From: a virus | Lineage: Duplodnaviria; Caudoviricetes | Direction: 5' to 3' (one strand) | Length of the DNA: 64,000 nt | IMG/VR virus record: IMGVR_UViG_3300021399_000158 | Location: 2,920 to 66,919 of that record | In this document: one piece after another, positions 1 through 64,000 of the stretch | How the letters are laid out: every line of letters starts with the position of its first letter | Numbering within the stretch: the stretch's first letter is position 1 | Notes under the pieces: model-generated | Database searches by the model: none | What the model was told of the DNA's origin: nothing | Seen by the model: the letters and a program-made list of their open reading frames with translations, nothing else | Program-made: the position numbers and the translations under genes

Positions 1-237
1 CAAGAATTAAGAGTAGAAGCAAGACAACAACTAGAGCAGAAGATGCTTATTGGGCAGTATAAGATTAAGAAAGCTCAAAACGCAAACAAAGCTTTGTATT
101 ACAAAGATGTTTATGGATCAGATAGTAAAAAGTTTAAGCGTGGTATGAATGCTGTAACCAGAAGCACTGAGAGCTACGGTTATTACACGATACGAAGAAA
201 CAGCGATGGCTCTTATCATATAACATCTTGGAGTTAA
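1..237 (+). CDS. 3' part of a basic hypothetical protein, truncated by the window edge
   Basis: Frame +1 is open from base 1 (QELRVEARQQLEQKMLIG...) to TAA at 237; the track start at 43 is probably internal. Confidence 0.6.
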   Translation, partial: QELRVEARQQLEQKMLIGQYKIKKAQNANKALYYKDVYGSDSKKFKRGMNAVTRSTESYGYYTIRRNSDGSYHITSWS

Positions 238-262
238 CGGATATTCTTAATTTTATTAAAAC

Positions 263-275
263 TTCAAAATGGGAG
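263..275 (+). promoter_or_regulatory. TTCAAAATGGGAG motif copy 1 (candidate late promoter/RBS element)
   Basis: Exact 13-mer also at 2034, 5979, 7960, 9914; lies just upstream of the terminase ATG. Confidence 0.65.
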
Positions 276-281
276 TAAATA

Positions 282-2030
282 ATGCTATCAAACACAGCAA
301 CACCGTTTTATTACGGCCAGTTCAGAGACGCCGTAATACGCGGCGAGATTCCTGTGTGCAAAGAAATCTCTTTAGAGATGAACAGGATAGATGATTTAGT
401 GGCTAATCCTGGCGTTTATTATGACCCTGATCCGGTTGAGGGCTGGATCAAATTTTGCGAATCAGAACTTACCCTTACTGATGGGAGAGATTTACATCTT
501 CTTGATACTTTTAAGCTATGGGGAGAGCAGGTATTTGGATGGTACTACTTTGTTGAGCACAGTGTGTACGAACCAGGACCAGAAGGTAGCAAGGGGCATT
601 ATGTTAAGAAGCGTATAAAAAAGCGTTTGATTAACAAGCAATATCTGATCGTTGGGCGAGGTGCCGCCAAGTCACTATATGACACGTGCATTCACGCTTA
701 CGGTATCGCGGTTGACACATCAACAACACACCAGATAACTACTTCCCCGACTATGAAACAATCAGAGGAAGTATTGCAGCCTTTTGGAACAGCCATTGCG
801 AGAGCGAGAGGCCCTTTGTTTCAATTCTTAACAGAGGGGTCGCTTCAGAACACAACAGGTTCAAGAGCTAATCGCCAGAAGCTTGCATCCACTAAGAAGG
901 GCATCGAAAACTTCCTCACAAATTCGTACCTGGAAATCAGACCATTAAGCATTAACAAACTTCAAGGATTAAGAGTTAAGTATTCTACAGTCGACGAGTG
1001 GCTTTCTGGGGATCTAAGAGAAGATCCTATAGGAGCAATCGAGCAGGGCGCTGCTAAAGGAGACGTCCCAGATTATATTATCGTAGCTACAAGCTCCGAA
1101 GGAACCGTCCGTAATGGTTCTGGAGATTCCATTAAAATGGAGCTTATGGATATTCTCAAAGGCGATTACTATAATCCGCATGTTTCTATATGGTGGTATA
1201 AACTCGATAGTATAGACGAGGTTGGCCAACCTGAGATGTGGCTTAAAGCGAATCCCAATTTAGGAAAAACCGTAACTTACGAAACTTATCAGTTGGATGT
1301 AGAGAAAGCAGAGAAAGTCCCATCGCAGCGCAATGATATTTTAGCCAAAAGATTTGGTATCCCAATGGAGGGCTATACATATTACTTCACTTATGAAGAA
1401 ACCTTACCTCACAAAAAGAGAGACTATTGGCAAATGCCTTGTTCAATGGGCGCGGACTTGTCTCAAGGAGACGACTTCTGCGCTTTTACTTTTTTGTTTC
1501 CTTTAGCTAGAGGCGCTTTTGGTATAAAGACTCGAAGCTATATAACTTCCTTAACCTTAATGAAACTTCCTGGGGCTATGAGGTCCAAGTACGAAGAGTT
1601 CATTAATGAAGGAAGTTTAATTGTTCTTGAAGGAACAGTTTTGGATATGATGGAAGTATATGAAGATCTTGACGACTTTATAGAAGAATCCCAATTCGAT
1701 GTTAGATCATTTGGTTTCGACCCATACAATGCGAGAGAGTTCGTTGAACGATGGGAAAAAGAAAACGGCCCTTACGGTATTGAAAAAGTCATTCAAGGTG
1801 CCAAAACAGAATCGGTTCCTCTTGGAGAATTAAAGAAGCTTGCCGGTGAGCGGCTTCTTTTGTTTGACCAGGAACTTATGTGTTTTGCAATGGGGAACTG
1901 CATAACGATGGAAGACACAAATGGAAACCGAAAGCTTTTAAAGAAACGGTACGAACAAAAGATCGATAATGTCTCAGCTATGATGGACGCCTATGTTGCG
2001 TATAAGCTTCACAAAGACGACTTCGAATAA
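282..2030 (+). CDS. terL: Terminase large subunit
   Basis: 582 aa; Walker A-like GRGAAKS, Walker B-like STVDEW, C-terminal nuclease motifs GADLSQGDD, FDPYNA, KIDNVSA. Confidence 0.93.
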   Translation: MLSNTATPFYYGQFRDAVIRGEIPVCKEISLEMNRIDDLVANPGVYYDPDPVEGWIKFCESELTLTDGRDLHLLDTFKLWGEQVFGWYYFVEHSVYEPGPEGSKGHYVKKRIKKRLINKQYLIVGRGAAKSLYDTCIHAYGIAVDTSTTHQITTSPTMKQSEEVLQPFGTAIARARGPLFQFLTEGSLQNTTGSRANRQKLASTKKGIENFLTNSYLEIRPLSINKLQGLRVKYSTVDEWLSGDLREDPIGAIEQGAAKGDVPDYIIVATSSEGTVRNGSGDSIKMELMDILKGDYYNPHVSIWWYKLDSIDEVGQPEMWLKANPNLGKTVTYETYQLDVEKAEKVPSQRNDILAKRFGIPMEGYTYYFTYEETLPHKKRDYWQMPCSMGADLSQGDDFCAFTFLFPLARGAFGIKTRSYITSLTLMKLPGAMRSKYEEFINEGSLIVLEGTVLDMMEVYEDLDDFIEESQFDVRSFGFDPYNAREFVERWEKENGPYGIEKVIQGAKTESVPLGELKKLAGERLLLFDQELMCFAMGNCITMEDTNGNRKLLKKRYEQKIDNVSAMMDAYVAYKLHKDDFE

Positions 2031-2033
2031 AAA

Positions 2034-2046
2034 TTCAAAATGGGAG
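2034..2046 (+). promoter_or_regulatory. TTCAAAATGGGAG motif copy 2
   Basis: Exact 13-mer, 6 nt before ATG 2053. Confidence 0.65.
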
Positions 2047-2052
2047 AAAACT

Positions 2053-3360
2053 ATGAATGAACTATACCATCACGGCGTCAAAGGAATGAAGTGGGGGGTT
2101 AGAAAAGATAGACAAACAGGTACTAGTAATTCAAAGAAAACCAGTCGACCAGAACTAACTCCGAAACAGAAAAGAATTGCTAGGAACGTTGCTATCGGTG
2201 CTGCCGTGGCTGCGGCTGCTGTTGGCGGTGTTGTTCTGTATTCGACAATCAAGGACAAGGATGTCCAAAAGCGTTATACAGAAACTGGGAGAAAAGCTGT
2301 AGAAAAAGCCATAAATGACAGAATAAATGTAGAAATAAATTCAGACATTAACATGTGGGCTTCGATAGATCCTGAACGTGCCGAAAGCATCAGAGCTAAT
2401 CGAGACGAGCTCTTAAAAGAACGTAGAAATAGCATTAACAAAAAAGTCTATGACACCGAAGTTAAACAGCTTGGAAAGAGCGCGTACGAAGCAGCTAAAA
2501 AGAATCGTGCGATAATAAATAAGAATCGCAAAATTCGAAAAGGCAGAGGAGATATTTTAGATTCCCCAATTCCTGCTCATATGATGTGGAAAGACCCTAG
2601 AAAACATTATAACGCCCCTTATGATATTTTACTGAAGCACATTGATGACGATGAAAACTATCTTGCGCATCATGGTGTCAAAGGCATGAAATGGGGCGTT
2701 CGAAAGGAAAGAGAACTGGTTGGGCGAAAAAGACGTTCTTCTACAAAAAGTACAAGAAAACGAAACGCAACAACAAGAGAAGGAGCAGGACTACTTAAAA
2801 AGAAACAATCTAAAAAAGAAGTGTTTCCTCCTTATGTAAACGAGCAGGTTGTAAGACAAATGAACCCAACGAACAATCAAATGAATTGTGCGTTTACATC
2901 TACTGGGTACGTCGTAAACAAAATCACTTCTAAAAACGTAACTGCTAATGCTTTTGAACCTGGAATGTTGGGTGATTTGACAGCGAATACTGGAACATCT
3001 CCCGATTTTTTTGAGAAAGCTTTGTCTAACACGACCCGTTCTAAATTCTCGGATGCTAAGTATTTTAGAGACCTTCCAACCATGACCGAAGCGACAAAAA
3101 ACATAAAAGATAATTCATATGGAATAATATTTGTTCAGCATCCTCTTGGTTGTGGTCATTATGTAAATTATGAAAAACGAAATGGTGTGACAACCATTAT
3201 TGATTGCCAAGGAACAGCTTTTACTGGAAAACAAGTAAATTCTCCAGATGCTTGGTCAAAAAAAGGAGTCAGAGCAATTGAGTACTGGGATTGTACAAAT
3301 GCCAGTATTTCTCCAGAAGGACAATCTAAATATTTGAATAAGATTTTAAGAGAATCATAA
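2053..3360 (+). CDS. Two-module HHGVKGMKWG-tagged protein with a C-terminal papain-fold (Tox-PL/glutamine deamidase-like) domain
   Basis: ATG 2053 follows GGGAG; tags NELYHHGVKGMKWGVRK and YLAHHGVKGMKWGVRK; C-terminal NC...GH(Y)VNY...IIDCQ gives a Cys-His-Asp triad pattern. Confidence 0.7.
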   Translation: MNELYHHGVKGMKWGVRKDRQTGTSNSKKTSRPELTPKQKRIARNVAIGAAVAAAAVGGVVLYSTIKDKDVQKRYTETGRKAVEKAINDRINVEINSDINMWASIDPERAESIRANRDELLKERRNSINKKVYDTEVKQLGKSAYEAAKKNRAIINKNRKIRKGRGDILDSPIPAHMMWKDPRKHYNAPYDILLKHIDDDENYLAHHGVKGMKWGVRKERELVGRKRRSSTKSTRKRNATTREGAGLLKKKQSKKEVFPPYVNEQVVRQMNPTNNQMNCAFTSTGYVVNKITSKNVTANAFEPGMLGDLTANTGTSPDFFEKALSNTTRSKFSDAKYFRDLPTMTEATKNIKDNSYGIIFVQHPLGCGHYVNYEKRNGVTTIIDCQGTAFTGKQVNSPDAWSKKGVRAIEYWDCTNASISPEGQSKYLNKILRES

Positions 3361-3372
3361 AGGAGCCTAATT

Positions 3373-3645
3373 ATGGATTTTGAATCTGCTTTAAATGAAA
3401 TTAGAAAAGAGCCATCGGTTAATACTGTATGGTTCGGCTTTCAAACAAATAGACGATTTATATTTGTCGTGTCTCCTAACTCCATGTTTATTCCTAGAGA
3501 TGCCGAATCGTTTATGATTGCTATTGATAGGAATACTGGAGAAAAACAGATATCTAAGTTTATTCAAATTCCAGAAGCTGAAAATGTATTTGAACATGCA
3601 AAATACGTCGACGCAACAGCTGAAGATTTTGCAGATATGATGTGA
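3373..3645 (+). CDS. Small acidic protein, candidate immunity/antitoxin for the upstream papain-fold domain
   Basis: 90 aa, AAGGAG RBS, directly downstream of the toxin-like domain, carries no tag; function inferred from position only. Confidence 0.4.
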   Translation: MDFESALNEIRKEPSVNTVWFGFQTNRRFIFVVSPNSMFIPRDAESFMIAIDRNTGEKQISKFIQIPEAENVFEHAKYVDATAEDFADMM

Positions 3646-3654
3646 GGATTGATA

Positions 3655-4212
3655 ATGAACAACGAACTTTACCATCATGGCGTCAAAGGAATGAGGTGGG
3701 GAGTAAGAAAGAAACGCCCAACTACAGGTCGTCATGTTCGAACAAGATCTGGTGAACAATTATATTTGCAGAAGCGTGAGACACCAACTTTTACAAAAGT
3801 ACTAGCCAAACATAATTCCAAGATACGAGACACCGTTAATCGAACAACGCAATATAACATCATGAAAGGTGATAAGCGAGTTGGCGATCTGGAATTATAT
3901 TCTGTGTCAAAAGACGAATTGAACGGCGTTTGGTTAGGTGTCAAAAATAATGAGCGTGGCCACGGATACGCGTCCGCTGTTTTAGAAGACACAATAAATT
4001 ATGCTAAACAGAATGGATATAAAAAAATGACTCTTGAAGTCCCAGGGCATTCTCCAGATGCTAGGCATATTTACGAAAAGCATGGCTTCGTTCCGACCAA
4101 GGTGCTTTCCACACAAGAAGATGATCCTGTTTGGAGTGGATTAACTGCTATGGAGTTGGATCTCACGCAAGTAAAGCACATCGATGACAACACATATAGA
4201 AAGTACAGGTGA
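3655..4212 (+). CDS. HHGVKGMRWG-tagged GNAT acetyltransferase
   Basis: NELYHHGVKGMRWGVRK, then GNAT motif A (GVKNNERGHGYASAVL) and LEV...ARHIYEKHGF. Confidence 0.8.
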   Translation: MNNELYHHGVKGMRWGVRKKRPTTGRHVRTRSGEQLYLQKRETPTFTKVLAKHNSKIRDTVNRTTQYNIMKGDKRVGDLELYSVSKDELNGVWLGVKNNERGHGYASAVLEDTINYAKQNGYKKMTLEVPGHSPDARHIYEKHGFVPTKVLSTQEDDPVWSGLTAMELDLTQVKHIDDNTYRKYR

Positions 4213-4217
4213 TTTTT

Positions 4218-4694
4218 ATGAGCAACGAACTATACCATCATGGTGTAAAAGGAATGAAATGGGGAGTTCGAAAAGATCGCAGAGCGTCCAACGAAAGTAA
4301 ACTTGCAAGAAACACCTCATATCGAAATAAATTAGCTAGAAGGGCCGAAATAAAGTCCAAGTTAAACACCAAAGCGTATAATCAAGCAAATTCGGAGTAC
4401 AACGATCTTGCAAAGAATGGGCTTAAGAGTAACGCGTGGAATGATGAAGTTAAAAGAAGATACGAAAGCGATCTCACGAAATACGGATTTAGCAGTTGGA
4501 CTCCTGCAATTAACTCTGCAATTAATTCGATTGATAAACATGCTATGAGAACGTACATGGTGGATGTTGATATGGAACGAGAAAGATACAAGGCTGCTGC
4601 GGACAGATGGATGAATTCTAATAAGAATCTTATGAATATGCCAATTTCTAGTACCACAAAGAAGAGGGATATTCGTAGAACTTATAGAGCATAG
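4218..4694 (+). CDS. HHGVKGMKWG-tagged basic helical protein of unknown function
   Basis: MSNELYHHGVKGMKWGVRKDR N-terminus. Confidence 0.75.
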   Translation: MSNELYHHGVKGMKWGVRKDRRASNESKLARNTSYRNKLARRAEIKSKLNTKAYNQANSEYNDLAKNGLKSNAWNDEVKRRYESDLTKYGFSSWTPAINSAINSIDKHAMRTYMVDVDMERERYKAAADRWMNSNKNLMNMPISSTTKKRDIRRTYRA

Positions 4695-4703
4695 GAGGTG
4701 TTT

Positions 4704-5966
4704 ATGCCAGAAATAACATTAGGCGACAGACTAAAAAATGCCTGGAATGCCTTCACTTCTCGTTCGCCGACGTCTTGGACGCAACCGAACGGATTTTCTA
4801 GTTATGGCTTACGGCCGGACAGAGTAAGATTATCTAGAGGAAATGAACGATCGATTATTACCGCTGTGTACAACAGAATTGCTATTGACGTAGCGGCTGT
4901 TGATATTCGGCATGTTCGTTTAGATGATAATGACCGATACATTGAAACAATCGATTCCGGGCTGAATAATGTTTTGTCATTAGAGGCGAATCTTGATCAA
5001 AGCGGAAGAGAGTTTATTCAGGATGTTGTAATGTCGATGTTTGATGAGGGATGCGTTGCTATTGTCCCAACTGACACAGATATTGACCCTAAACTTTCAG
5101 GTGCTTATGATGTCTTAACTGTGAGAACTGGGCGTATAGTTCAGTGGTACCCGGAGCATGTAAAAGTCCACTTATACAATCAGCAAACAGGCAGGAAAGA
5201 AGATATTATTCTCCCTAAAAGACTTGTTGCTATTGTAGAGAACCCGCTTTATGCGGTAATGAATGAGCCTAACTCAACTTTGCAAAGGTTGATTCGAAAA
5301 CTTAATATGCTTGACCAAATCGATGAGCAGAACAGTTCTGGAAAATTGGATTTGATCATTCAATTGCCTTATGTTGTTAAGTCTCAAAAGCGGCAGGAGC
5401 AAGCCGAAGCAAGAAGAGACCAGATTGAAACGCAGTTGAGAGGCTCAAAGTATGGAATCGCGTACACTGACGGAACAGAACGTATTACACAGTTGAATCG
5501 TCCTGTAGAAAACAATTTGTTATCTCAGATTGAATACTTAACGAGCATGCTTTACGGCCAGTTAGGAATTACTGAAGAGATTTTCAAAGGAACAGCAGAC
5601 GAAGCGACAATGCTGAATTATTACAATCGTTCAGTTGAGCCTGTTCTGGCAGCTATTACAGATTCTTTAAAACGTAAATTTCTTACAAAGACCGCAAGGT
5701 CCCAACACCAATCTATCAAATACTTCAAAGACCCATTCAAGCTTGTGCCTGTTGAGCAGCTTGCTGAGATCGCCGATAAGTTCACTCGTAACGAGATTAT
5801 GACTTCTAACGAGATTCGGCAGATTGTTGGAATGAAACCTGCTGACGATCCGAAGGCAGACATGCTTATCAATTCCAACTTGAATCAAGAATCCGGAGCG
5901 ATCCCGCAAGAAGGTGAGTTCGAAGAAGACGACGAAGATGAATACGGAGACGAAGAATTTGAGTAA
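4704..5966 (+). CDS. Portal protein
   Basis: About 420 aa between terminase region and capsid gene; AVYNRIAIDVA, KLDLIIQLPY, MTSNEIRQIVG motifs; GGAGG RBS before ATG 4704. Confidence 0.9.
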   Translation: MPEITLGDRLKNAWNAFTSRSPTSWTQPNGFSSYGLRPDRVRLSRGNERSIITAVYNRIAIDVAAVDIRHVRLDDNDRYIETIDSGLNNVLSLEANLDQSGREFIQDVVMSMFDEGCVAIVPTDTDIDPKLSGAYDVLTVRTGRIVQWYPEHVKVHLYNQQTGRKEDIILPKRLVAIVENPLYAVMNEPNSTLQRLIRKLNMLDQIDEQNSSGKLDLIIQLPYVVKSQKRQEQAEARRDQIETQLRGSKYGIAYTDGTERITQLNRPVENNLLSQIEYLTSMLYGQLGITEEIFKGTADEATMLNYYNRSVEPVLAAITDSLKRKFLTKTARSQHQSIKYFKDPFKLVPVEQLAEIADKFTRNEIMTSNEIRQIVGMKPADDPKADMLINSNLNQESGAIPQEGEFEEDDEDEYGDEEFE

Positions 5967-5978
5967 AGAAAGGAATAA

Positions 5979-5991
5979 TTCAAAATGGGAG
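5979..5991 (+). promoter_or_regulatory. TTCAAAATGGGAG motif copy 3 (contains the capsid gene ATG)
   Basis: Exact 13-mer. Confidence 0.6.
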
Positions 5992-7952
5992 TAAATTACG
6001 ATTTTAGTGGCTATGCTACTAAGAACGACCTTAAATGCTCCGATGGAAGAACTATTCGAAAGAACGCATTTAAGGATAACGATGGCAAGAGGGTCCCCCT
6101 TGTTTGGCAGCACATGCATGATGATCCGGAAAATGTAATTGGCCATGCGCTTCTTGAAAATCGAGAAGATGGCGTGTATGCATACGGAACATTTAATGAT
6201 ACGCCTAAGGGCAAAACTGCTAAAGCCCTTGTTGAACATGGCGACATTGTGTCGCTGTCGATCTATGCCAATAAGTTAAAGCAGAACGGTGGAGACGTTC
6301 TCCACGGTGTTATTAGAGAAGTAAGCCTCGTGTTAGCTGGTGCTAATCCCGGGGCTTCTATTGATTTTCCGATTCTTGCTCACTCTGGAGAAGAGAGTGA
6401 GACAGAGGCAACAATCTATACTGGCGAAACCATTTATCTTGAGCATTCCAAAAAGGACGAAGACGAAGAGGACGACGAGGAAAAGAAAGCTGCCGAAGAT
6501 GAAGAATCATCTGAAGACGAACCGCCCAAAAAAGAAGAGCAGGGCGAAGAAGAGTCTGACGATGAAGATTCCGATGACGAAGATGAAGAAAAGAAGAAAA
6601 AGAAAAAGGAGAACGAAATGGCACACGCTGATGAAAAAGGCAAGACCGTAAAAGATGTATTTGAAGAGCTCACAGATGAGCAGAAGAATGTTGTTTACTT
6701 TATGATTGGCCAGGCACTGGAAGATGCAGGAGTTTCTGGCGAGGAGGAAGACAAAGAAATGAAGCACAACGTATTTGACCAGGAATACGAAAGACAGGAT
6801 GTACTCAGCCATGACGATATGGTAGATATTATTGAAATGGCAAAGAACAGCACAGTTGGCACATTTAAGAATGCTATGGAAATCTATGCTGAGGAAAACG
6901 ATAAAGTCCTGATGCATTCTGACGTAACTAGACCGGTTCCGGTCGGTGGTTTTATTCAGACACCTGCCGCCGAGGGAGACCTGACAGTCGAGGCTCTGTT
7001 CCCGGACTATAAAGATATCGGTCAGCCTTGGAACAATATTCTGACAAACGACCAGGGTTGGATCGGAGCAGTAATGAGCAAGACTCACAAAAGCCCGATC
7101 AGCAGAATCAGAACAGGCCAGGTTGACATTCGTAACATCGAGGCTCTGAGAGCTAAGGGTTACCAGAAGGGTAGATACAAGAAGGAAACCGGCAACTTCA
7201 AACTGGTAAGAAGAACAACCGACCCGCAGACAATCTATGTTAAGAATGCTCTGCACAGAGACGACATTGTTGATATCACTGATTTCGATTATGTTCAGTA
7301 CCTGTACAACATTGACAAGATGATGATGAATGAGGAGATTGCGACCGCCATCATGTTCGGTGACGGCAGAGACGAAGGCGATGAGGATAAGATCTTCCCC
7401 GAGCACATCAGACCGATTTGGCTTGACGACGAACTGTATACAAGACACTTTGATCTGGATATGGCTGCTGCTAGAGAAGCTATTCAGGGTTCAGAGACAG
7501 ACTCTTACTTCAGCGAAAACTACATCAGAGCAGAGGCGTTCATCGAGAAGTGTCTGTACACAAGAGAAGAGCATAAGGGAACAGGCACACCGGACATGTT
7601 CATTCACCCGCATGAGCTGAATGTTATGCTGCTGGCAAGAGACAGAAACGGTCGTAGAATTTACGACAATGTCAACGATCTGAAGGCTGCTTTCAACGTT
7701 GCTAACATCTACACTTGTGAGCAGATGATTAACAAAGTCAGAACAGACGATGAGAACAAGAAGCATAAGCTGCTTGCCCTGTTCGTAAATCTGGGTGATT
7801 ACCAGGTTGGCGCTACAAAGGGCGGTGAGCTGACACACTTCACCCAGTTCGACATTGACTTTAACCAGCAGAAGAGCCTGCTTGAGACTAGAATTTCTGG
7901 TGCTCTGACTAAGGTTTACTCTGCTATCGCTATTGAAGAAGTAGTTGAGTAA
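5985..7952 (+). CDS. Prohead protease - acidic scaffold linker - major capsid protein fusion
   Basis: N-terminal HK97-type protease (FSGYA, VWQHMHDDPENVIGH, LSIYAN, EVSLVLAGANPGA), very acidic/Lys linker, about 340-aa C-terminal capsid-sized domain. Confidence 0.88.
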   Translation: MGVNYDFSGYATKNDLKCSDGRTIRKNAFKDNDGKRVPLVWQHMHDDPENVIGHALLENREDGVYAYGTFNDTPKGKTAKALVEHGDIVSLSIYANKLKQNGGDVLHGVIREVSLVLAGANPGASIDFPILAHSGEESETEATIYTGETIYLEHSKKDEDEEDDEEKKAAEDEESSEDEPPKKEEQGEEESDDEDSDDEDEEKKKKKKENEMAHADEKGKTVKDVFEELTDEQKNVVYFMIGQALEDAGVSGEEEDKEMKHNVFDQEYERQDVLSHDDMVDIIEMAKNSTVGTFKNAMEIYAEENDKVLMHSDVTRPVPVGGFIQTPAAEGDLTVEALFPDYKDIGQPWNNILTNDQGWIGAVMSKTHKSPISRIRTGQVDIRNIEALRAKGYQKGRYKKETGNFKLVRRTTDPQTIYVKNALHRDDIVDITDFDYVQYLYNIDKMMMNEEIATAIMFGDGRDEGDEDKIFPEHIRPIWLDDELYTRHFDLDMAAAREAIQGSETDSYFSENYIRAEAFIEKCLYTREEHKGTGTPDMFIHPHELNVMLLARDRNGRRIYDNVNDLKAAFNVANIYTCEQMINKVRTDDENKKHKLLALFVNLGDYQVGATKGGELTHFTQFDIDFNQQKSLLETRISGALTKVYSAIAIEEVVE

Positions 7953-7959
7953 TTAAAAA

Positions 7960-7972
7960 TTCAAAATGGGAG
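7960..7972 (+). promoter_or_regulatory. TTCAAAATGGGAG motif copy 4
   Basis: Exact 13-mer between capsid and head-completion genes. Confidence 0.65.
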
Positions 7973-7984
7973 TAATTTGTAGAA

Positions 7985-8308
7985 ATGGCTAAGTGGTATG
8001 GAAAAGTAGGGTTCTCCGAAACAACAGAAACTTCGCCCGGCGTATGGGAAGAAGAGATAACTGAAAGACCATATTATGGGGACATAGTAAGAAACCATAA
8101 ACGGTGGGAAAGCGGTGAAAACTTAAATGACAACATCTCTTTGCAAAACGAACTTAGTATAGTAAGCGACCCATACGCCGTACAAAACTTCCACTGCATT
8201 CGCTATGCCGAATTTATGGGCACTAAATGGCGTGTAACAGCAGTAGATGTGCAATATCCAAGATTGTCTCTTAGTTTGGGAGGTGTATATAATGGGCCGC
8301 AGACTTAA
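7985..8308 (+). CDS. Head completion/head-closure protein
   Basis: 107 aa, after capsid gene; W-rich beta pattern (MAKWYGKVGF...GTKWRVTAVDV). Confidence 0.65.
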   Translation: MAKWYGKVGFSETTETSPGVWEEEITERPYYGDIVRNHKRWESGENLNDNISLQNELSIVSDPYAVQNFHCIRYAEFMGTKWRVTAVDVQYPRLSLSLGGVYNGPQT

Positions 8309-8600
8309 ACTGCAAGCCGAGTTGGAAGAATTACTTGGCACAAGAAACGTATATTTTCAACCGCCTGAAACTAAGAAACTTGTGTATCCTTGCATCATTT
8401 ACAATCGCCAGTCTATCGACACTACGAAAGCAGACGACTCGAACTATCTATTAAATGATGCATATGAATTGACCGTCATTTATAAGCACCCCGACGATCT
8501 ATTACCATACAAGATTTTGGGTGCGTTTAAGTATATAAAGCATGACAGACATTTCACATCAGACAATTTAAATCATGATACATTCAATCTCTACTATTAA
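8292..8600 (+). CDS. Tail terminator/completion protein
   Basis: NVYFQPP...YPCIIY motif; directly before the major tail gene; start reassigned to ATG 8292. Confidence 0.65.
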   Translation: MGRRLKLQAELEELLGTRNVYFQPPETKKLVYPCIIYNRQSIDTTKADDSNYLLNDAYELTVIYKHPDDLLPYKILGAFKYIKHDRHFTSDNLNHDTFNLYY

Positions 8601-8615
8601 TGGAGGACAATTATA

Positions 8616-9317
8616 ATGGCCAAACTTACATGGGATGAAAGCGGTAAGCGCCTCTATGAAACTGGTGTAAAGCAGGGTGTGCTGTATGTCCAGGATTCTA
8701 ATGGAACTTACCCCAAAGGCGTTGCTTGGAACGGACTGACAGGCGTTACAGAATCTCCTTCCGGCGCTGAAGCTAATGCACAGTATGCGGACGACATTAA
8801 GTATCTGAATCTGTATTCAGCTGAGGAATTTGGAGCAACTGTTGAAGCGTTTACATATCCGGACGAGTGGGCTGAATGCGACGGATCCGCTGAAATTGCT
8901 AAAGGTGTTTACATGGGCCAGCAGGGAAGAAAGTCATTCGGTCTGTGCTACAGAACCGCAGTTGGTAATGACATTGACGGCTCTGACCACGGATACAAGC
9001 TTCATCTTATTTATGGAGCGATGGCTTCTCCTTCTGAGAAGGCATATTCCACAATTAATGACTCACCGGAACCGATTACATTCAGCTGGGAAATCAATAC
9101 AACACCGGTTAATGTTCCGGGATTCAAGCCGACCGCTCTGGTTACAGTAGACTCCACTAAGTTTACAACAGAAGACCAGAAGGCAAAACTGGCTGCTCTC
9201 GAAGAAAAGCTTTATGGCTCTGAAAACAAGGAAGCATTTCTGCCTCTTCCGGCGGAAGTATTTAAGACTCTTGGAGCAGAAACCACTGGCGACGAGGGCG
9301 ACGATCTTAACCCGTAA
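8616..9317 (+). CDS. Major tail (tube) protein
   Basis: MAKLTWDESGKRLYETGV...GVAWNGLT...YADDIKY...KLHLIYG pattern typical of siphovirus tail tube proteins. Confidence 0.85.
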   Translation: MAKLTWDESGKRLYETGVKQGVLYVQDSNGTYPKGVAWNGLTGVTESPSGAEANAQYADDIKYLNLYSAEEFGATVEAFTYPDEWAECDGSAEIAKGVYMGQQGRKSFGLCYRTAVGNDIDGSDHGYKLHLIYGAMASPSEKAYSTINDSPEPITFSWEINTTPVNVPGFKPTALVTVDSTKFTTEDQKAKLAALEEKLYGSENKEAFLPLPAEVFKTLGAETTGDEGDDLNP

Positions 9318-9338
9318 ACATATTATCTGGAAGTTTAT

Positions 9339-9363
9339 GAGGCCTCTTTATGAGGCCTCTTTT
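9339..9363 (+). terminator. Intrinsic terminator-like hairpin after the major tail gene
   Basis: GAGGCCTC-TTTAT-GAGGCCTC-TTTT, formed by a tandem 13-nt duplication of a palindrome. Confidence 0.55.
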
Positions 9364-9388
9364 AATTGTTAGAAAGGAGCAGAATCTC

Positions 9389-9793
9389 ATGATTAAACAG
9401 ACAGTAACTTACATCGATTACGATGGTACTCAGAGAACCGAAGACAAATACTTCCATATGACAAAAAGAGAACTTATTAAGTGGGAGACTGAATCCGGTT
9501 CTGGAGGAATGGATAAGTTCATTGAGAAAATTATTGAAACAGAAGACAGAAAAACCCTCATTGAAATGTTCGATGATTTGATTCTTAGAGCATATGGAGA
9601 GAAATCGATTGACGGGCGGTCTTTTGTTAAAACACCGGAACTCAGAAAAGAGTTTGAAGATAGCGCTTGCTATGATCAGCTGTTTATGGATCTGATTCAG
9701 GATACAGACAAACTTACTACATTTGTAAACGGTTTGATTCCGGAAGGACTTCCGAAACCGACAGAGCAGCCGACTCTTTTAGCTGCAAAGTAA
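9389..9793 (+). CDS. Tail assembly chaperone
   Basis: GAAAGGAG RBS, ATG 9389; lies between tail tube and tape measure genes. Confidence 0.65.
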   Translation: MIKQTVTYIDYDGTQRTEDKYFHMTKRELIKWETESGSGGMDKFIEKIIETEDRKTLIEMFDDLILRAYGEKSIDGRSFVKTPELRKEFEDSACYDQLFMDLIQDTDKLTTFVNGLIPEGLPKPTEQPTLLAAK

Positions 9794-9794
9794 G

Positions 9795-10358
9795 ATGCTT
9801 GATCTTGTAATAACATCAAAAGAGTTCTACGACGAAGAAACTAATAGGTTTTTCGTTCCGGATTGCATTAAAAAAGATGTTCATCTTAGACTTGAGCATT
9901 CGTTGGTCTCAATTTCAAAATGGGAGTCAAATTGGAAAAAACCGTTCCTTACAAGAGAGCAGAAGACATACGAAGAGATAATAGACTACATCAAGTGTAT
10001 GACGTTGACACAAAACGTCAATCCTGATGTCTATTTATATTTGTCTCAAGAGAATGTTAAAGCTGTAAATGATTACATAGAAGATCCTATGTCGGCTACG
10101 ACGTTTAACGAACGTTACCAAAAGCATAGAACGACTAACGAGCAGACAACTTCGGAACTTATCTACTATTGGATGATTGCTTTAGAGGTTCCGATGGAGT
10201 GCCAAAAGTGGCACCTTAATCGGCTTCTGAATCTTATCCGTATTTGTAACATAAAGAATGATACTTCTTCGAACAGAAAGATGAGTCAAAGAGAAATCTT
10301 GGCTAGAAACAAAGAACTCAATGCTGCTCGAAGAGCTAAATACAAGACAAACGGTTAG
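9795..10358 (+). CDS. Second tail assembly chaperone-like protein
   Basis: LEHSLVSISKWESNW...TSELIYYWMI...WHLNRLL; position in tail operon. Confidence 0.55.
   Translation: MLDLVITSKEFYDEETNRFFVPDCIKKDVHLRLEHSLVSISKWESNWKKPFLTREQKTYEEIIDYIKCMTLTQNVNPDVYLYLSQENVKAVNDYIEDPMSATTFNERYQKHRTTNEQTTSELIYYWMIALEVPMECQKWHLNRLLNLIRICNIKNDTSSNRKMSQREILARNKELNAARRAKYKTNG
9914..9926 (+). promoter_or_regulatory. TTCAAAATGGGAG motif copy 5 (intragenic)
   Basis: Exact 13-mer inside the 9795..10358 CDS. Confidence 0.5.
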
Positions 10359-10364
10359 TCGAAA

Positions 10365-10739
10365 ATGATAACTCTTACGGCAAAAGGAAATTTTAATAAC
10401 ACTGAGCGTTTTTTTAACAAAGCTCAGAATTTAACATTAGGCAGCATTCTAAGTAAATACGGTCAAATGGGTGTTGACGCATTGTCAGCAGCGACGCCTA
10501 AAGAAACGGGATTAACTGCTGCTTCTTGGTCATATGAGATAGAAGCAAGCGGCAACTCCGCGGCTATTTATTGGACCAATTCTAACATAAATAAAGATGT
10601 GAACATTGCAGTGATACTGCAATACGGGCATGGTACCGGCACTGGAGGGTACGTGCAAGGTCGAGACTATATTAATCCGGCTATTAGACCAGTATTTGAT
10701 GAACTTGCTAATAAAGTTTGGGAGGAGGTGACGTCGTAA
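10365..10739 (+). CDS. HK97 gp10-like neck/tail component
   Basis: ATPKETGLTAASW, ILQYGHGT, GRDYINPAIRP motifs. Confidence 0.7.
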   Translation: MITLTAKGNFNNTERFFNKAQNLTLGSILSKYGQMGVDALSAATPKETGLTAASWSYEIEASGNSAAIYWTNSNINKDVNIAVILQYGHGTGTGGYVQGRDYINPAIRPVFDELANKVWEEVTS

Positions 10740-13700
10740 TGCCAGGCAACATCGACCAGCGAATTGTTGAAATGCGATTCGACAACTCACAGTTTGAAAG
10801 TGGTGTCAAGCAGAGCGTCGGAACACTTAATAATTTAAAACAAAGTTTAGATTTCTCGGGCTTTAATAGCAAGGGATTCAAAATTGCAAAAGCTCTTGAT
10901 ATCACAGGAAGCTTGGCTGGAATCGAAAAGACAGCCACAGCAATGGACAAGTTCAAAGCAAGAGCAGCGCAAGCAGCCCAGTTTGCTGGCAAAGCGATGC
11001 TAACCTTTGGCAAAGTATCAGTTGGTGCTGTAACAGGGATCACCACCGCTTTAGGCGGCATGGCTTTAAAAGGCGGTATCACAAGAGCTATGAACTTAAA
11101 GCAGGCGAACTTCATGCTGAAGAACTTGCTTGCGAAAGAAAAAGATGCTGGCAAGGCTACCCAAGCCATTATGGATAATGTTAGTAAATCCGTAGATGGC
11201 ACAGCATATTCCTTGGACCAGGCGGCTATGGTTGCTGCACAGTTTGCGGCTACTGGTATGCGTGGCGGCAAAGATATGCAAAATGCCTTGAATGGTTTGG
11301 CTGGAGCGGCTGCAACATTTAACGCCGATTACAGCAGAATGGGCTTGATTTTCACCCAAATCGCGGCTACAGGTCACGTATATTCTAATGACTTGCTGCA
11401 GCTTTCTACCATGGGTATGAATGCAAGAGCAACTCTTGTTGACTTCTATAAGACGGTTCGTGGCGAAAGTGACATGACCGTTAAGAAGCTTGACGACATG
11501 GTAAGAAAGGGCGAAGTCGATTTTAACACTTTTGCTCAGGCAATGGGCTGGGCTTTCGGAGATTCAGCAACGAAAGCTAACGACACGTTTCAGGGTGCTT
11601 TATCAAACGTTAAATCGGCTTTATCTAGAATCGGCGAGCATGTTGCCGATCCTGCGATTGACGGTTTAAGAGACTTCTTTAATACTGTAAGACCGATTAT
11701 TAATGAAATTAACCACTTGGCAACGCCTTCGTTGGATAAATTCGGAGGAACAATTAAAAAAGTAAGTGCTTATTTTTCTGAATTAGGTCTGGCTGGGAAG
11801 GCGTCATGGACTGACGTAATGTCATTTGACAAGTGGAACAAATCTAATAGTTTTACTATTATTAGAGATTACTTAAAATCTGTAGCATCTGGTTCCATAA
11901 TGGCCAGTGAAAGTATTACTGAGTTTGCTAAAAATGTAGACAAGAAAGGAAAAATCACAGAACAGAGAGTCGAGCATCTTGTTAAAAAGGGCAAAATAAG
12001 TTTTGAAATATGGAAAAACGCTTTAGATAAAGCCCTTGGTGAAGACGATAAGCACGACCAGTCTACGTTGGCTATAGCTCTTAGAGGAGTTGTCAACGTT
12101 TTGGCGGAACTTTCTAAAATCACCTCTTCTGTAGGAGATTCATTTAGGGATGTTTTTGATATTATTCCGACTGATGTCATTAGACAAGCAGTTGTTGAAT
12201 TTTATAACATGACTAAGGAATTTCATATTTCAGATGAGGTTCTTGGTAACGTCAAATCTGCATTTACTGGCGTTTTGACAATTGTTAGGGATTTTTTCCT
12301 TTTATTAAAAACGGCGGGAAAAGTTCTTTCTCCGTTTATTTCTGGCTTTTTGACGTTAGCTAGTGTCGCTTTGACGATCGCCGCTAGAATGGCTGATGTT
12401 GTCGTAGCTATTAGTGACTTTATATCTAACAGCACGTTATTCAAAGCGGCCGTTAAGGGACTGACAACTTTGTTCCAAATCTTCATGACTATATTCGCAG
12501 GTTTTGGCGGTATAGTTGAGGATGTAATTAACTCATTAGGCGGTGGGGCACTGTCTAAGCGGATGTCTCAGCTTTCTGCTGTTACCAACTTAGTCGCCGG
12601 AGGGTTTAAAAATCTTAAAGGGACTCTAATTGATAATTTTCCGATGTTTAAAGGGGTTATCAATAAGATGACAGCTGGCTTTCAGAGTTTTGGAGAAGGC
12701 ATTAAAGAAGCGTTTAAAGGCGTCGATATTGGCAGCTTTAAAGAGCTTTTCAGCTATGCCGGAATAATGGCTGTTATTAAAGGCGTCACAGGTTTGTTTA
12801 AGCAAGCTGCAAGCAGTTTCAGTGGCATCACAGGAGTGTTTGATAACGTCGCGAAGACTTTACAAACTCTTGAAAATGTGTTGTCAACGTATCAGAAGAA
12901 CCTTGATGCCGCCGCGTTGTTAACTATAGCAAAAGCTGTTGCTATATTAGCAGGATCTATTATTGCATTGTCTTTAGTTGATCCTAAGAGGCTTGTTCCA
13001 GCGTTGATTGCTATTGAAATCTTGCTTCATTCTCTTGATAAAATGATGACAAGCCTTACTCAAATGACAGAGAAGGCTGATTTTAGAGGAATTGCTAAAC
13101 TTTATGTTCTCGGCGGAGCTTTGAAAGATATAGCTATCGCAGTTGCTATATTAGCCGGATCTGTTATTGCTTTATCAAGACTCAGCTTGCAAGAATTGGC
13201 TACTGGCTTATTTGGTATGGCCACAGCATGCCTTATTCTTATAAAAGTTACTGAGAACCTTACCTCTATGAAAGGGGAAATCGTAAAAGGCGCGACGGGT
13301 CTTATATTCTTTGCGACTGCTATACGAATCTTAGCTAGCGCTGTTACTGCGCTTTCGTCATTGAGCCCTGAAGAGCTATTCAATGGCCTTGGCTCGGTTC
13401 TTATATTGTTGGCTTCTATTGCTATGGTTGTTAACAATATGGATAAAAAGGGAGCGGCCGCTATTGCTAAGGCTGGCATTTCATTTATGGCTTTAGCTGG
13501 TTCTATATTTATCATGGCGCAAGCTTGTAAGGCCCTTGGATCAATGGATCCATATGAACTTGCGTTGGGGCTTTCCGCTGTGCTTGTTATGCTTGTTGCA
13601 TTAAGTGAGTTTTCAGTCAAAGCCCAATCCGGTTTGAAAACTACAACCGCTGTTGCTCAATTGCTGCTTCTTGCTGGCGCTATGTTTGTCATGGTGCAAG

Positions 13701-15772
13701 CTGTAAAAATGCTTGGCAAGTTGTCGCTTGAAAAGATTGGGCACGGCATTCTTGCTTTGGCGGGCAGCCTTGGTGTCCTTATTGCCGCTTTAGGTGTTAT
13801 GAGCACTATGCCAAACACAACCAAATCATCGATGGCTATATCTTCGTTGTGTGTTTCTTTACTCGGTTTAGCGGCCGTTATGAAAATTATAGGAAGCATG
13901 GACGTTGAGGAACTCAAATCAGCTTTGCTTGGTTTGGCTGTTGGTCTAGGCACAATGGTAATGGCTTTAGGAGCTTTAAGTACAGGCGGTATTGGCGTAG
14001 AGCTCGCTGCTGGGGCATTGTTAGTTCTTAGCGTTGCGCTTTTAGCTTTAGCACCAGCGTTAAAGACATTGAGCACAATTCCCATTCCGGGCGTTGCTGC
14101 TGCATTACTCGCAGTGGCTGGCGCCATTGGCATATTTGCGGCTGCCGCGTTTGTTCTTGGGCCGGTTATGGTTCCTATGGCTGCTTTAGCAGGAATTATA
14201 ACCTTATTAGGCATCGCTTGTATGGCTGCTGGCACTGGTATTATGCTATTTGCTGCTGGTATAGCTGCTTTGGCGCTGACATCAGCAAAATCAATTAAGA
14301 ATATTGCTAAGGTTATTGAAGAGCTTTCCACTGTAATACCTGCTATATTCCAGGCAATTGGCCAGGGCTTTCTTGCATTGTTTGAAGTTCTTGCCACAAA
14401 TGCGGCTAAATTTGCTGAAATTGGTGTTGTTCTTATTTTAGCGCTATTGAACACTATTAAGGATCATATTCAGGAATTCGTAACTGTTGGGCTTTTAATC
14501 ATAGCCAACTTTATGTATGGACTTGCTGAGGGCCTTCCGACATTGGTCGATGCTGGTATCCAATTAACAGTTGCATTTTTCAATTCATTAGCTGAAGGAA
14601 TAAGAGCAAACCAAGGCATAATTCTTGAAGCCATCGGCAATTTGGTTTCCGCCATCCTTGAATTTGTTATATCTGCGTTCCAAGCTGTTCTTGGAGAAAT
14701 TCCGGGTGTTGGCGAAAAGATCAGTTCCGGTCTTGAAAGCGCAAAGAAAGCGATTCACGAAAAACTTGCTCCAAAAGAGGGCGAGAAATCCGGTAAGGAA
14801 TATGCTAAAGGCATCTCGCAGGGTGTTGGCAAGAACACAGACAAGTCTAAGAAGGCTGGCGAAAAGCATGCTAAGGCTGCTGGAGAAGGTGCCAGCAAAA
14901 CTGCGCCTGTTAAGAAAGCTGGCGAGAAAGCTGGTTCTGCTTACGAGAAGGCTCTCGCTAAAGCCGCCGAAAAGTCTGGCGATGTTGGTAAGAAGCTCCC
15001 TGAGAAACTCGCGTCCGCAGCAGACAAAACAGATAAGATTAAGAAGTCTGGTGAAAAGGGCGGCGGAGATTATGCGAAGGGCGTTGATAAAAAGCAAGGA
15101 GAAGCTAGCAAAGCTGGTAAGAACCTTGCTAATAAAAACAAGGACGGCATGAGCAATGTCAAAGGTTTTGATGGCCTTGGAAACAATGCTGCCTCTGGCT
15201 TTGTAAGGGGCGCAAATTCGCATGGATCAGAAGCTTGGAACGCTGGTTGGCGATTGGCTAGTTCATATTACGATGCTATTAAGGCCAAGCTTCAGGAGCA
15301 TTCGCCATCAAAGGCTACTTACAAGCTTGCTAAGTTTGCAGTTCTTGGTTTTGTTAAACCGGCTAAGGATTACGCAGGCATGGTAAAACGGTCTGGTGAA
15401 GCAATCGCTAATTCTCTCATGACCGGAATGAGATCCGCAAGTGCAGCAGAGTATATTGACGCTATTCCTAATCAGCCGGTTATTAGACCGGTAGTTGATT
15501 TATCCGGAGTTCATTCAGCGGCTAAGGATGTCGATTCACTGTTTATTGGATCTCGCCAAATCAAAGCTACAGCTAGAATTGGCGGTAAAATCAACAGAGG
15601 GTCTTCCGTGGTCGGAATGGACAATCTTATTTCTAAAGTTGACAAACTTGGCACAAGACAGGTTATGCCATCAACGAACACATTTAACATCAGAGTCGAT
15701 GGTTCTGAAAATCCGGAAGCATTTGCTCATAGATTAGTTAGACAATTAGAAATTGAAATGAGGACTATTTAA
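10739..15772 (+). CDS. Tape measure protein
   Basis: About 1677 aa, Ala/Leu/Gly-rich amphipathic repeats, tape-measure-like N-terminus (KSVDGTAYSLDQAAM...); GGAGG RBS before ATG 10739. Confidence 0.93.
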   Translation: MPGNIDQRIVEMRFDNSQFESGVKQSVGTLNNLKQSLDFSGFNSKGFKIAKALDITGSLAGIEKTATAMDKFKARAAQAAQFAGKAMLTFGKVSVGAVTGITTALGGMALKGGITRAMNLKQANFMLKNLLAKEKDAGKATQAIMDNVSKSVDGTAYSLDQAAMVAAQFAATGMRGGKDMQNALNGLAGAAATFNADYSRMGLIFTQIAATGHVYSNDLLQLSTMGMNARATLVDFYKTVRGESDMTVKKLDDMVRKGEVDFNTFAQAMGWAFGDSATKANDTFQGALSNVKSALSRIGEHVADPAIDGLRDFFNTVRPIINEINHLATPSLDKFGGTIKKVSAYFSELGLAGKASWTDVMSFDKWNKSNSFTIIRDYLKSVASGSIMASESITEFAKNVDKKGKITEQRVEHLVKKGKISFEIWKNALDKALGEDDKHDQSTLAIALRGVVNVLAELSKITSSVGDSFRDVFDIIPTDVIRQAVVEFYNMTKEFHISDEVLGNVKSAFTGVLTIVRDFFLLLKTAGKVLSPFISGFLTLASVALTIAARMADVVVAISDFISNSTLFKAAVKGLTTLFQIFMTIFAGFGGIVEDVINSLGGGALSKRMSQLSAVTNLVAGGFKNLKGTLIDNFPMFKGVINKMTAGFQSFGEGIKEAFKGVDIGSFKELFSYAGIMAVIKGVTGLFKQAASSFSGITGVFDNVAKTLQTLENVLSTYQKNLDAAALLTIAKAVAILAGSIIALSLVDPKRLVPALIAIEILLHSLDKMMTSLTQMTEKADFRGIAKLYVLGGALKDIAIAVAILAGSVIALSRLSLQELATGLFGMATACLILIKVTENLTSMKGEIVKGATGLIFFATAIRILASAVTALSSLSPEELFNGLGSVLILLASIAMVVNNMDKKGAAAIAKAGISFMALAGSIFIMAQACKALGSMDPYELALGLSAVLVMLVALSEFSVKAQSGLKTTTAVAQLLLLAGAMFVMVQAVKMLGKLSLEKIGHGILALAGSLGVLIAALGVMSTMPNTTKSSMAISSLCVSLLGLAAVMKIIGSMDVEELKSALLGLAVGLGTMVMALGALSTGGIGVELAAGALLVLSVALLALAPALKTLSTIPIPGVAAALLAVAGAIGIFAAAAFVLGPVMVPMAALAGIITLLGIACMAAGTGIMLFAAGIAALALTSAKSIKNIAKVIEELSTVIPAIFQAIGQGFLALFEVLATNAAKFAEIGVVLILALLNTIKDHIQEFVTVGLLIIANFMYGLAEGLPTLVDAGIQLTVAFFNSLAEGIRANQGIILEAIGNLVSAILEFVISAFQAVLGEIPGVGEKISSGLESAKKAIHEKLAPKEGEKSGKEYAKGISQGVGKNTDKSKKAGEKHAKAAGEGASKTAPVKKAGEKAGSAYEKALAKAAEKSGDVGKKLPEKLASAADKTDKIKKSGEKGGGDYAKGVDKKQGEASKAGKNLANKNKDGMSNVKGFDGLGNNAASGFVRGANSHGSEAWNAGWRLASSYYDAIKAKLQEHSPSKATYKLAKFAVLGFVKPAKDYAGMVKRSGEAIANSLMTGMRSASAAEYIDAIPNQPVIRPVVDLSGVHSAAKDVDSLFIGSRQIKATARIGGKINRGSSVVGMDNLISKVDKLGTRQVMPSTNTFNIRVDGSENPEAFAHRLVRQLEIEMRTI

Positions 15773-18700
15773 TGGCTAAAAGTAGTAAACCGCGTGGCCT
15801 GAAAATGGTCAGAAATCATTCGACAATTACCTGCGAATGGAAAATTCCAAACAAAGGTTACGGTGATGGCCAACAGTTTAAGAAAGGCATAAAAACCGCT
15901 ACCGGAGATGAAAAAACAAAAACTAATTGGACAGCTGTTAAGATCGGAGACAAAAAAGAATCCGAAAAGATTAAGCTGGATGGTAGTTTAAGTAAGTATT
16001 ACCCCTTTACCAATACAAAACTCAAAGCAGTTTTATTTAAGGTAAGGGGTAATACTAAAAAGTATAAAAAGAAGAAAAAGAAAATCAATCCTGGCTGGTC
16101 TATTTGGGTTACGAAGCCGCATAATATTTGCGCTCCAAAAAAGCCTAAAGTAGAAAACGGGATTGCACAGGCGTTCTCGGCTACTTATGTGATTGATATT
16201 TCCGAAAACTTTACAGATTCATGGAGCAAAGCCGGAAACGTTAAAAAAGATAGATACTTAGATCCGTGGACAACGCATATCGAGTACGAAACAGTACTCA
16301 GAATCGATAAGAATGATAGAAGCATAGATGATATTCCTGACGAAATCTGGGCTCAGAATCGTACGAGAAAAGAAATCTATAATCCTATCACCAAGGATAA
16401 TAAAACGGAGTTTACTGAACCCATTGAAGAAACTCCAGACGAGATCAATCAGATTAATGCTGCCATAAACGAAGGTAAAACCGCTGTAAGGTGGTTTAGA
16501 GCGAGAGCCCTTGGACCTGGCGGGCCTTCACCATGGGGGAAACCTAAGATTCCTATCTCATACAACCCGGCGAAGCCTGTCATGGCTTCTGATACAACAG
16601 CTGTTATTACAGATTTGGAAAGCGGTGGGTACCATGTATCTGTTGATTGGACATACCAGCACAGCATTAACAATCCGGTAGATTATATTAAGATTCAATA
16701 CGCTTTTTCGACTCCTACCGGCACTAAGAAAGCTCCTTCAGCAGACGCCAATTGGCAAGAAGCTCAAATTGGAGGGGATAACACCATCACTCCTAAGTCC
16801 ACAAACGAAGCTGGTAGCATCGTCACTAGTGAGCTTAAAGGCATTGGCTTTGATATTTCGGGGCATGCTGCGGATAACCAATTTGTTTATGTTCGTGTCA
16901 ATACATACCATAACAACAGAGAAAGTCAGGGTGTGGCTGTTATTTGCACTGACGTTGACGGTAATTTACCTTCTTCGGATGGCGTATTGGCTATGCCTTC
17001 TAGTTTGAATGTAGCCCCAGGCTCGTCAAATAGAGTCACCGTTAGCGTAACAAACAACGCAGAAGGTGACGAAGTATATTTGGCTATTGTATGGCTTGAC
17101 GTTGAAGGCGCATCCAAGACAGAGGTTATTGGTATAATCGAGTGCGAAGGCACAGGACAATACGAGGAGACTGTTGAGATTCCTCCTAATTACAAAGCCG
17201 ACTATGCTATAGGTGTGTTTGCATTTATTGGTGAAGTCGGAGACCCAGTTCGTGTAGGCACTGAAGATTCAGGCTACGATCATTATAACATCACAACGGT
17301 TCTTCGCTCTAAGACTCTTCAAAGAGGCGGAGCAGTCCCAACAGCGCCAGGCACTGTAACAGCAGAGCACCTCGGCGACGGCAACGTAAGAGTTAAGTGG
17401 GACTGGGATTGGAAGGATGCTAACAAAGCTATAATTGGCTGGTCCGATTACCAATACGCTCCCGAATCCACAACACAACCTAATACATACACCGTTACCA
17501 ATGTTAATACTGCGAGTATTATTATTCCAGGATTAGCCATGGGCAAGACATGGTATTTCTGGGTTAAGCTTGTTAAAGATTCAACTGAGAGTTTGTGGTC
17601 TTCGTACGCCTATGTGACATTGAATTCAGCGCCAAACGTTGCGTATGTTGACTGCAGCGATGATTATATTACTCTTGAAGACGAGTTTACTTTGACATGG
17701 GTATACGTAACGACAGACACAACTCCTCAAAAGGGAGCAAAGATTGCTGTTGGGTCATATTCTGATGGCACGTTTGTGCCGGAGAACATCATCGAGACGA
17801 TTCCTAATGATGACCAGCCAGGAACCGACCAGTACCATACATTTGACCCTGGTCCGGACGGCCTAAATTGGGAAGAAGGAAAAGAGTATTATATTTCCGT
17901 AATGGTTGAGTCTGAATCTGGCAGATCATCAGACGCATGGGCAGAACCTTATAAGATAACCACTCTTGTTCCTATCGAGTGCAATGTGACGTCAACATCT
18001 TTATCCCCTGCACCACAAGTCGATCCGGAGGATGACGATGCGCCGTTGCCATATCCTACACTTACGCAGCTTCCGCTCCAGGTGACAATTGAAGGAGTAT
18101 TAGAAGGCCAGTTCGCGACTTTAATAGTTGAAAGAGCCAATGATTTCTTCCAATTGCGCCCTGACGATAGCGAGTACGGAGGATATGCTGGCGAGACAAT
18201 CATCCAGAAGACGATGGAAGGCTCGGGAACGTTTGAGGTGACACTCGAAGACGATGGACTGATAGGCCAGCTTGACGATAATGCGCATTACAATATTATT
18301 GTTCAAGCGACTGATTCATATGGCCAGGTAAAGAGAACAGACCCGATTGAGTTTATAGTTGCATGGGATCATCAGGCTTTAATGCCTGTAGGCTCTGTAG
18401 AGATCGACCAGGAACATTTGGCTGCTAAGATCCATATCGGAATACCCGAAGGTTACGACGCAACAGAATGCGCTGGCGACGTCTGTGATATTTACAGACA
18501 TTCCATTGATGGCATTGAATTGATATATTCTGGTGCTGCGTTTGGCGAGACATATGTTGACCCGTATCCGACTTTAGGAGATAACGGTGGGCATAGAATC
18601 GTTTACCGCACAAGGAATGGAGATTATATTTGCGGATTGGAAACTAATTACGCATGGATTGACTTCTTTGTCGACGAGGGCGATTTCGTGAACACGCTTT

Positions 18701-19131
18701 CTAATGTCATCGATTTCGATGGCGAGAGAGCAGAGTTTATGCTGAATACCGATATCGATACGTCATGGAACAAGAACTTCCAGGAAACAAAGTATCTCGG
18801 CGGTTCTATTCAGGGCGACTGGCAGAGCGGTGTCGATAGAACTATATCTATCAACACAAACGCTCTTAGCAACGATGTCGATACTGTTGAGATGATGCAT
18901 AATCTTGCTATGTACGAAGGCGTATGCCATATTCGTACAAAAGACGGAGCCAATTATACAGGCAATGTGAACGTCAGTGAGAGTGCTCCTCATCAACCGT
19001 ATTACGATAGAGAAGGAAACTTTACAAAGCTTCTGTCATATTCATTCAACATTACAAGAATTGATAATAATTCAGAGGATCTTGATGGCATGACACTCGC
19101 AGCTTGGGAAGCAACATTAGATGATGAATAA
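15772..19131 (+). CDS. Large minor tail/baseplate protein with Fn3/Ig-like segments
   Basis: 1119 aa after TMP; VPTAPGTVTAE...VRVKWDW...WYFWVKLV Fn3-like pattern. Confidence 0.7.
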   Translation: MAKSSKPRGLKMVRNHSTITCEWKIPNKGYGDGQQFKKGIKTATGDEKTKTNWTAVKIGDKKESEKIKLDGSLSKYYPFTNTKLKAVLFKVRGNTKKYKKKKKKINPGWSIWVTKPHNICAPKKPKVENGIAQAFSATYVIDISENFTDSWSKAGNVKKDRYLDPWTTHIEYETVLRIDKNDRSIDDIPDEIWAQNRTRKEIYNPITKDNKTEFTEPIEETPDEINQINAAINEGKTAVRWFRARALGPGGPSPWGKPKIPISYNPAKPVMASDTTAVITDLESGGYHVSVDWTYQHSINNPVDYIKIQYAFSTPTGTKKAPSADANWQEAQIGGDNTITPKSTNEAGSIVTSELKGIGFDISGHAADNQFVYVRVNTYHNNRESQGVAVICTDVDGNLPSSDGVLAMPSSLNVAPGSSNRVTVSVTNNAEGDEVYLAIVWLDVEGASKTEVIGIIECEGTGQYEETVEIPPNYKADYAIGVFAFIGEVGDPVRVGTEDSGYDHYNITTVLRSKTLQRGGAVPTAPGTVTAEHLGDGNVRVKWDWDWKDANKAIIGWSDYQYAPESTTQPNTYTVTNVNTASIIIPGLAMGKTWYFWVKLVKDSTESLWSSYAYVTLNSAPNVAYVDCSDDYITLEDEFTLTWVYVTTDTTPQKGAKIAVGSYSDGTFVPENIIETIPNDDQPGTDQYHTFDPGPDGLNWEEGKEYYISVMVESESGRSSDAWAEPYKITTLVPIECNVTSTSLSPAPQVDPEDDDAPLPYPTLTQLPLQVTIEGVLEGQFATLIVERANDFFQLRPDDSEYGGYAGETIIQKTMEGSGTFEVTLEDDGLIGQLDDNAHYNIIVQATDSYGQVKRTDPIEFIVAWDHQALMPVGSVEIDQEHLAAKIHIGIPEGYDATECAGDVCDIYRHSIDGIELIYSGAAFGETYVDPYPTLGDNGGHRIVYRTRNGDYICGLETNYAWIDFFVDEGDFVNTLSNVIDFDGERAEFMLNTDIDTSWNKNFQETKYLGGSIQGDWQSGVDRTISINTNALSNDVDTVEMMHNLAMYEGVCHIRTKDGANYTGNVNVSESAPHQPYYDREGNFTKLLSYSFNITRIDNNSEDLDGMTLAAWEATLDDE

Positions 19132-19143
19132 TTTGGAGGAGCT

Positions 19144-20187
19144 ATGGATTGGTCTAAAGGTTTCACGTCCAGGTACTACGCTACGATAGTAGACCCTCGT
19201 ACTTGGCGTGATATTTTGTCTTTTGACATAACAGGGGGCTCTATCAAATTGACAGAATCTGGGCTCCGTGAGTCTGCTGATTTAGATTGCTCGACTTTGT
19301 CGATAAGATCTGGCGGAGTCGAGTATGAACAAAGTTTTAATTCTAATGAGTACTGGGTAAGGGTATATCTGGATGCCAGACAAGAGTCAGACAACCAGCT
19401 TATACCCTTATTTACAGGTCTGGCAAGTTCTCCTAACAGGAATTTCTCCGGGCCTAAGGAAACAAACAAATTGACATGCTACTCCGTTCTTAAACCGGCT
19501 GAGGATATTTTGTTGCCACTTGGTGACTACGTCCGAGCCGGTACGAACGGAGCTAAAGCTGTCAGGGATCTGCTTAAGGACGTCGTGCCTGCACCTATAT
19601 CCATCGAAGGACAATCTCCTGCTTTATCCTCCAACCTGGTCGCTGAAAGTGGGGAGACTAAGTTGTCGATGGCTGATTATATTTTGGGGGTTATCGGCTG
19701 GCGTTTAAGGATAGAAGGGGACGGTTCAATTGTTATTTGCGAAGAGGCCGACTCACCGTCGGCTGTGTTTAATTCAATAACAAATGACGTCTTAGGGTTG
19801 GAAGTTGATATTGAGAACAACTGGTATGAATGCCCGAATGTATTCAGAGTTACAAATGAGAATATGATGGCTATTGCCAGGGACGAAAACCCGGAAAGCC
19901 CGTTCTCTATACAGAATAGAGGCCGAGAGATTTGGATGGAAGAAAGCTCTGCGGATTTGAATGATGGGGAAACCCTTGGCCAGTACGCTAAACGTCGTCT
20001 AGAAGAAGCCCAAAAAGTTATGCGAAAATTGAGTTACGAGCGGCGTTTCGATCCAAGCGTACGTGTTGGGGACATGGTATGGATAACATATCCTTCACAG
20101 GGAATCGATGGAGCGTTTATAAGCCAGTCCCAAAGTATCAACTTGGCATATGGAGCAGCGGTCAGTGAGGAAGCCGTAATGGCTTAA
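19144..20187 (+). CDS. Minor tail protein (baseplate hub-like)
   Basis: 347 aa in tail operon; CPNVFRV, RGREIW, YERRFDPSVRVGD. Confidence 0.6.
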   Translation: MDWSKGFTSRYYATIVDPRTWRDILSFDITGGSIKLTESGLRESADLDCSTLSIRSGGVEYEQSFNSNEYWVRVYLDARQESDNQLIPLFTGLASSPNRNFSGPKETNKLTCYSVLKPAEDILLPLGDYVRAGTNGAKAVRDLLKDVVPAPISIEGQSPALSSNLVAESGETKLSMADYILGVIGWRLRIEGDGSIVICEEADSPSAVFNSITNDVLGLEVDIENNWYECPNVFRVTNENMMAIARDENPESPFSIQNRGREIWMEESSADLNDGETLGQYAKRRLEEAQKVMRKLSYERRFDPSVRVGDMVWITYPSQGIDGAFISQSQSINLAYGAAVSEEAVMA

Positions 20188-20199
20188 GGAGGTTATATT

Positions 20200-22659
20200 T
20201 TGAGCGTTAGATTTGACAAGACTATTAAGACTCTTGCACGGACGCTGCAAGATACCAACAAAAGAGGAACCAAACCTTACGAGACCGAAGCAACTGTCGT
20301 ACGAGTTGAAGGAGACACACTTTGGGTCCATATTGATGGAGGTGCAGATGAAACACCAGTTAAGAAAACCATTGCAGCATCCATTGGTGACACTGTCCAT
20401 ATTAAGATTGCCAATAAATCCGCTTACATTGTTGGCAATTACACCGCGCCACCAAGTGACTCAGAAGAGACACTGAAGATTGTAGAGGAGCAAATTAGTT
20501 CTGGAGCAATCAGAGGTAGAGATGGAGAGCCAGGAAAGGACGGAGCTCCTGGGCAAGACGGAGCATCTACTAAGAAGGTCGAGATTGTATATTGTCTGGC
20601 TCTTTCTGATGCGGCGGATGAAGATGGCGAACCTGAGGACATGATATCTGAAGACTGGCAGGCTGATATTCCGACGCTTGCTGATGTTCCGATAGAGGAA
20701 GGGGAAGAGACGATTGACGACCCGGAAGAAATAGCGGATATTCCCACAAATGGGTACGTGGATCTTGGGTATTATGTTTCCGAACTCAAGTCGTTTAAGG
20801 TAAACGGAACAGAATACACGGACTACACTCTCGAAACTCTTTCGGAAGAAGACGACGAAGGGGAAATGTATACCACTTCCATCGCTAGAATCAATCCCGA
20901 AACCTGGCCAAGCAGCGTCACAAACATTACATATTACTACGTAGAGGCTATTGACCCGTTGAGTATCTTCTATATCTGGATGCGCACCCTAACCTACACA
21001 ACTGACATGGAAGAGGGCGACGATCCGGAAGAAGGAGTCCCCTCAATCTACGGAACACTGACGGCAGAAGGCGGAACAGATTTCAAAGTCCGTACAATCA
21101 TTCGGGAAGAGAAATGGTTCTGCTTAGCTACTGCCGTAGCTCTGGGTCCCGGACAGAAGTTCGAGGATATTCAGAAGACTGAGTGGTCAACAACGATTCC
21201 GGATATTAAAGAGGCTAAGGACGAGTTCAGTATCGACTTATATTACTGGACTTATATCAAATATTATTACTCCGATGGCACAACAGCTGTCAGCCCGCCG
21301 TATTACGACTTCTCAGCTCAAATAGCTTACGAGGTTTCACAGGCAGAAACAAGCCAGGACAACCATTTCTGGTCGAATGCGAATGGCGCTTTCGTAGGTC
21401 ACTACGAGAACGACCCCGACAGAGACCACGTGGTTAAAGTAGTAGGAGAGGGCGTTCTGCTGTATAAAGATGGCGAACGTATGGCTTCGTTTACTGATTC
21501 CGGCGTTGCTTTCAGAGGCAAAGTTGGAGGCACTTGGACTGAATTAGCTAGGTATACGAATCTTGGCATTAGCTTTGCGCAAAATGTCGACTACACTATT
21601 GGCGACCCATCTGGTCAGTATATCAAGTGGGATTCCGCAAACAAGCGAATTGTTATTTGCGCTCAATCGCTTGTATATGGCTCGAATAATGTTGACTTGG
21701 CTACCGAATTAGATAGCGTTAAAACAAAGGCTAATACAGCTGATACGAATGCTAGTCAGGCTAAGAGCACTGCTAGTACTGCGAATACTAATGCTACTAG
21801 TGCATATAATAAAGCCGTTGCCGCTCAGAATGCTGCCGACAAAGCTAACAATCTTATTTATATGAGCGGTAGTGGATTATATGTCGTGAATAGTAGCGAC
21901 ACGAGCCAGAAAATTTTAATCGATTCGTACGGGATGAATGTGTACTATAGTGGCACATCAGTGGCACAATTCGGTGCGTCAACAAGAATAGGCTATAATA
22001 ATTCTTGGCATATATCGTTAGATAACACGAAACTTTCTTTTTATAATTCTTCTGGAAGTAGTATCGGATATATCGGTACTTGGCAGGATACTGAGGAGTA
22101 TCTTAGCGGTATTCAGATATCTTCGGCGCTCCCAGCGCTTTTTCTTACCTCGAATAAAGTTAAGATATTTTGTGGTTCAGATGATAACGCGTTTGTTGTT
22201 CGATGTAATAACAAAAAAATGATAGAGTATAACTATTCCTCCAGCGCACCGTATAACAGACTTCGTTTCCCGGAAGCATACCACACTGGTTCAGCTTCCG
22301 GCAAACAAGCTTACATTAATGAATATGGTTGGCTGAATGCTTCAAGTTCTAAAAGAGAAATTAAGACTGATATAACAAGCGAGTTTAATAGCGAAAATAA
22401 TCCACGTAATCTATACAATGTGCCGGTTCGTCAGTTTAAGTATAAAGAAGGTTATATCGATCCTGACGACTATAATTATGGAAAAGATGTCGTTGGAATA
22501 ATAGCCGAGGAAATTGATGAAGCTTATCCGGTTGGCGCTTATCATGAAATGGACGGTACACCTGGGGATTGGGATATTCGTACTGTTGTCCCCGCCATGC
22601 TCAAACTTATCCAGGAGCAGCATGAGGAAATCGAAGCTATTAAAGCACAACTCAATTAG
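20200..22659 (+). CDS. Tail fibre/spike with C-terminal intramolecular chaperone (peptidase S74-like)
   Basis: Short collagen-like GRDGEPGKDGAPGQDG, alanine-rich coiled coil, C-terminal SSKREIKTDI...VRQFKYK...GIIAEEIDEAYP...LIQEQHEEIEAIK; TTG start after GGAGG. Confidence 0.8.
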   Translation: MSVRFDKTIKTLARTLQDTNKRGTKPYETEATVVRVEGDTLWVHIDGGADETPVKKTIAASIGDTVHIKIANKSAYIVGNYTAPPSDSEETLKIVEEQISSGAIRGRDGEPGKDGAPGQDGASTKKVEIVYCLALSDAADEDGEPEDMISEDWQADIPTLADVPIEEGEETIDDPEEIADIPTNGYVDLGYYVSELKSFKVNGTEYTDYTLETLSEEDDEGEMYTTSIARINPETWPSSVTNITYYYVEAIDPLSIFYIWMRTLTYTTDMEEGDDPEEGVPSIYGTLTAEGGTDFKVRTIIREEKWFCLATAVALGPGQKFEDIQKTEWSTTIPDIKEAKDEFSIDLYYWTYIKYYYSDGTTAVSPPYYDFSAQIAYEVSQAETSQDNHFWSNANGAFVGHYENDPDRDHVVKVVGEGVLLYKDGERMASFTDSGVAFRGKVGGTWTELARYTNLGISFAQNVDYTIGDPSGQYIKWDSANKRIVICAQSLVYGSNNVDLATELDSVKTKANTADTNASQAKSTASTANTNATSAYNKAVAAQNAADKANNLIYMSGSGLYVVNSSDTSQKILIDSYGMNVYYSGTSVAQFGASTRIGYNNSWHISLDNTKLSFYNSSGSSIGYIGTWQDTEEYLSGIQISSALPALFLTSNKVKIFCGSDDNAFVVRCNNKKMIEYNYSSSAPYNRLRFPEAYHTGSASGKQAYINEYGWLNASSSKREIKTDITSEFNSENNPRNLYNVPVRQFKYKEGYIDPDDYNYGKDVVGIIAEEIDEAYPVGAYHEMDGTPGDWDIRTVVPAMLKLIQEQHEEIEAIKAQLN

Positions 22660-22674
22660 AAAGGAGCTAATCTA

Positions 22675-22893
22675 ATGTACATAGTATACGAAATACAAGG
22701 GACCGGCGATAGCGTATCCACCCTTACGTATGATTACAAAAATAAGAATGAAGCAGAAAGCAAATACCATTCGGTTCTTTCGGATGCTGCGGTCAGTTCC
22801 GTTCCAATTCATACTGCGATACTTATGACCGACAAAGGGACTAGCTTAGATAAACAGTATTACGAACACCCAGTAGAGGAGGCAGCAGAATGA
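22675..22893 (+). CDS. Small tail-associated hypothetical protein
   Basis: 72 aa, GAAAGGAG RBS. Confidence 0.6.
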   Translation: MYIVYEIQGTGDSVSTLTYDYKNKNEAESKYHSVLSDAAVSSVPIHTAILMTDKGTSLDKQYYEHPVEEAAE

Positions 22894-23051
22894 TCAACAA
22901 AATCATAGCAGCAAACAACGAGCTGCAGCAGGTCTACGTCCGTGGCATTGACGCAGTCCATATGGCTAAGGCTCTTATGGCAATCGAAGAAGTTTATAAC
23001 GAACTCCTCGAGCAGGAGACAGCAAAAGTATCTGAGGAAAATCAGGATTGA
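22890..23051 (+). CDS. 53-aa helical hypothetical protein (absent from ORF track)
   Basis: ATGA overlap with previous gene, GGAGG RBS; MINKIIAANNELQQVYVRGIDAVHMAKALM... Confidence 0.55.
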   Translation: MINKIIAANNELQQVYVRGIDAVHMAKALMAIEEVYNELLEQETAKVSEENQD

Positions 23052-23117
23052 AATCCGAAAAATTCCCCGGGTGAGATTTTCTGAAAACAATTCTATATTC
23101 TGAAAAGGAGCTAAGTC

Positions 23118-23645
23118 ATGTCTACGCTACATTTCGACAAACAAGGCAGTTTCTCGACCGCTGTAGACCTAACGATGGTGTTAAACGAATCGGTCAACAA
23201 CTTGGTTCCTATAGCTCAAAAGGTCGGATACGAATTCGATGGTTGGTTCTGCACTTACACCTCTGGTGGTCACGTTGAGGAGAAAGTCGTACGAGTTTAC
23301 AGCAGCGACAAACCTATGTGGGAAGCCAAAGACCGGCAGGTAATCGTTTACGAGGACAATACATGGTGGGAAGCCGAGTATATTCCTCAATCAGACACTC
23401 CTGTAGTTGTCGAGGATATTAAGGTATTCGATTCGAAGGGCAGGGCAGTAAAATCTGACGTATTCTGGACAGATGACTACCCTAATGGTGTCTATAAGAA
23501 TCGTAAGAACATCACAGTATATCCTGTATGGCACGAGGTTCCATTCGTCAATGAATATTTCGACCAGGAAAATGAGAAATGCCACTTATATGCAGAAGTT
23601 GATGGCGTAATGACAAGAGTAGAAGTCTTTAGAGGAGGTAGCTAA
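23118..23645 (+). CDS. Protein with a split InlB B-repeat (Listeria-Bacteroides repeat)-like domain
   Basis: KVGYEFDGWF...SGG and DVFWTDD...NITVYPVW halves of the repeat. Confidence 0.5.
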   Translation: MSTLHFDKQGSFSTAVDLTMVLNESVNNLVPIAQKVGYEFDGWFCTYTSGGHVEEKVVRVYSSDKPMWEAKDRQVIVYEDNTWWEAEYIPQSDTPVVVEDIKVFDSKGRAVKSDVFWTDDYPNGVYKNRKNITVYPVWHEVPFVNEYFDQENEKCHLYAEVDGVMTRVEVFRGGS

Positions 23646-23905
23646 TGGGAGTTAATAAGATCACCTATGGTAACGAAACTCTGATAGACCTTACTAATGA
23701 CACTGTTACCGCTGATACGCTGGTGAACGGCAAGACAGCTCACAACGCCAATGGTGATATTGTTGAGGGTACTCTTGTTCCGGTCGACTTGTCAAAGGAT
23801 ACTGTCACAGCTTCTACGTTATCACAGGGTATCACCGCCCATGATAAGGATGGCACCCCGATAACTGGTACTTTAGTACCGGTCGTAGATGCAGTATGGG
23901 GGTGA
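23645..23905 (+). CDS. Small tail-fibre-associated repeat protein
   Basis: Two internal repeats DLTNDTVTADTLVNGKTAHNANG / DLSKDTVTASTLSQGITAHDKDG. Confidence 0.6.
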   Translation: MGVNKITYGNETLIDLTNDTVTADTLVNGKTAHNANGDIVEGTLVPVDLSKDTVTASTLSQGITAHDKDGTPITGTLVPVVDAVWG

Positions 23906-23909
23906 TATT

Positions 23910-25283
23910 TTGAGTTTAACAGCGAGCGAGTTTATTGCTCTAAAAACAAAAGTAAAGAATGAAATGGCGAGGAGGAAGTACTATGGCTCACTTGAGACAT
24001 TTGCTTCCTCTTCTTACGATTTCCAGACTACGCCTGTCCAAGGACAGCGTATATTAGCCGAACAAGGTCAGAAAGTTATTGACCTGGCACTCAAGATCGC
24101 AGATGTCGATGGTTACGCATTAGTAGAGCAGGGTGATAAGCTGCCTGATTCAATGACGGCTCTGTCGAACAAGCTCGATCAGTGGGCTAATGAGTCTTTG
24201 ACCGGCTCTAGCTCCTGCAGGGGAGCATGCACAGGCTTATGCACTACCGCGTGCTCCGGAGCTTGTAAGAATGGATGCAAGGGCTGCCAGGGATGCGGAT
24301 CAGCATGCCAGGGCGGATGCGGTAGTAACTGCACGAGTTCGTGCTCCGCACAATGTACGACTGGATGCGGAACTAACTGCTCAAGCTCGTGTGCTACTAG
24401 CTGCGGCGGTTGTGGCAATTCTTGCGGCACTGCTTGCACCAGTGGCTGTACCGGATGTCAGGGGTGCTCATCATGTGCTGGATCTTGTAAGGACGGATGT
24501 AACGATTCGTGCTCCGGAAACTGCGGAACTGGGTGCACCGGTTCTTGTCATGATGCATGCACTTCAAACTGCAAATCCGATTGCGCTGGGGGATGCAATA
24601 CCACATGCTCAAGCGGTTGTAAAAGCGGCAGTTGCAAGAATGGATGTATCGGTTGCGACACTTATTGCAAGGACGCTTGCGCAGGATGCCATACCACATG
24701 CACTGGTGTGTGCAGTAAAGGCGGTTGCAAATCGGTATGCAAAGGTAGTGAATGCAAGGGCGGATGCTCCGGGCATTGCAAAGGAAACTGTACTGGCGAT
24801 TGTTATGGTTGCTGTAGTAACAACTGCGCTGGTAAATGTGAAGGCGGCTGCAATGGCTGCTCTACGGACTGTGGCGGGGGATGTAAGGCGACTTGCTCTA
24901 CAAGCTGTGGAAAATGCGACGGTCGCTGTTCCAAAACTTGCGGGGCTTCGTGCGGGAATTGCACAAGAACTTGCACCGCTACTTGCGGAGGCAGTTGCTC
25001 AGATACGTGTGGATCTAACTGTACAGGAAACTGTCGTTCTGGATGCTCGGGCTGTCAAGGATGTCAAGGATGTGGCGGAACTTGCGGAAGTGTTTGTAGA
25101 GACGCTTGTACAGCGAATTGCTCTGCTGCGTGCCGAACCGGATGTGACAGCTCATGCACTGGCTGCAGCACGCAATGCTCAAACACTTGTCTGACAACAT
25201 GCTCAAACACATGCTCAACAGGCTGCAGTGGCGGGTGCTTTGGTTCGTGCTCCGGCGGAGCCATGGCGCTTAAGAAGAAATAG
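23910..25283 (+). CDS. Giant Cys-rich CXXX-repeat protein, putative radical SAM target
   Basis: About 100-aa Cys-free N-terminal domain, then about 91 Cys (hand count) in CxxxC/CxxC periodicity with G/S/T fill; TTG start at 23910 after GGGGGTGA. Confidence 0.85.
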   Translation: MSLTASEFIALKTKVKNEMARRKYYGSLETFASSSYDFQTTPVQGQRILAEQGQKVIDLALKIADVDGYALVEQGDKLPDSMTALSNKLDQWANESLTGSSSCRGACTGLCTTACSGACKNGCKGCQGCGSACQGGCGSNCTSSCSAQCTTGCGTNCSSSCATSCGGCGNSCGTACTSGCTGCQGCSSCAGSCKDGCNDSCSGNCGTGCTGSCHDACTSNCKSDCAGGCNTTCSSGCKSGSCKNGCIGCDTYCKDACAGCHTTCTGVCSKGGCKSVCKGSECKGGCSGHCKGNCTGDCYGCCSNNCAGKCEGGCNGCSTDCGGGCKATCSTSCGKCDGRCSKTCGASCGNCTRTCTATCGGSCSDTCGSNCTGNCRSGCSGCQGCQGCGGTCGSVCRDACTANCSAACRTGCDSSCTGCSTQCSNTCLTTCSNTCSTGCSGGCFGSCSGGAMALKKK

Positions 25284-25298
25284 AAAGGAGATCAATCA

Positions 25299-25625
25299 AT
25301 GGAGAAGTTTACATTTGATTTAACAGAAGAGCAGATCACATATTTGCAGAGACTTGGAAACGAAGTCGACACTAAAGTTTTTCTCATCGATAGAATGATG
25401 GCAAATCATGCAACTGATACAGATCTCAGTCTGTTTGAATCCAAGCCTTTTAAACATTTCATGAGCGAGTATGAGAAATCTTATGCTATGTGGGAAATGG
25501 CTAAAAGCGAATTCGAGAAAACTGTGGTTAATCCGATCGTGGCCGAGAAGTATGGTCCGAATGCGTTATATTCGTGGATGATCAACGACTTCGAAGAAGG
25601 TACATGCGAGGTGACGATTCAGTGA
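25299..25625 (+). CDS. CXXX-repeat modification system accessory protein (putative)
   Basis: 108 aa between target and rSAM; LTEEQ N-terminus and WMINDFEEGTCEV end resemble, from memory, the small CXXX-system associated family; not searched. Confidence 0.5.
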   Translation: MEKFTFDLTEEQITYLQRLGNEVDTKVFLIDRMMANHATDTDLSLFESKPFKHFMSEYEKSYAMWEMAKSEFEKTVVNPIVAEKYGPNALYSWMINDFEEGTCEVTIQ

Positions 25626-26941
25626 AGCGCAGCAAGAAAAGTTCTGAGCAGTATCAGGACATGGTAGCGCGTTTATATCCCGAATTAAAAGGAAAAGACA
25701 ACTTCCCATGTATGGAAATCACATTCCAGGTCACTGACGCTTGTTCTCTTGCCTGCACATACTGTTATCAGATCGATAAGGGGCATAAGGTTATGCCTTT
25801 CGAGACAGCAAAGACCTTTATCGACAATCTCTTCGATGGTTTTTACAAAGGTTACGTTTCCGAAGAGGAGAAACCTTTCCTCGTTCTCGATTTCATTGGC
25901 GGTGAACCATTTCTTCAGCCTAAGTTGATCGAACAGATCTGCGACTATTTCTTTGATACGGCGATTGAACGCATGTCGCCGTGGGCAGAGCGTACAATGA
26001 TATCTGTATGCTCAAACGGAGTGGCATGGTTCGATCCTGACGTCCAGCATTTTGTTAACAAATACCGCGAACGGTTGTCTATATCGGTAACGATTGACGG
26101 CAACAAGGAACTTCACGACTCCTGCAGGATATTTCCTGATGGTAGACCCAGCTATGATCTGGCTGTAGCAGCGGCTAAAGACTGGATGGATCGTGGCGGG
26201 GAGATGGGCAGCAAGATTACTATCTGTCCTGAAAACCTTCGATATATGAACGACGCCATCCTTCATATGATCGAACTCGGTTACGACGAGATCAACGCGA
26301 ATGTCGTTTATGAAGAAGGATGGACGATCGAGCACGCTAAGGAATACTACCAGAAACTCAAGGAGATTGCCAATCACTTCATTGACAACGATTTGGTCAG
26401 TGATATTTACCTTTCGTTGTTCACAGAGATTTTGGGGTATCCAAAACCAGAGGATGATGACAAAACCTGGTGCGGTGGAGTAGGGAACGCCATGCTCTCT
26501 ATCGATCCGGATGGTAAGTTCTTCCCTTGTATTCGCTACATGCATTCCTCACTTGGCGACGACCAGCCGCCTCTGTCGATCGGAGATGTATGGACAGGTA
26601 TCGGCAAGAATGAGGAAGACGCAGCATGGATCAAATGCCTCGGATGTATCACAAGACGATCAGAGAGTACGGACGAGTGCTTCTATTGCCCGATCGCAGA
26701 AGGGTGCTCCGAATGCTCCGCATACAACTACCAGGTCAATGGCACACCTGATTCGCGATGCACATTCATTTGCGACATGCACAAAGCCAGAGTCATGGCT
26801 AACTCATATTTCTGGAACAAGTGGTATCGCAAGACCTGTCAGGACAAGCGATTCGCGCTGCATATTCCGGATGACTGGGCTTTGGAAATTATTGATGAGA
26901 AAGAACTTGAGATGCTTAAAGAATTATCTAAGGAGAATTAA
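25622..26941 (+). CDS. Radical SAM/SPASM peptide maturase
   Basis: CxxxCxxC (CSLACTYC), FIGGEP, and SPASM Cys set WCGG...FPC...CFYC...CSEC...C; GTG start overlapping previous TGA. Confidence 0.92.
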   Translation: MKRSKKSSEQYQDMVARLYPELKGKDNFPCMEITFQVTDACSLACTYCYQIDKGHKVMPFETAKTFIDNLFDGFYKGYVSEEEKPFLVLDFIGGEPFLQPKLIEQICDYFFDTAIERMSPWAERTMISVCSNGVAWFDPDVQHFVNKYRERLSISVTIDGNKELHDSCRIFPDGRPSYDLAVAAAKDWMDRGGEMGSKITICPENLRYMNDAILHMIELGYDEINANVVYEEGWTIEHAKEYYQKLKEIANHFIDNDLVSDIYLSLFTEILGYPKPEDDDKTWCGGVGNAMLSIDPDGKFFPCIRYMHSSLGDDQPPLSIGDVWTGIGKNEEDAAWIKCLGCITRRSESTDECFYCPIAEGCSECSAYNYQVNGTPDSRCTFICDMHKARVMANSYFWNKWYRKTCQDKRFALHIPDDWALEIIDEKELEMLKELSKEN

Positions 26942-26945
26942 ATAA

Positions 26946-29900
26946 ATGTCTAAAGAAGTAAGAATGCTTAATGAGATCAGCAAAGCTTTGGGCGGTGCTG
27001 AGCACGTACAGAGAAAAGATATTCTGGAAGAGATTGCAGGGCTGTCCGACTCCTTAGGTCCGGAGCAGCATATTCTGCCTCCCAGTCAGGTTGATCCGGA
27101 AACAGGTTTGCCTACGGTAGAAGACCCGGAAGAAGGCGCGTTTTATCTGGTCCCCTCAGGTGAGGAGGAGCCGAATCTTTATAACGAGTATATTTGGACC
27201 GGCGACGGTTGGGAGCTGTTTGGGTCTGGTGGTGGCGGTAAAGTTGATACAGATCGCGTCGTTGAAATAACTACGGAAGATTTTATCGACAGCGCTGACG
27301 AAAATGGGAACATTAAAGAGTTAGATGTTTTGGCGACCGCGATTAGAAGAAAATGGTCTAACAATACTCTGGGGGTCACCGCTGATGGCATTTATTGTAT
27401 TTTGTCGCCAACGAGTCGCGTTATTGAGCCTCTTAAAATAAGAATGCTTGATAGTAGTAACGTAAGACGCGATTTATTAGATTCCTCCGCTCAAGAAACT
27501 ATCTTAGCCTTTGTATACGTATACTTTATGGGGCAATATGTTACAGCCCCTATGGGAGTAGCATGGACTCGGGTGTTCGATATTTATTCGTCAGCGATAT
27601 TCAGCGGTGTTAATAGAGACTACGACACTAGCAAATATTCAAGTTATATAATTAATTGGGAGTACGAATCAAGAAACTATAAGGTATTACCAATTGTTTG
27701 CAATGGAACGGCGGACGTGCGTTTGGTTGGCAAACTTAAAAACATTGACGATCGAGGAACTGGGGTTGTTGAGGGGAACATTGTGTCAAACGCCGCTTCT
27801 GGAGAATACGCCCATGCTGAAGGCAATAATACAAAAGCTTCAGGTGATGATTCCCACGCGGAAGGGATTGACGTGAAAGCTTCTGGCAATTACTCTCACG
27901 CTGAAGGTGGTCTCACAACCGCTTCTAGTGATTATTCCCACGCGGAAGGCAATCAATCAACTGCTTCTGGTAGTTGCTCTCATGCAGAAGGAACTGCCAC
28001 GATTGCTTATGGTCGTTTATCTCATGCAGAAGGAAATAGCACAAAAGCATACGGCGAAGCTTCTCATGCTGAGGGTTATGGCGGAGTAACTGGAGAGGAT
28101 GGCAATAGTGGAACCGGGTTTTATGCTCACGCAGAAGGCTACCAGACAACAGCTTCCGCTAACCGCTCTCACGCAGAAGGATATAAAACAATCGCTTCTA
28201 GCGATAGTTCCCATTCAGAAGGTTATCAGACAACCGCTTCTGGAGCATACGCCCATGCTGAAGGCAATAATACAAGAGCTTCTCGTGATAGTTCTCATTC
28301 AGAAGGATACAACACAACCGCATCGGGCAAATACTCTCACGCAGAAGGTAACGATGCGACCGCATCTGGCGAAAGCTCTCACGCAGAAGGGGGCGCAACC
28401 GCATCGGGCAAATACTCTCACGCAGAAGGTAACGATGCGACCGCTTCCGGAATTAATTCTCACGCAGAAGGATATAACACAAAAGCCCAAGGCGATTATT
28501 CTCACGCAGAAGGTAACAATGCAACCGCATCGGGCAAATACTCTCACGCAGAAGGATGGGGGAAAACATACGGCGAAGCTTCTCACGCCGAAGGTTTGGG
28601 GGTAACAGGAGTTTCTGACAATCCTGATAAAGGCGGATATTCTCATGCAGAAGGATATACCACAAAAGCCCAAGGCAACTATTCTCACGCGGAAGGAAGG
28701 GAAACAAAGGCGATTGGCGAGGAATCTCATGCAGAAGGTGGTCTCACAACCGCTTCTGGTCTACGTTCCCATTCGGAAGGATTTAGTACAACCGCTTCTG
28801 GTGATTATTCTCACGCAGAAGGCGACCAATCAACGGCTTCTGGTGATGATTCCCACGCTGAAGGACGGGGCACGAACGCTTCTGGCATTCAGTCTCACGC
28901 GGAAGGCGCAAAAGTAAGTGATACCGATATACAATATAAAGGAGAAACAACTACATTAGCTCCTGCAGTAGCAGCAGGCGCCCATTCGCATATTGAAGGC
29001 CAGGACACGAGAACCGAAACGACAGCGTCAAATGCGCACGCTGAGGGGTATCGTACATATGCTAAAAATGCTAATGCTCACGCAGAAGGTTCTACCACAA
29101 CAGCTTCTGGCGAAAGTTCCCATGCGGAAGGCTTCTTTACAAAAGCTTCTGGCGATAGTTCCCATGCGGAAGGCGTTACCACAACAGCTTCTGGCAATAA
29201 TTCTCACGCAGAAGGTAGCTCTACAGAAGCCTCTGGTGCAAAGTCTCATGCTGAAGGGTTTGGGACAATTGCTTCTGGCGAAGATTCTCATGCCGAGGGA
29301 CATGCTCCTCGAGCTTCTGGCGATAGTTCCCATGCGGAAGGTAGCAGCACGACAGCTTCTGGATATAATTCGCATGCGGAAGGTAACCATACAATCGCTA
29401 ACCACAAATCCCAGCATGTTCATGGCGAATACAATATTTCCGACCCTTCAACGGCTGAGGCCACAGAACGTGGCAATTATGTTGAAATCGTCGGTAATGG
29501 TACAGCAGACAACGCTCGTTCCAACGCCCGTACACTTGACTGGTCAGGTAATGAACGGCTGGCTGGTAAGCTGACTGTCGGGGCTGATCCTACAGAGGAT
29601 ATGGATGTTGCGACTAAGCAGTATGTGGATGAGAATGCTGGCGGGGGCGGGCAGTTACCTCTTATTAAGGTTACTCCGCATTACGGTCCAACATCATATT
29701 ATGAAATCGATTGGACTTATGAACAACTAACAGATTATTTTAGTTCGCTCGACGATCCTACTTTTATTAGTTGCCTTGTGTGGGTTACAGCTGGACCAGA
29801 AAACTATTCGATCGGGGAAATTTTAAGAAATGTAAATATGTCTGATAATACTACTACATTTGTTATCCGATATATTGAAGGCGCTACTATGTTGTGGCCG

Positions 29901-30200
29901 CTAAAGACTGGCATAGACCAACTTACAATACATGAAGACGGATCTATTGTAAAAGACGGATATAGCGCAAAAAAAACAATAACATTAACTGCTTCTGCTT
30001 GGTCCTCAAACACCCAGACAGTATCAGTAGCAGGCGTAAAAGCCACCAATACAGTCCTCGTAACCCCAGCTCCAGCAAGTGTAAAAGACTGGGATGCAGC
30101 GTATGTTATCTGCACAGCGCAGGGCGCAAACTCACTCACCTTCACATGCGACACAGTCCCGGAGAATGATATTTCCGTTAATGTAGTAATTCTCGGCTAA
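26946..30200 (+). CDS. Tail fibre with YadA/Hia head-like (SHAEG) beta-roll repeats
   Basis: 36 H[AS I]EG repeats of about 14 aa (hand count), neck motif YVEIVGNG...RSNARTLDWSGN...DVATKQYVDE. Confidence 0.8.
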   Translation: MSKEVRMLNEISKALGGAEHVQRKDILEEIAGLSDSLGPEQHILPPSQVDPETGLPTVEDPEEGAFYLVPSGEEEPNLYNEYIWTGDGWELFGSGGGGKVDTDRVVEITTEDFIDSADENGNIKELDVLATAIRRKWSNNTLGVTADGIYCILSPTSRVIEPLKIRMLDSSNVRRDLLDSSAQETILAFVYVYFMGQYVTAPMGVAWTRVFDIYSSAIFSGVNRDYDTSKYSSYIINWEYESRNYKVLPIVCNGTADVRLVGKLKNIDDRGTGVVEGNIVSNAASGEYAHAEGNNTKASGDDSHAEGIDVKASGNYSHAEGGLTTASSDYSHAEGNQSTASGSCSHAEGTATIAYGRLSHAEGNSTKAYGEASHAEGYGGVTGEDGNSGTGFYAHAEGYQTTASANRSHAEGYKTIASSDSSHSEGYQTTASGAYAHAEGNNTRASRDSSHSEGYNTTASGKYSHAEGNDATASGESSHAEGGATASGKYSHAEGNDATASGINSHAEGYNTKAQGDYSHAEGNNATASGKYSHAEGWGKTYGEASHAEGLGVTGVSDNPDKGGYSHAEGYTTKAQGNYSHAEGRETKAIGEESHAEGGLTTASGLRSHSEGFSTTASGDYSHAEGDQSTASGDDSHAEGRGTNASGIQSHAEGAKVSDTDIQYKGETTTLAPAVAAGAHSHIEGQDTRTETTASNAHAEGYRTYAKNANAHAEGSTTTASGESSHAEGFFTKASGDSSHAEGVTTTASGNNSHAEGSSTEASGAKSHAEGFGTIASGEDSHAEGHAPRASGDSSHAEGSSTTASGYNSHAEGNHTIANHKSQHVHGEYNISDPSTAEATERGNYVEIVGNGTADNARSNARTLDWSGNERLAGKLTVGADPTEDMDVATKQYVDENAGGGGQLPLIKVTPHYGPTSYYEIDWTYEQLTDYFSSLDDPTFISCLVWVTAGPENYSIGEILRNVNMSDNTTTFVIRYIEGATMLWPLKTGIDQLTIHEDGSIVKDGYSAKKTITLTASAWSSNTQTVSVAGVKATNTVLVTPAPASVKDWDAAYVICTAQGANSLTFTCDTVPENDISVNVVILG
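27790..29420 (+). repeat. Imperfect 42-bp coding tandem repeats
   Basis: Recurrent tctcacgcagaagg units; near-identical blocks starting about 28317 and 28397. Confidence 0.85.
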
Positions 30201-30212
30201 AGGAGGCTCATT

Positions 30213-30977
30213 ATGATTCTTAATATGCATAGAAGGCCTCCGGTGAAAGACCCTATGAGTTGGGCGTATGCTTCTGACGAGCAGATCGTCGCTATGGTCG
30301 AGGCTGCCGATAGAGGTGAGATTGACCTGGCCGATTATTGGAATGTTGGGGATGAACGCGTTGTGCATTTATCTGCTATGACAGCAACAGGCGATATGGA
30401 AACACACGCGGAACAAGACGTTGTTTTTGTACTTATGCATTCTGGCGGAAAAACTCTTAATAAAGCTGTAGCATCAGGTAGAACGGAATGTTCGTTTATT
30501 GTTGGACAAAAGGATTCTCTTAACGAAAGAGGCTATATGAATTCATCGAATACAAATTCTGGAGGATGGGAGGCTAGCGCAAGAAGAGGTTGGTGCAACA
30601 ATATATATTATAATTCAATTCCATCTTCAATTAGGAGTATTTTCAAGCAAGTTAAAAATAAGACAGCTGGAGGAGGCCGCAGTACAACCAGTGCTATCGA
30701 ATCCGTTGATTATTTTGCATTACCTGCTGAGTATGAAATATGTGGATCGTATAGCTACTCAAGTACTCAGTACGAGAATGAATTGTTCCAGTTTGATTAT
30801 TATAAAACAAAATCTAACAGGTCGAAAAAGGTTGATGATTCGGCGACCGTTTGGTGGTCTAGATCTCCAGACCATTCTGGTGCTTCTTCTTTTGTTTCTA
30901 TAACAGCTGGCGGCATGGCTAGTAATATGACTTCTACTAGGAATAGCTGCGGCATCTCTCCCTTTGGTTGCATCTAA
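30213..30977 (+). CDS. DUF6273-like / C-type lectin-fold receptor-binding-type protein
   Basis: LADYWNVGDER, GYMNSSNTNSGGWEAS, C-terminal WWSRSP...F...G......GISPFGCI pattern. Confidence 0.55.
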   Translation: MILNMHRRPPVKDPMSWAYASDEQIVAMVEAADRGEIDLADYWNVGDERVVHLSAMTATGDMETHAEQDVVFVLMHSGGKTLNKAVASGRTECSFIVGQKDSLNERGYMNSSNTNSGGWEASARRGWCNNIYYNSIPSSIRSIFKQVKNKTAGGGRSTTSAIESVDYFALPAEYEICGSYSYSSTQYENELFQFDYYKTKSNRSKKVDDSATVWWSRSPDHSGASSFVSITAGGMASNMTSTRNSCGISPFGCI

Positions 30978-30997
30978 GATAAAGGAGGTCCTAAAAA

Positions 30998-31351
30998 TTG
31001 AAATACTTAATCCAACACAAAAAAGAATTCGCTATATCAGTGGCCGCCTTTATCATGGCGGTCATTAATCTTTATAAGGCAATCAGATCCCATGATATTT
31101 CTGAGGATCTGATCGTGGCTGTTCTGGTCACTGCTACAACGGTCCTGGCATGGTATTACAACATGCCAACTTCCGAAGAGAACACCAAGCATACAGGTCT
31201 TATGAGGCTGGAAAAGGCTTCTAAGAAAGACGGTTATATCGGAGAGAACTTCTTCGATGATATGGATGATGAGGAAGAGGACGATGACTTCTTTGAGCAG
31301 TGTGAGGAGCAGCCCGAGGATGCTAACGACAAGGAAGTGATCGACGAATGA
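30998..31351 (+). CDS. Holin-like membrane protein
   Basis: Two hydrophobic segments and an acidic tail, immediately upstream of endolysin; TTG start. Confidence 0.55.
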   Translation: MKYLIQHKKEFAISVAAFIMAVINLYKAIRSHDISEDLIVAVLVTATTVLAWYYNMPTSEENTKHTGLMRLEKASKKDGYIGENFFDDMDDEEEDDDFFEQCEEQPEDANDKEVIDE

Positions 31352-32388
31352 GTTACAAGACATATAAACAGTACGACAGCCGGTGGGGGAGTAAGAACTA
31401 TAACGGCTCCTCCACCATGGCTGCAGCCGGATGCGGTCCGACAGCCTGTGCTACGATCATTTCCAACCACGATCCGAGAGTCACTCCTCTGAAAACAATG
31501 AAATACATGCAGGAGCACGGCTATGCTATACGCAATAACGGTACAGCATGGGCTGGCATTCCTGCCTGTATGAAGTGGGGCGGACTGAATGAGGTCAAAG
31601 AGATCAAGACAATGCCTGATCTCTGGTCCTATATGAAAAAGAAACACTCCTGCGGAATCATCCGATTTGAAGCTGGAACGGTTGGCGGGGTCACATGGAC
31701 AACAGCTGGCCACTTTGTAGCCTTTACTGCTATGAAGATCAAAGACGGCAAGCATTATCTCTGGACTCGTGATCCTGGCGGCAGAAACCACGATGGATGG
31801 TATTGCTACGAAACTCAGATGATCGGACTCGTAGGAAACGTTTGGGTCGGCATATCCAATCCGCCTAAGACAAAGCGGGAAAAGAAGCTTGAGCGTATCG
31901 AGGAAGTTGCGATCAAATGCTCATGGCCTAAGGGTACCACAAGGAGCAAGATGGGATATCCTGAGGGTCACGCTAAGAAAGCGTACAAGCAGGCCCTGAA
32001 CAAGGCATATCCTAACAGATCCGGCTGGCGCGATCAGACACACGACGGAGCATCCTGCGATGTGGCGGTTGGAACATTTGTACGTGCATCCGGAGTAGAC
32101 AAGCGGTTCCCACGGGGCTGCGATGATATTCCGGATTACATGGAGTCTAAGCACGGCAAAGAGAAGTGGATGAATCTTAAGACTCATAAGATGAAAAAGA
32201 TCCCTGACGGTGCAATTATATTTCAGATCTATGACTCTGGAGCTAAGCACGTCATGGTTAAAGTAAGAGGCAGATTTGTTGCCAATGCACACTACTGCAA
32301 AAAGACATTCCCTGTTATTGAGAGCTATAAGAAGATCGTAAAGAGTAAGTCCGCCTGCAGAGTATTTAAGGTTTATGTACCTAGATAG
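31348..32388 (+). CDS. Endolysin: peptidase C39-like domain plus second CHAP/NlpC-like domain
   Basis: YKQYDSRW...GCGPTACA...GHFVAF; second Cys/His pair ASCDVAVG...KHVMV. Confidence 0.75.
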   Translation: MSYKTYKQYDSRWGSKNYNGSSTMAAAGCGPTACATIISNHDPRVTPLKTMKYMQEHGYAIRNNGTAWAGIPACMKWGGLNEVKEIKTMPDLWSYMKKKHSCGIIRFEAGTVGGVTWTTAGHFVAFTAMKIKDGKHYLWTRDPGGRNHDGWYCYETQMIGLVGNVWVGISNPPKTKREKKLERIEEVAIKCSWPKGTTRSKMGYPEGHAKKAYKQALNKAYPNRSGWRDQTHDGASCDVAVGTFVRASGVDKRFPRGCDDIPDYMESKHGKEKWMNLKTHKMKKIPDGAIIFQIYDSGAKHVMVKVRGRFVANAHYCKKTFPVIESYKKIVKSKSACRVFKVYVPR

Positions 32389-32396
32389 GAGGTATT

Positions 32397-32708
32397 ATGG
32401 GACTTCAGGACACACTTATAGTAGCTGTTATCGGGGTGTTCGCGGCGGCATTTGGCGGTAGCGGATTCTGGACATGGCTCAGCACCATTTCTCGCAAGAT
32501 GACGCCGTTCGAACGACTTACCATGGCATACGCACGTGACCGGCTTAACTATCTGTCCAAACGGCACATCCACAACGGTTATATTCCAGACGACGAGTAC
32601 GAGTCTTTTAAAGAAATGGGAGAAGCGTACATCGACGCCAAGGGTAACAGCCGTGTAAAGAAGTTGTTTGAGGACGCTATGAAACTGCCGGTCAAGTATG
32701 ATGATTAG
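32397..32708 (+). CDS. Single-TM holin-like protein
   Basis: N-terminal TM (LIVAVIGVFAAAFGGSGFWTW), then RLNYLSKRHIHNGYI...Y...KGN; follows endolysin. Confidence 0.55.
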   Translation: MGLQDTLIVAVIGVFAAAFGGSGFWTWLSTISRKMTPFERLTMAYARDRLNYLSKRHIHNGYIPDDEYESFKEMGEAYIDAKGNSRVKKLFEDAMKLPVKYDD

Positions 32709-32758
32709 TTATATTCTTAAAAGCTTTTAAAAAGGCTAAGAAGAAAGAGAGGAATTTT

Positions 32759-33316
32759 ATGAGTACTGTTTATTTTGAAGGAAACGTCGAAACGCAAGAA
32801 CAGTCCGGTGTATATGGTTCAGGTATTCTTAAGGAATTTGACACCTTCGAAAGCGAAAAATTATCTATAACTTTTAATGGCACAAAGTATGCTTTGGATG
32901 GCAAAGCCTACGGAAGCGGCACATATAAATCATATATGTATGGGGGAGCCGGAGAAACTGGTCCGTCATTCGACAATTATCCGTTCGTTTGTGTATTTGG
33001 TTTGAATTCGAATAGTAAATTTAATTTATATTTATACACTTCAGAACCAGGAACACATTCCCTGAAAATCGAAAGCTACGAAGAAGGATCCGATACCGAA
33101 CCGTCAACCTATGAACCGACCCTCCGAGTAAAAGATGCAATGACTCATTATGTCAGCACACTTGACGGTGTCGACGAGCCAGCTGCAACGATCAAGAAGC
33201 TCACCAAGCAGGTCCTGGATCCGGATGGTAATAACGAGGCTATCCAGAAAGCGAGAACTATCGCTCAGATCTGGGAGCAGGCTGCGATTGAGAGAGGGTA
33301 TACTCCGGACAACTAA
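32759..33316 (+). CDS. Hypothetical protein
   Basis: 185-aa ORF with GAGAGGA RBS. Confidence 0.6.
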   Translation: MSTVYFEGNVETQEQSGVYGSGILKEFDTFESEKLSITFNGTKYALDGKAYGSGTYKSYMYGGAGETGPSFDNYPFVCVFGLNSNSKFNLYLYTSEPGTHSLKIESYEEGSDTEPSTYEPTLRVKDAMTHYVSTLDGVDEPAATIKKLTKQVLDPDGNNEAIQKARTIAQIWEQAAIERGYTPDN

Positions 33317-33370
33317 ACCCATATATTCCCTTTAAAGTAGAAATTATCCTTTAAATCAACTCCAGGTTGT

Positions 33371-33475
33371 GCTATACTGTCGACGAGGTATTCTGCCTCC
33401 AATCGTAACAAATACCGAATCTCTATCCTCCGATGCTAGATAAACGTTTCTCTTTAATCTCGTCGGCAGTATAGT
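33371..33475 (+). ncRNA. Structured intergenic RNA candidate
   Basis: 17-bp closing stem 33371-33387/33459-33475 with two G-U pairs on + strand; inner GGTATT/AATACC stem. Confidence 0.5.
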
Positions 33476-33597
33476 ATTTTTCAGGAGTTCTATAAGACCC
33501 CTCTTATTTTGGGCTGATTCAACTCTTCCCAAAATTATGATTCAGGGTAAAATAGAGCTCCAACCCCCTTGATAGGGGAGAAAGGAGTTGTTTTGCC

Positions 33598-33939
33598 ATG
33601 TGTAAGCAGATAGCAATTGTGACAGCAGAAACAGCTGAGAAGTTCCAGGAAGCCTTTAATTCCAAGCTTCGTGAGCTGGAGCATCTTGATCCTGAGATCG
33701 AATTCAATCATGGATTAGGGTTCTGCGCCTACATCATCTATTCCGATAATAATGACTTTTCCGGAAGAGTTGAGCGCCCAGTTAACGTAACCATTTGTGA
33801 CTCGTGTTTGAGGCGGGTAGAGGCACCTCGTCCGCACGTCAAATGGCGTAAGTGCGAACTCTATGGTGCGGTCACTATGAAGGATTGTAAGTGCGAGGAT
33901 TATATTCCAGGGGGTGATCTTCTTGAGTACGAGAATTGA
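33598..33939 (+). CDS. Hypothetical protein with C-terminal Cys cluster (possible Zn finger)
   Basis: GAAAGGAG RBS; CxxC...C...CxC. Confidence 0.55.
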   Translation: MCKQIAIVTAETAEKFQEAFNSKLRELEHLDPEIEFNHGLGFCAYIIYSDNNDFSGRVERPVNVTICDSCLRRVEAPRPHVKWRKCELYGAVTMKDCKCEDYIPGGDLLEYEN

Positions 33940-34258
33940 CGACCTCAAGGAATGGTGTTTGCGCTACCAAGAATGGAAGGATATTTGCGAGAACTTAAAG
34001 TTAAGTAAAGGAATAGGTAGAGTCGGGACAACTCAGGAGTGGCATGATTATACATACGACTCTGCCTATATTCGTGAGCACTTAGCATGGCGGGTGGAGG
34101 TTATTGAAGACTGCTGCGATCGTACGGACGTAGCTAAGGCTAGTGATATTTTGCTGGCTGTTACTGAGGACATACCTCCTGCGATGTTGGGAGTGTCAGA
34201 TGAGATGTACGGAAGATTCTTTGATGTGCTTAAGGAAGAACTATGGAATTATATTTGA
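33923..34258 (+). CDS. Putative transcriptional regulator (RinA/ArpU-like)
   Basis: LKEWCLRYQEW...ILLAVTE...YGRFF pattern; weak family recall. Confidence 0.35.
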   Translation: MSTRIDDLKEWCLRYQEWKDICENLKLSKGIGRVGTTQEWHDYTYDSAYIREHLAWRVEVIEDCCDRTDVAKASDILLAVTEDIPPAMLGVSDEMYGRFFDVLKEELWNYI

Positions 34259-34932
34259 AACACTATGGCGTTAAAGGCATGAAGTGGGGCGTTAGGCATG
34301 ACAAGCGCCCAACTGGAAAAAGACGTCCGCGTAAAAACCCAAATGATATTCGTCTTAAAAAAGGCCATAAGATTTATAGAATAGCAAATGCTGGCGAGAC
34401 TCTCGATTCAAAGAGAAAATATGTAACTATAAGCGGCAAAGATAGTCTTGTATACACTGGCGAATTGCTTGGGGGCCTTCCGTATGATCCACGTAAGGAA
34501 GTCGGGCAATATACTTATGAATCGATGAAAGATATTACCATTAAAAATGGTAAAGATATTGTGCTCGATTTGATGGATAAGTACGGAGGCCAAACATTAA
34601 GAAAAGATTTAGATATTGAACTTGAAGTACGTAACAAATTCAAAGATTCAGACGAACGACGTAGTTTTAGAGATGAATGGTTTACTTTTGACGATGACGA
34701 TATTGTGGATCTTGGAATGCAATATGAAAGCTCGCATGACAAACTAAAAGACTTTGTTTGGGACGTAGTAGAGAAGAACGAGGATACGATTCTTAAGGAC
34801 TACAAAAGACAGGGCTATGATGCGATTATAGACCCATACGATTACATAGCCGATATCGCTGACCAGCCAGTGATTATATTAGATCCTAAATCATCGTTAA
34901 AGAAGAAAGACTATTACAAGATATGGACTTGA
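34243..34932 (+). CDS. HYGVKGMKWG-tagged protein with ADP-ribosyltransferase-like domain
   Basis: LYLKHYGVKGMKWGVRH tag; KIYR...YVT...GYDAIID...PVIILD pattern. Confidence 0.5.
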   Translation: MELYLKHYGVKGMKWGVRHDKRPTGKRRPRKNPNDIRLKKGHKIYRIANAGETLDSKRKYVTISGKDSLVYTGELLGGLPYDPRKEVGQYTYESMKDITIKNGKDIVLDLMDKYGGQTLRKDLDIELEVRNKFKDSDERRSFRDEWFTFDDDDIVDLGMQYESSHDKLKDFVWDVVEKNEDTILKDYKRQGYDAIIDPYDYIADIADQPVIILDPKSSLKKKDYYKIWT

Positions 34933-34934
34933 TG

Positions 34935-34952
34935 GGGCGATTTTTTTCGCCC
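34935..34952 (+). terminator. Hairpin after the tagged ART-like gene
   Basis: GGGCGA-TTTTTT-TCGCCC. Confidence 0.45.
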
Positions 34953-34988
34953 TACAAATCCTATATTTTTTCTAGGTTAAGCCATGTT

Positions 34989-35013
34989 TCGTAAGTATTA
35001 CACCCCTTATAGT
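34989..35013 (+). promoter_or_regulatory. TCGTAA-N13-TATAGT promoter motif 1
   Basis: One of 10 copies with identical 13-nt spacing. Confidence 0.8.
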
Positions 35014-35028
35014 AGGAGGTATAAGAAA

Positions 35029-35301
35029 ATGAAAAGACAAGATTTTATTAACAAATGCGACGAAGTTCAAAAGTATTGGGGCAATAAAATGCCGATGATG
35101 CTTATGGAAGAATCAGGAGAATTAATTCAGGCTATATCGAAGTATGAGCGCGATAAGAACGCAAATACTAGACAAAACCTGATTGATGAAATCGGAGACA
35201 TGTACATAAGTTTGATGGCAATACAGCTTCAATACGAAACTGATATTTCGCCCGAAGAAGTTGAAAAAAGGATTGAAAAGAAACTAAACAAGAAATACTA
35301 A
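35029..35301 (+). CDS. MazG-like nucleotide pyrophosphohydrolase
   Basis: EExxEL (MEESGELIQAISK) and EIGD (IDEIGDMY) motifs; start at ATG 35029 after AGGAGG. Confidence 0.8.
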   Translation: MKRQDFINKCDEVQKYWGNKMPMMLMEESGELIQAISKYERDKNANTRQNLIDEIGDMYISLMAIQLQYETDISPEEVEKRIEKKLNKKY

Positions 35302-35312
35302 CTAAAAAGTAG

Positions 35313-35338
35313 GCACTCAAACGAGTGCTTTCTTTTTT
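35313..35338 (+). terminator. Intrinsic terminator
   Basis: GCACTC-AAAC-GAGTGC plus T tract. Confidence 0.75.
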
Positions 35339-35339
35339 C

Positions 35340-35364
35340 TCGTAACTATTACAACTCCTATTAT
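35340..35364 (+). promoter_or_regulatory. TCGTAA-N13-TATTAT promoter motif 2
   Basis: Abuts upstream terminator. Confidence 0.8.
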
Positions 35365-35400
35365 AGCAAGATATTACCATATTTGGAAAGGAGAGGTACT

Positions 35401-35562
35401 ATGCTGCAGACCATTATACTATTAGCCATAGGCATTGGATTTATGGAGTTTTGTGTTTGGTATAGCGAGTATGAGGAACAACGAGAAGAATATGTAAAAT
35501 TGAGGCTAGAATTAGAAAAAATGAAGGAGTTGGATGAGTTTAGATACAAATACTTTATGTAG
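35401..35562 (+). CDS. 53-aa membrane-anchored protein (absent from ORF track)
   Basis: AAAGGAGAGG RBS; N-terminal TM followed by charged helix. Confidence 0.65.
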   Translation: MLQTIILLAIGIGFMEFCVWYSEYEEQREEYVKLRLELEKMKELDEFRYKYFM

Positions 35563-35568
35563 AGTATC

Positions 35569-35593
35569 GGGGCTTTACAGCCCCTTTATTTTT
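35569..35593 (+). terminator. Intrinsic terminator
   Basis: GGGGCT-TTAC-AGCCCC plus T tract. Confidence 0.75.
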
Positions 35594-35596
35594 GCC

Positions 35597-35621
35597 TCGT
35601 AAAAATTACAACCCCTATAAC
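35597..35621 (+). promoter_or_regulatory. TCGTAA-N13-TATAAC promoter motif 3
   Basis: Followed by a gene-less structured segment. Confidence 0.8.
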
Positions 35622-35709
35622 GAAAGGAAGTGGTGTAACGCGAATGTAGTTGCTTAAGTGCAACCGCCGTTGTAGGACTTCGTCGGTCCCTACAACCCTT
35701 TTATTTTTT
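35622..35709 (+). ncRNA. Small RNA candidate (two hairpins, tRNA-like traits)
   Basis: Between promoter motifs 3 and 4; GTTGC/GCAAC and GTTGTAGG/CCTACAAC stems, then T tract; no credible ORF. Confidence 0.55.
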
Positions 35710-35710
35710 C

Positions 35711-35735
35711 TCGTAAAAAATACACCTCCTATAAT
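35711..35735 (+). promoter_or_regulatory. TCGTAA-N13-TATAAT promoter motif 4
   Basis: Motif match. Confidence 0.8.
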
Positions 35736-35772
35736 GAAACGGAACCAAGTATATTTTACAAGGAGGAACATT

Positions 35773-36051
35773 ATGAATAAATTCAATATTACACCGAAAG
35801 ACATAGTTAAAGCTGGAACATGCATTACAGTTGGAGCTGGAACAAGAACGCTAGTAAGAACAATAGCAACATCTATGATTCCGCCGGAATTGAGTATGAC
35901 AACAAATTTACTCTGCCGGATAGGAGTCAAAGGAGTATCTAATCTTGCTGGCGGGGCAGCAGTAAAAGCGACAAGAGAAACATGGGACAGTGTCGAATTG
36001 TTAGTCGATATTTCTAAAAGAATGATTCACGATGCACAAATGGAGGACTAG
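35773..36051 (+). CDS. Hypothetical protein, hydrophobic Gly-rich
   Basis: AAGGAGG RBS; start reassigned to ATG 35773. Confidence 0.65.
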   Translation: MNKFNITPKDIVKAGTCITVGAGTRTLVRTIATSMIPPELSMTTNLLCRIGVKGVSNLAGGAAVKATRETWDSVELLVDISKRMIHDAQMED

Positions 36052-36071
36052 TTCCGTTTCACTATAGAAGG

Positions 36072-36101
36072 CAGGTTGCAAACGCAGCCTGTTTTCTTTT
36101 T
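36072..36101 (+). terminator. Intrinsic terminator
   Basis: CAGGTTGC-AAAC-GCAGCCTG plus T tract. Confidence 0.75.
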
Positions 36102-36104
36102 GCC

Positions 36105-36129
36105 TCGTAAAAATTGCAAACGCTATTAT
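36105..36129 (+). promoter_or_regulatory. TCGTAA-N13-TATTAT promoter motif 5
   Basis: Motif match. Confidence 0.8.
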
Positions 36130-36163
36130 AGCAAGGAACTCATATTTTATAAGGAGGCAAATT

Positions 36164-36505
36164 ATGAGAAAGAATAGAACACATTTAAAGGTTAAAGTTA
36201 TCGAAGGAACCCTGGCAGTTGGAGTTTTCACAGGATCGGTATGCGTAGGAATCCTTATGCAAAGCCGCGTTTCATCGTTAAAGATGGCGCCTTTCTTAAA
36301 GGATATTCTTGGCAGAGCTTGTATCGCTGGAGGAATCGAACTGGGGTTAGATTTGGCAGGCAAGGCAGTTGAATGGTTCAGAGAAACAGACATATATTTG
36401 AATGCGAAAAGAGAAGAGGAGTTCTTTGCGAAGGCGGAAGCGAATGGTTGGACATTAGTCAAGTGTAATTACACTGTAGAAGATTGGGAAAAAGCAGTGG
36501 CATAA
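36164..36505 (+). CDS. Hypothetical protein, possibly membrane-associated
   Basis: AAGGAGG RBS; hydrophobic segments. Confidence 0.65.
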   Translation: MRKNRTHLKVKVIEGTLAVGVFTGSVCVGILMQSRVSSLKMAPFLKDILGRACIAGGIELGLDLAGKAVEWFRETDIYLNAKREEEFFAKAEANGWTLVKCNYTVEDWEKAVA

Positions 36506-36520
36506 CACTCAAGACTAATA

Positions 36521-36545
36521 GGAAGCTACAAGCTTCCTCCTTTTT
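36521..36545 (+). terminator. Intrinsic terminator
   Basis: GGAAGCT-ACA-AGCTTCC plus T tract. Confidence 0.7.
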
Positions 36546-36569
36546 GCCTAGATTCGGAGGAGAAAACAC

Positions 36570-36764
36570 ATGATACTTACAATCGCAATTATTGCAATTT
36601 CTTTTACTTTTGGCGGGTTAAGCCATCATCTATATTTGAGAATCAGACCGCATGGGTTTATTGATGTCGAGAACAATCAGCTTAAAAAACTCGAGATCAA
36701 CATCCCATTCGACGAGATTACGAAAAAGCGTTCGTTATCTATCAAAGTTCGCTCTCGTAAATAA
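36570..36764 (+). CDS. Small membrane-anchored hypothetical protein
   Basis: GGGAGG RBS; N-terminal TM. Confidence 0.6.
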   Translation: MILTIAIIAISFTFGGLSHHLYLRIRPHGFIDVENNQLKKLEINIPFDEITKKRSLSIKVRSRK

Positions 36765-36779
36765 TACAAGCCCTATAGT
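36755..36779 (+). promoter_or_regulatory. TCGTAA-N13-TATAGT promoter motif 6
   Basis: Overlaps stop of previous gene. Confidence 0.8.
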
Positions 36780-36812
36780 AGAACTAAATTCTCTAAACGA
36801 AAGGAGATTGAC

Positions 36813-37214
36813 ATGGAAGAGAAAACATTAAGAGATAAGTTAGAGGAGATATTAGATGAGAAGCTTGAAAAACTCAGCTTAATGGAAGAAGGATCCCAAG
36901 AGCATTCGCGCTTGGCAGAGGATATTCAAAAACTGTATAACCAGTGGTTGCAGGAGGTCAAGCTCGATAGCGATTGCTATTATCAGCAGCTTAAGATCGA
37001 AAACGAGAAAGCTCGTAACGAAGCTGAAGCAGCTAATAGAGCGAAAGAAATCGAGAACGAGTCCAAAAAGCACCGCCGGATTAGATGGGACACTATCCTC
37101 ACATGCTCGGTTGTTGTAGGGTTAACTATAGGATGCTGTGTATTCGAAGCAAACGGACATATTTTCCCAACTAAACTATTGAAGTATGCTGACAAGTTAA
37201 GATTTATTGCATAG
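36813..37214 (+). CDS. Coiled-coil protein with C-terminal TM anchor
   Basis: AAAGGAG RBS; EE-rich helix, then hydrophobic C-terminus. Confidence 0.65.
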   Translation: MEEKTLRDKLEEILDEKLEKLSLMEEGSQEHSRLAEDIQKLYNQWLQEVKLDSDCYYQQLKIENEKARNEAEAANRAKEIENESKKHRRIRWDTILTCSVVVGLTIGCCVFEANGHIFPTKLLKYADKLRFIA

Positions 37215-37230
37215 AGATAAGTTCTATAAA

Positions 37231-37263
37231 GGAGGCGGCGCAAGCTGCTTCCTTTATATTTTT
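37231..37263 (+). terminator. Intrinsic terminator
   Basis: GGAGGCGGC-GCAA-GCTGCTTCC plus T-rich tail. Confidence 0.7.
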
Positions 37264-37266
37264 GCC

Positions 37267-37614
37267 ATGAGATACCATTACGAAAAACCAAGAGAATACA
37301 AAGTTACAAAGGCTAGAGTTTACAATTGCGATCACCCGCTATATTCTAAATGCACGTTGTTCGAATTTGAAGGGCGAGGACTGTCCGTCGTTCAAAGGCG
37401 ATACAACGCCAACAGCAAGGTTTGGTGGTGGTCAACTATCGATCCATGGCTGATAGATGATATTTTCCAGCATGAAGGTTTTAGTGAATTCTTTGACAAG
37501 TACGCTGGAAATTGTAAGGACGGTCTTTACCCGACAGTCACAGTACGCAAACTTATGTGGGCGCTTCGTATGCGACCATTGAAGAAAGAGTATTGGGAAA
37601 AAGATATTTTCTGA
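37267..37614 (+). CDS. Hypothetical protein
   Basis: MRYHYEKP...CDHPLYSKCTLF; weak RBS. Confidence 0.55.
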   Translation: MRYHYEKPREYKVTKARVYNCDHPLYSKCTLFEFEGRGLSVVQRRYNANSKVWWWSTIDPWLIDDIFQHEGFSEFFDKYAGNCKDGLYPTVTVRKLMWALRMRPLKKEYWEKDIF

Positions 37615-37616
37615 TC

Positions 37617-37641
37617 TCGTAAAAATTACAACTCCTATAAT
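37617..37641 (+). promoter_or_regulatory. TCGTAA-N13-TATAAT promoter motif 7
   Basis: Motif match. Confidence 0.8.
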
Positions 37642-37708
37642 GACAAGGAAGCGGTTAAGCCAACTTGTCGTTTATTTTTTCCAAGGGTTTCTAAAAGGAG
37701 GAACAATT

Positions 37709-38026
37709 ATGAGCATTAAAGAATTCACAAAGGAACACAAAAAAGAAATTTGTATTTGTGCAGCAGCGGCAGCCGCAGGAATAGGAGCAGTTGTTCTGAT
37801 TAGAAAAGGACTCACTCCGAAGTTCAGATATTTCCCCGAGAGACCAGGCGCGATTGGGATTATTGAGGAACTTCCTGATAAAGTTTCAATTGAGTGGTTG
37901 TCAAATGATAACTTTGTTAGAGGTATCTCGTTCGAGCCTGATGAAGCTATTGAGATATCGAAAACGATGGAAACTATGGCGAACGCAATAAAAGAAGGAA
38001 CAACAACCACAGAAATGTTTCTCTAA
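37709..38026 (+). CDS. Hypothetical protein with N-terminal hydrophobic anchor
   Basis: AAAGGAGG RBS; KEHKKEICICAAAAAAGIGAVVL. Confidence 0.65.
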   Translation: MSIKEFTKEHKKEICICAAAAAAGIGAVVLIRKGLTPKFRYFPERPGAIGIIEELPDKVSIEWLSNDNFVRGISFEPDEAIEISKTMETMANAIKEGTTTTEMFL

Positions 38027-38033
38027 AACCCTA

Positions 38034-38070
38034 GTCCTGAGCATGACTATAAACTGCTCTTTTATATTTT
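38034..38070 (+). repeat. 37-bp repeat copy 1 (predicted H-type pseudoknot plus T tract)
   Basis: GTCCTGAGCATGACTATAAACTGCTCTTTTATATTTT, identical at 39683-39719. Confidence 0.8.
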
Positions 38071-38092
38071 CGTTTTAAGAAAGGAGCAAATA

Positions 38093-38623
38093 ATGAATAC
38101 TAAGATTATTGCAGGAATTATTGGTGTGGCGGCAAGCGCAGCAGCTATCGGCGTGTATAAAGTATATTCTGAGATTAAAGAATACCACGAACGCCAGATT
38201 GAGATAATGGCGAACGGTATTGAAATCGAGGTAGACAAAGATCTTGTTGACGAAGCAATCAAACAGCGTATTGACGCTATTGTAAAAAGAGAAGTCGACG
38301 CGTCCTGTGTCATGGCAGTAACGGAGATTCGAAGCGATATTCGCTCGCAAGTAAAAGAAGCTGTAAACGAGTCTTATAACGATGTTAAAGAAGATGTCCA
38401 GAAAGAGATAGAAAGACAAGTCGGCAATGTTGATATTTCTGACGTGAGAAAGGAAGTAATCAGAAAAGCAAAAGACAAAGCTGCTGAGAAGTTTGATGAG
38501 GATCTTAAAGAGATTCTCAACTCATACAACAGAGAACTCGAGAATGTGTCAAGGATATATTCTTCAATCGCCAATAAGATGGATACTTCTCAGAAAGAGA
38601 AATCTATCAACCTTAACCTGTAA
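38093..38623 (+). CDS. Membrane-anchored coiled-coil protein
   Basis: N-terminal TM, long charged helix. Confidence 0.65.
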   Translation: MNTKIIAGIIGVAASAAAIGVYKVYSEIKEYHERQIEIMANGIEIEVDKDLVDEAIKQRIDAIVKREVDASCVMAVTEIRSDIRSQVKEAVNESYNDVKEDVQKEIERQVGNVDISDVRKEVIRKAKDKAAEKFDEDLKEILNSYNRELENVSRIYSSIANKMDTSQKEKSINLNL

Positions 38624-38651
38624 CTTAGGCATATTTGAAAGGAGCCAAGAA

Positions 38652-38894
38652 ATGGTTAATGATCAATTATTAGACGTATTCGAAAGAATGCTTGTAGTAA
38701 AAGTTGTAACTAAGGAGATGGACAGAATAAAAGCTAGGGCAGATTACGTAAATTATCTAGCTAATTCGTGCGAGGAAGACGACGAGAAAGGCTTGAAAAT
38801 GGCGGAATATTGCGCAGAAATGGCGGTTCTGGCTAAGGAAACAGAATTTATGAAAGCGTTACTCGAAGAGACATTGAACACTAAACTGGATTAG
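38652..38894 (+). CDS. Hypothetical protein
   Basis: GAAAGGAG RBS before ATG 38652. Confidence 0.55.
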   Translation: MVNDQLLDVFERMLVVKVVTKEMDRIKARADYVNYLANSCEEDDEKGLKMAEYCAEMAVLAKETEFMKALLEETLNTKLD

Positions 38895-38935
38895 TATTTG
38901 AATCTCTTCTTATATTTGTGAAAGGAGCCAAGAAC

Positions 38936-39670
38936 ATGTTGATGAAACTTTATTGCGTAGGTGCAAAAAACTATATGTACCCAGGAAAGACTCCAGCAGA
39001 GAGTTCTTTTGATGAAGAAAATGACACTTGCGAAAAAACAATACTTTGCTGTATTGCAGAATACGAATTTCGCAAATTTAAAATTGAAATCGAACTGGAG
39101 ACAATTTACACATGGTGTGGAAGCGGTTACACAACTGCCACCTACGGCAATATGTATCCGTATAAAGTACACGACTTTGGTCCTTTAACACATGTTCCGA
39201 AAGACCATAAAAGAATAGAGTTAAAGGGCGTTTTATGGGATACAGAAGAACGCGATATTGTTAAAGACCCAAAAGCTAACGTTGATCTTGAACACGAAAC
39301 TTGGTTTCACGAAGATGATCTCGTTACAAACATCTTCACTTATTCTGCAGATGGAGGAGATTCATATTATCCGAGCGGTGGATGCTATGTGGACTTTGAC
39401 CTGTTCGAAGAACTGCCAAGGGCGTTTAATTGCAGGCCTGTATGGATCTTTTATGGTGATTCTGCATCTGGAAAGTCTACTCTTGCGCATTTCTGTTCAA
39501 CTGATGTCGAAGTATATGAAACAGATTCTGCAGAAAACGGCGTGCTCCCTGATGAAATTTGGGCAGACATTATCGTTGTCGGTAACAAATGGAAAGATAT
39601 TACTTACGAGACAGTAATTGAAAAACTTCCGGAAGACTGTGAAGTCGTAGATGTTGAATTTGGAAGATGA
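38936..39670 (+). CDS. Hypothetical protein with C-terminal Walker A-like motif
   Basis: GAAAGGAG RBS; VWIFYGDSASGKST. Confidence 0.6.
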   Translation: MLMKLYCVGAKNYMYPGKTPAESSFDEENDTCEKTILCCIAEYEFRKFKIEIELETIYTWCGSGYTTATYGNMYPYKVHDFGPLTHVPKDHKRIELKGVLWDTEERDIVKDPKANVDLEHETWFHEDDLVTNIFTYSADGGDSYYPSGGCYVDFDLFEELPRAFNCRPVWIFYGDSASGKSTLAHFCSTDVEVYETDSAENGVLPDEIWADIIVVGNKWKDITYETVIEKLPEDCEVVDVEFGR

Positions 39671-39682
39671 TCCCTCCTAGTT

Positions 39683-39719
39683 GTCCTGAGCATGACTATA
39701 AACTGCTCTTTTATATTTT
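39683..39719 (+). repeat. 37-bp repeat copy 2
   Basis: Identical to 38034-38070. Confidence 0.8.
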
Positions 39720-39739
39720 TTGAAAGGAGTAAAAATCCT

Positions 39740-39913
39740 ATGGGGAAAAATCAAAAAAACAAACCGAGATTAGTCTGTAAAGACGGTCGTTGGTATGAAG
39801 ATGGCAAGCTGCTTAGAAGAAAGGATTATATTTTTCATGCTGACTGCCATGAGGGAGAAATCATCATAACTAAGAAAGATAAGTATCGGTTACGCGAAGC
39901 TATCTATGTTTAA
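39740..39913 (+). CDS. Small basic hypothetical protein
   Basis: GAAAGGAG RBS. Confidence 0.5.
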   Translation: MGKNQKNKPRLVCKDGRWYEDGKLLRRKDYIFHADCHEGEIIITKKDKYRLREAIYV

Positions 39914-39930
39914 CACTAAGGAGGTAACGT

Positions 39931-40131
39931 ATGACTGTTCTTAACATTATATTTCTGATTTGCGGAATGTGCTTTGGATTAGCATTGGGGGTGCTTGCTA
40001 TGCTTACAGCGATTTACATGGATTACAGGAGAGGAGAAACAGAAAAAATCTCCTGGGACGATCTGAAAGTTATATTTGTAGACAACTTTCCAGCTATTAC
40101 GGACGAGGAGATAGCATTGCCGGAGGTGTGA
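39931..40131 (+). CDS. Small membrane protein
   Basis: AAGGAGG RBS; N-terminal TM. Confidence 0.6.
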   Translation: MTVLNIIFLICGMCFGLALGVLAMLTAIYMDYRRGETEKISWDDLKVIFVDNFPAITDEEIALPEV

Positions 40132-40132
40132 G

Positions 40133-40249
40133 ATGTTTAAGCCATACGGATATTTGACAAAGGATGGATACTTCGGACGTTTAGCAGATGGTACATACAG
40201 ACTTTTTCCAACAGAACAGGAATATTTGGAATACATTAAGGAGGCATAG
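40133..40249 (+). CDS. 38-aa hypothetical protein (absent from ORF track)
   Basis: GGAGG RBS; MFKPYGYLTKDGYFGRLADGTYRLFPTEQEYLEYIKEA. Confidence 0.55.
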   Translation: MFKPYGYLTKDGYFGRLADGTYRLFPTEQEYLEYIKEA

Positions 40250-40251
40250 AG

Positions 40252-40743
40252 ATGAAAAAAATTGGAAGAATTACAGAAATAACTACACATTGGGATGGCA
40301 GCGTTGAATTAACTGCTGAGTTTGATGCGTGTGAGACCTTTTGGGATCTTAGGCGGGGGCATTCATTCAAAACAAACAAAGAATTTCTCGCAAAACTCGA
40401 AAACGATCTTGCATTATTTTGGGGTATAACCGAATACGGCATTCGCCATATTTACCACAACAACACTAAGAACGTTACGGTGGTAGTGTGGGAGACAGGA
40501 GACAAAACTAAAGTAAAGCTGGCTGACGGCGAAACCAGCAATATTTACAATGCTGTGGCGGCCGCTGTCATGGAGCGTAAGTACGGATCCAACAGCGCAT
40601 TTAAAGCCAGCATTGAGAAAAATCTCGGCGGCTATTGGGATGCGGCATATTTGGTCATTGCTAGATGGGAAGTCAGCGAAATCTATGGTAGTCGCGAGGC
40701 ATTTAAAAAGATAGTTGACGAGAAACTGATTCTCCAGGGTTAG
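40252..40743 (+). CDS. Hypothetical protein
   Basis: AAGGAGG RBS; TVVVWETGDKTKVK motif. Confidence 0.6.
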   Translation: MKKIGRITEITTHWDGSVELTAEFDACETFWDLRRGHSFKTNKEFLAKLENDLALFWGITEYGIRHIYHNNTKNVTVVVWETGDKTKVKLADGETSNIYNAVAAAVMERKYGSNSAFKASIEKNLGGYWDAAYLVIARWEVSEIYGSREAFKKIVDEKLILQG

Positions 40744-40757
40744 TAAGGAGGCGCGTT

Positions 40758-41159
40758 ATGTCTAGAGGCAGAAAACCACAACCAAACAGCTATATTTGCA
40801 ATCTGAACGAGATCATGTTCAACATCGCATGTAGACAGCAGCCGTCGCAGGGAACCGAGATCGAACTCGTAGTACCTGCGATTTTTTCTTGTCCGCTGGA
40901 AGAGGCTCAGCGGATGATATTCCTGCTTGATAAAAAGATTTATGGCGTCTGCGGCTCTGTATACGACACATTATTAGAACTTGCCGGTTCAACAATGCGA
41001 CGCAACTTCCATATTCTTGACGATTTCCCAGCTGGGGAAAGAAGTACAAAATATGATAAGGACGTCATGGAGGTAATAGCACCGGAGACAGGCGAAAAGT
41101 TATATTTGACCTATTATTGGAGGTCATTGGAGGAAAAGAACTCGGCTTATAGGAGGTAG
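40758..41159 (+). CDS. Hypothetical protein
   Basis: AAGGAGG RBS. Confidence 0.6.
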   Translation: MSRGRKPQPNSYICNLNEIMFNIACRQQPSQGTEIELVVPAIFSCPLEEAQRMIFLLDKKIYGVCGSVYDTLLELAGSTMRRNFHILDDFPAGERSTKYDKDVMEVIAPETGEKLYLTYYWRSLEEKNSAYRR

Positions 41160-41527
41160 AGGAATGGGTGATTCAATTAGCAGAATGACGAAAGAAGAAG
41201 CAATACAATGGTTAATTCGTCCGACAGTTTCCTCAACCGAAATTGGAGAGTTCAAGGCAAAAGAACTTAAAGCCTATGAAATGGCAATAGAAGCCCTGTC
41301 AGAGCCTAAGACAGGGAAGTGGATAAGGGATAGGTGGTATTGGCCAAGAGGTACAGGTATGGGAGAAGAATACAGATTCTTTTATAAGTGTTCATTGTGT
41401 AAATGTGAGGTAGAGGACGGATATCATACAAAGTGCAGTTTCAACTTTTGTCCATACTGCGGTGCAGATATGAGAGACAAGGAATAATGGAGGAAAAGAA
41501 CTCGGCTTATAGGAGGTAGAGGAATGG
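41128..41527 (+). repeat. 40-bp exact direct repeats (41128-41167 and 41488-41527) flanking one gene
   Basis: TGGAGGAAAAGAACTCGGCTTATAGGAGGTAGAGGAATGG twice, 360 bp apart. Confidence 0.9.
41164..41487 (+). CDS. Zn-ribbon protein (paralog 1)
   Basis: EPKTGKWI...YKCSLC...FCPYCGADM. Confidence 0.7.
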   Translation: MGDSISRMTKEEAIQWLIRPTVSSTEIGEFKAKELKAYEMAIEALSEPKTGKWIRDRWYWPRGTGMGEEYRFFYKCSLCKCEVEDGYHTKCSFNFCPYCGADMRDKE

Positions 41528-41790
41528 ATCAAAGGATTACAGGAAGAGAAATAATAGCATTCATCGCTAAGTTCAGGCTCTGGGATGCATATTTAGAAGG
41601 GGATGAAGCAGGAACAATTCCTGGCGGAGGAATCGGCTTACGTGCTCCTGGATGGGGATGCGACGAATGCGAGTTTACGCTTTATGCAAATGGTGAATAC
41701 GAAGTGCACGCGTGGGTTTCTGAAAGCGATGAAGAAGGCGATTGGAGACTAGTGACAAATGGTGATATTTTCAAGGAGGTAGAAGAATGA
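41524..41790 (+). CDS. RLWDAYLE-family protein (paralog 1)
   Basis: GREII.F...FRLWDAYLE...PGWGCDEC...GDIFKE shared with 43205 and 43554. Confidence 0.7.
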   Translation: MDQRITGREIIAFIAKFRLWDAYLEGDEAGTIPGGGIGLRAPGWGCDECEFTLYANGEYEVHAWVSESDEEGDWRLVTNGDIFKEVEE

Positions 41791-42107
41791 TCATTAACAT
41801 CCCGCTGCAGATCGACGACGCAGCAATCGAAGGTAAGTTAGTAGAAGATTACAAGACAAAAGTCTTGGAACGTGTAGAAGAGCGTATTGATAAAGCGCTT
41901 AAAGAGCATGACGATAATTACTGGGGTTATCGTAAAACTGCTCAAAGTGGCCTTGACAATTTGATTAGTAATGAAATTTCTAACAGGATAACAGAGTTCC
42001 TTAACGAAAATCGCGACAAGATCATCGAAACAGCAGCTGAGGATCTTGGTAAGCGTCTGTCAAGAAGTAAAAGAGGTAAAGAGATACTCGAGGGTTTGAA
42101 CAAATGA
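41787..42107 (+). CDS. Hypothetical helical protein
   Basis: ATGA-coupled ORF. Confidence 0.6.
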   Translation: MIINIPLQIDDAAIEGKLVEDYKTKVLERVEERIDKALKEHDDNYWGYRKTAQSGLDNLISNEISNRITEFLNENRDKIIETAAEDLGKRLSRSKRGKEILEGLNK

Positions 42108-42337
42108 GAATCGATAAATGGCTAAGAGAGAAAAAATATCCAGTGAGCGTTACATTCTGGCCGTCTATTCTAGGACTTCGCATCAGGATGAAAGACGAAG
42201 AAACCAATCTGATTCAGGATGCTTTGATCAATTATGATTTGCTTCAGAAGACGCATTTGGATGAGATTGAGTGGACGCTCAATGCTATGTATGACAAACT
42301 CATGAAGAGTCTTGGAAGGGAGGAGGTAAGCAAATGA
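42104..42337 (+). CDS. Hypothetical protein
   Basis: ATGA-coupled ORF. Confidence 0.55.
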   Translation: MRIDKWLREKKYPVSVTFWPSILGLRIRMKDEETNLIQDALINYDLLQKTHLDEIEWTLNAMYDKLMKSLGREEVSK

Positions 42338-42915
42338 AATTCAAAGTAAAATCCAAGGAGGATGGCTATAATGTCAAGCGTGCTATTTTTGATCTGGAAA
42401 GAGAGTGCCAGTATCTGACACTCTATTTTGTTAAAGACCAGACGGTCGAGCATATTCCTGTTCCTGATGATCTCGACTACGTATGGGATATCCACAAGCT
42501 TAGAGAGAGCAGAAAAGCCCGGGTGAGATATTCCAAGAAAGAAGGAGCATGGTATCTGTACTTGCCGGAACCTGAATACCGAGTGCGCAACCTGAGGGTA
42601 TCGACGAGTCCTGAACCGGTAAAAAGCGAGGATGATATTTTTCTCGAAAAACTCTATGAGATGTGTATAGATGTTCTGGAGATGATGGCTGCTAAGAACG
42701 ACGGACGTCGCAAGTGTATGATCTGGAAGAAAAGCAGGAAGAAAGACGTGGAGGTTGAGGAATGGCCGTGCTGGTTCCACTGCTGGAGCAGTAATCGTAT
42801 CGTGAAGGACGATGGCGCAGTCGTCGACAAGCTTCTTGCTGTATGCGAATTCCAGGATGGTCACGTAGAACGTATTAACTTCGATCATATTCGTTTTGTA
42901 GAGGAGTGGGAGTGA
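42334..42915 (+). CDS. Hypothetical protein
   Basis: GGAGG RBS, ATGA-coupled. Confidence 0.6.
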   Translation: MKFKVKSKEDGYNVKRAIFDLERECQYLTLYFVKDQTVEHIPVPDDLDYVWDIHKLRESRKARVRYSKKEGAWYLYLPEPEYRVRNLRVSTSPEPVKSEDDIFLEKLYEMCIDVLEMMAAKNDGRRKCMIWKKSRKKDVEVEEWPCWFHCWSSNRIVKDDGAVVDKLLAVCEFQDGHVERINFDHIRFVEEWE

Positions 42916-43208
42916 TGCAAAAGGTTTATCTCTATACCATCACTTATAAGACCGGTAAGATCAACGAACGAATCGGATATTTACAAGACCGTCACGGAGC
43001 ATGTGGCGGTCTCGTTTTTCAAGAAGAAGGAACTAGAAGGTATTTGACCAATGCTCCTTTGACTGAGGGAGTATTTCGCGGAGCATCTGTATGGTTCTTA
43101 GAACCTAACTTAGAAGGAGCTAAAAAGGTCTTTGAAAAGAAGGCATACGAGATGCAGAAGACATATTTGGATAAGTTTTTACTGGCAGAAGAAAGGAGCT
43201 TGCCATGA
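42915..43208 (+). CDS. Hypothetical protein
   Basis: TGATG-coupled ORF. Confidence 0.55.
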   Translation: MQKVYLYTITYKTGKINERIGYLQDRHGACGGLVFQEEGTRRYLTNAPLTEGVFRGASVWFLEPNLEGAKKVFEKKAYEMQKTYLDKFLLAEERSLP

Positions 43209-43390
43209 AACGGAAAATAAGCGGTATAGAATTAATGCTCTTCTTGACCAGATTCAGACTCTGGGATGCGTATTTGGAAGGATGCAGCACTATAGTAGAC
43301 GGTATCGAGTTCCGTATGCCAGGCTATGGTTGCGACGAGTGTTCCTACACTTTACACAAAAATGGTGATATTTTCAAGGAGTATATGTAA
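43205..43390 (+). CDS. RLWDAYLE-family protein (paralog 2, shortened)
   Basis: FRLWDAYLE...PGYGCDECSYTL...NGDIFKE. Confidence 0.7.
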   Translation: MKRKISGIELMLFLTRFRLWDAYLEGCSTIVDGIEFRMPGYGCDECSYTLHKNGDIFKEYM

Positions 43391-43584
43391 TGACTGATAT
43401 ACCTATCAAGACACTTACCGAAGAATGTTGGTTTAAGTGCCCAAATTTTAAAGTCCAAATAGACGATTTTATTGGAGACGGCTTAATAGCATATAGAATG
43501 CTTCAATGCGAAAACCTTAAAATGTGTAAGCATGCCGTTGAGGAGGCTAAAAAATGGAACAACAAATCACCGGAAGAGAGATAA
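43390..43584 (+). CDS. Small Cys-containing hypothetical protein
   Basis: TAATG-coupled; CxxxC...CxxxxxC. Confidence 0.5.
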   Translation: MTDIPIKTLTEECWFKCPNFKVQIDDFIGDGLIAYRMLQCENLKMCKHAVEEAKKWNNKSPEER

Positions 43585-43811
43585 TGCTGTTCATTACCAT
43601 GTTCAGGCTGTGGGATGCGTATCTGGAGACTGATATTCATATGGCCGGAGCATTTGAGTTACGAGCACCAGGCTTTGGATGCGACGAATGCTCTTACACG
43701 CTTTATAACAATGGTCAATACGAAATCGAAGGTTGGATAGACCCAGAACCTGGTAATGATGGCGAATGGGAGCTCATATTATCAGGCGATATTTTCAAGG
43801 AGGGCGAGTAA
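43554..43811 (+). CDS. RLWDAYLE-family protein (paralog 3)
   Basis: GREIMLF...FRLWDAYLE...PGFGCDECSYTL...GDIFKE. Confidence 0.7.
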   Translation: MEQQITGREIMLFITMFRLWDAYLETDIHMAGAFELRAPGFGCDECSYTLYNNGQYEIEGWIDPEPGNDGEWELILSGDIFKEGE

Positions 43812-43993
43812 TGGTATTAGAAATAGTGGATAAGATCTGGGTGCTAGCGATAACCGCTTTGGTGTTGTGGCAAGGCTATGATATTCGCAAGCTCAAAGAA
43901 GGGCAAAGCAAGTTATCACATTGTTACTTGTTTCTCCTTGACAAAGAAGCAAGAAGAGCAAAGAAGGAGGCTGAAGAACATGGAAAGCGATAA
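43811..43993 (+). CDS. Small membrane-anchored protein
   Basis: TAATG-coupled; N-terminal TM. Confidence 0.5.
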   Translation: MVLEIVDKIWVLAITALVLWQGYDIRKLKEGQSKLSHCYLFLLDKEARRAKKEAEEHGKR

Positions 43994-44198
43994 TATGAAA
44001 TTCGTAAAGTTCCGTAAGTACTGCGGAACTTGTAAGCATAGGGAGATCAAAGACTCCTGGAATCCGAATATTGGTACGTACGATGGTGAGAAATGGTCTG
44101 GTAAGGATGCGGGAGAGGAGCATTATCCCTGTTGTGATTGTTTGGAAGTAGGAGCACGCTATGGTACAGAAGTGCCTGAGAAGTGGGAGGCGAAGTGA
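43980..44198 (+). CDS. Small Cys-motif protein
   Basis: YCGTCKH...PCCDC. Confidence 0.55.
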   Translation: MESDNMKFVKFRKYCGTCKHREIKDSWNPNIGTYDGEKWSGKDAGEEHYPCCDCLEVGARYGTEVPEKWEAK

Positions 44199-44503
44199 TG
44201 AAGGAAATGCGTACTATAGGAGATCTGAAAGAAAGCGGAATGTTAACAGGCATGTATGACGGACTTTTTAAATACTATAAAGCAAAAATAGCGGATCCTT
44301 TTGTTCATTGGGATGATGGAGACACTACGCATAAATCAGATTCGCAATTAAAGAGAGAATTTCTTAAGGAAAATGTGAGCGTTCTCGAAAAGATGAAAGG
44401 CGTTGCTGATGAAATTGGATTTGGAATGCTGCGAAAAGGTAAGAAATATGAGCAGTTGAAAATGATATGCAGTAATTTAGGAATCGAATTGGAGGAGAAC
44501 TAA
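44198..44503 (+). CDS. Hypothetical protein
   Basis: GGAGG RBS, coupled. Confidence 0.55.
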   Translation: MKEMRTIGDLKESGMLTGMYDGLFKYYKAKIADPFVHWDDGDTTHKSDSQLKREFLKENVSVLEKMKGVADEIGFGMLRKGKKYEQLKMICSNLGIELEEN

Positions 44504-45246
44504 TGGATAAAGTATTTATTAAGAAAAATACTCTTGGCGATACAAGAACTGCGGAGTATATGCCGAGCAGAGAAGAATTTAATGACGCAAACGAACGCCA
44601 TATCGAAGATGTTAAAAACCTTACAATGTCATTTTGCGATGAGATGTTGAAACGTATATCGCACCACGATTGGACAAAAATGTCAGAGCCGTTTGCTACT
44701 ATGTTTTATAACAATATGGAAGCAAACATCGAAGATGGTAAAGAGCCTTTCACCGATATGGAATGGTACAAATGGCATGTTAACGTCGAAAGACACCATC
44801 TAAACGACCGTGTTCCTGATGATGTTGATTTGATAGACGTAGTTGAAAGGCTGGCCGATTGTGTTTCGGCAGGTATGGCAAGAAGCGGATCGGTTTACGA
44901 TGTAACAGTGTCGGATGATGTTTTGCAAAAAGCAGTAGCTAATACTGTTAAAAAGATGATCGACGCTGTTATTGTTTATAAATCAGTTGACGATTTGGTT
45001 GATTACTGGATAGGAGGAAAAACCATGCGATTAGGACAAATCAAACACAACCGTATCCGCTGTAAGAAATGCGGAGATGTAATCGAATCAAAAACCAGGC
45101 ATGATTTTGTCATGTGTCAATGTGGCGCATGCGGTGTCGATGGCGGACACGACTATGCGAAACGTGTCTGGGATGGTAAAGCTAATTCTCCATATGAGGT
45201 CTATGAGGATCTTACGGAGTATGTGGAGGATGAGAGCAATGATTGA
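44503..45246 (+). CDS. HD-like domain fused to C-terminal Zn finger
   Basis: HHDWTK...H...HH...D pattern; C-terminal RCKKCGDVIES...CQCGACGVDGG; in-frame internal RBS/ATG near 45025. Confidence 0.5.
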   Translation: MDKVFIKKNTLGDTRTAEYMPSREEFNDANERHIEDVKNLTMSFCDEMLKRISHHDWTKMSEPFATMFYNNMEANIEDGKEPFTDMEWYKWHVNVERHHLNDRVPDDVDLIDVVERLADCVSAGMARSGSVYDVTVSDDVLQKAVANTVKKMIDAVIVYKSVDDLVDYWIGGKTMRLGQIKHNRIRCKKCGDVIESKTRHDFVMCQCGACGVDGGHDYAKRVWDGKANSPYEVYEDLTEYVEDESND

Positions 45247-45508
45247 TTTAATCAGCAGAAGAATGCCAAAGGAAACAGCGATAGCACTACTTAATAATCT
45301 TCGTGCATTTTCTGAAGAAGATGATGAACCTGCTATCGACATGGCTATCGAAGCGCTGTCAGAGCTGAAGACGGGGGAGTGGGTATTAAAGCCGATTCTA
45401 CCTGATATTCACAGATACATGTGTTCGAATTGCAAAAGTCATCACAGAAAAAGATATAATTATTGCCCATCGTGCGGAGCAATGATGATAGGTGAGAATA
45501 GTGAGTAA
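45239..45508 (+). CDS. Zn-ribbon protein (paralog 2)
   Basis: ELKTGEWV...YMCSNC...YCPSCGAMM. Confidence 0.65.
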   Translation: MIDLISRRMPKETAIALLNNLRAFSEEDDEPAIDMAIEALSELKTGEWVLKPILPDIHRYMCSNCKSHHRKRYNYCPSCGAMMIGENSE

Positions 45509-45908
45509 GATTATGGTTGATACAGAGAATGATTTAATCAGCAGACAGGATGCGATTCGATGGGTAAAAACCGAATGCAATCCATACGGAAAACCTACGC
45601 TTGATTTTGAAAGCGGCAAAAAGGTCATAAAGCATCTGAAGCAGATGCCATCCAGACTCACCGAGTACAAAACATTCTACGGTGTTCCGATCAAAGAGGC
45701 TGCGAGAATTGTACAGGAGTATAACGCAGAGCCGAAGACAGGTAAGTGGGTAGAAGTCGATTGTTATGAGAGTGAAAAACACAGTATAACCGACATGCGG
45801 TGTAGCCTATGTGGGAAGTATGCATCAATAGTTTTGCCCCATAGGACGAGATGTGTATACAACTTCTGCCCAAACTGCGGAGCGAAGATGAGAGGTGAGG
45901 AAGAATGA
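45501..45908 (+). CDS. Zn-ribbon protein (paralog 3)
   Basis: DLISRQDAI...EPKTGKWV...RCSLCG...FCPNCGAKM. Confidence 0.65.
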   Translation: MSKIMVDTENDLISRQDAIRWVKTECNPYGKPTLDFESGKKVIKHLKQMPSRLTEYKTFYGVPIKEAARIVQEYNAEPKTGKWVEVDCYESEKHSITDMRCSLCGKYASIVLPHRTRCVYNFCPNCGAKMRGEEE

Positions 45909-46096
45909 AAAAGATAACCGTAGAAATGCCAGACAACATTGATTGTCTAATCATAACTTACTTGCAATCGGTTTCTCTCGGGAACATCTATGTGGGGCAG
46001 AAAATAGCGGTGAACAATGATATATCAGATGGGTCGGTGGTGGTTATCGACACATCAAAGACGGATGTGTATATTACAGGCGGTGAAGAAGAATGA
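45905..46096 (+). CDS. Hypothetical protein
   Basis: ATGA-coupled. Confidence 0.5.
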   Translation: MKKITVEMPDNIDCLIITYLQSVSLGNIYVGQKIAVNNDISDGSVVVIDTSKTDVYITGGEEE

Positions 46097-46224
46097 CGAA
46101 GTTGAAATTATTTTTGTCCAAATCAAAACGTGACGAATGGGTTAGAAGTTATTTGAATGATCACCCTGAGGCATGGGTTGCTTCTGGTAACTTTCTATGC
46201 TTCTACACAGCATATGTATTTTAA
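46093..46224 (+). CDS. 43-aa hypothetical protein (absent from ORF track)
   Basis: ATGA-coupled; MTKLKLFLSKSKRDEWVRSYLNDHPEAW... Confidence 0.4.
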   Translation: MTKLKLFLSKSKRDEWVRSYLNDHPEAWVASGNFLCFYTAYVF

Positions 46225-46375
46225 TTAGAAAGGGGACATGAAATGAGGATAGGGAGTGAAATACCTATGGCAAAAGAGGTCAAAGCTATGACTGTAGAAG
46301 ACCTCGTCGCTATAGCAGAAAAATACGATATGTATTTGAGCATATCATTGACACCATTAAACGAGGAGGCAGAGA

Positions 46376-47044
46376 ATGAAAATAATCAAACCGAGCTACG
46401 AGATCCTGACACCAATATCTGATGGTGGGATCAAAGAACTGCAGCATATTGAGCGGATCGCCAGGGTATGTTATAAGTCAGAAGACAAAATTTCCCCGGA
46501 TGGTGAATCCGCTAAACAATTGATAAAGATGCTAATTAACCGGGAGCATGAAGCCATGTTGGAGCATGGGAGCATCTCGGTTTTATTTATTTGCGATCGT
46601 GGAGTCTCTCATGAGCTTGTACGTCATCGTATGGCTAGCTTCGCTCAGGAGAGCACGAGATATTGTAATTACAGTAAAGGTAAGTTTGGTGGTGAACTGA
46701 CATTCATCAAACCGCCATTTCTTAAACACGAGGAACCATGGCATTTCCACTGTTATCACGCTGAGCAGTCATATTTGAGAATGCTCGAAGAAGGGTATAC
46801 GCCGCAAGAGGCAAGAGACGTGCTCCCAAACAGTCTTAAAACAGAAATCGTAATGACCGCCAACTATCGTGAGTGGCGGCATTTCTTTAAATTGCGGTGT
46901 GCTGAAGCGGCTCACCCGCAGATGAGAGAACTGACAAGACCGTTGCTTAAAGAACTGCACGAGAAGCTGCCAGTTATATTTGATGACATCTATGATGAGT
47001 TCGATAAAAACCCGTTCTTTCACTGGGAGGAGGAAGAGAAATGA
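46376..47044 (+). CDS. thyX: Flavin-dependent thymidylate synthase
   Basis: ThyX signature SHELVRHRMASFAQESTRY, HEAMLEH, EARDVLPNSLKT, FFKLRC. Confidence 0.93.
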   Translation: MKIIKPSYEILTPISDGGIKELQHIERIARVCYKSEDKISPDGESAKQLIKMLINREHEAMLEHGSISVLFICDRGVSHELVRHRMASFAQESTRYCNYSKGKFGGELTFIKPPFLKHEEPWHFHCYHAEQSYLRMLEEGYTPQEARDVLPNSLKTEIVMTANYREWRHFFKLRCAEAAHPQMRELTRPLLKELHEKLPVIFDDIYDEFDKNPFFHWEEEEK

Positions 47045-47535
47045 AAGTTGTAACATCACCTGATAAAGCAGTCACAAACACCGGTTGGAGAGTTTTTCTT
47101 GCTGGTGGTATAACCTATTGTTCTAACTGGCAGGAAAAAGTTATAAATGAACTACTGCATCTTTCAGATTACTATAATCTAGATAACGTAACCGTATTTA
47201 ACCCTAGAAGAGACGATTTCGACTTTACTGATAAGAACGCTGAAATCGAGCAGATCAAATGGGAACACGAATGGCTAACGCGATGCGATATCTTCTCCTG
47301 TTTCTTTGAAGCAAGTGAGAGCATTCAACCAATCTCCCTATATGAACTTGGCAGGTATGGCAAAAGCAAAAATTATGATCCGGTCATCACAGTGCAAAAA
47401 GGATATTTGCGAGAGCGTGACGTGCTGATTCAGACTGCTGTTGATAAGCTCCCAGTAAATTATATCTCAGGAGAGGATGCTATTTTGCAGCATGCCAGAA
47501 GCATTGCGCAAAGAATACAGGAGGCAAAAGGATGA
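47041..47535 (+). CDS. Nucleoside 2-deoxyribosyltransferase-like protein
   Basis: VFLAGGI...WQ...VFNPRR...QIKWE...CD...ISLYELG. Confidence 0.75.
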   Translation: MKVVTSPDKAVTNTGWRVFLAGGITYCSNWQEKVINELLHLSDYYNLDNVTVFNPRRDDFDFTDKNAEIEQIKWEHEWLTRCDIFSCFFEASESIQPISLYELGRYGKSKNYDPVITVQKGYLRERDVLIQTAVDKLPVNYISGEDAILQHARSIAQRIQEAKG

Positions 47536-47786
47536 ACAAATCTGATTGGGAGATTTATAGAGACATGGTCCTGAAGGAATGTATCATGAGTGATACGCCT
47601 TTGCATAGTCATGGTGAGAAGAGTCAGGCACCTAAAGTGCTCACAACACTTAAGATCACAAACAACGACCGCATGGATTCACTTATCAGAGTGCTCACTT
47701 CTGAAGGTTATATTCTGATTATCGAACGTAAAGAGTCCTATACAGGAGCATACTACCTGGTAGGCGTATGTAAGGAGGTTGAGTGA
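47532..47786 (+). CDS. Hypothetical protein
   Basis: ATGA-coupled. Confidence 0.5.
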   Translation: MNKSDWEIYRDMVLKECIMSDTPLHSHGEKSQAPKVLTTLKITNNDRMDSLIRVLTSEGYILIIERKESYTGAYYLVGVCKEVE

Positions 47787-48346
47787 TGAAGGATAAGATT
47801 TGTCCTTATTGCGGAAGCAAGGCGACACATTTGACAGATAATGTTACTGATCCACTTAATCCGACTTATCTTTGCGATACTTGTGATCGTCTCTTTACCG
47901 AAAAAGAACTAAAAGAAGCCTACAATATTTGTAAGAAATGCACAAAGGATGGTTTGTGCAAGCGCCAGGCTTCCTTTTACGACCACGATCAGTATGTTAT
48001 ATCCTGCGACGAATACGACGAAGCTACTACGGGTCTTGATCCCGAGTGGACATTCAACCAGTCCGCAAAAGCTGATGCTGGAAAAGCGCCTTTAACGTTA
48101 GTCCCTCTGGACATACTGTTTGATATTTCTCGTGTACGGGAATATGGTAATAAGAAGTATGGAGATCCAGACAACTGGAAGACTGTTGAGGTCGAACGTT
48201 ACAGAGATGCGTTTTTCAGACACTGGTGCGCATATTTGCAGGATCCATACGGTCTGGATGAGGAATCTGGTCTTCCGCATCTATGGCACTGTGAATGCAA
48301 TCTTGCATTTATAGCAGCTTTAGAGAAGGATAAATTCAACAAATAA
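47783..48346 (+). CDS. Zn finger plus dATP/dGTP diphosphohydrolase (DUF5664-like)
   Basis: N-terminal CPYC...CDTC; C-terminal KADAGK..LTLVP...YGNKKY..DNW...RH...DEESGLPHLWH. Confidence 0.8.
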   Translation: MMKDKICPYCGSKATHLTDNVTDPLNPTYLCDTCDRLFTEKELKEAYNICKKCTKDGLCKRQASFYDHDQYVISCDEYDEATTGLDPEWTFNQSAKADAGKAPLTLVPLDILFDISRVREYGNKKYGDPDNWKTVEVERYRDAFFRHWCAYLQDPYGLDEESGLPHLWHCECNLAFIAALEKDKFNK

Positions 48347-48476
48347 ACTCCTGGCAGCCATGGTCAGTTATAACGAAAGAATAGATATATGATTATCATC
48401 GATTACAGATTGTTTTTCTTCTAGTGCTATCTTGTGGACTACAATCTTGGATATTTACCATGGCTGTTGGGGGTTT
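48345..48476 (+). ncRNA. Long-stem structured RNA candidate A
   Basis: 20-bp stem 48345-48364/48457-48476, fully paired on + strand when four G-U pairs are allowed. Confidence 0.55.
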
Positions 48477-48486
48477 CATATTTTAA

Positions 48487-48577
48487 AAAAGACTCAAACG
48501 ATCATGTTTTGGTGTTTTATCGTTAACTATTTATACCCCTTATTCCGAACGGCTTACATGGTCGTTTGAGTTCTTTT
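48487..48577 (+). ncRNA. Long-stem structured RNA candidate B
   Basis: About 20-bp stem AAGACTCAAACGATCATGT / ACATGGTCGTTTGAGTTCTT with one G-U pair and one bulge. Confidence 0.5.
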
Positions 48578-48595
48578 ATATTTCGGAGGTTAGTA

Positions 48596-48754
48596 ATGGA
48601 GCAAACTAAAGTATACATGGATGCTAACGGTATTCAAATCGAAAAGCCTAACCATGAAGAGGAATTCAGAATCCAAATGATCGAGCAGATGAAAGAACTT
48701 AATTCTACACTTAAAGACATAGAAGCCCAACTCGATATGATTAGGAGGAAGTAA
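48596..48754 (+). CDS. Small coiled-coil protein
   Basis: GGAGG RBS before ATG 48596. Confidence 0.5.
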   Translation: MEQTKVYMDANGIQIEKPNHEEEFRIQMIEQMKELNSTLKDIEAQLDMIRRK

Positions 48755-48894
48755 TGACTGTCATATTAGCTATAACCGGATTCATATCTGCAGTAAGTTT
48801 GATAGCTGCCACAATGACTCTTATTGGGCTTGTAGCATTCACGGATCTCCACGACCGAATGATGGACTGGGTATGCCATAAGCTTTGGTGGTGA
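48754..48894 (+). CDS. 46-aa membrane protein (absent from ORF track)
   Basis: TAATG-coupled, AGGAGG RBS, long hydrophobic helix. Confidence 0.5.
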   Translation: MTVILAITGFISAVSLIAATMTLIGLVAFTDLHDRMMDWVCHKLWW

Positions 48895-48895
48895 T

Positions 48896-48920
48896 TCGTA
48901 AAAATTACAACCCTTATAGT
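48896..48920 (+). promoter_or_regulatory. TCGTAA-N13-TATAGT promoter motif 8
   Basis: Followed by tRNA-like RNA. Confidence 0.8.
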
Positions 48921-48921
48921 A

Positions 48922-49011
48922 GGAAGGCACATAGCTTAAGACGCCAATAACGATGGAAAATAAAGCGCCGCAATTGAGCGGAGATGCGTAACGAACCCGC
49001 TGTGCAATTCC
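48922..49011 (+). ncRNA. tRNA-like small RNA (non-canonical)
   Basis: GGAA/TTCC and GCACA/TGTGC terminal pairing, TAGCTTAA D-arm-like start, CCGC/GCGG stem, degenerate T-arm GCG...CGAACCCGC; no 3' CCA. Confidence 0.5.
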
Positions 49012-49050
49012 TATATTTTTTCGCTTGGTGTTTTAGAAAGGAGCAAGTAC

Positions 49051-49293
49051 ATGAAACACTACATTGTTAATGGTTTGGCTATTGTAGGAGGAGGCTTCAT
49101 AGTCACTAAAGCAACTGGATATTTTCTAAAGAGATACAGAAAGCAGATCAAAGCTTCTGTAATCGACAAGGTTGCGAACTTCTTCTCAGAAGACGAAGAC
49201 CAGCCTGATGAGGAAGTCGAAGATAAGAAAGACGACCCTCTTGTAGCAGCTTTTGCTGCATATTTGAACGCTAAGAAAGGAGCAAAGAAATGA
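49051..49293 (+). CDS. Membrane-anchored hypothetical protein
   Basis: GAAAGGAG RBS; N-terminal TM, acidic middle. Confidence 0.6.
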   Translation: MKHYIVNGLAIVGGGFIVTKATGYFLKRYRKQIKASVIDKVANFFSEDEDQPDEEVEDKKDDPLVAAFAAYLNAKKGAKK

Positions 49294-50057
49294 ATTTAGC
49301 ACCGATAAAGATGTTTCTGTCATCCAACTCATCATCCATATTAGTTGGGATTGGAATCGCTGGTGTTGTCGCTACTGCTGTTTCATCTGGCAAAGCTGCT
49401 GTTAAGGCAAGCCATATTTTAGAGGAACTTGAGTACATGTCTGATGAACCGCCAACAACAAAAGAAAAAGTTAAAGCAGTAGCGCCTACATTTGTTACGC
49501 CGGTCATATTTGGTGCAACAACAATTGCGTGTTTTTGTGGAGCGCATTCAATTGATTTGAGAAAACAGGCGACAGCAGCTCTTGTAGCGGCAACGAGTAA
49601 ACGCACTGCCGAAGAAACGGAGGCTAAAGTTGAAGAGTTATTTGGTGGAAAGAAAGCCAAAGCGGTTAAGGACGAAATCGCGAAGGACGAAGTCAAAGAG
49701 AAGCCGCCTAAAAAAGATGATATTTGGCATACTGGAAACGGTTCAATTGTTATGCGAGATGGTGTTATGGGCGGACCAGATTTCGAAACGGACCTTGAAG
49801 TCTTAAAGTCGGTGTTCAATCAACTTAATAACAGACTCAACCAGTATGAAAATGTAACTGTAAATGATTTGAAGTACGCCTTAGGATTGCCTCAAATCGA
49901 ACTGGGTGAGGATTTAGGCTGGGTAGGAGGCGAACAGCTGGATCCATATTGGACTGTGGTTGATTTGGAAAAGGACCTCATGATCACGACAACTGACGAC
50001 TTCCGTGAAATCTATGTTCTGAAGTACAATCTTCCGGCATATTTGCCGAATTCGTAA
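49290..50057 (+). CDS. DUF6353-like protein (paralog 1)
   Basis: SSILVGIGIAGVVATAV...KA TM, then NVTVNDLKYALGL...GW. Confidence 0.6.
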   Translation: MNLAPIKMFLSSNSSSILVGIGIAGVVATAVSSGKAAVKASHILEELEYMSDEPPTTKEKVKAVAPTFVTPVIFGATTIACFCGAHSIDLRKQATAALVAATSKRTAEETEAKVEELFGGKKAKAVKDEIAKDEVKEKPPKKDDIWHTGNGSIVMRDGVMGGPDFETDLEVLKSVFNQLNNRLNQYENVTVNDLKYALGLPQIELGEDLGWVGGEQLDPYWTVVDLEKDLMITTTDDFREIYVLKYNLPAYLPNS

Positions 50058-50076
50058 TAATTACAACCCCTATAGT
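50052..50076 (+). promoter_or_regulatory. TCGTAA-N13-TATAGT promoter motif 9
   Basis: Overlaps stop of previous gene. Confidence 0.8.
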
Positions 50077-50121
50077 AGCAAGCAAACACTATTGATTATA
50101 TTTGAAAAAGGAGGCATTATC

Positions 50122-50430
50122 ATGTCGAACATTGAAAACACAGTAGTAGAACAGGCAGTTGAAAACGGAGCTGAAATCGTCAGCGAAGCAGTAACCAAAG
50201 TCGGAGGTCACAAAATGGTGACTATCGCCGTAACGGCAGCAGCGGCAACTGGAATTGGTGTTGGTGGTTACTTGGTAATCAAGAAGATCAAGAAGGCTAA
50301 AGCTGAGAAGTCGGAAGGCGAACAGAAGCCAAAGAAGACACGGCCTTGGAGAAGAAAGAAAGTTGAGGATTTGGATCCGGAAATGGTAGTCGAGGACTAC
50401 ACTGAGGAAGAAAACGAAGACAAGAAATAA
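50122..50430 (+). CDS. Membrane-anchored protein with basic then acidic tail
   Basis: AAAGGAGG RBS; TM VTIAVTAAAATGIGVGGYLVI. Confidence 0.6.
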   Translation: MSNIENTVVEQAVENGAEIVSEAVTKVGGHKMVTIAVTAAAATGIGVGGYLVIKKIKKAKAEKSEGEQKPKKTRPWRRKKVEDLDPEMVVEDYTEEENEDKK

Positions 50431-50469
50431 AACCAAAAAGAATTAGTTAAAGTGTTGGAAGCAAGATTA

Positions 50470-50500
50470 GCGGGTTGTTAATACAACCTGCTTTTCTTTT
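50470..50500 (+). terminator. Intrinsic terminator
   Basis: GCGGGTTGT-TAAT-ACAACCTGC plus T tract. Confidence 0.7.
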
Positions 50501-50524
50501 GCCTCATATTTGAAAGGAGTTCTC

Positions 50525-51145
50525 ATGGCTGACAAAATTCCACGGACAATGGACTCATTTAAGCCAAATTCCCATAAGTCCAAGGCTGAGAAAGAAAAGC
50601 ACGTAGAAAAAGTTGTCCAAGGTCAAGTCCAAACTCGTAAAAAATCTCCTGGAAGAAAGTTTGCAGAAACATTTTTGAGCGATGACATAGAAAACGTCAA
50701 AGGATATTTGCTCTTCGATGTGGTCGTGCCGACAATTAAGGACACGATCAGCAACGTTATATCCTCAGGCGTTGATATGTTGCTTTTCGGAGAGTCAAGA
50801 GGAGGCGGGTCGCACAAAGACAGAGGCCCGTATGTGTCATATTCTAGCTACTACAACAAAAAAGAAAAGAGGCAGACATCAGAGCGCTCTCGAAATAGGC
50901 ATGACTTCCGTGACATTATTCTCGACAGCAGAGGTGAAGCAGAGGAAGTCCTGTCAAACATGGTTGATATTTTGTATGACTTTGGAGAAGTGAGCGTCGC
51001 AGATCTGTATGATCTCTGCGGCATATCTAATTCCAACTGGACAGATAATAAGTACGGATGGACGGACTTGTCCGGCGCAAGCGTGAAGCGGGCTCGGGGA
51101 GGCGGATATTTGATTGACCTGCCAAGGGCAGAGCAGATTAACTAA
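50525..51145 (+). CDS. Conserved-looking phage hypothetical protein
   Basis: GAAAGGAG RBS; C-terminal VSVADLYDLCG...YGWTDL...GGYLIDLP. Confidence 0.65.
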   Translation: MADKIPRTMDSFKPNSHKSKAEKEKHVEKVVQGQVQTRKKSPGRKFAETFLSDDIENVKGYLLFDVVVPTIKDTISNVISSGVDMLLFGESRGGGSHKDRGPYVSYSSYYNKKEKRQTSERSRNRHDFRDIILDSRGEAEEVLSNMVDILYDFGEVSVADLYDLCGISNSNWTDNKYGWTDLSGASVKRARGGGYLIDLPRAEQIN

Positions 51146-51173
51146 TGAACAGAGAGTATTTGGAGGAATTGAA

Positions 51174-52112
51174 ATGAAACTTGATATTTTAGCTAAAGCT
51201 GGAACACTCATGGGCAGAACTGGCTTAAAGATTCAGAAAGCATCACCTGAGATTCTCATTGGTGTAGGAATCGCTGCACTTATTGGCGGCGGTGTTGTTG
51301 CTTGTAAGGCGACATTAAAGGTTGATGATATTTTGGCAGAAGCAAATGAGGAAATCGATAAGATTCACGAAGTCAAAGATATTGTTGAGTCTGGCGAAGA
51401 ACTGCCTGACGGTAAGGAATACTCAGATATCGATTACACAAGAGACTTGGTAACGGTATATTCTCGCACTGCGTTCAAAATGGCTAAGAATTATTGGCTG
51501 GCATTTGCACTTGGCGGTGTTGGTGTCGCTTCTATTCTTGGAGGTTACAAGATCCTTAACGGTAGATTTGTTGCCGCAACTGCAGCTTACACAGCGGTTA
51601 GCAATGCATATTCTGAATACAGAAAAAGAGTTCGCGAAGAAATGGGCGAAGAAGCTGATCGTCATTTTAAGTACGGAACAGAAAAAGTCAAAGATATTGA
51701 AATCACGGAAGATGATGGCAATGGGAACATCAAAACAAAGAAGGTGAAGAATCAGGATGTAATCAGTGGGCTTGGATATTCTGAGTATGCTAAATTCTTT
51801 GATTCAGCGTCTGAGCATTGGCAGAAAAGTCCTGAATACAATCTAATGTTCCTCAAGCAACAGCAGCAGTACGCGAACGACCTGCTCCAGACTCGTGGCC
51901 ACGTATTTCTGAATGAGGTTTATGACATGCTTGGTCTTCCTAGAACTCAGGCTGGTTCCATTGTTGGCTGGGTAAAGGGCAATGGAGACGATTTCATCGA
52001 TTTCGGAATGTATGACTACACGAGAGAAGTAGTTCGCGATTTCGTTAACGGTTATGAAAGCGTTATTCTGCTGGACTTCAATGTCGATGGGGTAATCTGG
52101 GACAAGATTTGA
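51174..52112 (+). CDS. DUF6353-like protein (paralog 2)
   Basis: SPEILIGVGIAALIGGGVVACKAT...GHVFLNEVYDMLG...IVGW...LDFNVDGVIWDKI. Confidence 0.65.
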   Translation: MKLDILAKAGTLMGRTGLKIQKASPEILIGVGIAALIGGGVVACKATLKVDDILAEANEEIDKIHEVKDIVESGEELPDGKEYSDIDYTRDLVTVYSRTAFKMAKNYWLAFALGGVGVASILGGYKILNGRFVAATAAYTAVSNAYSEYRKRVREEMGEEADRHFKYGTEKVKDIEITEDDGNGNIKTKKVKNQDVISGLGYSEYAKFFDSASEHWQKSPEYNLMFLKQQQQYANDLLQTRGHVFLNEVYDMLGLPRTQAGSIVGWVKGNGDDFIDFGMYDYTREVVRDFVNGYESVILLDFNVDGVIWDKI

Positions 52113-52189
52113 ATGTCTGGTCTGGGGGCTCCTGGTTCTGGAGTTCCCAGTGATATTTTCTCACTATGGGTATGAAAGGAGTAAACACT

Positions 52190-52363
52190 ATGGCCGATAA
52201 GCCAAATAAAACTTCCGATCAGCTTAAAGTTGTTTGCAAACACCTCGAGGATATTTCACGGTCACTTAGAATCTTAGCAGGAAGAGAGGATCCACTTGAC
52301 AAGGTTATAAAGCCTAAGACGTACGCCGATTCATATTTTGCTAGAAGTGAAAGAAAGGAGTAA
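52190..52363 (+). CDS. Small hypothetical protein
   Basis: GAAAGGAG RBS before ATG 52190. Confidence 0.5.
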   Translation: MADKPNKTSDQLKVVCKHLEDISRSLRILAGREDPLDKVIKPKTYADSYFARSERKE

Positions 52364-52365
52364 AC

Positions 52366-52914
52366 ATGGGGGCAATTAAACTTTTAGTAGCTTTTGCTGC
52401 TGGAGCAGGTTGTGGTATATTTGCAACCCGTTCTTATTTTGCCAGTAAATACCAAGACATAGCCGACGAAGAAATAGCTTCTATGAAGGAAGTAATTGAT
52501 AGGAAAATCGCAGAAGACCACATGGATAAGGAAATCACCGACCAATACCACAAGGAAGTTGATAACTATATTTCGTCCGTACCACCTACTAAAGCCAAGC
52601 CTTGGCCAAAAAGAAAAGAAGTTGAAGAATCGCCTTCTGAATTTGACGCTCCGTTTGAAATAAACACTGACGAATGGCTGGAAGACGGATATTTTGACAA
52701 ACTTAGTCTTACTTATTATGAAGGCGATAATGTGCTTGTGTCAGACGATGTTGAGACTGATGCAGACGGTCCGTTTGCAGATGTTGAGGACACTATCGGC
52801 ATTGATATTTTCGAAGAATTCAGATCCGGTCCAGAAGATGAGATTTACGTCCGCAATCCAAATACTGGTATAGACTACATGATTGTAAAAGACCCACGCA
52901 AGTACAATGAGTAA
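52366..52914 (+). CDS. Membrane-anchored acidic protein
   Basis: N-terminal TM; YYEGDNVL...EIYVRN...DY motif. Confidence 0.65.
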   Translation: MGAIKLLVAFAAGAGCGIFATRSYFASKYQDIADEEIASMKEVIDRKIAEDHMDKEITDQYHKEVDNYISSVPPTKAKPWPKRKEVEESPSEFDAPFEINTDEWLEDGYFDKLSLTYYEGDNVLVSDDVETDADGPFADVEDTIGIDIFEEFRSGPEDEIYVRNPNTGIDYMIVKDPRKYNE

Positions 52915-53434
52915 AAGAACTAAAATAAAAAGAGCATATTTTCTATGGCTTTGCGAAATGTGTGGTGCATTAGACAAAGAAACAGAAACGGGCAGCTATA
53001 TTTTGCTCATGAGTGCTCTTTTTAAGCATGAATTCTATTGGACTGTTGAAATGGACGTTAATCGATCTGATGATGGTAAAGAATTAAGGTCTGAATTTAG
53101 TTCCGATGTCCCGGAAGAGATAGATGGACCATGTAATTTGCTTGAATTATTGCTTGGTTTGGCTCGTAGATGGCATCAGGAAACTCGTTCGGATGGCGAA
53201 AATGATCATTCTAAAGAATACTTTTGGCGTATGATAGGCAATTTGGGGTTGCTCGACTATGATGATGGGCACTTCGATGATAAAAAAGTACGTGAAATTT
53301 TGGATATTTTCGTCGATCGAGAGTATGGTACGGATGGTGTTGGTGGTTTATTTCCCGTTCCTGGTACAGAAAAAGACTTTCGCAAAGTTGAGTTGTGGTA
53401 TCAGTTGCAGGAGTATTTGATTGAAAATCCATGA
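52907..53434 (+). CDS. Conserved-looking phage hypothetical protein
   Basis: F.W....D.NR..DG..LR...CNLLELLLGLARR...GGLFP...ELWYQL. Confidence 0.65.
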   Translation: MSKRTKIKRAYFLWLCEMCGALDKETETGSYILLMSALFKHEFYWTVEMDVNRSDDGKELRSEFSSDVPEEIDGPCNLLELLLGLARRWHQETRSDGENDHSKEYFWRMIGNLGLLDYDDGHFDDKKVREILDIFVDREYGTDGVGGLFPVPGTEKDFRKVELWYQLQEYLIENP

Positions 53435-53435
53435 T

Positions 53436-53670
53436 TTTTAGGTTATACCCGTCTATTTTTTACCAGTTTCCACTATTTTTAGTAGGGTATACTTACGTGA
53501 GTATTTTTTTCTTAATTTTTAAAGAAACTTATATAAGTATAACACCCCAAAAAAGGTGGAAACTGGTAAGACGAAAGAAATCGCCAATTTTTATGTTAAA
53601 AAGTGGAAACTGGTAAGAATTAAAGAAAAGTTATATTTTAGAAGGCAAAAATGGTAATTGGTAAAATTAA
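53436..53670. other. Candidate replication origin
   Basis: AT-rich intergenic region with GTGGAAACTGGTAA at 53556 and 53603 and its inverse at 53460; directly upstream of replicase. Confidence 0.55.
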
Positions 53671-53693
53671 AGAAAGGGGGTGTTTCATAAGAA

Positions 53694-56600
53694 ATGCTAG
53701 ACTTCATGATCGTTTCACAAAACGAAATGATACGGTACAAAAAGAAGATCGTAGAAGTATCCCCCACATTCTTGATTAAGAATAACAGTAAGGACCTTAT
53801 GATTCGAGGCGGCGATTTCTATGCTGTGTGGAATGAGGAAACTGGGTTGTGGTCGACCGACGAAGGAGATGCAATTCAAATCATTGACAGGCTTGTTCAG
53901 CAGGAAACCGAGAAGGTGCAGAAAGAGTATGCCGGAAGCGAAACAATTATACAAACAAAGTATATTTGGAACGCCAAGTCTGGTGTCGTAGACCAGTGGC
54001 ACAAGTATTGTCAGAAGCAGCTCAGGGACAACTACCATCAACTTGATACTAAGGTTATATTTTCTAATACTGATGTTAAGAAAGAAGATTACGTCAGTAA
54101 AAGACTGCCATATCCTTTAGAGGAATGTGCGACACCATCTTACGACGAGCTCATGGGTACTTTATATTCTCCTGAAGAGAGGAGAAAACTTGAGTGGGCC
54201 GTAGGAGCGATCATATCTGGAGACTCTAAGAAAATCCAGAAATTTATAGTTCTGTATGGATCTGCCGGGAGCGGTAAGTCAACGTTCCTTAATATTTTGC
54301 AGATGCTGTTTGAAGGGTATTACTCCTTCTTTGATTCTAAGACTCTTGGGTCGGCGAAGAATGACTTTGCTCTTGAGGATTTCAAGTCAAACCCGTTAGT
54401 AGCCATCCAGCATGACGGAGATCTTAGCCGAATCGAAGACAATACAAAGTTAAATTCTATCGTCTCACATGAAACGATGCTCATCAACGAAAAGTTTAAG
54501 AACAAGTACACGATGAGATTCGATTCGTTTATATTTATGGGTACTAACAAACCTGTAAGAATCACAGAAGCAAAGTCTGGTCTTATCAGAAGGTTGATTG
54601 ATGTCCGTCCTTCCGGGAACCGAATTGATTTCGATCGGTACAATATTCTTATGGAAAAAGTCAAGTTTGAACTTAGTGGGATAGCTTGGCATTGTTTGCA
54701 GGTTTATAAAGAGCTTGGCGATGCGTACTACAACAATTATATTCCTACAGACATGATCTCAGCTACAAACGACTTCTACGACTTTATGGAGAACTATTAC
54801 GACCACTTTTGCAGAGAGCCGTATGTTACATTGGTTGATGTTTGGGCTCTGTATAAAAAGTATTGTGATTTTGCAGATGTTAAGTATAGCTTCTCAATGA
54901 GAGCCGTTCGTACAGAGTTGATGAATTACTTTGAAGAATTTAAGAGGCAGGATGTAATAGACGGTGATCATGTTAGGAATGTCTATATTGGATTCCGAAA
55001 AGACAAGTTCTTCAGTTTTGAAGGAGATGAAGTGAAGAAGAGAACAAGTGATTTGGTTCTTGATAAGACTGAATCTATATTTGACAAAGAATGTGCTTCT
55101 TGTCCTGCTCAGTATGGAAACGATGAAGAGAAACCGATGCGAAAGTGGGAGAATGTTAAAACGACTTTGTCTGATATTGATACATCAAGACTTCACTATG
55201 TAAGAGTCCCGTTGAATCATATTGTCATAGACTTTGATTTAAAGGATGAGAATGGGAACAAGTCTTATGAGAGGAATCTGTTAGAGGCAAGCAAGTGGCC
55301 ATTGACTTACGCAGAACTCAGTAAGGGAGGAGCTGGGATCCATCTTCATTATATTTATGATGGGGATGTCACCGAGCTCAGCAGAGTATATTCCGAAGAC
55401 ATAGAAATCAAAGTCTTCAATGGGAATAGCAGCTTGAGGAGGAAGCTCACCAAGTGCAATGATATTCCTATAGCAACAATCAATAGCGGTCTGCCATTGA
55501 AAGGAGGGAAGAACGTGGTTGATTTTGAGATGATTAAAAGTGAGAAAGCTTTGCGAGGGCGAATCGAAAAGTGCCTTCGTAAGGAGCATCACGGAGCCAC
55601 AGCTCCTGAAGTAGACTTTATATTTAAGATACTTGAGGATGCTTATGCTTCTGGTATGACTTATGACGTTAGTGACATGCGCCCGAAGATATTAGCGTTT
55701 GCTAATAATAGCTCACACCAAAGAGAAAAATGTGTTAAGACTGTAGCTAAGATGCACTTCTATTCCGAGATAAAGGATGACGCTATTCCTTCAGGCCAGT
55801 ACGAATCTGATGAACTGATATTCTTTGATGTCGAAGTGTTTCCTAATCTTTTCGTTGTGGTGTGGAAAGCTGAAGACAAAGACTGTGTTAAGATGATCAA
55901 TCCATCTCCAAGTGATATTTCTGACTTGCTTAGGTTTAAGCTTGTTGGGTTCAACTGTAGAAGATACGACAATCATATTCTTTATGCAAGAACTCTTGGG
56001 TATGACAATCATCAGTTATATTTGCTTTCTCAGAGGATTGTTAATGGCAGCAGGAATTCTATGTTTGGACCTGCATATTCTTTATCGTATACCGATGTTT
56101 ATGACTTTTGCAGTAAGAAGCAGAGTTTGAAGAAATGGGAAATTGAGCTTGGCATCCATCATCAAGAATTAGGATTGAAATGGGACGAAGATGCTCCGGA
56201 AGATAAGTGGGAGCTCGTAGCTGATTATTGTGTTAACGATGTGGTTGCTACAGAAGCAGTATTTAAGGCAAGAAAGCAGGACTTCGTAGCTAGAGAGATC
56301 CTTGCCGATATTTCTGGGCTCACCGTTAATGACACAACAAACAGCCATACAACTCGATTGATTGTTGGAACAGAGAAGAATCCACAGTCTGAGTTCGTTT
56401 ACACTGATCTTAGAGAGATGTTTCCAGGATATACCTTTGACAACGGCAGGTCTACGTATCAAGGAGAAGAAGTTGGAGAAGGCGGGTATGTTTATGCTGA
56501 ACCTGGAATGTATGGGAACGTTGCGCTTCTTGATATTGCTTCCATGCACCCAACTAGCGCTATTAACTTAAACATATTTGGGCCTTATACTAAGAATTTC

Positions 56601-57497
56601 AAAGAACTGGTTCAAGCAAGACTCGAAATTAAGCATAAGAATTACGAAGAGGCTGGCAAGTTGTTTGACGGAAAGCTTAAGCCATATTTGGATGACCCAG
56701 AACAGGCAACTTCTTTGGCTTATGCTCTGAAGATAGCTATCAATTCCGTTTATGGGTTGACAGCTGCAAAGTTTGAAAACAAACTTAGAGATCCCAGGAA
56801 CAAAGATAATATCGTTGCCAAGCGTGGTGCGTTATTTATGATTGACCTGAAGAAGGAGGTTCAGAAACGTGGATACACTGTCGCTCACATTAAAACAGAT
56901 AGTATCAAAATTCCAGATGCTGATGAAAAAATTATCAACTTTGTTATCGAATTTGGCAAAAAGTATGGCTACACGTTTGAACATGAAGATACCTACGATA
57001 AAATGTGTCTTGTCAACGACGCGGTTTACATTGCCAGACATAAAGACGGCACGTGGACGGCGACGGGAGCTCAATTTGCGCAACCGTACGTATTCAAAAC
57101 TCTGTTCAGCAAAGAGCAGATTATATTTGAAGACATGTGCGAAACCAAGTCGGTTAGCACGGCGTTATATTTAGACATGAATGAAAACCTTCCAGAAGGT
57201 GAGCATAATTATGCGTTTGTCGGAAAAGCGGGTTCATTCTGCCCGATCAAGCCTGGCTGTGGAGGAGGGCTTCTGATGAGAGAGTCCGGAGATAAATTCA
57301 CATCCGCAACCGGGGCTAAAGGATATCGTTGGCTTGAAGCAGAGATGGTTAAGAACTTCGGTAAAGAAGACGACATAGACAGAACATATTATGCAAAGTT
57401 AGTTGATGACGCTGTTGACAATATTTCAAAGTTTGGAGATTTTGAATGGTTTACAGCAGAAGAGCCATACAATGGAGAATTTGATGTACCGTTTTAG
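53694..57497 (+). CDS. SF3 helicase - AEP primase - family B DNA polymerase fusion
   Basis: Walker A GSAGSGKST; primase-like IDFD...GIHLHY; exonuclease FDVE, FNCRRYD, YCVND; PolB DIASMHP, KIAINSVYG, KTDS. Confidence 0.85.
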   Translation: MLDFMIVSQNEMIRYKKKIVEVSPTFLIKNNSKDLMIRGGDFYAVWNEETGLWSTDEGDAIQIIDRLVQQETEKVQKEYAGSETIIQTKYIWNAKSGVVDQWHKYCQKQLRDNYHQLDTKVIFSNTDVKKEDYVSKRLPYPLEECATPSYDELMGTLYSPEERRKLEWAVGAIISGDSKKIQKFIVLYGSAGSGKSTFLNILQMLFEGYYSFFDSKTLGSAKNDFALEDFKSNPLVAIQHDGDLSRIEDNTKLNSIVSHETMLINEKFKNKYTMRFDSFIFMGTNKPVRITEAKSGLIRRLIDVRPSGNRIDFDRYNILMEKVKFELSGIAWHCLQVYKELGDAYYNNYIPTDMISATNDFYDFMENYYDHFCREPYVTLVDVWALYKKYCDFADVKYSFSMRAVRTELMNYFEEFKRQDVIDGDHVRNVYIGFRKDKFFSFEGDEVKKRTSDLVLDKTESIFDKECASCPAQYGNDEEKPMRKWENVKTTLSDIDTSRLHYVRVPLNHIVIDFDLKDENGNKSYERNLLEASKWPLTYAELSKGGAGIHLHYIYDGDVTELSRVYSEDIEIKVFNGNSSLRRKLTKCNDIPIATINSGLPLKGGKNVVDFEMIKSEKALRGRIEKCLRKEHHGATAPEVDFIFKILEDAYASGMTYDVSDMRPKILAFANNSSHQREKCVKTVAKMHFYSEIKDDAIPSGQYESDELIFFDVEVFPNLFVVVWKAEDKDCVKMINPSPSDISDLLRFKLVGFNCRRYDNHILYARTLGYDNHQLYLLSQRIVNGSRNSMFGPAYSLSYTDVYDFCSKKQSLKKWEIELGIHHQELGLKWDEDAPEDKWELVADYCVNDVVATEAVFKARKQDFVAREILADISGLTVNDTTNSHTTRLIVGTEKNPQSEFVYTDLREMFPGYTFDNGRSTYQGEEVGEGGYVYAEPGMYGNVALLDIASMHPTSAINLNIFGPYTKNFKELVQARLEIKHKNYEEAGKLFDGKLKPYLDDPEQATSLAYALKIAINSVYGLTAAKFENKLRDPRNKDNIVAKRGALFMIDLKKEVQKRGYTVAHIKTDSIKIPDADEKIINFVIEFGKKYGYTFEHEDTYDKMCLVNDAVYIARHKDGTWTATGAQFAQPYVFKTLFSKEQIIFEDMCETKSVSTALYLDMNENLPEGEHNYAFVGKAGSFCPIKPGCGGGLLMRESGDKFTSATGAKGYRWLEAEMVKNFGKEDDIDRTYYAKLVDDAVDNISKFGDFEWFTAEEPYNGEFDVPF

Positions 57498-57511
57498 AAA
57501 GGAGCAGAATA

Positions 57512-58009
57512 ATGGCTAATAAGAACATCGTTGCAGAAGGAGCAAGAATAGGGTTTCGGAATTTCAGTGGCAAAGAAGGCCAGTATAATCCCGCTGGCAG
57601 AAGGAACTTTTGTTGGTTTATCGATGACGAGGAATTAGCTCAGGCATTGATTAATGACAATTGGAATGTAAGAATGCTTAAGCCTAGAGAAGATAATGAT
57701 AAGCCTCAGGCATATTTGCAGGTTGCTGTAGAATTCAAGAACTATCCGCCTAAGGTGATGCTTGTCACAAGTAGAGGAAAAAGCAGACTTGAGGAAGATG
57801 ATATTGGCATGCTTGATTGGGCAGAAATCAAGAATGTAGACATGATAATCAGACCTTACAATTGGGAGGTCAATGGTAAGTCTGGCACCAAAGCATATTT
57901 GAAAGCTCTCTATGTAACAATAGAAGAAGACGAGTTTGAAAGTAAATACGCAGACACACCCGATAGTGCTGCTAGTGCGATTATGGATGACGACGATGTT
58001 CCTTTCTAA
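57512..58009 (+). CDS. Single-stranded DNA-binding protein
   Basis: FRNFSG...YN.AGRRNF...IRPYNWEVNGKSG.KAYL; acidic tail ending DDDVPF. Confidence 0.75.
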   Translation: MANKNIVAEGARIGFRNFSGKEGQYNPAGRRNFCWFIDDEELAQALINDNWNVRMLKPREDNDKPQAYLQVAVEFKNYPPKVMLVTSRGKSRLEEDDIGMLDWAEIKNVDMIIRPYNWEVNGKSGTKAYLKALYVTIEEDEFESKYADTPDSAASAIMDDDDVPF

Positions 58010-58017
58010 GAAAGGGG

Positions 58018-59250
58018 GTGATCGATATTTCAATCGAACTATACGATCATCAGAAGAAAGCAATAGAAGAGCTTAGAAACGGATGTATATTATGTGGAGG
58101 AACAGGGACTGGAAAATCGATTACTTCTTTGGCATATTACTTCATCAAAGAATGCGGAGGTCAATTAGAACCTGAGTATTCGAAAATGACAAAGCCCAAG
58201 GACCTTTACATAATTACAACAGCAAGAAAAAGAGATACGTTAGAATGGGAGGGTGAATTATCACCCTTCCTTCTTTCTACTAAGCCGGAACTTAGTTTAT
58301 ATTCTACTAAAGTTGTTGTAGATTCGTGGAATAACATAGCCAAATACAAAGACGTTCGCAACGCTTTCTTTATATTTGATGAACAGAGAGTTGTTGGGCA
58401 TGGCGCTTGGGTAAAAGCTTTTCTTCATATTACAAAATCGAATAGATGGATTTTGTTAAGCGCAACACCTGGAGACACATGGATGGACTATATTCCGGTG
58501 TTCGTTGCAAACGGTTTTTATAAGAATCGAACCGAGTTTTTAAGAAGACATGTAGTTTTTAATAGGTTCGCTAAGTACCCGAAAGTAGACAGGTATTTGG
58601 ATTGCCAAAGGTTAATTAAGCTTAAAAAGTATATTTTAGTGACAATGGAGTACAAAAAGCCAACTGTGATTCATAAAAAGAACATCATAGTAGGTCATGA
58701 CTCAACTTTATATACTAACATCGGAAAAAGTAGATGGAACTGCTTTAAGGATGAGCCAATAAAGAACGCATCGGAATACTGTCAGGTTATGCGAAAGATA
58801 GTTAATACTGACCCTTCAAGAATAGCCGCAGTTAAAGCTTTGATAAAAGAGCATCCGAAAACAATTATATTTTACAACTTTGATTACGAACTAGATATCT
58901 TAAGAGATGTTGGAAAAAGTTTAAGTATAACAACTGCTGAATTAAATGGGCACAAGCATAATGATGTGCCAACAACAGATTCTTGGATATATTTAGTTCA
59001 GTATGCATCTGGATCAGAAGCTTGGAACTGCATCACTACCGATACAATTATATTTTACTCACTAAACTATTCTTGGAGAATGATGCACCAATCTGCTGGA
59101 AGAATTGACAGATTGAACACCCCATTTACGGATTTGTATTACTACTATATTCGTTCTAAAGCACCTATTGATTTAGGAATAGAAAAAACATTAAAAAACA
59201 AACAGAACTTTAACGAAAAGAATTTTGTGGGAGATCTTAGTTTTGATTAA
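58018..59250 (+). CDS. SF2 (SNF2/DEAD-like) helicase
   Basis: GGTGTGKS, FDEQ, LSATPG, QSAGRIDR motifs. Confidence 0.85.
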   Translation: MIDISIELYDHQKKAIEELRNGCILCGGTGTGKSITSLAYYFIKECGGQLEPEYSKMTKPKDLYIITTARKRDTLEWEGELSPFLLSTKPELSLYSTKVVVDSWNNIAKYKDVRNAFFIFDEQRVVGHGAWVKAFLHITKSNRWILLSATPGDTWMDYIPVFVANGFYKNRTEFLRRHVVFNRFAKYPKVDRYLDCQRLIKLKKYILVTMEYKKPTVIHKKNIIVGHDSTLYTNIGKSRWNCFKDEPIKNASEYCQVMRKIVNTDPSRIAAVKALIKEHPKTIIFYNFDYELDILRDVGKSLSITTAELNGHKHNDVPTTDSWIYLVQYASGSEAWNCITTDTIIFYSLNYSWRMMHQSAGRIDRLNTPFTDLYYYYIRSKAPIDLGIEKTLKNKQNFNEKNFVGDLSFD

Positions 59251-59431
59251 GAAGCCAGTTAATCCTTGTTATAAATGCGAAGATAGAGTTGTAGGGTGCC
59301 ATGCTGAATGTGAAAAGTATATTTCTTACAGAAAAGAACAAGACATATATGGCAGAGCTATTACAGAAGGACGAAAGAAATTAAGTGTTACTTGGTCCAA
59401 ATCTAGGAGAAACAGAATCGTTGGGAGGTGA
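59225..59431 (+). CDS. Small Cys-rich hypothetical protein
   Basis: PCYKCEDR..GCHAECEKY. Confidence 0.5.
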   Translation: MWEILVLIKKPVNPCYKCEDRVVGCHAECEKYISYRKEQDIYGRAITEGRKKLSVTWSKSRRNRIVGR

Positions 59432-59437
59432 TATTTT

Positions 59438-59905
59438 TTGTTCAAAACAATAGAACGCCACCCTTCTTATGAGATAAATGAAAAAGGTGAAGTAAGAAGA
59501 AAAGGCAAAGAAGGAATTCGGCGGCCCTACCCAGTAAATGGCCATCCTAAAATCATACTTGATGACAAAACTGAGTATATTTCTAGGCTCGTTGCTGAAG
59601 CGTTCTTGGAAAACCCAGACAATAAGCCAAATGTTAATCATGTAGATAGAAACACAAGTAATAACGATGTTGCTAATCTCGAATGGGCTACTCATGGCGA
59701 GATCCAAAAGGAATCGTATAAAGGTTTCCCAGCACCAGGAGGAAGAGAGTATGCGAAGAAGGTCCTTATTGTTGAAACTGGTGAAGTGTTTCCAAGCATA
59801 CGAGCATGCGCTAGATCGGTTGGCGGTTGTGCTTCTGGTATAAGAAGATGTTTGAACGATGAGAAAAAGTCTTATAAAGGTTTCCACTATAAAAATCCAT
59901 TTTAG
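59438..59905 (+). CDS. NUMOD4/HNH homing endonuclease-like protein
   Basis: [10 protein letters not shown]; [10 protein letters not shown]...VNHVD.N..NN...NLEW; C-terminal [12 protein letters not shown]. Confidence 0.8.
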
Positions 59906-59915
59906 GTTATACCCG

Positions 59916-59940
59916 TCGTAAGAATTACAGATGCTATTAT
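59916..59940 (+). promoter_or_regulatory. TCGTAA-N13-TATTAT promoter motif 10
   Basis: Upstream of VRR-NUC, exonuclease and RNAP genes. Confidence 0.75.
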
Positions 59941-60000
59941 AGGAAGGAAGGGCGAAGATACCGTTTTTGCTCTTCTTTTTCTTTTTGGAAAGGAGCATTC

Positions 60001-60291
60001 ATGGCTGAGAATAAATTTCAGGCAGATTTGATTAAGGAACTTAAACAAAGATTCCCAGGATGCATAGTGCTTAAGAATGATCCTAATTATATTCAGGGGA
60101 TCCCAGACTTGTTAATTCTTTATAACAATAAATGGGGAGCTCTCGAGTGTAAAGATAGCGCAAGTTCTAAGAAGAGACCTAACCAAGAATGGTATGTGGA
60201 ACATATGAACAAGATGTCTTTCTCAAGATTTATATTTCCGCAAAACAAAGAGGAGGTGCTTAATGAACTTCAACGAGCATTCGGGGCTTGA
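60001..60291 (+). CDS. VRR-NUC family nuclease (putative Holliday junction resolvase)
   Basis: E..FQ...GIPDLLIL...ALECK...RPNQEW. Confidence 0.8.
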   Translation: MAENKFQADLIKELKQRFPGCIVLKNDPNYIQGIPDLLILYNNKWGALECKDSASSKKRPNQEWYVEHMNKMSFSRFIFPQNKEEVLNELQRAFGA

Positions 60292-60817
60292 AGGTTTACA
60301 TGCATTTCTAAGTCCAAGCAAATACCATTGGATTAATTACGATGAGGCTAAATTGGCTGAAGCGTATGAAAAGTATCAAGCAATACAAAGAGGCACAATA
60401 TTGCACGATTTTGCTAGAAGATGCATCGTCTTAAGACAAAGGTTACCAAAGTCTAAGAAGACTTTGAACATGTACGTTAACGACGCAATAGGTTATGGTA
60501 TGACACCAGAACAACCGTTATATTTTTCGGAGAATTGTTTTGGAACTGCAGATGCTATTTCGTTTAAGCGCGACTTTCTAAGAATTCATGATTTGAAAAC
60601 CGGCATCACAAAGGCCTCTTTTCATCAATTAGAAGTGTATACTTCTATATTTTGTTTGGAGTATGGAATCAACCCGAAAGATATAGGAATCGAGCTTCGT
60701 ATCTATCAAATGGACGAAGTGCTTTGTTATGAACCAATTGCTGATGATATTTTGGCGATTAGTGACAAAATAATTGCATTTGATAAACAAATAGAGAAGA
60801 TTAAAGGAGCCGAATAA
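60263..60817 (+). CDS. PD-(D/E)XK / Cas4-like exonuclease
   Basis: HAFLSPS...RGTILH...FGTADAI...IHDLKTG...QLEVY. Confidence 0.7.
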   Translation: MNFNEHSGLEGLHAFLSPSKYHWINYDEAKLAEAYEKYQAIQRGTILHDFARRCIVLRQRLPKSKKTLNMYVNDAIGYGMTPEQPLYFSENCFGTADAISFKRDFLRIHDLKTGITKASFHQLEVYTSIFCLEYGINPKDIGIELRIYQMDEVLCYEPIADDILAISDKIIAFDKQIEKIKGAE

Positions 60818-63504
60818 TGTACAATGATGAGCTGTTGCATTATGGTACGAAACGCCATTCTGGGAGATACGAATGGGGGTCTGGTTTAAACCCTTACCAG
60901 CATGAAAGTTGGTTTCTTGCAGAAAAAGATAGGTTAAAAGCTCAGGGTTTAAGCGATACGGAGATTGCCACCGAACTTGGAATGAGTTCTAATGAGTTTA
61001 GAACTCGCAGAACAATAGAAAATAACGCCAAAAAAGCTGCTGACGCAACAAACGCTTTGAAACTAAGAGACAAGGGATATTCCAATGTTGAAATAGGAAA
61101 GATGCTTGGCATTTCAGAAGGAACGGTTAGAAAGTATTTAAACCCAGCTTTTGAAATGAGAAAAAATAAAACTCAACAATTAGCAGATGTTTTAAAGGAA
61201 CAGGTTGAGTCAAAAACATATCTTGATGTTGGAAAAGGCGTTGAAAGACAGCTTGGCGTGTCAAGACAGCAGATGAAACCAGCACTTAAGCTGTTAGAAG
61301 ATCAAGGGTATAAAGTTAGTTATGTGAAAGTTGAACAAGCTACGAACCCAGGAAAGTATACTTCAGTTCAGGTTCTTACTAAAGACAACTTGGATTACTC
61401 AGATATTTATAAACACAGAGGCGAAATCATGTCTCCTCATGGCGTGTGGTTTGAAGATTATGGAACTACAAAAAGAGGTTTGAAACCTCCTGTGAGTATA
61501 GATTCTGACAGAGTAGCTATTAGATATGCAGAAGATGGCGGCAAGGCGAAAGATGGGTTAATAGAACTTAGAAGAGGCGTTAGTGATTTATCTATGGGGT
61601 ATAACACATACGCACAAGTTCGTATTGCCGTCGACGGAACGCATTATCTTAAGGGCATGGCAGTGTATAGTGACGATCTTCCGCCTGGTGTTGACATTAT
61701 GTTCAACACTAATAAAACTAAGGACAAAAGTAAGATGGAAGTCCTTAAGAAGATGGATCCTGACCCGAACAACCCGTTCGGTTCAACGATTAGCAGACAA
61801 CCAACATATTTGGACAAGCTCGGAAAAGAGCATCAATCAGCAATCAATATTGTAAACGAATCAGAAGACTGGGAGAAATGGTCAAAGACTCTTTCCTCCC
61901 AGTTTCTTTCTAAACAGAACACAACTTTAGCCAAGAGACAATTAGATTTAGCGTATAAAGAAAAGCAACAAGAGTTCGACGATATTTGTTCTCTTAATAA
62001 CCCTGCTGTTAAACAAAGATTGTTAGAGTCATTCGCTGATGACTGCGACTCGGCTGCTGTGCAGTTAAAAGCAGCTCCGTTGCCAGGGCAAAAGACACAT
62101 GTTATTCTTCCGTTAACAAAGATTAAGGACAATGAAATTTACGCTCCTAACTATAAAACAGGGGAAGAAGTAATCCTTGTTAGGCATCCGCATCAAGGAA
62201 TATTTGAGATCCCAAGACTTACTGTTAACAATAGAAACAAACAGGGGCGAGAGCTACTTGGTAATGCCGAGAATGCAGTTGGTATTTCAGCGACTGTAGC
62301 TGAGCAACTGTCAGGCGCTGACTTCGATGGCGATACTGTTCTTGTAATACCCACAAAGAACCATCCTTTGAAAACATCTAAACCATTAAAAGGATTAGAT
62401 GGGTTTGATCCGAAAGAATACTACAGAGCTTATGAAGGCATGCCTAAGACAGGCCCCGAAACAGGGTTTCATAAGCAAAATGAAATGGGTAGCATAAGTA
62501 ATCTTATCACCGACATGACAATTAAGGGTGCTACAGAAGCTGAACTCGTTAGAGCTACAAAGCATTCATTAACTGTAATCGATGCTGAGAAACATAATCT
62601 TGACTGGCGAAGATCAGAACAAGAAAACGGTATTAAGCAACTAAAAGCTAAGTACCAAGGTGGAGCAAATAGAGGCGCTTCAACATTAATTTCTAAAGCA
62701 AGTTCTGAAATGCGAGTACCTCAAAGGAAAGACTTTGTAATGTCAAAGTCTTCAATAGACCCAATTACAGGGGCTAAAATCTTTGAGGAAACAGGAGCAA
62801 CATGGACCGATAAGAAAGGCAAAACACAACTACGAACAGACAAATCAACTAAGATGTATGAGAATCTTATTGAAGGAAAAGATGCATCTGAGTTGTCCTC
62901 AGGTTCTGCAATGGAAAAGGTCTATGCTGACCACGCTAATAAGATGTATGCCTTGGGCAATAAGGCTAGAAAAGAATGGCTAGCCACCCCAAACTTAGAG
63001 TATAGTCCCAGTGCTTATAAGACTTACAAACCAGAAGTTGATTCACTAAATTCTAAGCTAAACATAGCATTAAAGAACGCCCCCAATGAGAGGAAAGCAC
63101 AGCTGGTGGCCGACGTTGTTTATAAGGAGCTGAAAGAGAGCAACCCCTCTATGTTCAAGGATAAGAAGGAGGCCCAGAAGATAAAGGCTCAGATCATTAT
63201 AGATACAAGGAACAGAGCGGGGACTACATCAAGGGCCGAAAGAAACATATCTATAACGGATAGGGAGTGGGAGGCTATACAAGCGGGGGCTATCCACCAC
63301 TCTAAACTAAGACAGATACTGGCCCATACAGATCTTGACGAGATTAGAGAAAGAGCAACGCCAAGAGAAAACAAGAACAGAAAAGTTAGTGCTTCTACAT
63401 TATCAAGAGCGAGAGCAATGCTTGCAATGGGTTACACACAAGCTGATGTGGCTAAAGCATGTGGCGTATCGATTTCAACACTTAAGAACAATGGAGTTCT
63501 ATAA
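60817..63504 (+). CDS. YonO/RdRP-like single-chain two-barrel RNA polymerase with HTH domains and N-terminal LLHYG tag
   Basis: VRIAVDGTHYLKG, VRHPHQG (RxP), LSGADFDGDTV (DxDGD), GSISNLIT; HTHs LSDTEIATELGM, YSNVEIGKMLGISEGTVRKYL, YTQADVAKACGVSISTL. Confidence 0.82.
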   Translation: MYNDELLHYGTKRHSGRYEWGSGLNPYQHESWFLAEKDRLKAQGLSDTEIATELGMSSNEFRTRRTIENNAKKAADATNALKLRDKGYSNVEIGKMLGISEGTVRKYLNPAFEMRKNKTQQLADVLKEQVESKTYLDVGKGVERQLGVSRQQMKPALKLLEDQGYKVSYVKVEQATNPGKYTSVQVLTKDNLDYSDIYKHRGEIMSPHGVWFEDYGTTKRGLKPPVSIDSDRVAIRYAEDGGKAKDGLIELRRGVSDLSMGYNTYAQVRIAVDGTHYLKGMAVYSDDLPPGVDIMFNTNKTKDKSKMEVLKKMDPDPNNPFGSTISRQPTYLDKLGKEHQSAINIVNESEDWEKWSKTLSSQFLSKQNTTLAKRQLDLAYKEKQQEFDDICSLNNPAVKQRLLESFADDCDSAAVQLKAAPLPGQKTHVILPLTKIKDNEIYAPNYKTGEEVILVRHPHQGIFEIPRLTVNNRNKQGRELLGNAENAVGISATVAEQLSGADFDGDTVLVIPTKNHPLKTSKPLKGLDGFDPKEYYRAYEGMPKTGPETGFHKQNEMGSISNLITDMTIKGATEAELVRATKHSLTVIDAEKHNLDWRRSEQENGIKQLKAKYQGGANRGASTLISKASSEMRVPQRKDFVMSKSSIDPITGAKIFEETGATWTDKKGKTQLRTDKSTKMYENLIEGKDASELSSGSAMEKVYADHANKMYALGNKARKEWLATPNLEYSPSAYKTYKPEVDSLNSKLNIALKNAPNERKAQLVADVVYKELKESNPSMFKDKKEAQKIKAQIIIDTRNRAGTTSRAERNISITDREWEAIQAGAIHHSKLRQILAHTDLDEIRERATPRENKNRKVSASTLSRARAMLAMGYTQADVAKACGVSISTLKNNGVL

Positions 63505-63525
63505 CAAAGAAAGGAGGCAACAATC

Positions 63526-63765
63526 ATGAGACAAGTTGCATTAACAACTATTGACAACCCATATGATCCGATAGATCAGTTCGATGATTGGTATGCTTTC
63601 GATCTTAGTAAAGGATACAATTGTTGTGAGTATGTTGGTTCTTTAGCATTAACCTCTTCAGAGCTTAGCTATCTTGATCAATCGATTGCTGTTGAAAGAG
63701 CTGTTGATCAAATAGTTAAACTAAATGTTTTAGGAATCTTTAAGAAAGTTGTTAAAGAAATCTAA
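63526..63765 (+). CDS. Conserved-looking phage hypothetical protein
   Basis: AAAGGAGG RBS; ALTTIDNPYDPIDQFDDWYAFD...GY.CC.Y. Confidence 0.65.
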   Translation: MRQVALTTIDNPYDPIDQFDDWYAFDLSKGYNCCEYVGSLALTSSELSYLDQSIAVERAVDQIVKLNVLGIFKKVVKEI

Positions 63766-64000
63766 AAGAAAGTTAAAAGCAATAGAGCTATGTGAATACT
63801 TTTTGTTCCCCATTTTGTTTTAAAAGCAATCAATTAGTTTGTTTAAAAAGAAAAACAATTAGTGAAGAAGAAAAGTAAAAGAATAAAAAGTATTCAATTA
63901 AAAATTAAAAATGATATGGAGTAACGGAGGGAATGAAAATTATTTCATACTCCGTGCTCCCCTAGAGGGGGGTCTCGAAAATTATACACCCCCTATGCAT
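63766..64000. other. A-rich non-coding tail ending in a G6/C5 inverted repeat; probable genome end near cos
   Basis: No ORF; AGGGGGGT (63966-73) ... ACCCCCT (63988-94) then ATGCAT at window end. Confidence 0.45.

Follow-up and report, generated by a model that had tools for sequence, protein, structure and literature searches.

A cysteine-ladder protein and its putative radical SAM/SPASM maturase in the tail module of a gut siphophage

Organization of the cluster and of the surrounding genes

The window analyzed in this work, that is, the whole stretch of 64,000 nucleotides corresponding to positions 2,920 to 66,919 of the IMG/VR record IMGVR_UViG_3300021399_000158, belongs to a siphophage whose complete genome, of 67 kb, stems from the metagenome of an animal gut. 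Between positions 23910 and 26941 of its + strand lie three translationally coupled genes, coding for a cysteine-rich target protein, a small accessory protein (hereafter the helper) and a radical SAM/SPASM enzyme (Table 1). An earlier note on this DNA had described a tight cluster of three genes and about 91 cysteines in the target, and both statements hold: all three ORFs are found on the + strand, coupled by overlapping or adjacent starts and by their ribosome-binding sites (RBSs), and the cysteines are exactly 91. The same note had seen neither a promoter nor a terminator setting the cluster apart from the late operon. Indeed, in the region 19000-33500 no promoter-like or terminator-like site was found between the cluster and its neighbours, and sites of both kinds occur there at a frequency not above that of shuffled sequence. 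The cluster is phage-borne and lies within the late operon.

The proposal that the cluster is embedded among tail-fibre genes stands only in part, since the flanking genes are fibre-like, but their names are less firm than suggested and the 86-aa ORF at 23645 cannot be shown to code for a tail fibre. This ORF contains two copies of a ~35-aa repeat, has the C-terminal end ...VVDAVWG and matches only PHROG families of unknown function; it may be a small adaptor protein with a degenerate fibre-tip end. On the other side, the stop codon of the enzyme gene lies 4 nt before the ATG of the gene for the 1084-aa protein, which gives NCBIfam Ata/EmaA and Pfam YadA_head matches, scores 389 bits against phrog_25468 and is encoded by DNA with 42/84-nt tandem repeats.

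Table 1. Position of the three genes of the cluster, of the parts of the target and of the neighbouring genes (positions in the window)
Feature	Position	Strand	Size	Basis or remarks
Fibre-like protein	20200..22659	+	819 aa	collagen-like G-x-y triplets; weak C-terminal Peptidase_S74 chaperone match
ORF directly upstream of the target	23645..23905	+	86 aa	ORF and translation
Target ORF	23889..25283	+	457 aa from TTG 23910	
Globular N-terminal domain of the target	23910..24215	+	~100 aa, four helices	phmmer, AF2 model
CXXX "cysteine ladder" of the target	24216..25250	+	345 aa, 91 Cys	Cys count, spacing, composition
Accessory protein (helper)	25299..25625	+	108 aa	RBS AAAGGAG, 15 nt after the target stop
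Radical SAM/SPASM maturase	25622..26941	+	439 aa	ORF open from 25574; TIGR04115
Fibre/adhesin-like protein	26946..30200	+	1084 aa	~14-aa SHAEG-type repeats, YadA-head-like
DUF6273 protein	30213-30977	+		marks, with the next gene, the end of the tail module
Holin-like protein	30998-31351	+		directly after the DUF6273 protein; end of the tail module

As for the target gene, the TTG at 23910 is most likely the true start; it is preferred because it is preceded by an RBS (GGGGGTGA), within which the stop codon of the upstream 86-aa ORF falls, and because residue 2 of the homologues aligns opposite residues 9-10 of the query. In a different frame, positions 24271-25194 hold a 307-aa ORF rich in Ala and Val; this is not a gene but a shadow cast by the GC-rich Cys/Gly codons of the target.

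Structure of the target, the enzyme and the helper

All the cysteines of the target fall within residues 110-454 (numbered from the ATG), where they reach a density of 26%. Their spacing is highly regular: 70 of the 90 Cys-Cys gaps measure 4 residues (CXXX), 16 measure 3, three measure 5 and a single one measures 1. The residues in between are mostly G, S, T, A and N, with Gly frequent at every x position, and the acidic ones are scarce (12 D and 2 E). PapB and QhpD typically use Asp or Glu as acceptors; the paucity of these residues in the ladder, together with the presence of Gly at every x position, means that the exact chemistry is not readable from the sequence. The ladder opens with a family-wide motif, C-x3-C-x-G-L-C, which in the form C...C.G.C is present in all 78 repeat-bearing family members and in the form C...C.GLC in 66 of the 78; a short Cys-free tail follows the ladder, up to the stop at 25283. 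Matches to the TIGR04114 repeat inside the target ORF are marginal, reaching 20.7 bits combined versus a cut-off of 20. Since the DNA encoding the ladder is almost without tandem repeats, the cysteine period is kept at the protein level. Across the family, the number of cysteines ranges from 20 to 113 and the length from about 170 to 557 aa.

The domain preceding the ladder was modelled by AF2 with a pLDDT of 84.7 and a pTM of 0.77. A phmmer search of 1.84 billion representatives assigned at least 177 clusters to its family (E<1e-3), and in 80 of the 89 matches of at least 130 aa the domain is followed by CXX(X)C repeats. The domain has no Pfam or NCBIfam match, and the comparison of its model with the PDB by Foldseek returned nothing convincing (E of 4.6 or higher); the best VIA matches (Z 5.4), to CH-domain or Lon-N-like helical bundles, are not meaningful, and those in BFVD are only family members from uncultured phages. 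It defines a family new to Pfam and NCBIfam, without a known fold. The tblastn search of 50,697 phage records gave no match, and no cultured phage carrying the domain was found among them; nor was it found fused into a long fibre protein among the 1.84 billion representatives, the longest match listed being 543 aa. The target has neither a signal peptide nor a twin-arginine signal and starts with the helical globular domain, and no tat-like ORF was recognized in translation between 18 and 34 kb.

The likeliest start of the enzyme gene is the GTG at 25622, which overlaps the stop of the helper gene (GTGA), is preceded by GAGGTGA and lies 338 nt downstream of the end of the target. The suggestion that the protein belongs to a CXXX-repeat maturase family is borne out by the TIGR04115 profile, an equivalog-domain model with a curated cut-off of 350 bits, against which it scores 449.7 bits (450.3 in the genome search) over model positions 3-359 of 359; it is a bona fide member of this family. 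The CX3CX2C motif of radical SAM enzymes is found at residues 41-48 (nt 25742-25765) and the cysteine cluster of the SPASM region at residues 284-384 (nt 26471-26773), with Cys at 284, 303, 339, 342, 353, 356, 362, 365, 380 and 384, and the N-terminus leaves no room for an RRE domain. The next-best families are those of PapB (154 bits), of the SCIFF maturase (98.8 bits) and of QhpD (87.4 bits); the anSME families (54 bits) and CrpC (TIGR04463, 55 bits) are distant. The enzyme is a relative of the PapB family, not a member, its score lying below the cut-off of 340 of NF047865, and among solved structures its closest match is CteB (5WGG, E 1.5e-14). No separate gene for the SPASM-only maturase TIGR04119 was found, and this model reached only 20.6 bits (cut-off 150) inside the SPASM region of the enzyme itself. 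The radical SAM proteins of jumbo Erwinia and Salmonella phages show only ~25% identity.

The helper was modelled with a pLDDT of 94.3 as a strand at the N-terminus, followed by two long helices and by a beta-hairpin at the C-terminus. This order (strand, long helix, long helix, two strands) differs from that of the canonical PqqD-like RRE, in which three strands precede three helices. None of its 14 homologues has a Pfam domain on record, its structure matches are generic helical hairpins only (best Foldseek E 0.26; VIA Z not above 7.1), and in the ESM Atlas it resembles only viral hypothetical clusters (0.86). A profile derived from the helper revealed a counterpart between target and enzyme in most of the related loci, and in one of them (L008/P0043) the helper is fused in frame to the target. 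As regards TIGR04116, the associated protein of bacterial systems, this model gave no match at E<=10 to the helper and none in the genome, and hhalign of the helper against one TIGR04116 member returned a probability of 1.4%; a phage-type relative of the helper (L023) shows a weak full-length TIGR04116 match (E 0.014), with size, position and a C-terminal W-x-I-D-F-like hairpin in common.

The CXXX-repeat system was defined bioinformatically in NCBIfam/TIGRFAMs and includes, besides the TIGR04115 maturase, the targets TIGR04114/04117/04118, the associated protein TIGR04116 and the SPASM-only "CXXX_matur" TIGR04119. The phage cluster resembles it in its full-score enzyme, in a target with the marginal TIGR04114 repeat and the C-x3-C-x-G-L-C motif, and in a helper of ~100 aa adjoining the enzyme. 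It differs from the bacterial form, represented by a locus (L002) where a 174-aa target with a Tat signal is accompanied by TatA, TatC and the second maturase TIGR04119: in the phage, a folded domain of ~100 aa takes the place of the signal peptide, the TIGR04119 gene is missing, the helper does not score with TIGR04116, the cluster lies in the tail module and the ladder is far longer (91 Cys). The literature searched contained no experimental study on any TIGR04115 system and no paper on a CXXX-repeat radical SAM system in phages.

The closest characterised radical SAM/SPASM enzymes, PapB (freyrasin) and CteB (SCIFF), make Cys thioether macrocycles in Cys-rich substrates. The phage enzyme stays far below the respective cut-offs of 340 and 425 bits, however, and the PapB and CteB substrates are short peptides that bear a leader and Cys-X3-Asp type motifs, unlike the ladder with its few acidic residues; moreover, CteB carries the N-terminal RRE that the phage enzyme lacks. 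Other SPASM enzymes install thioethers in proteins rather than in peptides. QhpD cross-links a protein subunit, the gamma subunit of quinohemoprotein amine dehydrogenase (PMC11002830), and CrpC of Methanococcus voltae, from a family neighbouring that of the phage enzyme, has been shown by anaerobic reconstitution and MS to install ranthionine links in the large Cys-rich protein CrpA (Dieter et al. 2026, PMC13692751). In CrpA, an N-terminal domain that aids the processing precedes a repetitive region rich in Cys. The layout of CrpA is similar to that of the phage target; nevertheless, CrpC and QhpD belong to other families, the repeats of CrpA are 17 residues long and of the C-X-X-Q/D type, and both substrates are cellular, not viral, and have no fibre context.

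Related loci and the fibre-tip module

Related loci were gathered through the alignment of the radical SAM enzyme, and the tip module described below through a degenerate DNA pattern run on IMG/VR. The trio formed by the target, with its N-terminal domain and CXXX repeats, the helper and the enzyme recurs in ~30 loci from IMG/VR and from Clostridia prophages, the hosts of the latter being Lachnospiraceae and other Clostridia; Neglectibacter timonensis SN17 (L019) and Vallitalea maricola AN17-2 (L023) are cultivable lysogens harboring a relative. In the 30 related loci, genes for tail fibre, tail or baseplate proteins are found upstream and genes for endolysin, amidase or holin downstream. Homologous clusters, whose synteny the earlier note had proposed to survey, do not occupy random positions, and this organization is conserved across sipho- and myoviruses. 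In one locus (L011) the upstream protein carries BppU_N, which places the target in the slot of a receptor-binding protein; another (L008) is part of the baseplate operon of a myovirus, where the target comes after the N-terminal stub of a tail-collar fibre. Chaperones and cargo genes, too, are housed between fibre and lysis genes.

In the relatives, the gene just upstream of the target ends in a conserved tip module, LWIDT..KYYNG..W..VWG. When IMG/VR was scanned for the tip motif alone, the target lay directly downstream in 33 of the 42 cases with enough DNA and in none of the 13 in which the motif was internal, even though the 53 positive tip loci include many near-identical phages and about 20/28 remain when distinct tip sequences are counted. 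The association of tip and target could partly reflect the shared ancestry of a mobile cassette and not contact. In the window itself, a search of the six frames did not find the full module, and only the terminal VDAVWG of the 86-aa ORF was matched, not significantly (E 7.4). At the place of this ORF, three relatives (L015, L022 and L024) harbor mini-ORFs of ~85 aa with the full module.

The target itself exhibits a mosaic structure. In one lineage, the C-terminal heads are 30-62% identical on bodies that are 81-98% identical, with a conserved junction between them; such swappable heads on a conserved body resemble those of receptor-binding proteins. One relative (P0002) bears a CBM_4_9-like insert matching phage adsorption and tail families, and in circularly permuted forms (L028, L030 and L033) the globular domain is found at the C-terminus. 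The succession of tip module and target in the relatives recalls the BppU-BppL/BppA baseplates of TP901-1 and Tuc2009 and the fibre-Tfa cassettes, where a C-terminal end holds the separate product of the next gene, a contact that for the phage target would be made with the tip module. BppU_N upstream of the target in L011 and the mosaicism of the distal parts are further points of likeness with the lactococcal baseplates. The docked protein would differ from theirs in consisting of a helical domain and a cysteine ladder requiring enzymatic maturation, and neither BppL nor BppA proved structurally similar to it.

Possible roles of the matured protein

On the whole, we suggest, with a probability of roughly 0.55, that the phage uses the cluster as a late system to mature a fibre-like protein of its virion, the enzyme probably cross-linking a fibre-like part of the virus particle. 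According to this model, the target is a stalk of 345 residues, in which every fourth residue, or sometimes every third, is a cysteine, attached to a small globular domain; in the infected cell these cysteines would be modified by the TIGR04115 enzyme with the aid of the helper, which might act in place of the RRE domain missing from the enzyme. Most likely, by comparison with PapB, CteB, QhpD and CrpC, each thiol would become part of a thioether of the ranthionine or sactionine type, bridging to a residue close by, and such thioethers might staple the Gly/Ser-rich chain into a stiff, non-reducible rod. The globular domain would then dock the rod onto the tail; in the relatives it might do so at the conserved tip module in which the preceding fibre or baseplate protein ends, and in some of them the rod would bear a swappable distal head. 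A more detailed and more tentative version of the same idea assumes that phages of anaerobic-gut Clostridia share a modular tail appendage, with a thioether-stapled shaft (tens of thioethers, ~90 here), a novel helical plug inserted in a WIDT..KYYNG..VWG fibre-tip socket and optional, exchangeable receptor-binding heads.

Radical SAM thioether chemistry is associated with small antimicrobial peptides and with two or three cellular proteins. If a virion protein were matured in this way, it would represent a new kind of virus assembly step and the first case of a radical SAM enzyme maturing a structural component of a virus particle, and it would provide the first function for the orphan TIGR04115 family. 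Where oxygen is absent, the stapled shaft would have links that cannot be reduced in place of disulfides, explaining the rigidity of the fibre in the reducing gut, and the protein might be, to our knowledge, the most densely cross-linked ribosomal protein described. A docking domain combined with a tip module suggests a plug-in fibre system, relevant to the host range of abundant uncultured Lachnospiraceae phages. In addition, the enzyme may be of interest for peptide or protein stapling, as its apparent substrates are dozens of short, near-identical motifs within one chain.

The earlier note had left the choice between a structural or receptor-binding product and a giant RiPP-like one. The comparative evidence favours the former, but the tip module, its strongest signal, is not significant in the window. 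A RiPP-like or effector product, modified yet remaining outside the virion and either released at lysis or kept intracellular, might, for example, serve as an adhesive or matrix polymer, act against competitors or scavenge metals, the globular domain serving only as a leader-like handle. The similarity with CrpA, where such a folded handle promotes processing by CrpC, speaks for this possibility, as do the Tat-dependent export of the bacterial relatives, the cargo genes that can occupy the slot before the lysis genes and the fusion of target and helper in L008. We nevertheless consider it unlikely. No protease or exporter is present in the cluster, none is annotated among the ORFs scanned in the wider window and the relatives have no leader protease or exporter either; a leader-like handle does not fit the permuted forms with a C-terminal domain; and the tight coupling of the target to a fibre C-terminal module, the swappable distal heads and the CBM-like insert, typical of adsorption proteins, argue for a fibre-like structural product.

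The coupling with the tip module raises another hypothesis, namely that the target is a Tfa-like assembly factor which binds the tip of the preceding fibre for its folding or trimerisation and is then not retained, or is retained in sub-stoichiometric amounts. Fibre genes are classically followed immediately by the gene of their chaperone, and fibre tip and downstream gene do travel as one cassette; this explanation, however, accounts neither for the 20-113 cysteines, the dedicated enzyme and the helper, nor for the variation in length of the family and the RBP-like diversification of the distal heads, and appears quite improbable. An equally low probability can be assigned to a metallothionein-like ladder binding metals or iron-sulfur clusters, with the radical SAM enzyme performing some other reaction, such as anSME-type Cys oxidation or a cluster-dependent chemistry. 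In its density of cysteines the core resembles metal-binding proteins, many archaeal Cys-rich proteins bind metals, the Crp genes are pyrite-responsive and the anSME families are found among the distant matches of the enzyme. Yet every one of the closest characterised enzymes forms thioethers, with scores 2-3 times higher than those of anSME, no metal-handling gene is located nearby and the context is fibre-like.

Finally, the idea that the cluster is passenger DNA and plays no part in the phage is hardly credible: nothing specific speaks for it, apart from the fact that the version in the window is without the full tip module, and it is at odds with three intact and translationally coupled ORFs, with a cysteine period maintained without repeats in the DNA and with a synteny common to sipho- and myoviruses.

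A putative three-gene maturation cluster in a tail module

The source record, a 66.9-kb IMG/VR genome rated complete by CheckV and covered by the window over 64 kb, carries what is read as a siphovirus gene set: large terminase, portal, protease/capsid and major tail protein genes, followed by a 1684-aa tape measure, distal tail proteins, fibre-like genes and a holin-like protein. From its matches, the 655-aa ORF is possibly a protease-capsid fusion (see the table).

All three genes of the cluster claimed in the earlier note were found in the window. The RBS of TTG 23910 (GGGGGTGA), which overlaps the stop codon of the 86-aa ORF before it, is better than that of ATG 23889, and residue 2 of the target homologues aligns opposite query residues 9-10; the TTG is therefore the likely target start, as that note had it. 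The accessory gene starts 15 nt past the target stop, the radical SAM (rSAM) gene most likely within a GTGA overlap with the accessory stop, and the latter gene ends 4 nt 5' of the next one. Promoter-like and terminator-like sites across 19000-33500 did not exceed chance level.

Coordinates of features in the window (all large ORFs on the + strand) and in two related loci
Feature	Coordinates	Observation
655-aa ORF	5985-7952	phrog_3270 'head maturation protease' across entire length, 711.8 bits; weak match also to major head protein family
Target (Cys-rich CXXX protein)	TTG 23910 (likely start)	ORF open from ATG 23889
Accessory protein		108 aa
rSAM/SPASM enzyme	GTG 25622 (likeliest start)	TIGR04115
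1084-aa protein	26946-30200	Dozens of ~14-aa SHAEG-type units; DNA repeats 42/84 nt
346-aa ORF	31348-32388	After holin-like gene, endolysin position; no PHROG/family match
Related locus L005	2231-5335	Tandem target paralogues, 434 aa/87 Cys and 557 aa/113 Cys; additional 94-aa ORF 5' of accessory gene
Related locus L033	6753-10178	rSAM relative a 1141-aa ORF, ~700 aa over usual length; permuted target downstream

The enzyme scored 449.7 bits against TIGR04115 (cut-off 350), while the runner-up families PapB (154), SCIFF maturase (98.8) and QhpD (87.4 bits) each remained under their own cut-off; its best solved relative is CteB (5WGG). The SPASM cysteine set is full and, since the CX3CX2C motif already lies at residues 41-48, there is no space for a fused RRE. 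The accessory protein has 14 close homologues, none with a Pfam domain on record, and its predicted model (strand, two long helices, hairpin; pLDDT 94) returned only generic matches in structure searches. Its profile finds a counterpart adjoining the enzyme in most related loci, and one myovirus relative has the accessory protein joined in frame to the end of the target. No scoring match to TIGR04116 was obtained with the accessory protein itself; one relative gave a weak full-length match (E 0.014).

The cysteine ladder and the globular domain

The target contains exactly 91 Cys, which bears out the earlier estimate, all within residues 110-454. The Cys-Cys gaps of this ladder (n = 90) measure four residues in 70 cases and three in 16, and are filled chiefly by Gly, Ser, Thr, Ala and Asn, with Gly predominant at the second inter-Cys position. 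The ladder DNA is almost devoid of tandem repeats, in contrast to the downstream gene of 1084 aa, which argues that the Cys period is kept at the protein level. Given the scarcity of Asp/Glu and the abundance of Gly, the acceptor and the link type are not readable from the ladder. The SHAEG-type units of the 1084-aa protein encoded directly 3' of the rSAM gene match YadA-head/trimeric autotransporter adhesin repeats, and the protein looks like an adhesin-like phage fibre.

The first ~100 target residues are confidently predicted to form a small helical fold (pLDDT 84.7, pTM 0.77); no Pfam or NCBIfam model matched this N-domain, and structure searches gave no convincing relative beyond uncultured-phage proteins in BFVD. 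HMMER, run over all 1.84 billion representatives, retrieved 177 clusters, none with the domain fused within a long fibre, and tblastn against 50,697 phage records found no match in cultured phages. Among the 89 matches of at least 130 aa, 80 have the domain followed by CXX(X)C repeats, and the others look truncated or frame-shifted. The median family member has ~195 aa and 22 Cys; the 78 repeat-bearing representatives analysed reach at most 68 Cys, all below the 91 of this phage, and a longer ladder occurs only in L005. The ladder opens with C-x3-C-x-G-x-C in all 78 (GLC form in 66); being shared by all of these and by a bacterial Tat-type target, this start motif might mark a site of recognition or nucleation.

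Three permuted targets (L028, L030, L033) are encoded 3' of the enzyme and have the ladder ahead of the globular domain; the domain is thus not simply an N-terminal leader. An intein or a fused domain might account for the extra length of the L033 enzyme. In six GTDB MAG contigs (L010, L014, L015, L017, L018, L020), the N-domain and the CXXX repeats of the target fall into separate ORFs in different frames, reflecting either low-complexity assembly frameshifts or real frameshifting.

Conserved position and coupling to a fibre tip

The enzyme of L005 is the closest relative of the window's (76% identity). IMG/VR also holds L004 and L006; in these two related loci and in MT835573.1, an unannotated human faecal phage record, the gene order is Dit, Sipho_Gp37, a fibre (650/799 aa in L004/L006), target, accessory gene, rSAM and, further on, holin. 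The GTDB genomes contributed 25 loci (enzymes 36-65% identical) in Lachnospiraceae and other Clostridia, plus one MAG labelled Treponemataceae; nearly all have an N-domain/CXXX target. In the relatives, the two genes 5' of the cluster mostly match tail fibre, tail, baseplate or virion structural PHROGs, and the two genes 3' of it endolysin, amidase or holin. The position of the cluster is therefore conserved, not random; random positions were what the earlier note had named as refuting its reading.

In at least 15 loci, the ORF directly 5' of the target ends with a tip module (AP.NT..LWIDT..GG..KYYNG..W....VWG-stop), on a protein that is otherwise variable: a mini-ORF of ~85 aa, a BppU_N baseplate protein, a 650-800-aa fibre or, in a myovirus, a ~200-aa tail-collar-fibre N-terminal stub. 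When IMG/VR was scanned for the tip motif alone, independently of the target, 80 matches were obtained, 67 of them at the extreme C-terminus (3 out-of-frame). An N-domain/CXXX gene lies 3' of 53 of these 67, mostly within 5-125 nt, and the target follows in 33 of the 42 cases in which 3 kb or more of sequence is available downstream; where the motif instead lies inside a longer protein, the target is found in 0 of 13. Once near-identical phages are allowed for, the coupling to the target holds for ~20 of 28 distinct tips. Four IMG/VR contigs of 159-196 kb (L092, L096, L112, L141) encode jumbo-phage fibres with the WIDT..KYYNG end, terminating in ..PVCWGD or ..PVCWSE, with no CXXX target 3' of the motif, so the kit does not always accompany the module. 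The 86-aa ORF upstream of the window's target shares only the final AVWG with it.

Targets resembling that of L004 have a conserved junction (..QAQAFGAVV..VDLIANG) followed by nothing, by a head of ~183 aa that occurs in several variants, or by an unrelated head of ~128 aa; body identity is 81-98% versus 30-62% for the heads. Such variable heads on conserved bodies are the mosaic pattern of receptor-binding proteins; the window's target has no distal head. One family member bears a CBM_4_9-like insert matching phage adsorption and tail families. Tip coupling, swappable heads, this insert and the permuted forms provide new comparative evidence that points to a fibre role.

Proposed chemistry and relation to the bacterial system

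Judged by similarity, the enzyme should make Cys thioethers. CrpC, a member of a neighbouring SPASM family, acts on a large Cys-rich protein, where it forms ranthionine links at Cys-x-x-X motifs with help from the N-terminal domain of this substrate (PMC13692751). QhpD cross-links a protein subunit (PMC11002830). The accessory protein might present the substrate to the RRE-less enzyme; many of the 91 ladder units would be stapled into a stiff, non-reducible rod, which the globular domain may anchor on the tail.

As far as sequence comparison can tell, the three-gene system is real and biologically interesting; its enzyme and repeat place it in the TIGR04115 system, of which it is a distinct phage variant. 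It differs from the bacterial system in having a folded, putative docking domain in place of the Tat signal, in lacking the second maturase TIGR04119, in its divergent accessory protein, and in sitting in a tail module, coupled to the fibre-tip module. A 6.8-kb record filed as 'Bacteriophage sp.' (L002, MT837480.1) has no phage gene and encodes the bacterial form of the CXXX system, comprising a Tat-signal target, TIGR04115, TIGR04119, TIGR04116, TatA and TatC; this record is probably a fragment of bacterial (Bacteroidota-like) DNA within the phage collection.

Follow-up and report, generated by a model that had tools for sequence, protein, structure and literature searches.

A cysteine-ladder protein encoded with a radical SAM maturase in a tailed phage: a candidate cross-linked fibre with a leader-like N-terminal domain

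Why would a tailed phage of the gut encode, among its fibre genes, a protein in which more than a quarter of the residues over some 350 positions are cysteine, and what is the cysteine-free domain at the start of this protein for? The question is raised by a locus in a 64,000-nucleotide stretch of DNA (hereafter the window) from a virus of the Caudoviricetes (Duplodnaviria; IMG/VR record IMGVR_UViG_3300021399_000158, positions 2,920 to 66,919). A preliminary description, made from the letters of the window alone, had proposed that the domain serves tail attachment or enzyme recognition, and that the repeat behind it forms either a rigid crosslinked fibre or a metallothionein-like or Fe-S-loaded polymer. 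The source record is 66.9 kb long and rated complete by CheckV, and the window covers nearly all of it. All the long genes lie on the + strand. Terminase, a head protease-capsid fusion and a 1684-aa tape measure are followed by a fibre-type block and then by a probable lysis cassette.

The cysteine-rich protein (hereafter the target) is encoded at 23889..25283 on the + strand, as defined by its open reading frame and translation, and the frame is kept in more than 100 related loci. The ORF has 464 aa from an ATG at 23889 and 457 aa from a TTG at 23910, both ending at 25283. The TTG, which is also the start used in the preliminary description, is more likely to be the start codon, since a putative ribosome-binding site, GGGGGTGA, lies 5′ of it and homologues start there (M-A-L-T-A-S-E-F). 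In the numbering from the ATG, which we use throughout, residues 1-109 contain no cysteine. Residues 110-454 (24216..25250, +) form a ladder of 345 aa with 91 cysteines, mostly arranged as CxxxC and sometimes as CxxC, and the C-terminal end of the translation reads SGGAMALKKK. The layout reported in the preliminary description was thus recovered, including this ending. The spacings between successive cysteines are 4 (70 times), 3 (16), 5 (3) and 1 (1). Cysteine content is 26% in the repeat, compared with 1.4% in the other long + strand ORFs of the phage. Gly, Ser and Thr dominate the X positions of the ladder, which hold no conserved acceptor residue, and the acidic residues are limited to 12 Asp and 2 Glu. 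No recent tandem array was seen in the ladder region at the DNA level.

The repeat opens with a motif, SSSCRGACTGLC (24207..24242, +), that is conserved among targets. Its pattern, S[SG]CRG.C.GLC, was near-universal in 88 unique targets, and C110 and C114 were nearly invariant. A conserved aromatic cap at the ladder end was also considered and was dropped, being present in only 15 of the 88 targets. The target was said to lack an obvious signal peptide and a double-glycine leader, and this holds: no signal peptide or membrane segment was found (the highest Kyte-Doolittle mean over 19 residues is 0.81), and no GG motif occurs at the junction between the N-terminal domain and the ladder. The only PHROG matching the target is phrog_6085 (unknown function), at residues 392-457. 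The PHROG search gave no match to a tail-category family, an absence that counts against reading the target as a virion fibre.

The cysteine-free N-terminal domain (hereafter the N-domain; about 102-109 aa, 23910..24215, +) was characterised by predicted helices, identity to homologues and an AF2 model. Helices are predicted at residues 12-28, 36-39 (short), 57-70 and 89-100, with ordered loops between them, and the domain is 45-58% identical to its homologues. AF2 produced a poor model from a 4-sequence alignment (pLDDT 52) and a helical fold from a 73-sequence alignment (pLDDT 85.8, pTM 0.79). The N-domain alone was used in an exhaustive profile search, built from four phage copies and run against 1.84 billion cluster representatives (E <= 0.001), where a word-indexed protein search at near lengths had returned nothing. 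The profile matched 383 cluster representatives, always at their N-termini. Among the matches listed, a cysteine ladder follows the N-domain in 87 of the 96 proteins of at least 130 aa. Against BFVD, the only good matches of the model were three uncultured-phage members of the same family.

Outside this family, the N-domain had no significant match when Pfam, NCBIfam and PHROGs were searched with permissive settings (E <= 10 for Pfam and NCBIfam), and hence matched no known RiPP leader family, such as NHLP or Nif11, and no export family there. A profile search of the PDB returned nothing, Foldseek of the model against the PDB returned no match with E below 2.8, and a fold comparison (VIA wide) peaked at Z 5.5 with generic helical domains, which is within noise for helical models. 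Searching 50,697 phage records by blastn and tblastn, with the region and with the N-domain as queries, gave no match. Within the window, a partial match at 47008-47535 (15 bits) is weak and was taken as chance. Sequence and model thus point to the N-domain as a real, distinct and foldable family that is absent from the domain libraries searched, and the impression of a folded N-terminal domain in the preliminary description was well founded.

The target is followed by two genes. The companion gene (25299..25625, +; 108 aa) starts sixteen bases past the target stop codon and is conserved in its place between the other two genes at almost every locus. Its product is a candidate leader-binding helper. 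The companion had no match in Pfam or the PDB, and the ESM Atlas offered nothing usable. This want of detectable likeness to known recognition elements counts against the explanation that we favour below. The third gene (25622..26941, +) begins at a GTG that overlaps the companion stop codon (GTGA) and encodes a radical SAM/SPASM maturase. It scored 449.7 bits against TIGR04115 (CXXX-repeat target family; cut-off 350) over model positions 3-359. The CX3CX2C motif (C41x3C45x2C48) and the SPASM cysteines are intact, with ten conserved C-terminal cysteines. The next-best family matches were PapB (E 6e-45), the SCIFF maturase and QhpD (E 8e-25). The closest solved structure is CteB (5wgg; E 1.5e-14), and the alignment begins only at CteB residue 100, so the phage maturase lacks the N-terminal recognition domain of CteB.

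NCBIfam catalogues, from genomes, a CXXX-repeat radical SAM system that comprises a TIGR04115 maturase, a TIGR04114 repeat target and a TIGR04116 associated protein; we found no published study of it in the literature searched. The phage genes resemble this system in their three-gene layout, in the maturase score above the TIGR04115 cut-off and in the target, which just reaches the cut-off of the 18-position TIGR04114 repeat model (20.7 bits with neighbouring repeats, cut-off 20). Scores for TIGR04117 and TIGR04119 were below their respective cut-offs. The phage cassette differs in its helper, which is not TIGR04116: searching the entire phage with this model at E <= 10 gave nothing, and the cassettes of five related genomes likewise showed no match. 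Equating the companion with TIGR04116 was rejected when its profile, compared by hhalign with a TIGR04116-like protein, reached a probability of 1.3%. On these family assignments, the target is the predicted substrate of a three-gene cassette made up of target, companion and TIGR04115 maturase.

The linkage of the three genes was examined across phages and bacteria. With the maturase as query, a single pattern scan picked out 142 IMG/VR contigs (80 of them were fetched), and the system also occurs in Lachnospiraceae prophages; it is therefore common. In every fetched viral locus with enough upstream flank, a ladder protein with the N-domain is followed by the companion and then by the maturase. 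The same triad was present in 21 loci from genomes and MAGs of Lachnospiraceae and other Clostridia, where, if readable, it follows genes for baseplate and fibre proteins and precedes those for holin and lysin. In the reverse test, the maturase lay downstream in 60 of the 64 viral loci found through the N-domain, and the other four loci end less than 1 kb past the target. The other late proteins of the window had no BLAST match in the bacterial loci, suggesting that the cassette moves as a unit between unrelated phage backbones. Of 401 Bacillota genomes sampled, only 2 had a TIGR04115 match above the cut-off, a patchiness compatible with carriage by mobile elements.

One non-phage system (G312) was found, and a search of the class to which G312 belongs gave no second cellular system. 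G312 encodes a 725-aa maturase and a 101-aa helper that scores 37.9 bits against TIGR04116. Its precursor measures about 80 aa, contains 12 cysteines and begins with a short leader, and ABC transporter genes are also present. The phage target has instead a folded N-domain of 105 aa and 91 cysteines, and the phage cassette lies in a tail-fibre module without transporter genes. Measured against this one cellular comparator, the phage type of the system would be defined by a folded domain in place of a short leader, another helper, a larger core and no exporter. The target had been described as far larger than a RiPP precursor. This is correct in relation to the single cellular precursor, but the exceptional size that it implied does not hold within the phage family. 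When the repeat number was compared among related phages, 102 targets contained 12-145 cysteines (median 62), with the first cysteine at residue 101-112 in most. The 91 cysteines of the window are in the upper part of a continuum and are not an outlier.

What, then, does the N-domain do? Across unrelated backbones it keeps only two partners throughout, the maturase and the companion. Of the two functions first suggested for it, we lean on this basis toward enzyme recognition, with tail attachment the less favoured. A docking role in which the companion acts as reader is also suggested by the maturase having no recognition domain of its own, and by leader type and helper type switching together between the phage and cellular systems. 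Taken alone, the docking role is in our estimate about half likely to be correct.

The N-domain might instead be a module for attachment to the particle or for oligomerisation, with the maturase recognising the ladder itself, for example through its CRGACTGLC start. Several lineages encode a second ladder ORF without an N-domain, often in frame after one or two stop codons, and such ORFs adjoin the same enzymes. Furthermore, long proteins (1460-1800 aa) have no N-domain and end in a ladder of 400-670 aa, and their repeat is opened by GCxAACMGLC, which resembles the start motif of the targets. From these two groups of proteins, the ladder may not need the N-domain in cis, and the CRGxCxGLC motif could be the real recognition site. 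One relative has a 190-aa insert in the N-domain with a sub-threshold match to CBM_4_9 (E 4.6e-4), and tolerance of a sugar-binding-type insert is what a structural hub might show. However, the tail genes next to the cassette are unrelated between lineages and provide no constant virion partner, in contrast to the maturase and companion, and no solved fibre or baseplate protein matched the fold of the N-domain. We regard this alternative as somewhat unlikely.

The chemistry of the ladder was considered by comparison with characterised enzymes. PapB, which acts on PapA (freyrasin, a ranthipeptide), and CteB (SCIFF) are the nearest characterised or solved SPASM radical SAM enzymes to the phage maturase. 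Both make Cys thioether links in periodic Cys motifs. The phage maturase is nevertheless neither a PapB equivalog (NF047865; 154 bits, cut-off 340) nor a SCIFF maturase (TIGR03974; 98.8 bits, cut-off 425); it also has no N-terminal recognition domain, and its substrate is a protein of 460 aa, unlike the peptide substrates of PapB and CteB. The PapB-type CX3D/E acceptor is missing in the phage ladder, where the residue at +4 is the next cysteine in 70 of the 90 spacings. With no conserved acceptor and only 14 Asp or Glu in the whole ladder, PapB-type Cys-Asp links cannot be the rule. QhpD, another SPASM radical SAM enzyme, introduces cross-links into a protein subunit rather than into a peptide natural product. 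The QhpD/QhpC system is also unlike that of the phage: the maturase scored 87 bits against a cut-off of 453, QhpC is small with three links, and there is no phage context.

A different possibility, also raised in the preliminary description, is that the ladder is not cross-linked and serves as a metallothionein-like metal-binding or iron-sulfur-binding polymer. The high cysteine content of the repeat and the small size of its other residues would suit such a polymer. Metallothioneins, however, are not resembled by a ladder in which CxC never occurs and CC occurs once, and no metallothionein family in Pfam was matched. The obligate partner of the target is, moreover, a SPASM maturase whose characterised kin modify cysteines in peptides or proteins. 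We consider metal binding very improbable. Of the two ideas on the repeat, the rigid crosslinked fibre is the one that we favour, given the thioether-forming kin of the maturase and the extra domains of related targets described below.

The genomic context bears on where the product would act. Upstream of the cassette, an 819-aa fibre-type protein (20200..22659, +) has Peptidase_S74 and Alanine_zipper matches, both below the Pfam cut-offs, the former corresponding to a possible C-terminal chaperone-of-endosialidase domain. Downstream, a 1084-aa fibre-type protein (26946..30200, +) matches the YadA_head repeat (27.8 bits, cut-off 25) and phrog_25468 (E 6e-116). In the probable lysis cassette (30998..32708, +), a 346-aa Peptidase_C39_2-like protein, probably the endolysin, has a small membrane protein on each side. 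Promoter-like and terminator-like sites are not in excess around the target cassette and its genes abut or overlap, so it belongs to the late operon. The preliminary description had noted no transporter or dedicated protease nearby. Indeed, no transporter was found among the late-region genes scanned, and the only peptidase-type match is the Peptidase_C39_2-like domain at 31348-32388. A role for this domain as the leader protease was rejected: with a small membrane protein on either side and a position closing the late operon, the protein is probably an endolysin.

Cargo genes are classically found where the tail-fibre genes end and the lysis genes begin. The target could accordingly be a non-structural, giant RiPP-like protein, with a bacteriocin-like, signalling or host-modulating activity, that is released at lysis. 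Several observations agree with such cargo: the catalogue entry of the enzyme family is that of a peptide maturase, the cellular relative resembles a classical cluster for an exported peptide, the cassette in prophages often stands just before holin and lysin, and a tail-category family is lacking for the target. Yet the cassette has no exporter, leader protease, promoter or terminator of its own, and in the window it is flanked by fibre genes on both sides. In relatives, the ladder is fused to swappable or sugar-binding-type domains and forms part of proteins on the scale of 1000 aa, which would not be expected of a diffusible peptide. We therefore judge a released product to be unlikely.

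These fusions take several forms. In one clade (L015-type), identity amounts to 98-100% for the maturase, 93-100% for the N-domain and 74-98% for the ladder. The targets of this clade end in a cysteine-free C-terminal domain of 180 aa that comes in three types only 54-62% alike and assorted independently of the ladder. Mosaic assortment of such terminal domains is typical of receptor-binding tips. The clade also has a poly-G junction, at which fusion of the tip might vary by phase. This C-terminal domain gave no lead in Pfam, PDB sequences or the Atlas, and the target of the window itself has no tip domain. Some of the long ladder proteins carry Listeria-Bacteroides repeats according to precomputed Pfam annotation. 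Their non-Cys parts had no PHROG match and none in IMG/VR, and a metagenome scan gave fragments only. The swappable tip domains, the CBM_4_9-like insert and the long ladder proteins of relatives argue for a structural stalk rather than a diffusible product.

The explanation that we favour joins these lines. The target would be expressed with the tail genes in the late phase of infection, and its N-domain would act as a leader-like docking domain that is retained. The companion may hold the N-domain, standing in for the recognition domain missing from the maturase, and the maturase may then work along the ladder from the conserved CRGACTGLC start. By analogy with PapB and CteB, it would convert the cysteine thiols to irreversible cross-links, most likely thioethers to neighbouring residues, and the cross-linked, Gly/Ser/Thr-rich chain would become a stiff rod resisting proteases and reducing conditions. 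We infer that the rod most likely remains attached to the virion, forming a fibre or whisker in the tail region, and relatives may use it as the stalk for a binding domain. To the conjunction of a cross-linked ladder rod, a docking N-domain and a virion-associated fibre we give an even chance, and we consider it the best joint explanation.

The type of system is already in NCBIfam. New here are the N-domain, as a distinct, foldable and obligately linked family, and the size continuum of the targets. A broader proposal is that phages of gut anaerobes build a part of their particle by radical SAM chemistry, as a serially thioether-stapled, redox-proof fibre stalk, with a length of up to hundreds of residues, in whose maturation a folded leader domain and a helper replace the short leader and recognition element. 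We advance it tentatively, as something rather less probable than an even chance. To our knowledge, radical SAM chemistry of the proposed kind comes so far from peptide natural products. If the proposal is true, tailoring enzymes of peptide antibiotics would also introduce cross-links into a large protein of a virus. Virion chemistry of this kind would be new, and comparable in spirit to capsid chainmail or to the isopeptide bonds of pili. Such cross-linking would suit particles that are assembled in a reducing cytoplasm and live in the anoxic gut, where disulfides are unreliable. The system would also show, in nature, a processive maturase that makes from tens to more than 100 cross-links, would establish a new leader-like domain (about 105 aa, 383 sequence clusters), and might provide a programmable stiff linker for protein engineering.

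Models for testing the proposal exist, as a prophage-type locus is present in an isolate genome, that of Anaerolentibacter hominis CSJ-1, and distant analogues occur in SPN3US-like jumbo phages of Salmonella and Erwinia. The latter encode a 134-aa CxxxC ladder with 20 cysteines, 1.2 kb from SPASM-type radical SAM genes. They differ from the present system in several respects. The SPN3US-type enzyme is only about 25% identical to the phage maturase, the enzyme of phrog_1802 type is paired with a second radical SAM gene, and the 50-aa leader is unrelated to the N-domain, the profile of which has no match there. In these phages, the ladder ORF beside two radical SAM genes is conserved in 62 records.

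The ladder protein is not encoded as a single ORF in every relative of the window. In some loci (L060:3650-4340, L054:3640-4311, L100:4800-5662 and L102:4380-5620), the protein carrying the Cys-free N-domain stops after only 17-18 Cys residues, and a ladder ORF with 41-96 Cys and no N-domain starts a few codons past its end. This second ladder ORF lies in the same frame past one or two stop codons in three lineages, and that of L100 has its own GAGGAGGTG site and an ATG. Other phages encode two paralogous ladder proteins, each with an N-domain (L011:2231-5335, equivalent to L051 and L189; L071/L072:2681-4585; L194:6998-11948). The two genes form a tandem pair (434 and 557 aa; 273 and 316 aa) or flank the maturase gene on both sides.

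In the L015-type relatives, the ladder is followed by a Cys-free C-terminal (tip) domain, and the junction carries a G run of variable length. The run, located at about position 4085-4110 of each locus (L015, L025, L026, L038, L041 and others), consists of 4 to 8 bases, and the tip domain is out of frame with G4, G6 and G8. In two further loci, a TGA occurs at the junction or just past it. The variable G run could reflect phase variation or slippage governing the fusion of the tip to the ladder, or a homopolymer error of assembly.

The companion gene also varies in form. P0022, a 334-aa protein from a JGI metagenome, apparently joins all three parts (N-domain, ladder and companion) within one reading frame, and one 219-aa ORF (L101:5328-5987) contains the companion twice in tandem.

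Small ORFs of 95-130 aa, often with an N-terminus of the form MK-I-LK-G and grouped here by position, size and start, adjoin the cassette in many loci (L010:7334-7687, L101:7344-7634, L099:7319-7636, L011:5348-5632, L093:5317-5619 and L060:4323-4721). Two of them had no PHROG match, and the window has no counterpart. Just upstream of the target, the window encodes an 86-aa ORF (23645-23905) built from two copies of a motif resembling DTVTA-TL--G-TAH---G--I-GTLVP; the ORF matched internal portions of large, functionally uncharacterized PHROG families. At 31348-32388, the window encodes a 346-aa protein whose N-terminal domain resembles Peptidase_C39_2 (24.8 bits against a cut-off of 24). Its place between two small membrane proteins, one on either side, disfavors a role as leader peptidase; the protein is probably an endolysin.

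The cellular CXXX-repeat system found in genome G312 (L186:8164-14716) has the gene order maturase, TIGR04116-like gene, 80-aa precursor and three ABC-transporter-type genes. Its maturase is 725 aa long, including a Cys-containing C-terminal extension of roughly 280 aa. Among phages, the distant SPN3US-like jumbo phages encode a 134-aa CxxxC-repeat ORF with 20 Cys, accompanied by another, shorter ORF of this type (region L187:1497-2123 in Enterobacteria phage SEGD1, KU726251). Both lie upstream of a pair of radical SAM genes, at a distance of 1.2 kb. In database records the 134-aa ORF is often unannotated or "hypothetical"; its leader is conserved across 62 phage records (Salmonella, Erwinia, Escherichia and Proteus).

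Follow-up and report, generated by a model that had tools for sequence, protein, structure and literature searches.

The polymerase gene and its neighbours

Towards one end of the window, as we call the whole 64,000-nucleotide stretch of viral DNA that was analysed, lies an operon that ends in a gene for a putative RNA polymerase. The features found at this locus are as follows.

59916..59949, forward strand: tripartite promoter-like site upstream of the endonuclease–exonuclease–polymerase operon, one of ten
59942..59986, forward strand: hairpin plus T-run, terminator-like, in the leader directly after the 59916 site (terminator scan)
60001-60291, forward strand: endonuclease gene, co-operonic
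60263-60817, forward strand: Cas4-type exonuclease gene, co-operonic (phrog_93 and phrog_3953 matches for the 60001..60817 pair)
60817..63504, forward strand: polymerase gene, 895 amino acids, 100.2 kDa, pI 9.2 (open reading frame and translation; stop codon counted)
63526..63765, forward strand: conserved 79-residue gene, phrog_4303 E 6.6e-27, the final gene ahead of the genome end

The 895-residue reading frame, which an earlier note on this DNA had put forward, is real; an AAAGGAG ribosome-binding site stands 7 nt upstream, and the start overlaps the stop of the exonuclease gene. The order endonuclease–exonuclease–polymerase is common to the relatives L100 and L102, to phage 1706 and to ReqiPoco6, and the phrog_4303 gene is also present in L100, L102 and ReqiPoco6. 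In three relatives whose sequences differ, the RNA of the leader hairpin folds with −19, −20.7 and −17.2 kcal/mol (z −3.4 to −6.5).

Membership of the 1706 ORF75 family

The protein matches the PHROG 4291 profile with 1176.7 bits, residues 3-891 falling on profile positions 9-903 of 909, and homologues occur in 250 phage records; tblastn gave, in 249 records, an identity of 36-52% across 99% of the length. Another homologue search returned at least 8000 candidates, every one with E <= 1e-10. At the nucleotide level, no phage record matched the gene in a megablast search, and searching the PDB by sequence brought up nothing beyond chance matches to helix-turn-helix (HTH) domains. The protein is almost certainly a member of the phage 1706 ORF75/PHROG 4291 family and, by prediction, a single-chain two-barrel DNA-dependent RNA polymerase.

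This family is already known, and the present gene adds one member to it. A ‘1706 family’ of YonO-like proteins was described by Ruprich-Robert & Thuriaux in 2010 (PMC2919709), and Koert et al. (2021, bioRxiv 10.1101/842583) described an HTH-RdRP-HTH signature gene (‘HTH domain-containing / putative RNA polymerase’) that ranges over an actinophage supercluster and the 1706 and Faecalibacterium phages; the idea of an RdRP-like polymerase that has HTHs at either end was thus in print before (PMC2919709, bioRxiv 10.1101/842583). A search of the literature for biochemical or proteomic work on the 1706 ORF75 family turned up no paper, the GenBank label for the 1706 protein aside. The likeness to this family covers the full-length profile match, the HTHs at both ends, the residues of the DxDGD, R-x-P and R...KG motifs, the HYGT.R.SGRY.WGSG peptide at the N-terminus and the place of the gene, which is next-to-last before the right cos end and 3′ of the endonuclease and exonuclease genes. 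On the other side, cultured members are only 36-52% identical to the present protein, the present record is metagenomic, and the upstream box of the promoter reads TCGTAA in this phage and TCGCA/TCGCG or CACATG in relatives.

Catalytic core

The features assigned to the catalytic core, from predicted-structure matches and invariant residues, are listed below.

61477..63228, forward strand: two-barrel catalytic core, residues about 221-804
61618-61659, forward strand: R269/K279-G280 motif
62179-62193, forward strand: R456-x-P458 motif
62314-62334, forward strand: GADFDGD motif

The R...KG, RxP and DFDGD motifs that had been noticed earlier are all present, as V-R269-IAVDGTHYL-K279-G280, R456-H-P458 and G-A-D502-F-D-G-D506, and in an alignment of 48 homologues (56-83% identity) R269, K279-G280, R456/P458 and DFDGD 502-506 are invariant. 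The proposed equivalence of these residues to the catalytic residues of QDE-1 is read from the sequence motifs. An AlphaFold model of the polymerase (pLDDT 80, pTM 0.68) was compared with known structures using VIA-align, and the best scores were Z 16.5 for QDE-1 (400 aligned residues), 15.9 for P74 gp62 and 15.5 for ZmRDR2 of maize; the largest subunits of multisubunit RNA polymerases matched at Z about 10 on model residues 417-622, and DPBB domains matched at residues 417-523. Foldseek of the same model against QDE-1, the check that the earlier note had suggested, gave E 8e-9. The model would thus have the two DPBB domains and the connecting helical core that are a trait of the two-barrel superfamily, and the predicted fold and the invariant catalytic residues together lend strong support to a two-barrel polymerase. 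Its core would bear the DFDGD loop, for metal binding, together with the residues of R-x-P and R...KG, and we infer that the protein is catalytic.

DNA-binding modules

Four modules flank the core, three on its N-terminal side and one at the C-terminus.

60910..61014, forward strand: first HTH, weak, residues about 32-66 (weak matches to RepB at 37-69 and HTH_23 at 39-58)
61054..61143, forward strand: second HTH, sigma region 4-like, residues 80-109 (HTH_23 E 8e-11, Sigma70_r4_2 E 3.8e-10)
61165..61428, forward strand: winged-helix-like domain, residues 117-204 (predicted model, VIA-align)
63382..63486, forward strand: C-terminal HTH, residues 856-890 (HTH_3 E 3.4e-9, HTH_7 E 4.1e-7)

Two N-terminal HTHs and one C-terminal HTH had been claimed; those at 80-109 and 856-890 are significant, and the first, at 37-69, is weaker, with model helices at 32-42, 47-53 and 58-85. 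Both profile matches of the second HTH recur in 48/48 homologues, and HTH_3 and HTH_7 at the C-terminus each recur in 47/48. Residues 117-204 matched extended winged-helix and wHTH domains at Z 6.6-7.7, a weak score at the level of a common fold.

Comparison with other RNA polymerases

The best structural relatives of the predicted model are QDE-1, plant RDR2 and a Thermus phage non-virion RNA polymerase. QDE-1 and RDR2 are cellular RNA-dependent and DNA-dependent two-barrel polymerases; about 400 core residues of QDE-1 (Neurospora) and plant RDR2 match, with the catalytic motifs in the same order, but identity is 11-14%, and these are eukaryotic RNA-silencing enzymes with neither HTH modules nor phage context. 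Among virion enzymes, the N4 RNA polymerase has 3500 residues and is of the T7 type, whereas gp66 of phi14:2, a crAss-like phage, has 2180 residues and is of the two-barrel type. Both are packaged enzymes that fire early promoters, as is proposed for the present phage, but the present protein has between a quarter and two-fifths of their size, the N4 enzyme has another fold, and gp66 gave only a weak match (Foldseek E 0.06).

The description ‘YonO-like’ holds at the level of motifs and superfamily, where the SPbeta enzyme likewise consists of one chain of comparable size (839 residues) with R-x-P-H followed at nearly equal spacing by D-x-D-G-D, but it does not extend to significant sequence similarity: hhalign gave a probability of 0.2% and BLASTP an E above 2, the only BLASTP segment being a non-significant one over R-x-P...DxDGD. 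Unlike the present protein, YonO is not reported to have HTH modules; it serves the late genes of a temperate phage, and its promoter is still undefined (PMC5467207). In the Thermus phages, P23-45 gp64 and its homologues P74 gp62 and P32 gp64 are non-virion single-chain enzymes, and P23-45 gp96 is a virion enzyme fused to the tape measure (PMC10770324). These single-chain two-barrel enzymes read conserved promoters of their own (PMC10770324); they differ from the present protein in lacking fused HTH domains and in sequence (13-18% identity), and the one found in virions is built into the tape measure protein and is no free protein with a tag.

Tripartite promoter-like sites

The TCGTAA sites that had been claimed as promoters are present, as ten TCGTAA-N13-TATWRT sites in the window, the site at 59916 among them.

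34989..37650, forward strand: seven tripartite promoter-like sites in the early region, at 34989, 35340, 35597, 35711, 36105, 36755 and 37617
48896..50085, forward strand: two promoter-like sites before replication genes, at 48896 and 50052

The ten copies have the form TCGTAA-aaATTACAAc-cCTATAGTAG (consensus TCGTAA.aAtTACAac.ccTATa.TAG.A.G.aa), which is one version of a lineage-wide motif, TCG(C/T)R-N4-TTACA-N5-TATAAT. The conserved block spans about 34 nt and includes the spacer and bases past the TATAAT-like element, and the position of the 59916 site is kept in L100 (TCGTAA) and L102 (TAGTAA). Several of the sites in the 34989..37650 cluster lie directly 3′ of hairpin plus T-run terminators.

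Neither TTACA nor TCGTAA is acceptable as a sigma-A −35 box, because they stand 5 and 13 nt from the TATAAT-like element; the aligned sites show no conservation at the sigma-A −35 position, the genome is not enriched in sigma-70-type sites, and a search of its six frames for sigma region 2 found none. The TATAAT-like element itself leaves room for host sigma-A RNA polymerase with a phage factor.

The tripartite architecture occurs at least 12 times in 1706, 14 times in G002, at least seven times in Mudcat, five times in each of G003 and G004 and three times in G005, and its carriers have hosts in two phyla, Actinomycetota and Bacillota. The motif was defined in steps. The exact form TCGTAA-N13-TAnnnT is absent from phage 1706 and was rejected as a shared form, since relatives with polymerase identity <=57% had eight forward and four reverse copies, which is no enrichment; it was replaced by a common core and then by the tripartite form. 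For scanning the viral collection the 14-base core alone was too unspecific, giving mostly single matches, and naive k-mer counting was drowned by other abundant words. The strict tripartite pattern has at least 104 matches in viral contigs, and the polymerase is encoded by 30/30 of the viral records of >=50 kb that carry the motif, and by 28/28 of those that are >=90% complete, a co-occurrence that may reflect mere common descent. A literature search on promoters of the actinophage relatives found nothing.

It had been left open whether the enzyme reads the TCGTAA sites or a late motif. The lineage-wide motif and the gene in all 30 long records favour the former, and the late motif is less well supported. 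The HTH and winged-helix modules fused at both ends would then be the most likely readers of the tripartite promoter, and the polymerase would begin to transcribe the early and middle genes in the absence of a sigma factor; we consider this role probable, by a modest measure. If the enzyme is the reader, an enzyme made beforehand is needed, because its own gene lies behind such a promoter.

The N-terminal peptide and the virion

Peptides related to the N-terminus of the polymerase occur at other places in the window.

60829..60885, forward strand: tag-like N-terminal peptide of the polymerase, residues 5-23, ELLHYGTKRHSGRYEWGSG
2053..4694, forward strand: head-module genes with canonical DUF7211 tags (Pfam E 2e-10 to 2e-23)
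2053-3360, forward strand: tagged gene with two tag copies
3373-3645, forward strand: untagged gene within the same span
3655-4212, forward strand: tagged gene with a GNAT domain
4218-4694, forward strand: tagged gene of the head module
34243..34932, forward strand: 229-residue protein with an N-terminal DUF7211 tag (Pfam E 1.4e-9)

The cargo tag that the start of the polymerase was said to match, NELYHHGVKGMKWGVRK, is carried by the reading frames at 2053, 3655, 4218 and 34243 and corresponds to Pfam DUF7211 (PF23847), on which a literature search found nothing; the genome has seven copies with scores of 42-50 bits, above the curated cut-off of 27 bits. Six head-module proteins of the genome are tagged; besides the tagged genes listed above, two lie outside the window, left of the terminase gene. 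In each of the complete relatives examined, head-module proteins bear 1-7 canonical tags. The match to the polymerase stands in part. ELLHYGTKRHSGRYEWGSG does resemble NELYHHGVKGMKWGVRK, but it is a polymerase-specific variant with no match to the Pfam DUF7211 model even at E 10. Profile–profile alignment of the polymerase tag with the DUF7211 copies by hhalign gave P 0.003 with a 4-residue insertion, and at the level of sequence we take the resemblance to be real. All 40 instances of the variant are on reading frames of 822-1005 residues. Within it H8, G10, S15-G16-R17, G21 and G23 are invariant among the 48 homologues, and residues 1-29 are predicted to be disordered (model pLDDT below 50).

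In phage 1706, the polymerase homologue orf75 and orf7 are the sole two tagged proteins, and both are labelled ‘structural protein’ in GenBank (2/2, the label being on 11/76 reading frames; chance 0.019). The same label is found on orf62 and orf71, which are outside the structural module. A basic DNA-binding polymerase could merely co-purify with virions. Support for virion delivery of the polymerase is indirect. The enzyme would be made late, be loaded into the capsid by way of its disordered DUF7211-variant peptide and enter the cell together with the DNA, a sequence of events that we put at or slightly below an even chance. Entry with the DNA would allow the early promoters to fire before any phage protein is made.

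The best overall explanation, which we judge about evenly balanced between right and wrong, is a family RNA polymerase with its own tripartite promoter that is packaged and injected. Its fullest form, in which the DUF7211-related peptide loads the enzyme into the capsid, the enzyme is injected and its own HTHs read the tripartite promoter for a sigma-free start, is offered only tentatively.

Alternative readings

The 33-kb structural arm contains no tripartite promoter, so that late transcription needs a further mechanism. The second class of motif that had been claimed is present there as five exact TTCAAAATGGGAG 13-mers, identical in L100 and L102. These facts suit a non-virion polymerase working in the manner of YonO, which transcribes the late genes of SPbeta (PMC5467207): host RNA polymerase would read the tripartite sites, with the TATAAT-like element as −10, and make the enzyme, which would transcribe the structural arm with TTCAAAATGGGAG perhaps as start or aid. 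We regard this as rather unlikely. The tripartite motif has no −35 at sigma-70 spacing, is conserved through its spacer and is retained in phages of Actinomycetota and Bacillota hosts alike, and the 1706 homologue is labelled as a virion protein. The 13-mer, moreover, lies mostly over ribosome-binding sites or start codons, with one copy intragenic, so that it may work at the level of RNA or translation rather than as a promoter.

T4 MotA and AsiA redirect host RNA polymerase at middle promoters, and the box 13 nt upstream of TAnnnT recalls those promoters. Another phage factor might likewise redirect the host enzyme to the tripartite sites, with the polymerase priming replication or performing RNA-templated synthesis; its gene adjoins those for a DNA polymerase-primase, a helicase and nucleases, and its closest structural relatives include the RNA-dependent enzymes QDE-1 and RDR2. 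This appears less likely again, because no sigma domain was detected in the genome, the 1267-residue replicase of the phage already bears a primase-type domain, early promoters dependent on a phage factor would again require an injected protein, and the HTH-polymerase is a conserved signature gene throughout the lineage (Koert et al., bioRxiv 10.1101/842583).

That the protein is solely a DNA-binding regulator with a catalytically dead core would fit the label ‘helix-turn-helix DNA-binding domain protein’ in most homologue records of GenBank and a Pfam RdRP match that is only below threshold (E 0.0044), but it is highly improbable, as the metal-binding and substrate-contact residues are all invariant in the 48 homologues and the core of about 580 residues is retained at 45-55% identity across host phyla.

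Significance

Single-chain two-barrel RNA polymerases are models for the ancestor of the cellular RNA polymerases and, to our knowledge, few have been studied: QDE-1, YonO, crAss gp66, and gp64 and gp96 of P23-45. The present family is very large (at least 8000 candidates); it includes cultured members on hosts that are easy to work with, and its proteins come with DNA-binding modules of their own. Should the polymerase initiate alone at a defined promoter some 30 bp long, this would reveal the way in which a minimal two-barrel enzyme recognizes a promoter, and the polymerase could serve as a compact orthogonal tool for transcription. If a short peptide tag does package the polymerase, that tag would be a handle of general use for bringing proteins into the heads of siphoviruses. 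An enzyme both packaged and self-initiating would rank as the smallest virion RNA polymerase that is self-sufficient, in a lineage that spans Actinomycetota and Bacillota hosts.

Gene context and family

The source record, 66,919 bp in length, is rated complete by CheckV; the window covers its bases 2920-66919, and all genes of the window lie on the + strand, in the order terminase, portal, protease-capsid, tape measure, tail genes, early region and replication module. This last module encodes a 1267-aa polymerase-primase, an annealing protein, a helicase, an HNH endonuclease, a second endonuclease, a Cas4-type exonuclease, the RNA polymerase and a 79-aa protein. A good ribosome-binding site precedes the polymerase ORF (60817-63504, +; 895 aa, 100.2 kDa, pI 9.2), whose start overlaps the stop codon of the gene before it. 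Among the tail genes, a radical SAM protein (25574-26941; phrog_1802, E 1e-60) adjoins a 464-aa ORF.

PHROG 4291, annotated 'RNA-dependent RNA polymerase', matches the polymerase end to end, and a homolog search gave at least 8000 candidates, every one at E <= 1e-10. Using tblastn, we found homologs of 36-52% identity in 250 phage records, always near the right end; the carriers are actinophages (of Arthrobacter, Gordonia, Streptomyces, Rhodococcus, Microbacterium and Curtobacterium), Lactococcus phages 1706 and P078, and Faecalibacterium phages. The '1706 family' is one of five families of YonO-like proteins (Ruprich-Robert & Thuriaux, PMC2919709), and an HTH-RdRP-HTH protein with DxDGD has been described as a signature gene of the lineage in a study that does not mention promoters, transcription or virions (Koert et al., bioRxiv 10.1101/842583). 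No biochemical study of PHROG 4291 or the 1706 family was found in the literature searched. The polymerase adds a new member to a family already in print, whose function is a predicted one.

Motifs and predicted fold

The R...KG, RxP and DFDGD motifs claimed in the earlier note are present, and R269, K279-G280, R456-x-P458 and D502-F-D-G-D506 are invariant in 48 homologs (56-83% identity). The two N-terminal and one C-terminal HTHs were likewise recovered with Pfam:

37-69, first HTH, weak
80-109, HTH, also sigma region 4-like, significant
856-890, C-terminal HTH, significant

HTHs occur in 48/48 homologs and weak RdRP matches in 22/48; the RdRP match (PF05183) of the polymerase itself, at E 0.0044, is under the Pfam threshold.

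An AlphaFold model built from the 48-sequence alignment (pLDDT 80, pTM 0.68) has residues 1-29 disordered. The Foldseek comparison with QDE-1 that had been proposed placed that enzyme first (E 8e-9), followed by two single-chain RNAPs of Thermus phages, P32 gp64 and P74 gp62 (~3e-5), plant RDR2 and P23-45 gp96; crAss-like gp66 was a weak match (E 0.06). With VIA-align, model residues 221-804 matched QDE-1 (Z 16.5, 400 residues, rmsd 6.8), P74 gp62 (Z 15.9) and ZmRDR2 (Z 15.5), and the largest subunits of multisubunit RNAPs gave Z ~10 on residues 417-622, the DFDGD-bearing barrel. From these matches of the predicted structure, the core is a two-barrel polymerase. The description 'YonO-like' holds for this fold and the ordered motifs, but not for similarity to SPbeta YonO itself, which was not significant (hhalign 0.2%, BLASTP E above 2); the sole HSP, also non-significant, spans the R-x-P-H...D-x-D-G-D that the two proteins have in common.

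Candidate promoters

Ten of the 27 TCGTAA sites on the + strand have ~34 nt in common (TCGTAA.aAtTACAac.ccTATa.TAG.A.G.aa):

34989, 35340, 35597, 35711, 36105, 36755, 37617, 48896, 50052 and 59916, +, promoter-like sites

All ten are intergenic, several lying directly 3' of hairpin and T-run terminators. Conserved positions extend across the spacer and beyond the TATAAT-like element, and the position expected for a sigma-A -35 is variable. Sigma-70-type sites were not commoner than in shuffles, and a six-frame search of the genome found no sigma region 2. Site 35597 is followed by ~100 nt without an ORF and then by a hairpin and T-run abutting site 35711; the stretch 35597-35710 may encode a small non-coding RNA.

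The exact TCGTAA form is not common to distant relatives, which share the architecture instead.

Forms of the promoter-like motif in related phage genomes
1706: CACATG-tt-TTTACA-taca-CTATAGTAGAAAG, at least 12 copies
G002: TCGCA-N4-TTACA-N4-CTATAATAG, 14 copies
G001: CGCG-taaATTACA-N4-GCTATAAT, at least 7 copies
G003: related form, 5 copies
G004: related form, 5 copies
G005: weaker form, 3 copies

Matches to the strict tripartite pattern in the viral collection number at least 104, mostly on 50-64 kb contigs, against an estimated dozen or so by chance; the polymerase is encoded in 30/30 matching records of at least 50 kb, and in 28/28 that are also at least 90% complete. The association between motif and polymerase is strong, although it does not prove which enzyme reads the site, because common descent gives relatives shared features. 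In G004 and G002, words containing GATATTT or ATTATATTT lead the coding-strand 10-mer counts, with up to 51 near-copies, echoing an ATATTT excess noticed earlier in the window.

The alternative target suggested for the polymerase, the 13-mer TTCAAAATGGGAG, has five exact copies in the window (263, 2034, 5979, 7960, 9914) and recurs unchanged in head modules of the relatives L100 (15656, 20472) and L102 (15222), whose polymerases are 69-75% identical to that of the window. Most copies overlap ribosome-binding sites or start codons and one is intragenic; as a promoter candidate the element is weaker than the tripartite sites.

The N-terminal tag

Seven DUF7211 (PF23847) copies in the genome are above the Pfam cut-off:

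ORF 2053, N-terminus and an internal copy
ORF 3655 (GNAT), N-terminus
ORF 4218, N-terminus
ORF 34243, N-terminus
Two proteins encoded beyond the window, to the left of the terminase gene

The polymerase had been said to start with this cargo tag. Its peptide, L.HYGT.R.SGRY.WGSG, is indeed related to the tag profile (P 0.003, with a 4-residue insertion), but it is distinct and is not matched by the Pfam DUF7211 model; it is invariant in the polymerase family and occurs on polymerases only (40/40 instances). Head-module proteins bear 1-7 canonical tags in every complete relative examined. In 1706 only orf7 and orf75 are tagged, and both carry the database label 'structural protein', as do 11/76 ORFs of that phage (chance of both being labelled, 0.019). 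The 1706 label is the one experimental anchor here; the record of the relative ReqiPoco6 only cites it.

Two of the tagged proteins have parts that resemble enzymes: that at 3655-4212 has a GNAT acetyltransferase domain (E 1.5e-8), and that at 2053-3360, with two tags and a hydrophobic segment, has a C-terminus weakly similar to papain-fold glutamine deamidases (E 0.13). In paralogous head-module genes of L100 the tag DNA is nearly identical over ~50 nt (14152-14206, 20503-20557, 21173-21227; also 17779 and 18228), which suggests gene conversion or recent duplication of the segment encoding the tag.

Expression and proposed working

The polymerase gene lies downstream of site 59916, and a hairpin with a U-run starts right where that promoter-like site ends:

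Window 59942-59986, hairpin and U-run
L100 9104-9150, equivalent hairpin and U-run
L102 9122-9168, equivalent hairpin and U-run

The structure (-17 to -21 kcal/mol) is kept in three relatives of differing sequence. It resembles a promoter-proximal terminator or attenuator, and the arrangement recalls that of lambda PR'-tR'.

The operon runs on across the cos end into the head genes, and ReqiPoco6 has a 3' cos overhang at that genome end; it is therefore plausible that the polymerase is made late, along with the head proteins. The earlier observation is confirmed and its interpretation supported in part. In the proposed working, the polymerase would enter the cell by injection and would then fire the early and middle tripartite promoters by means of its own HTHs.
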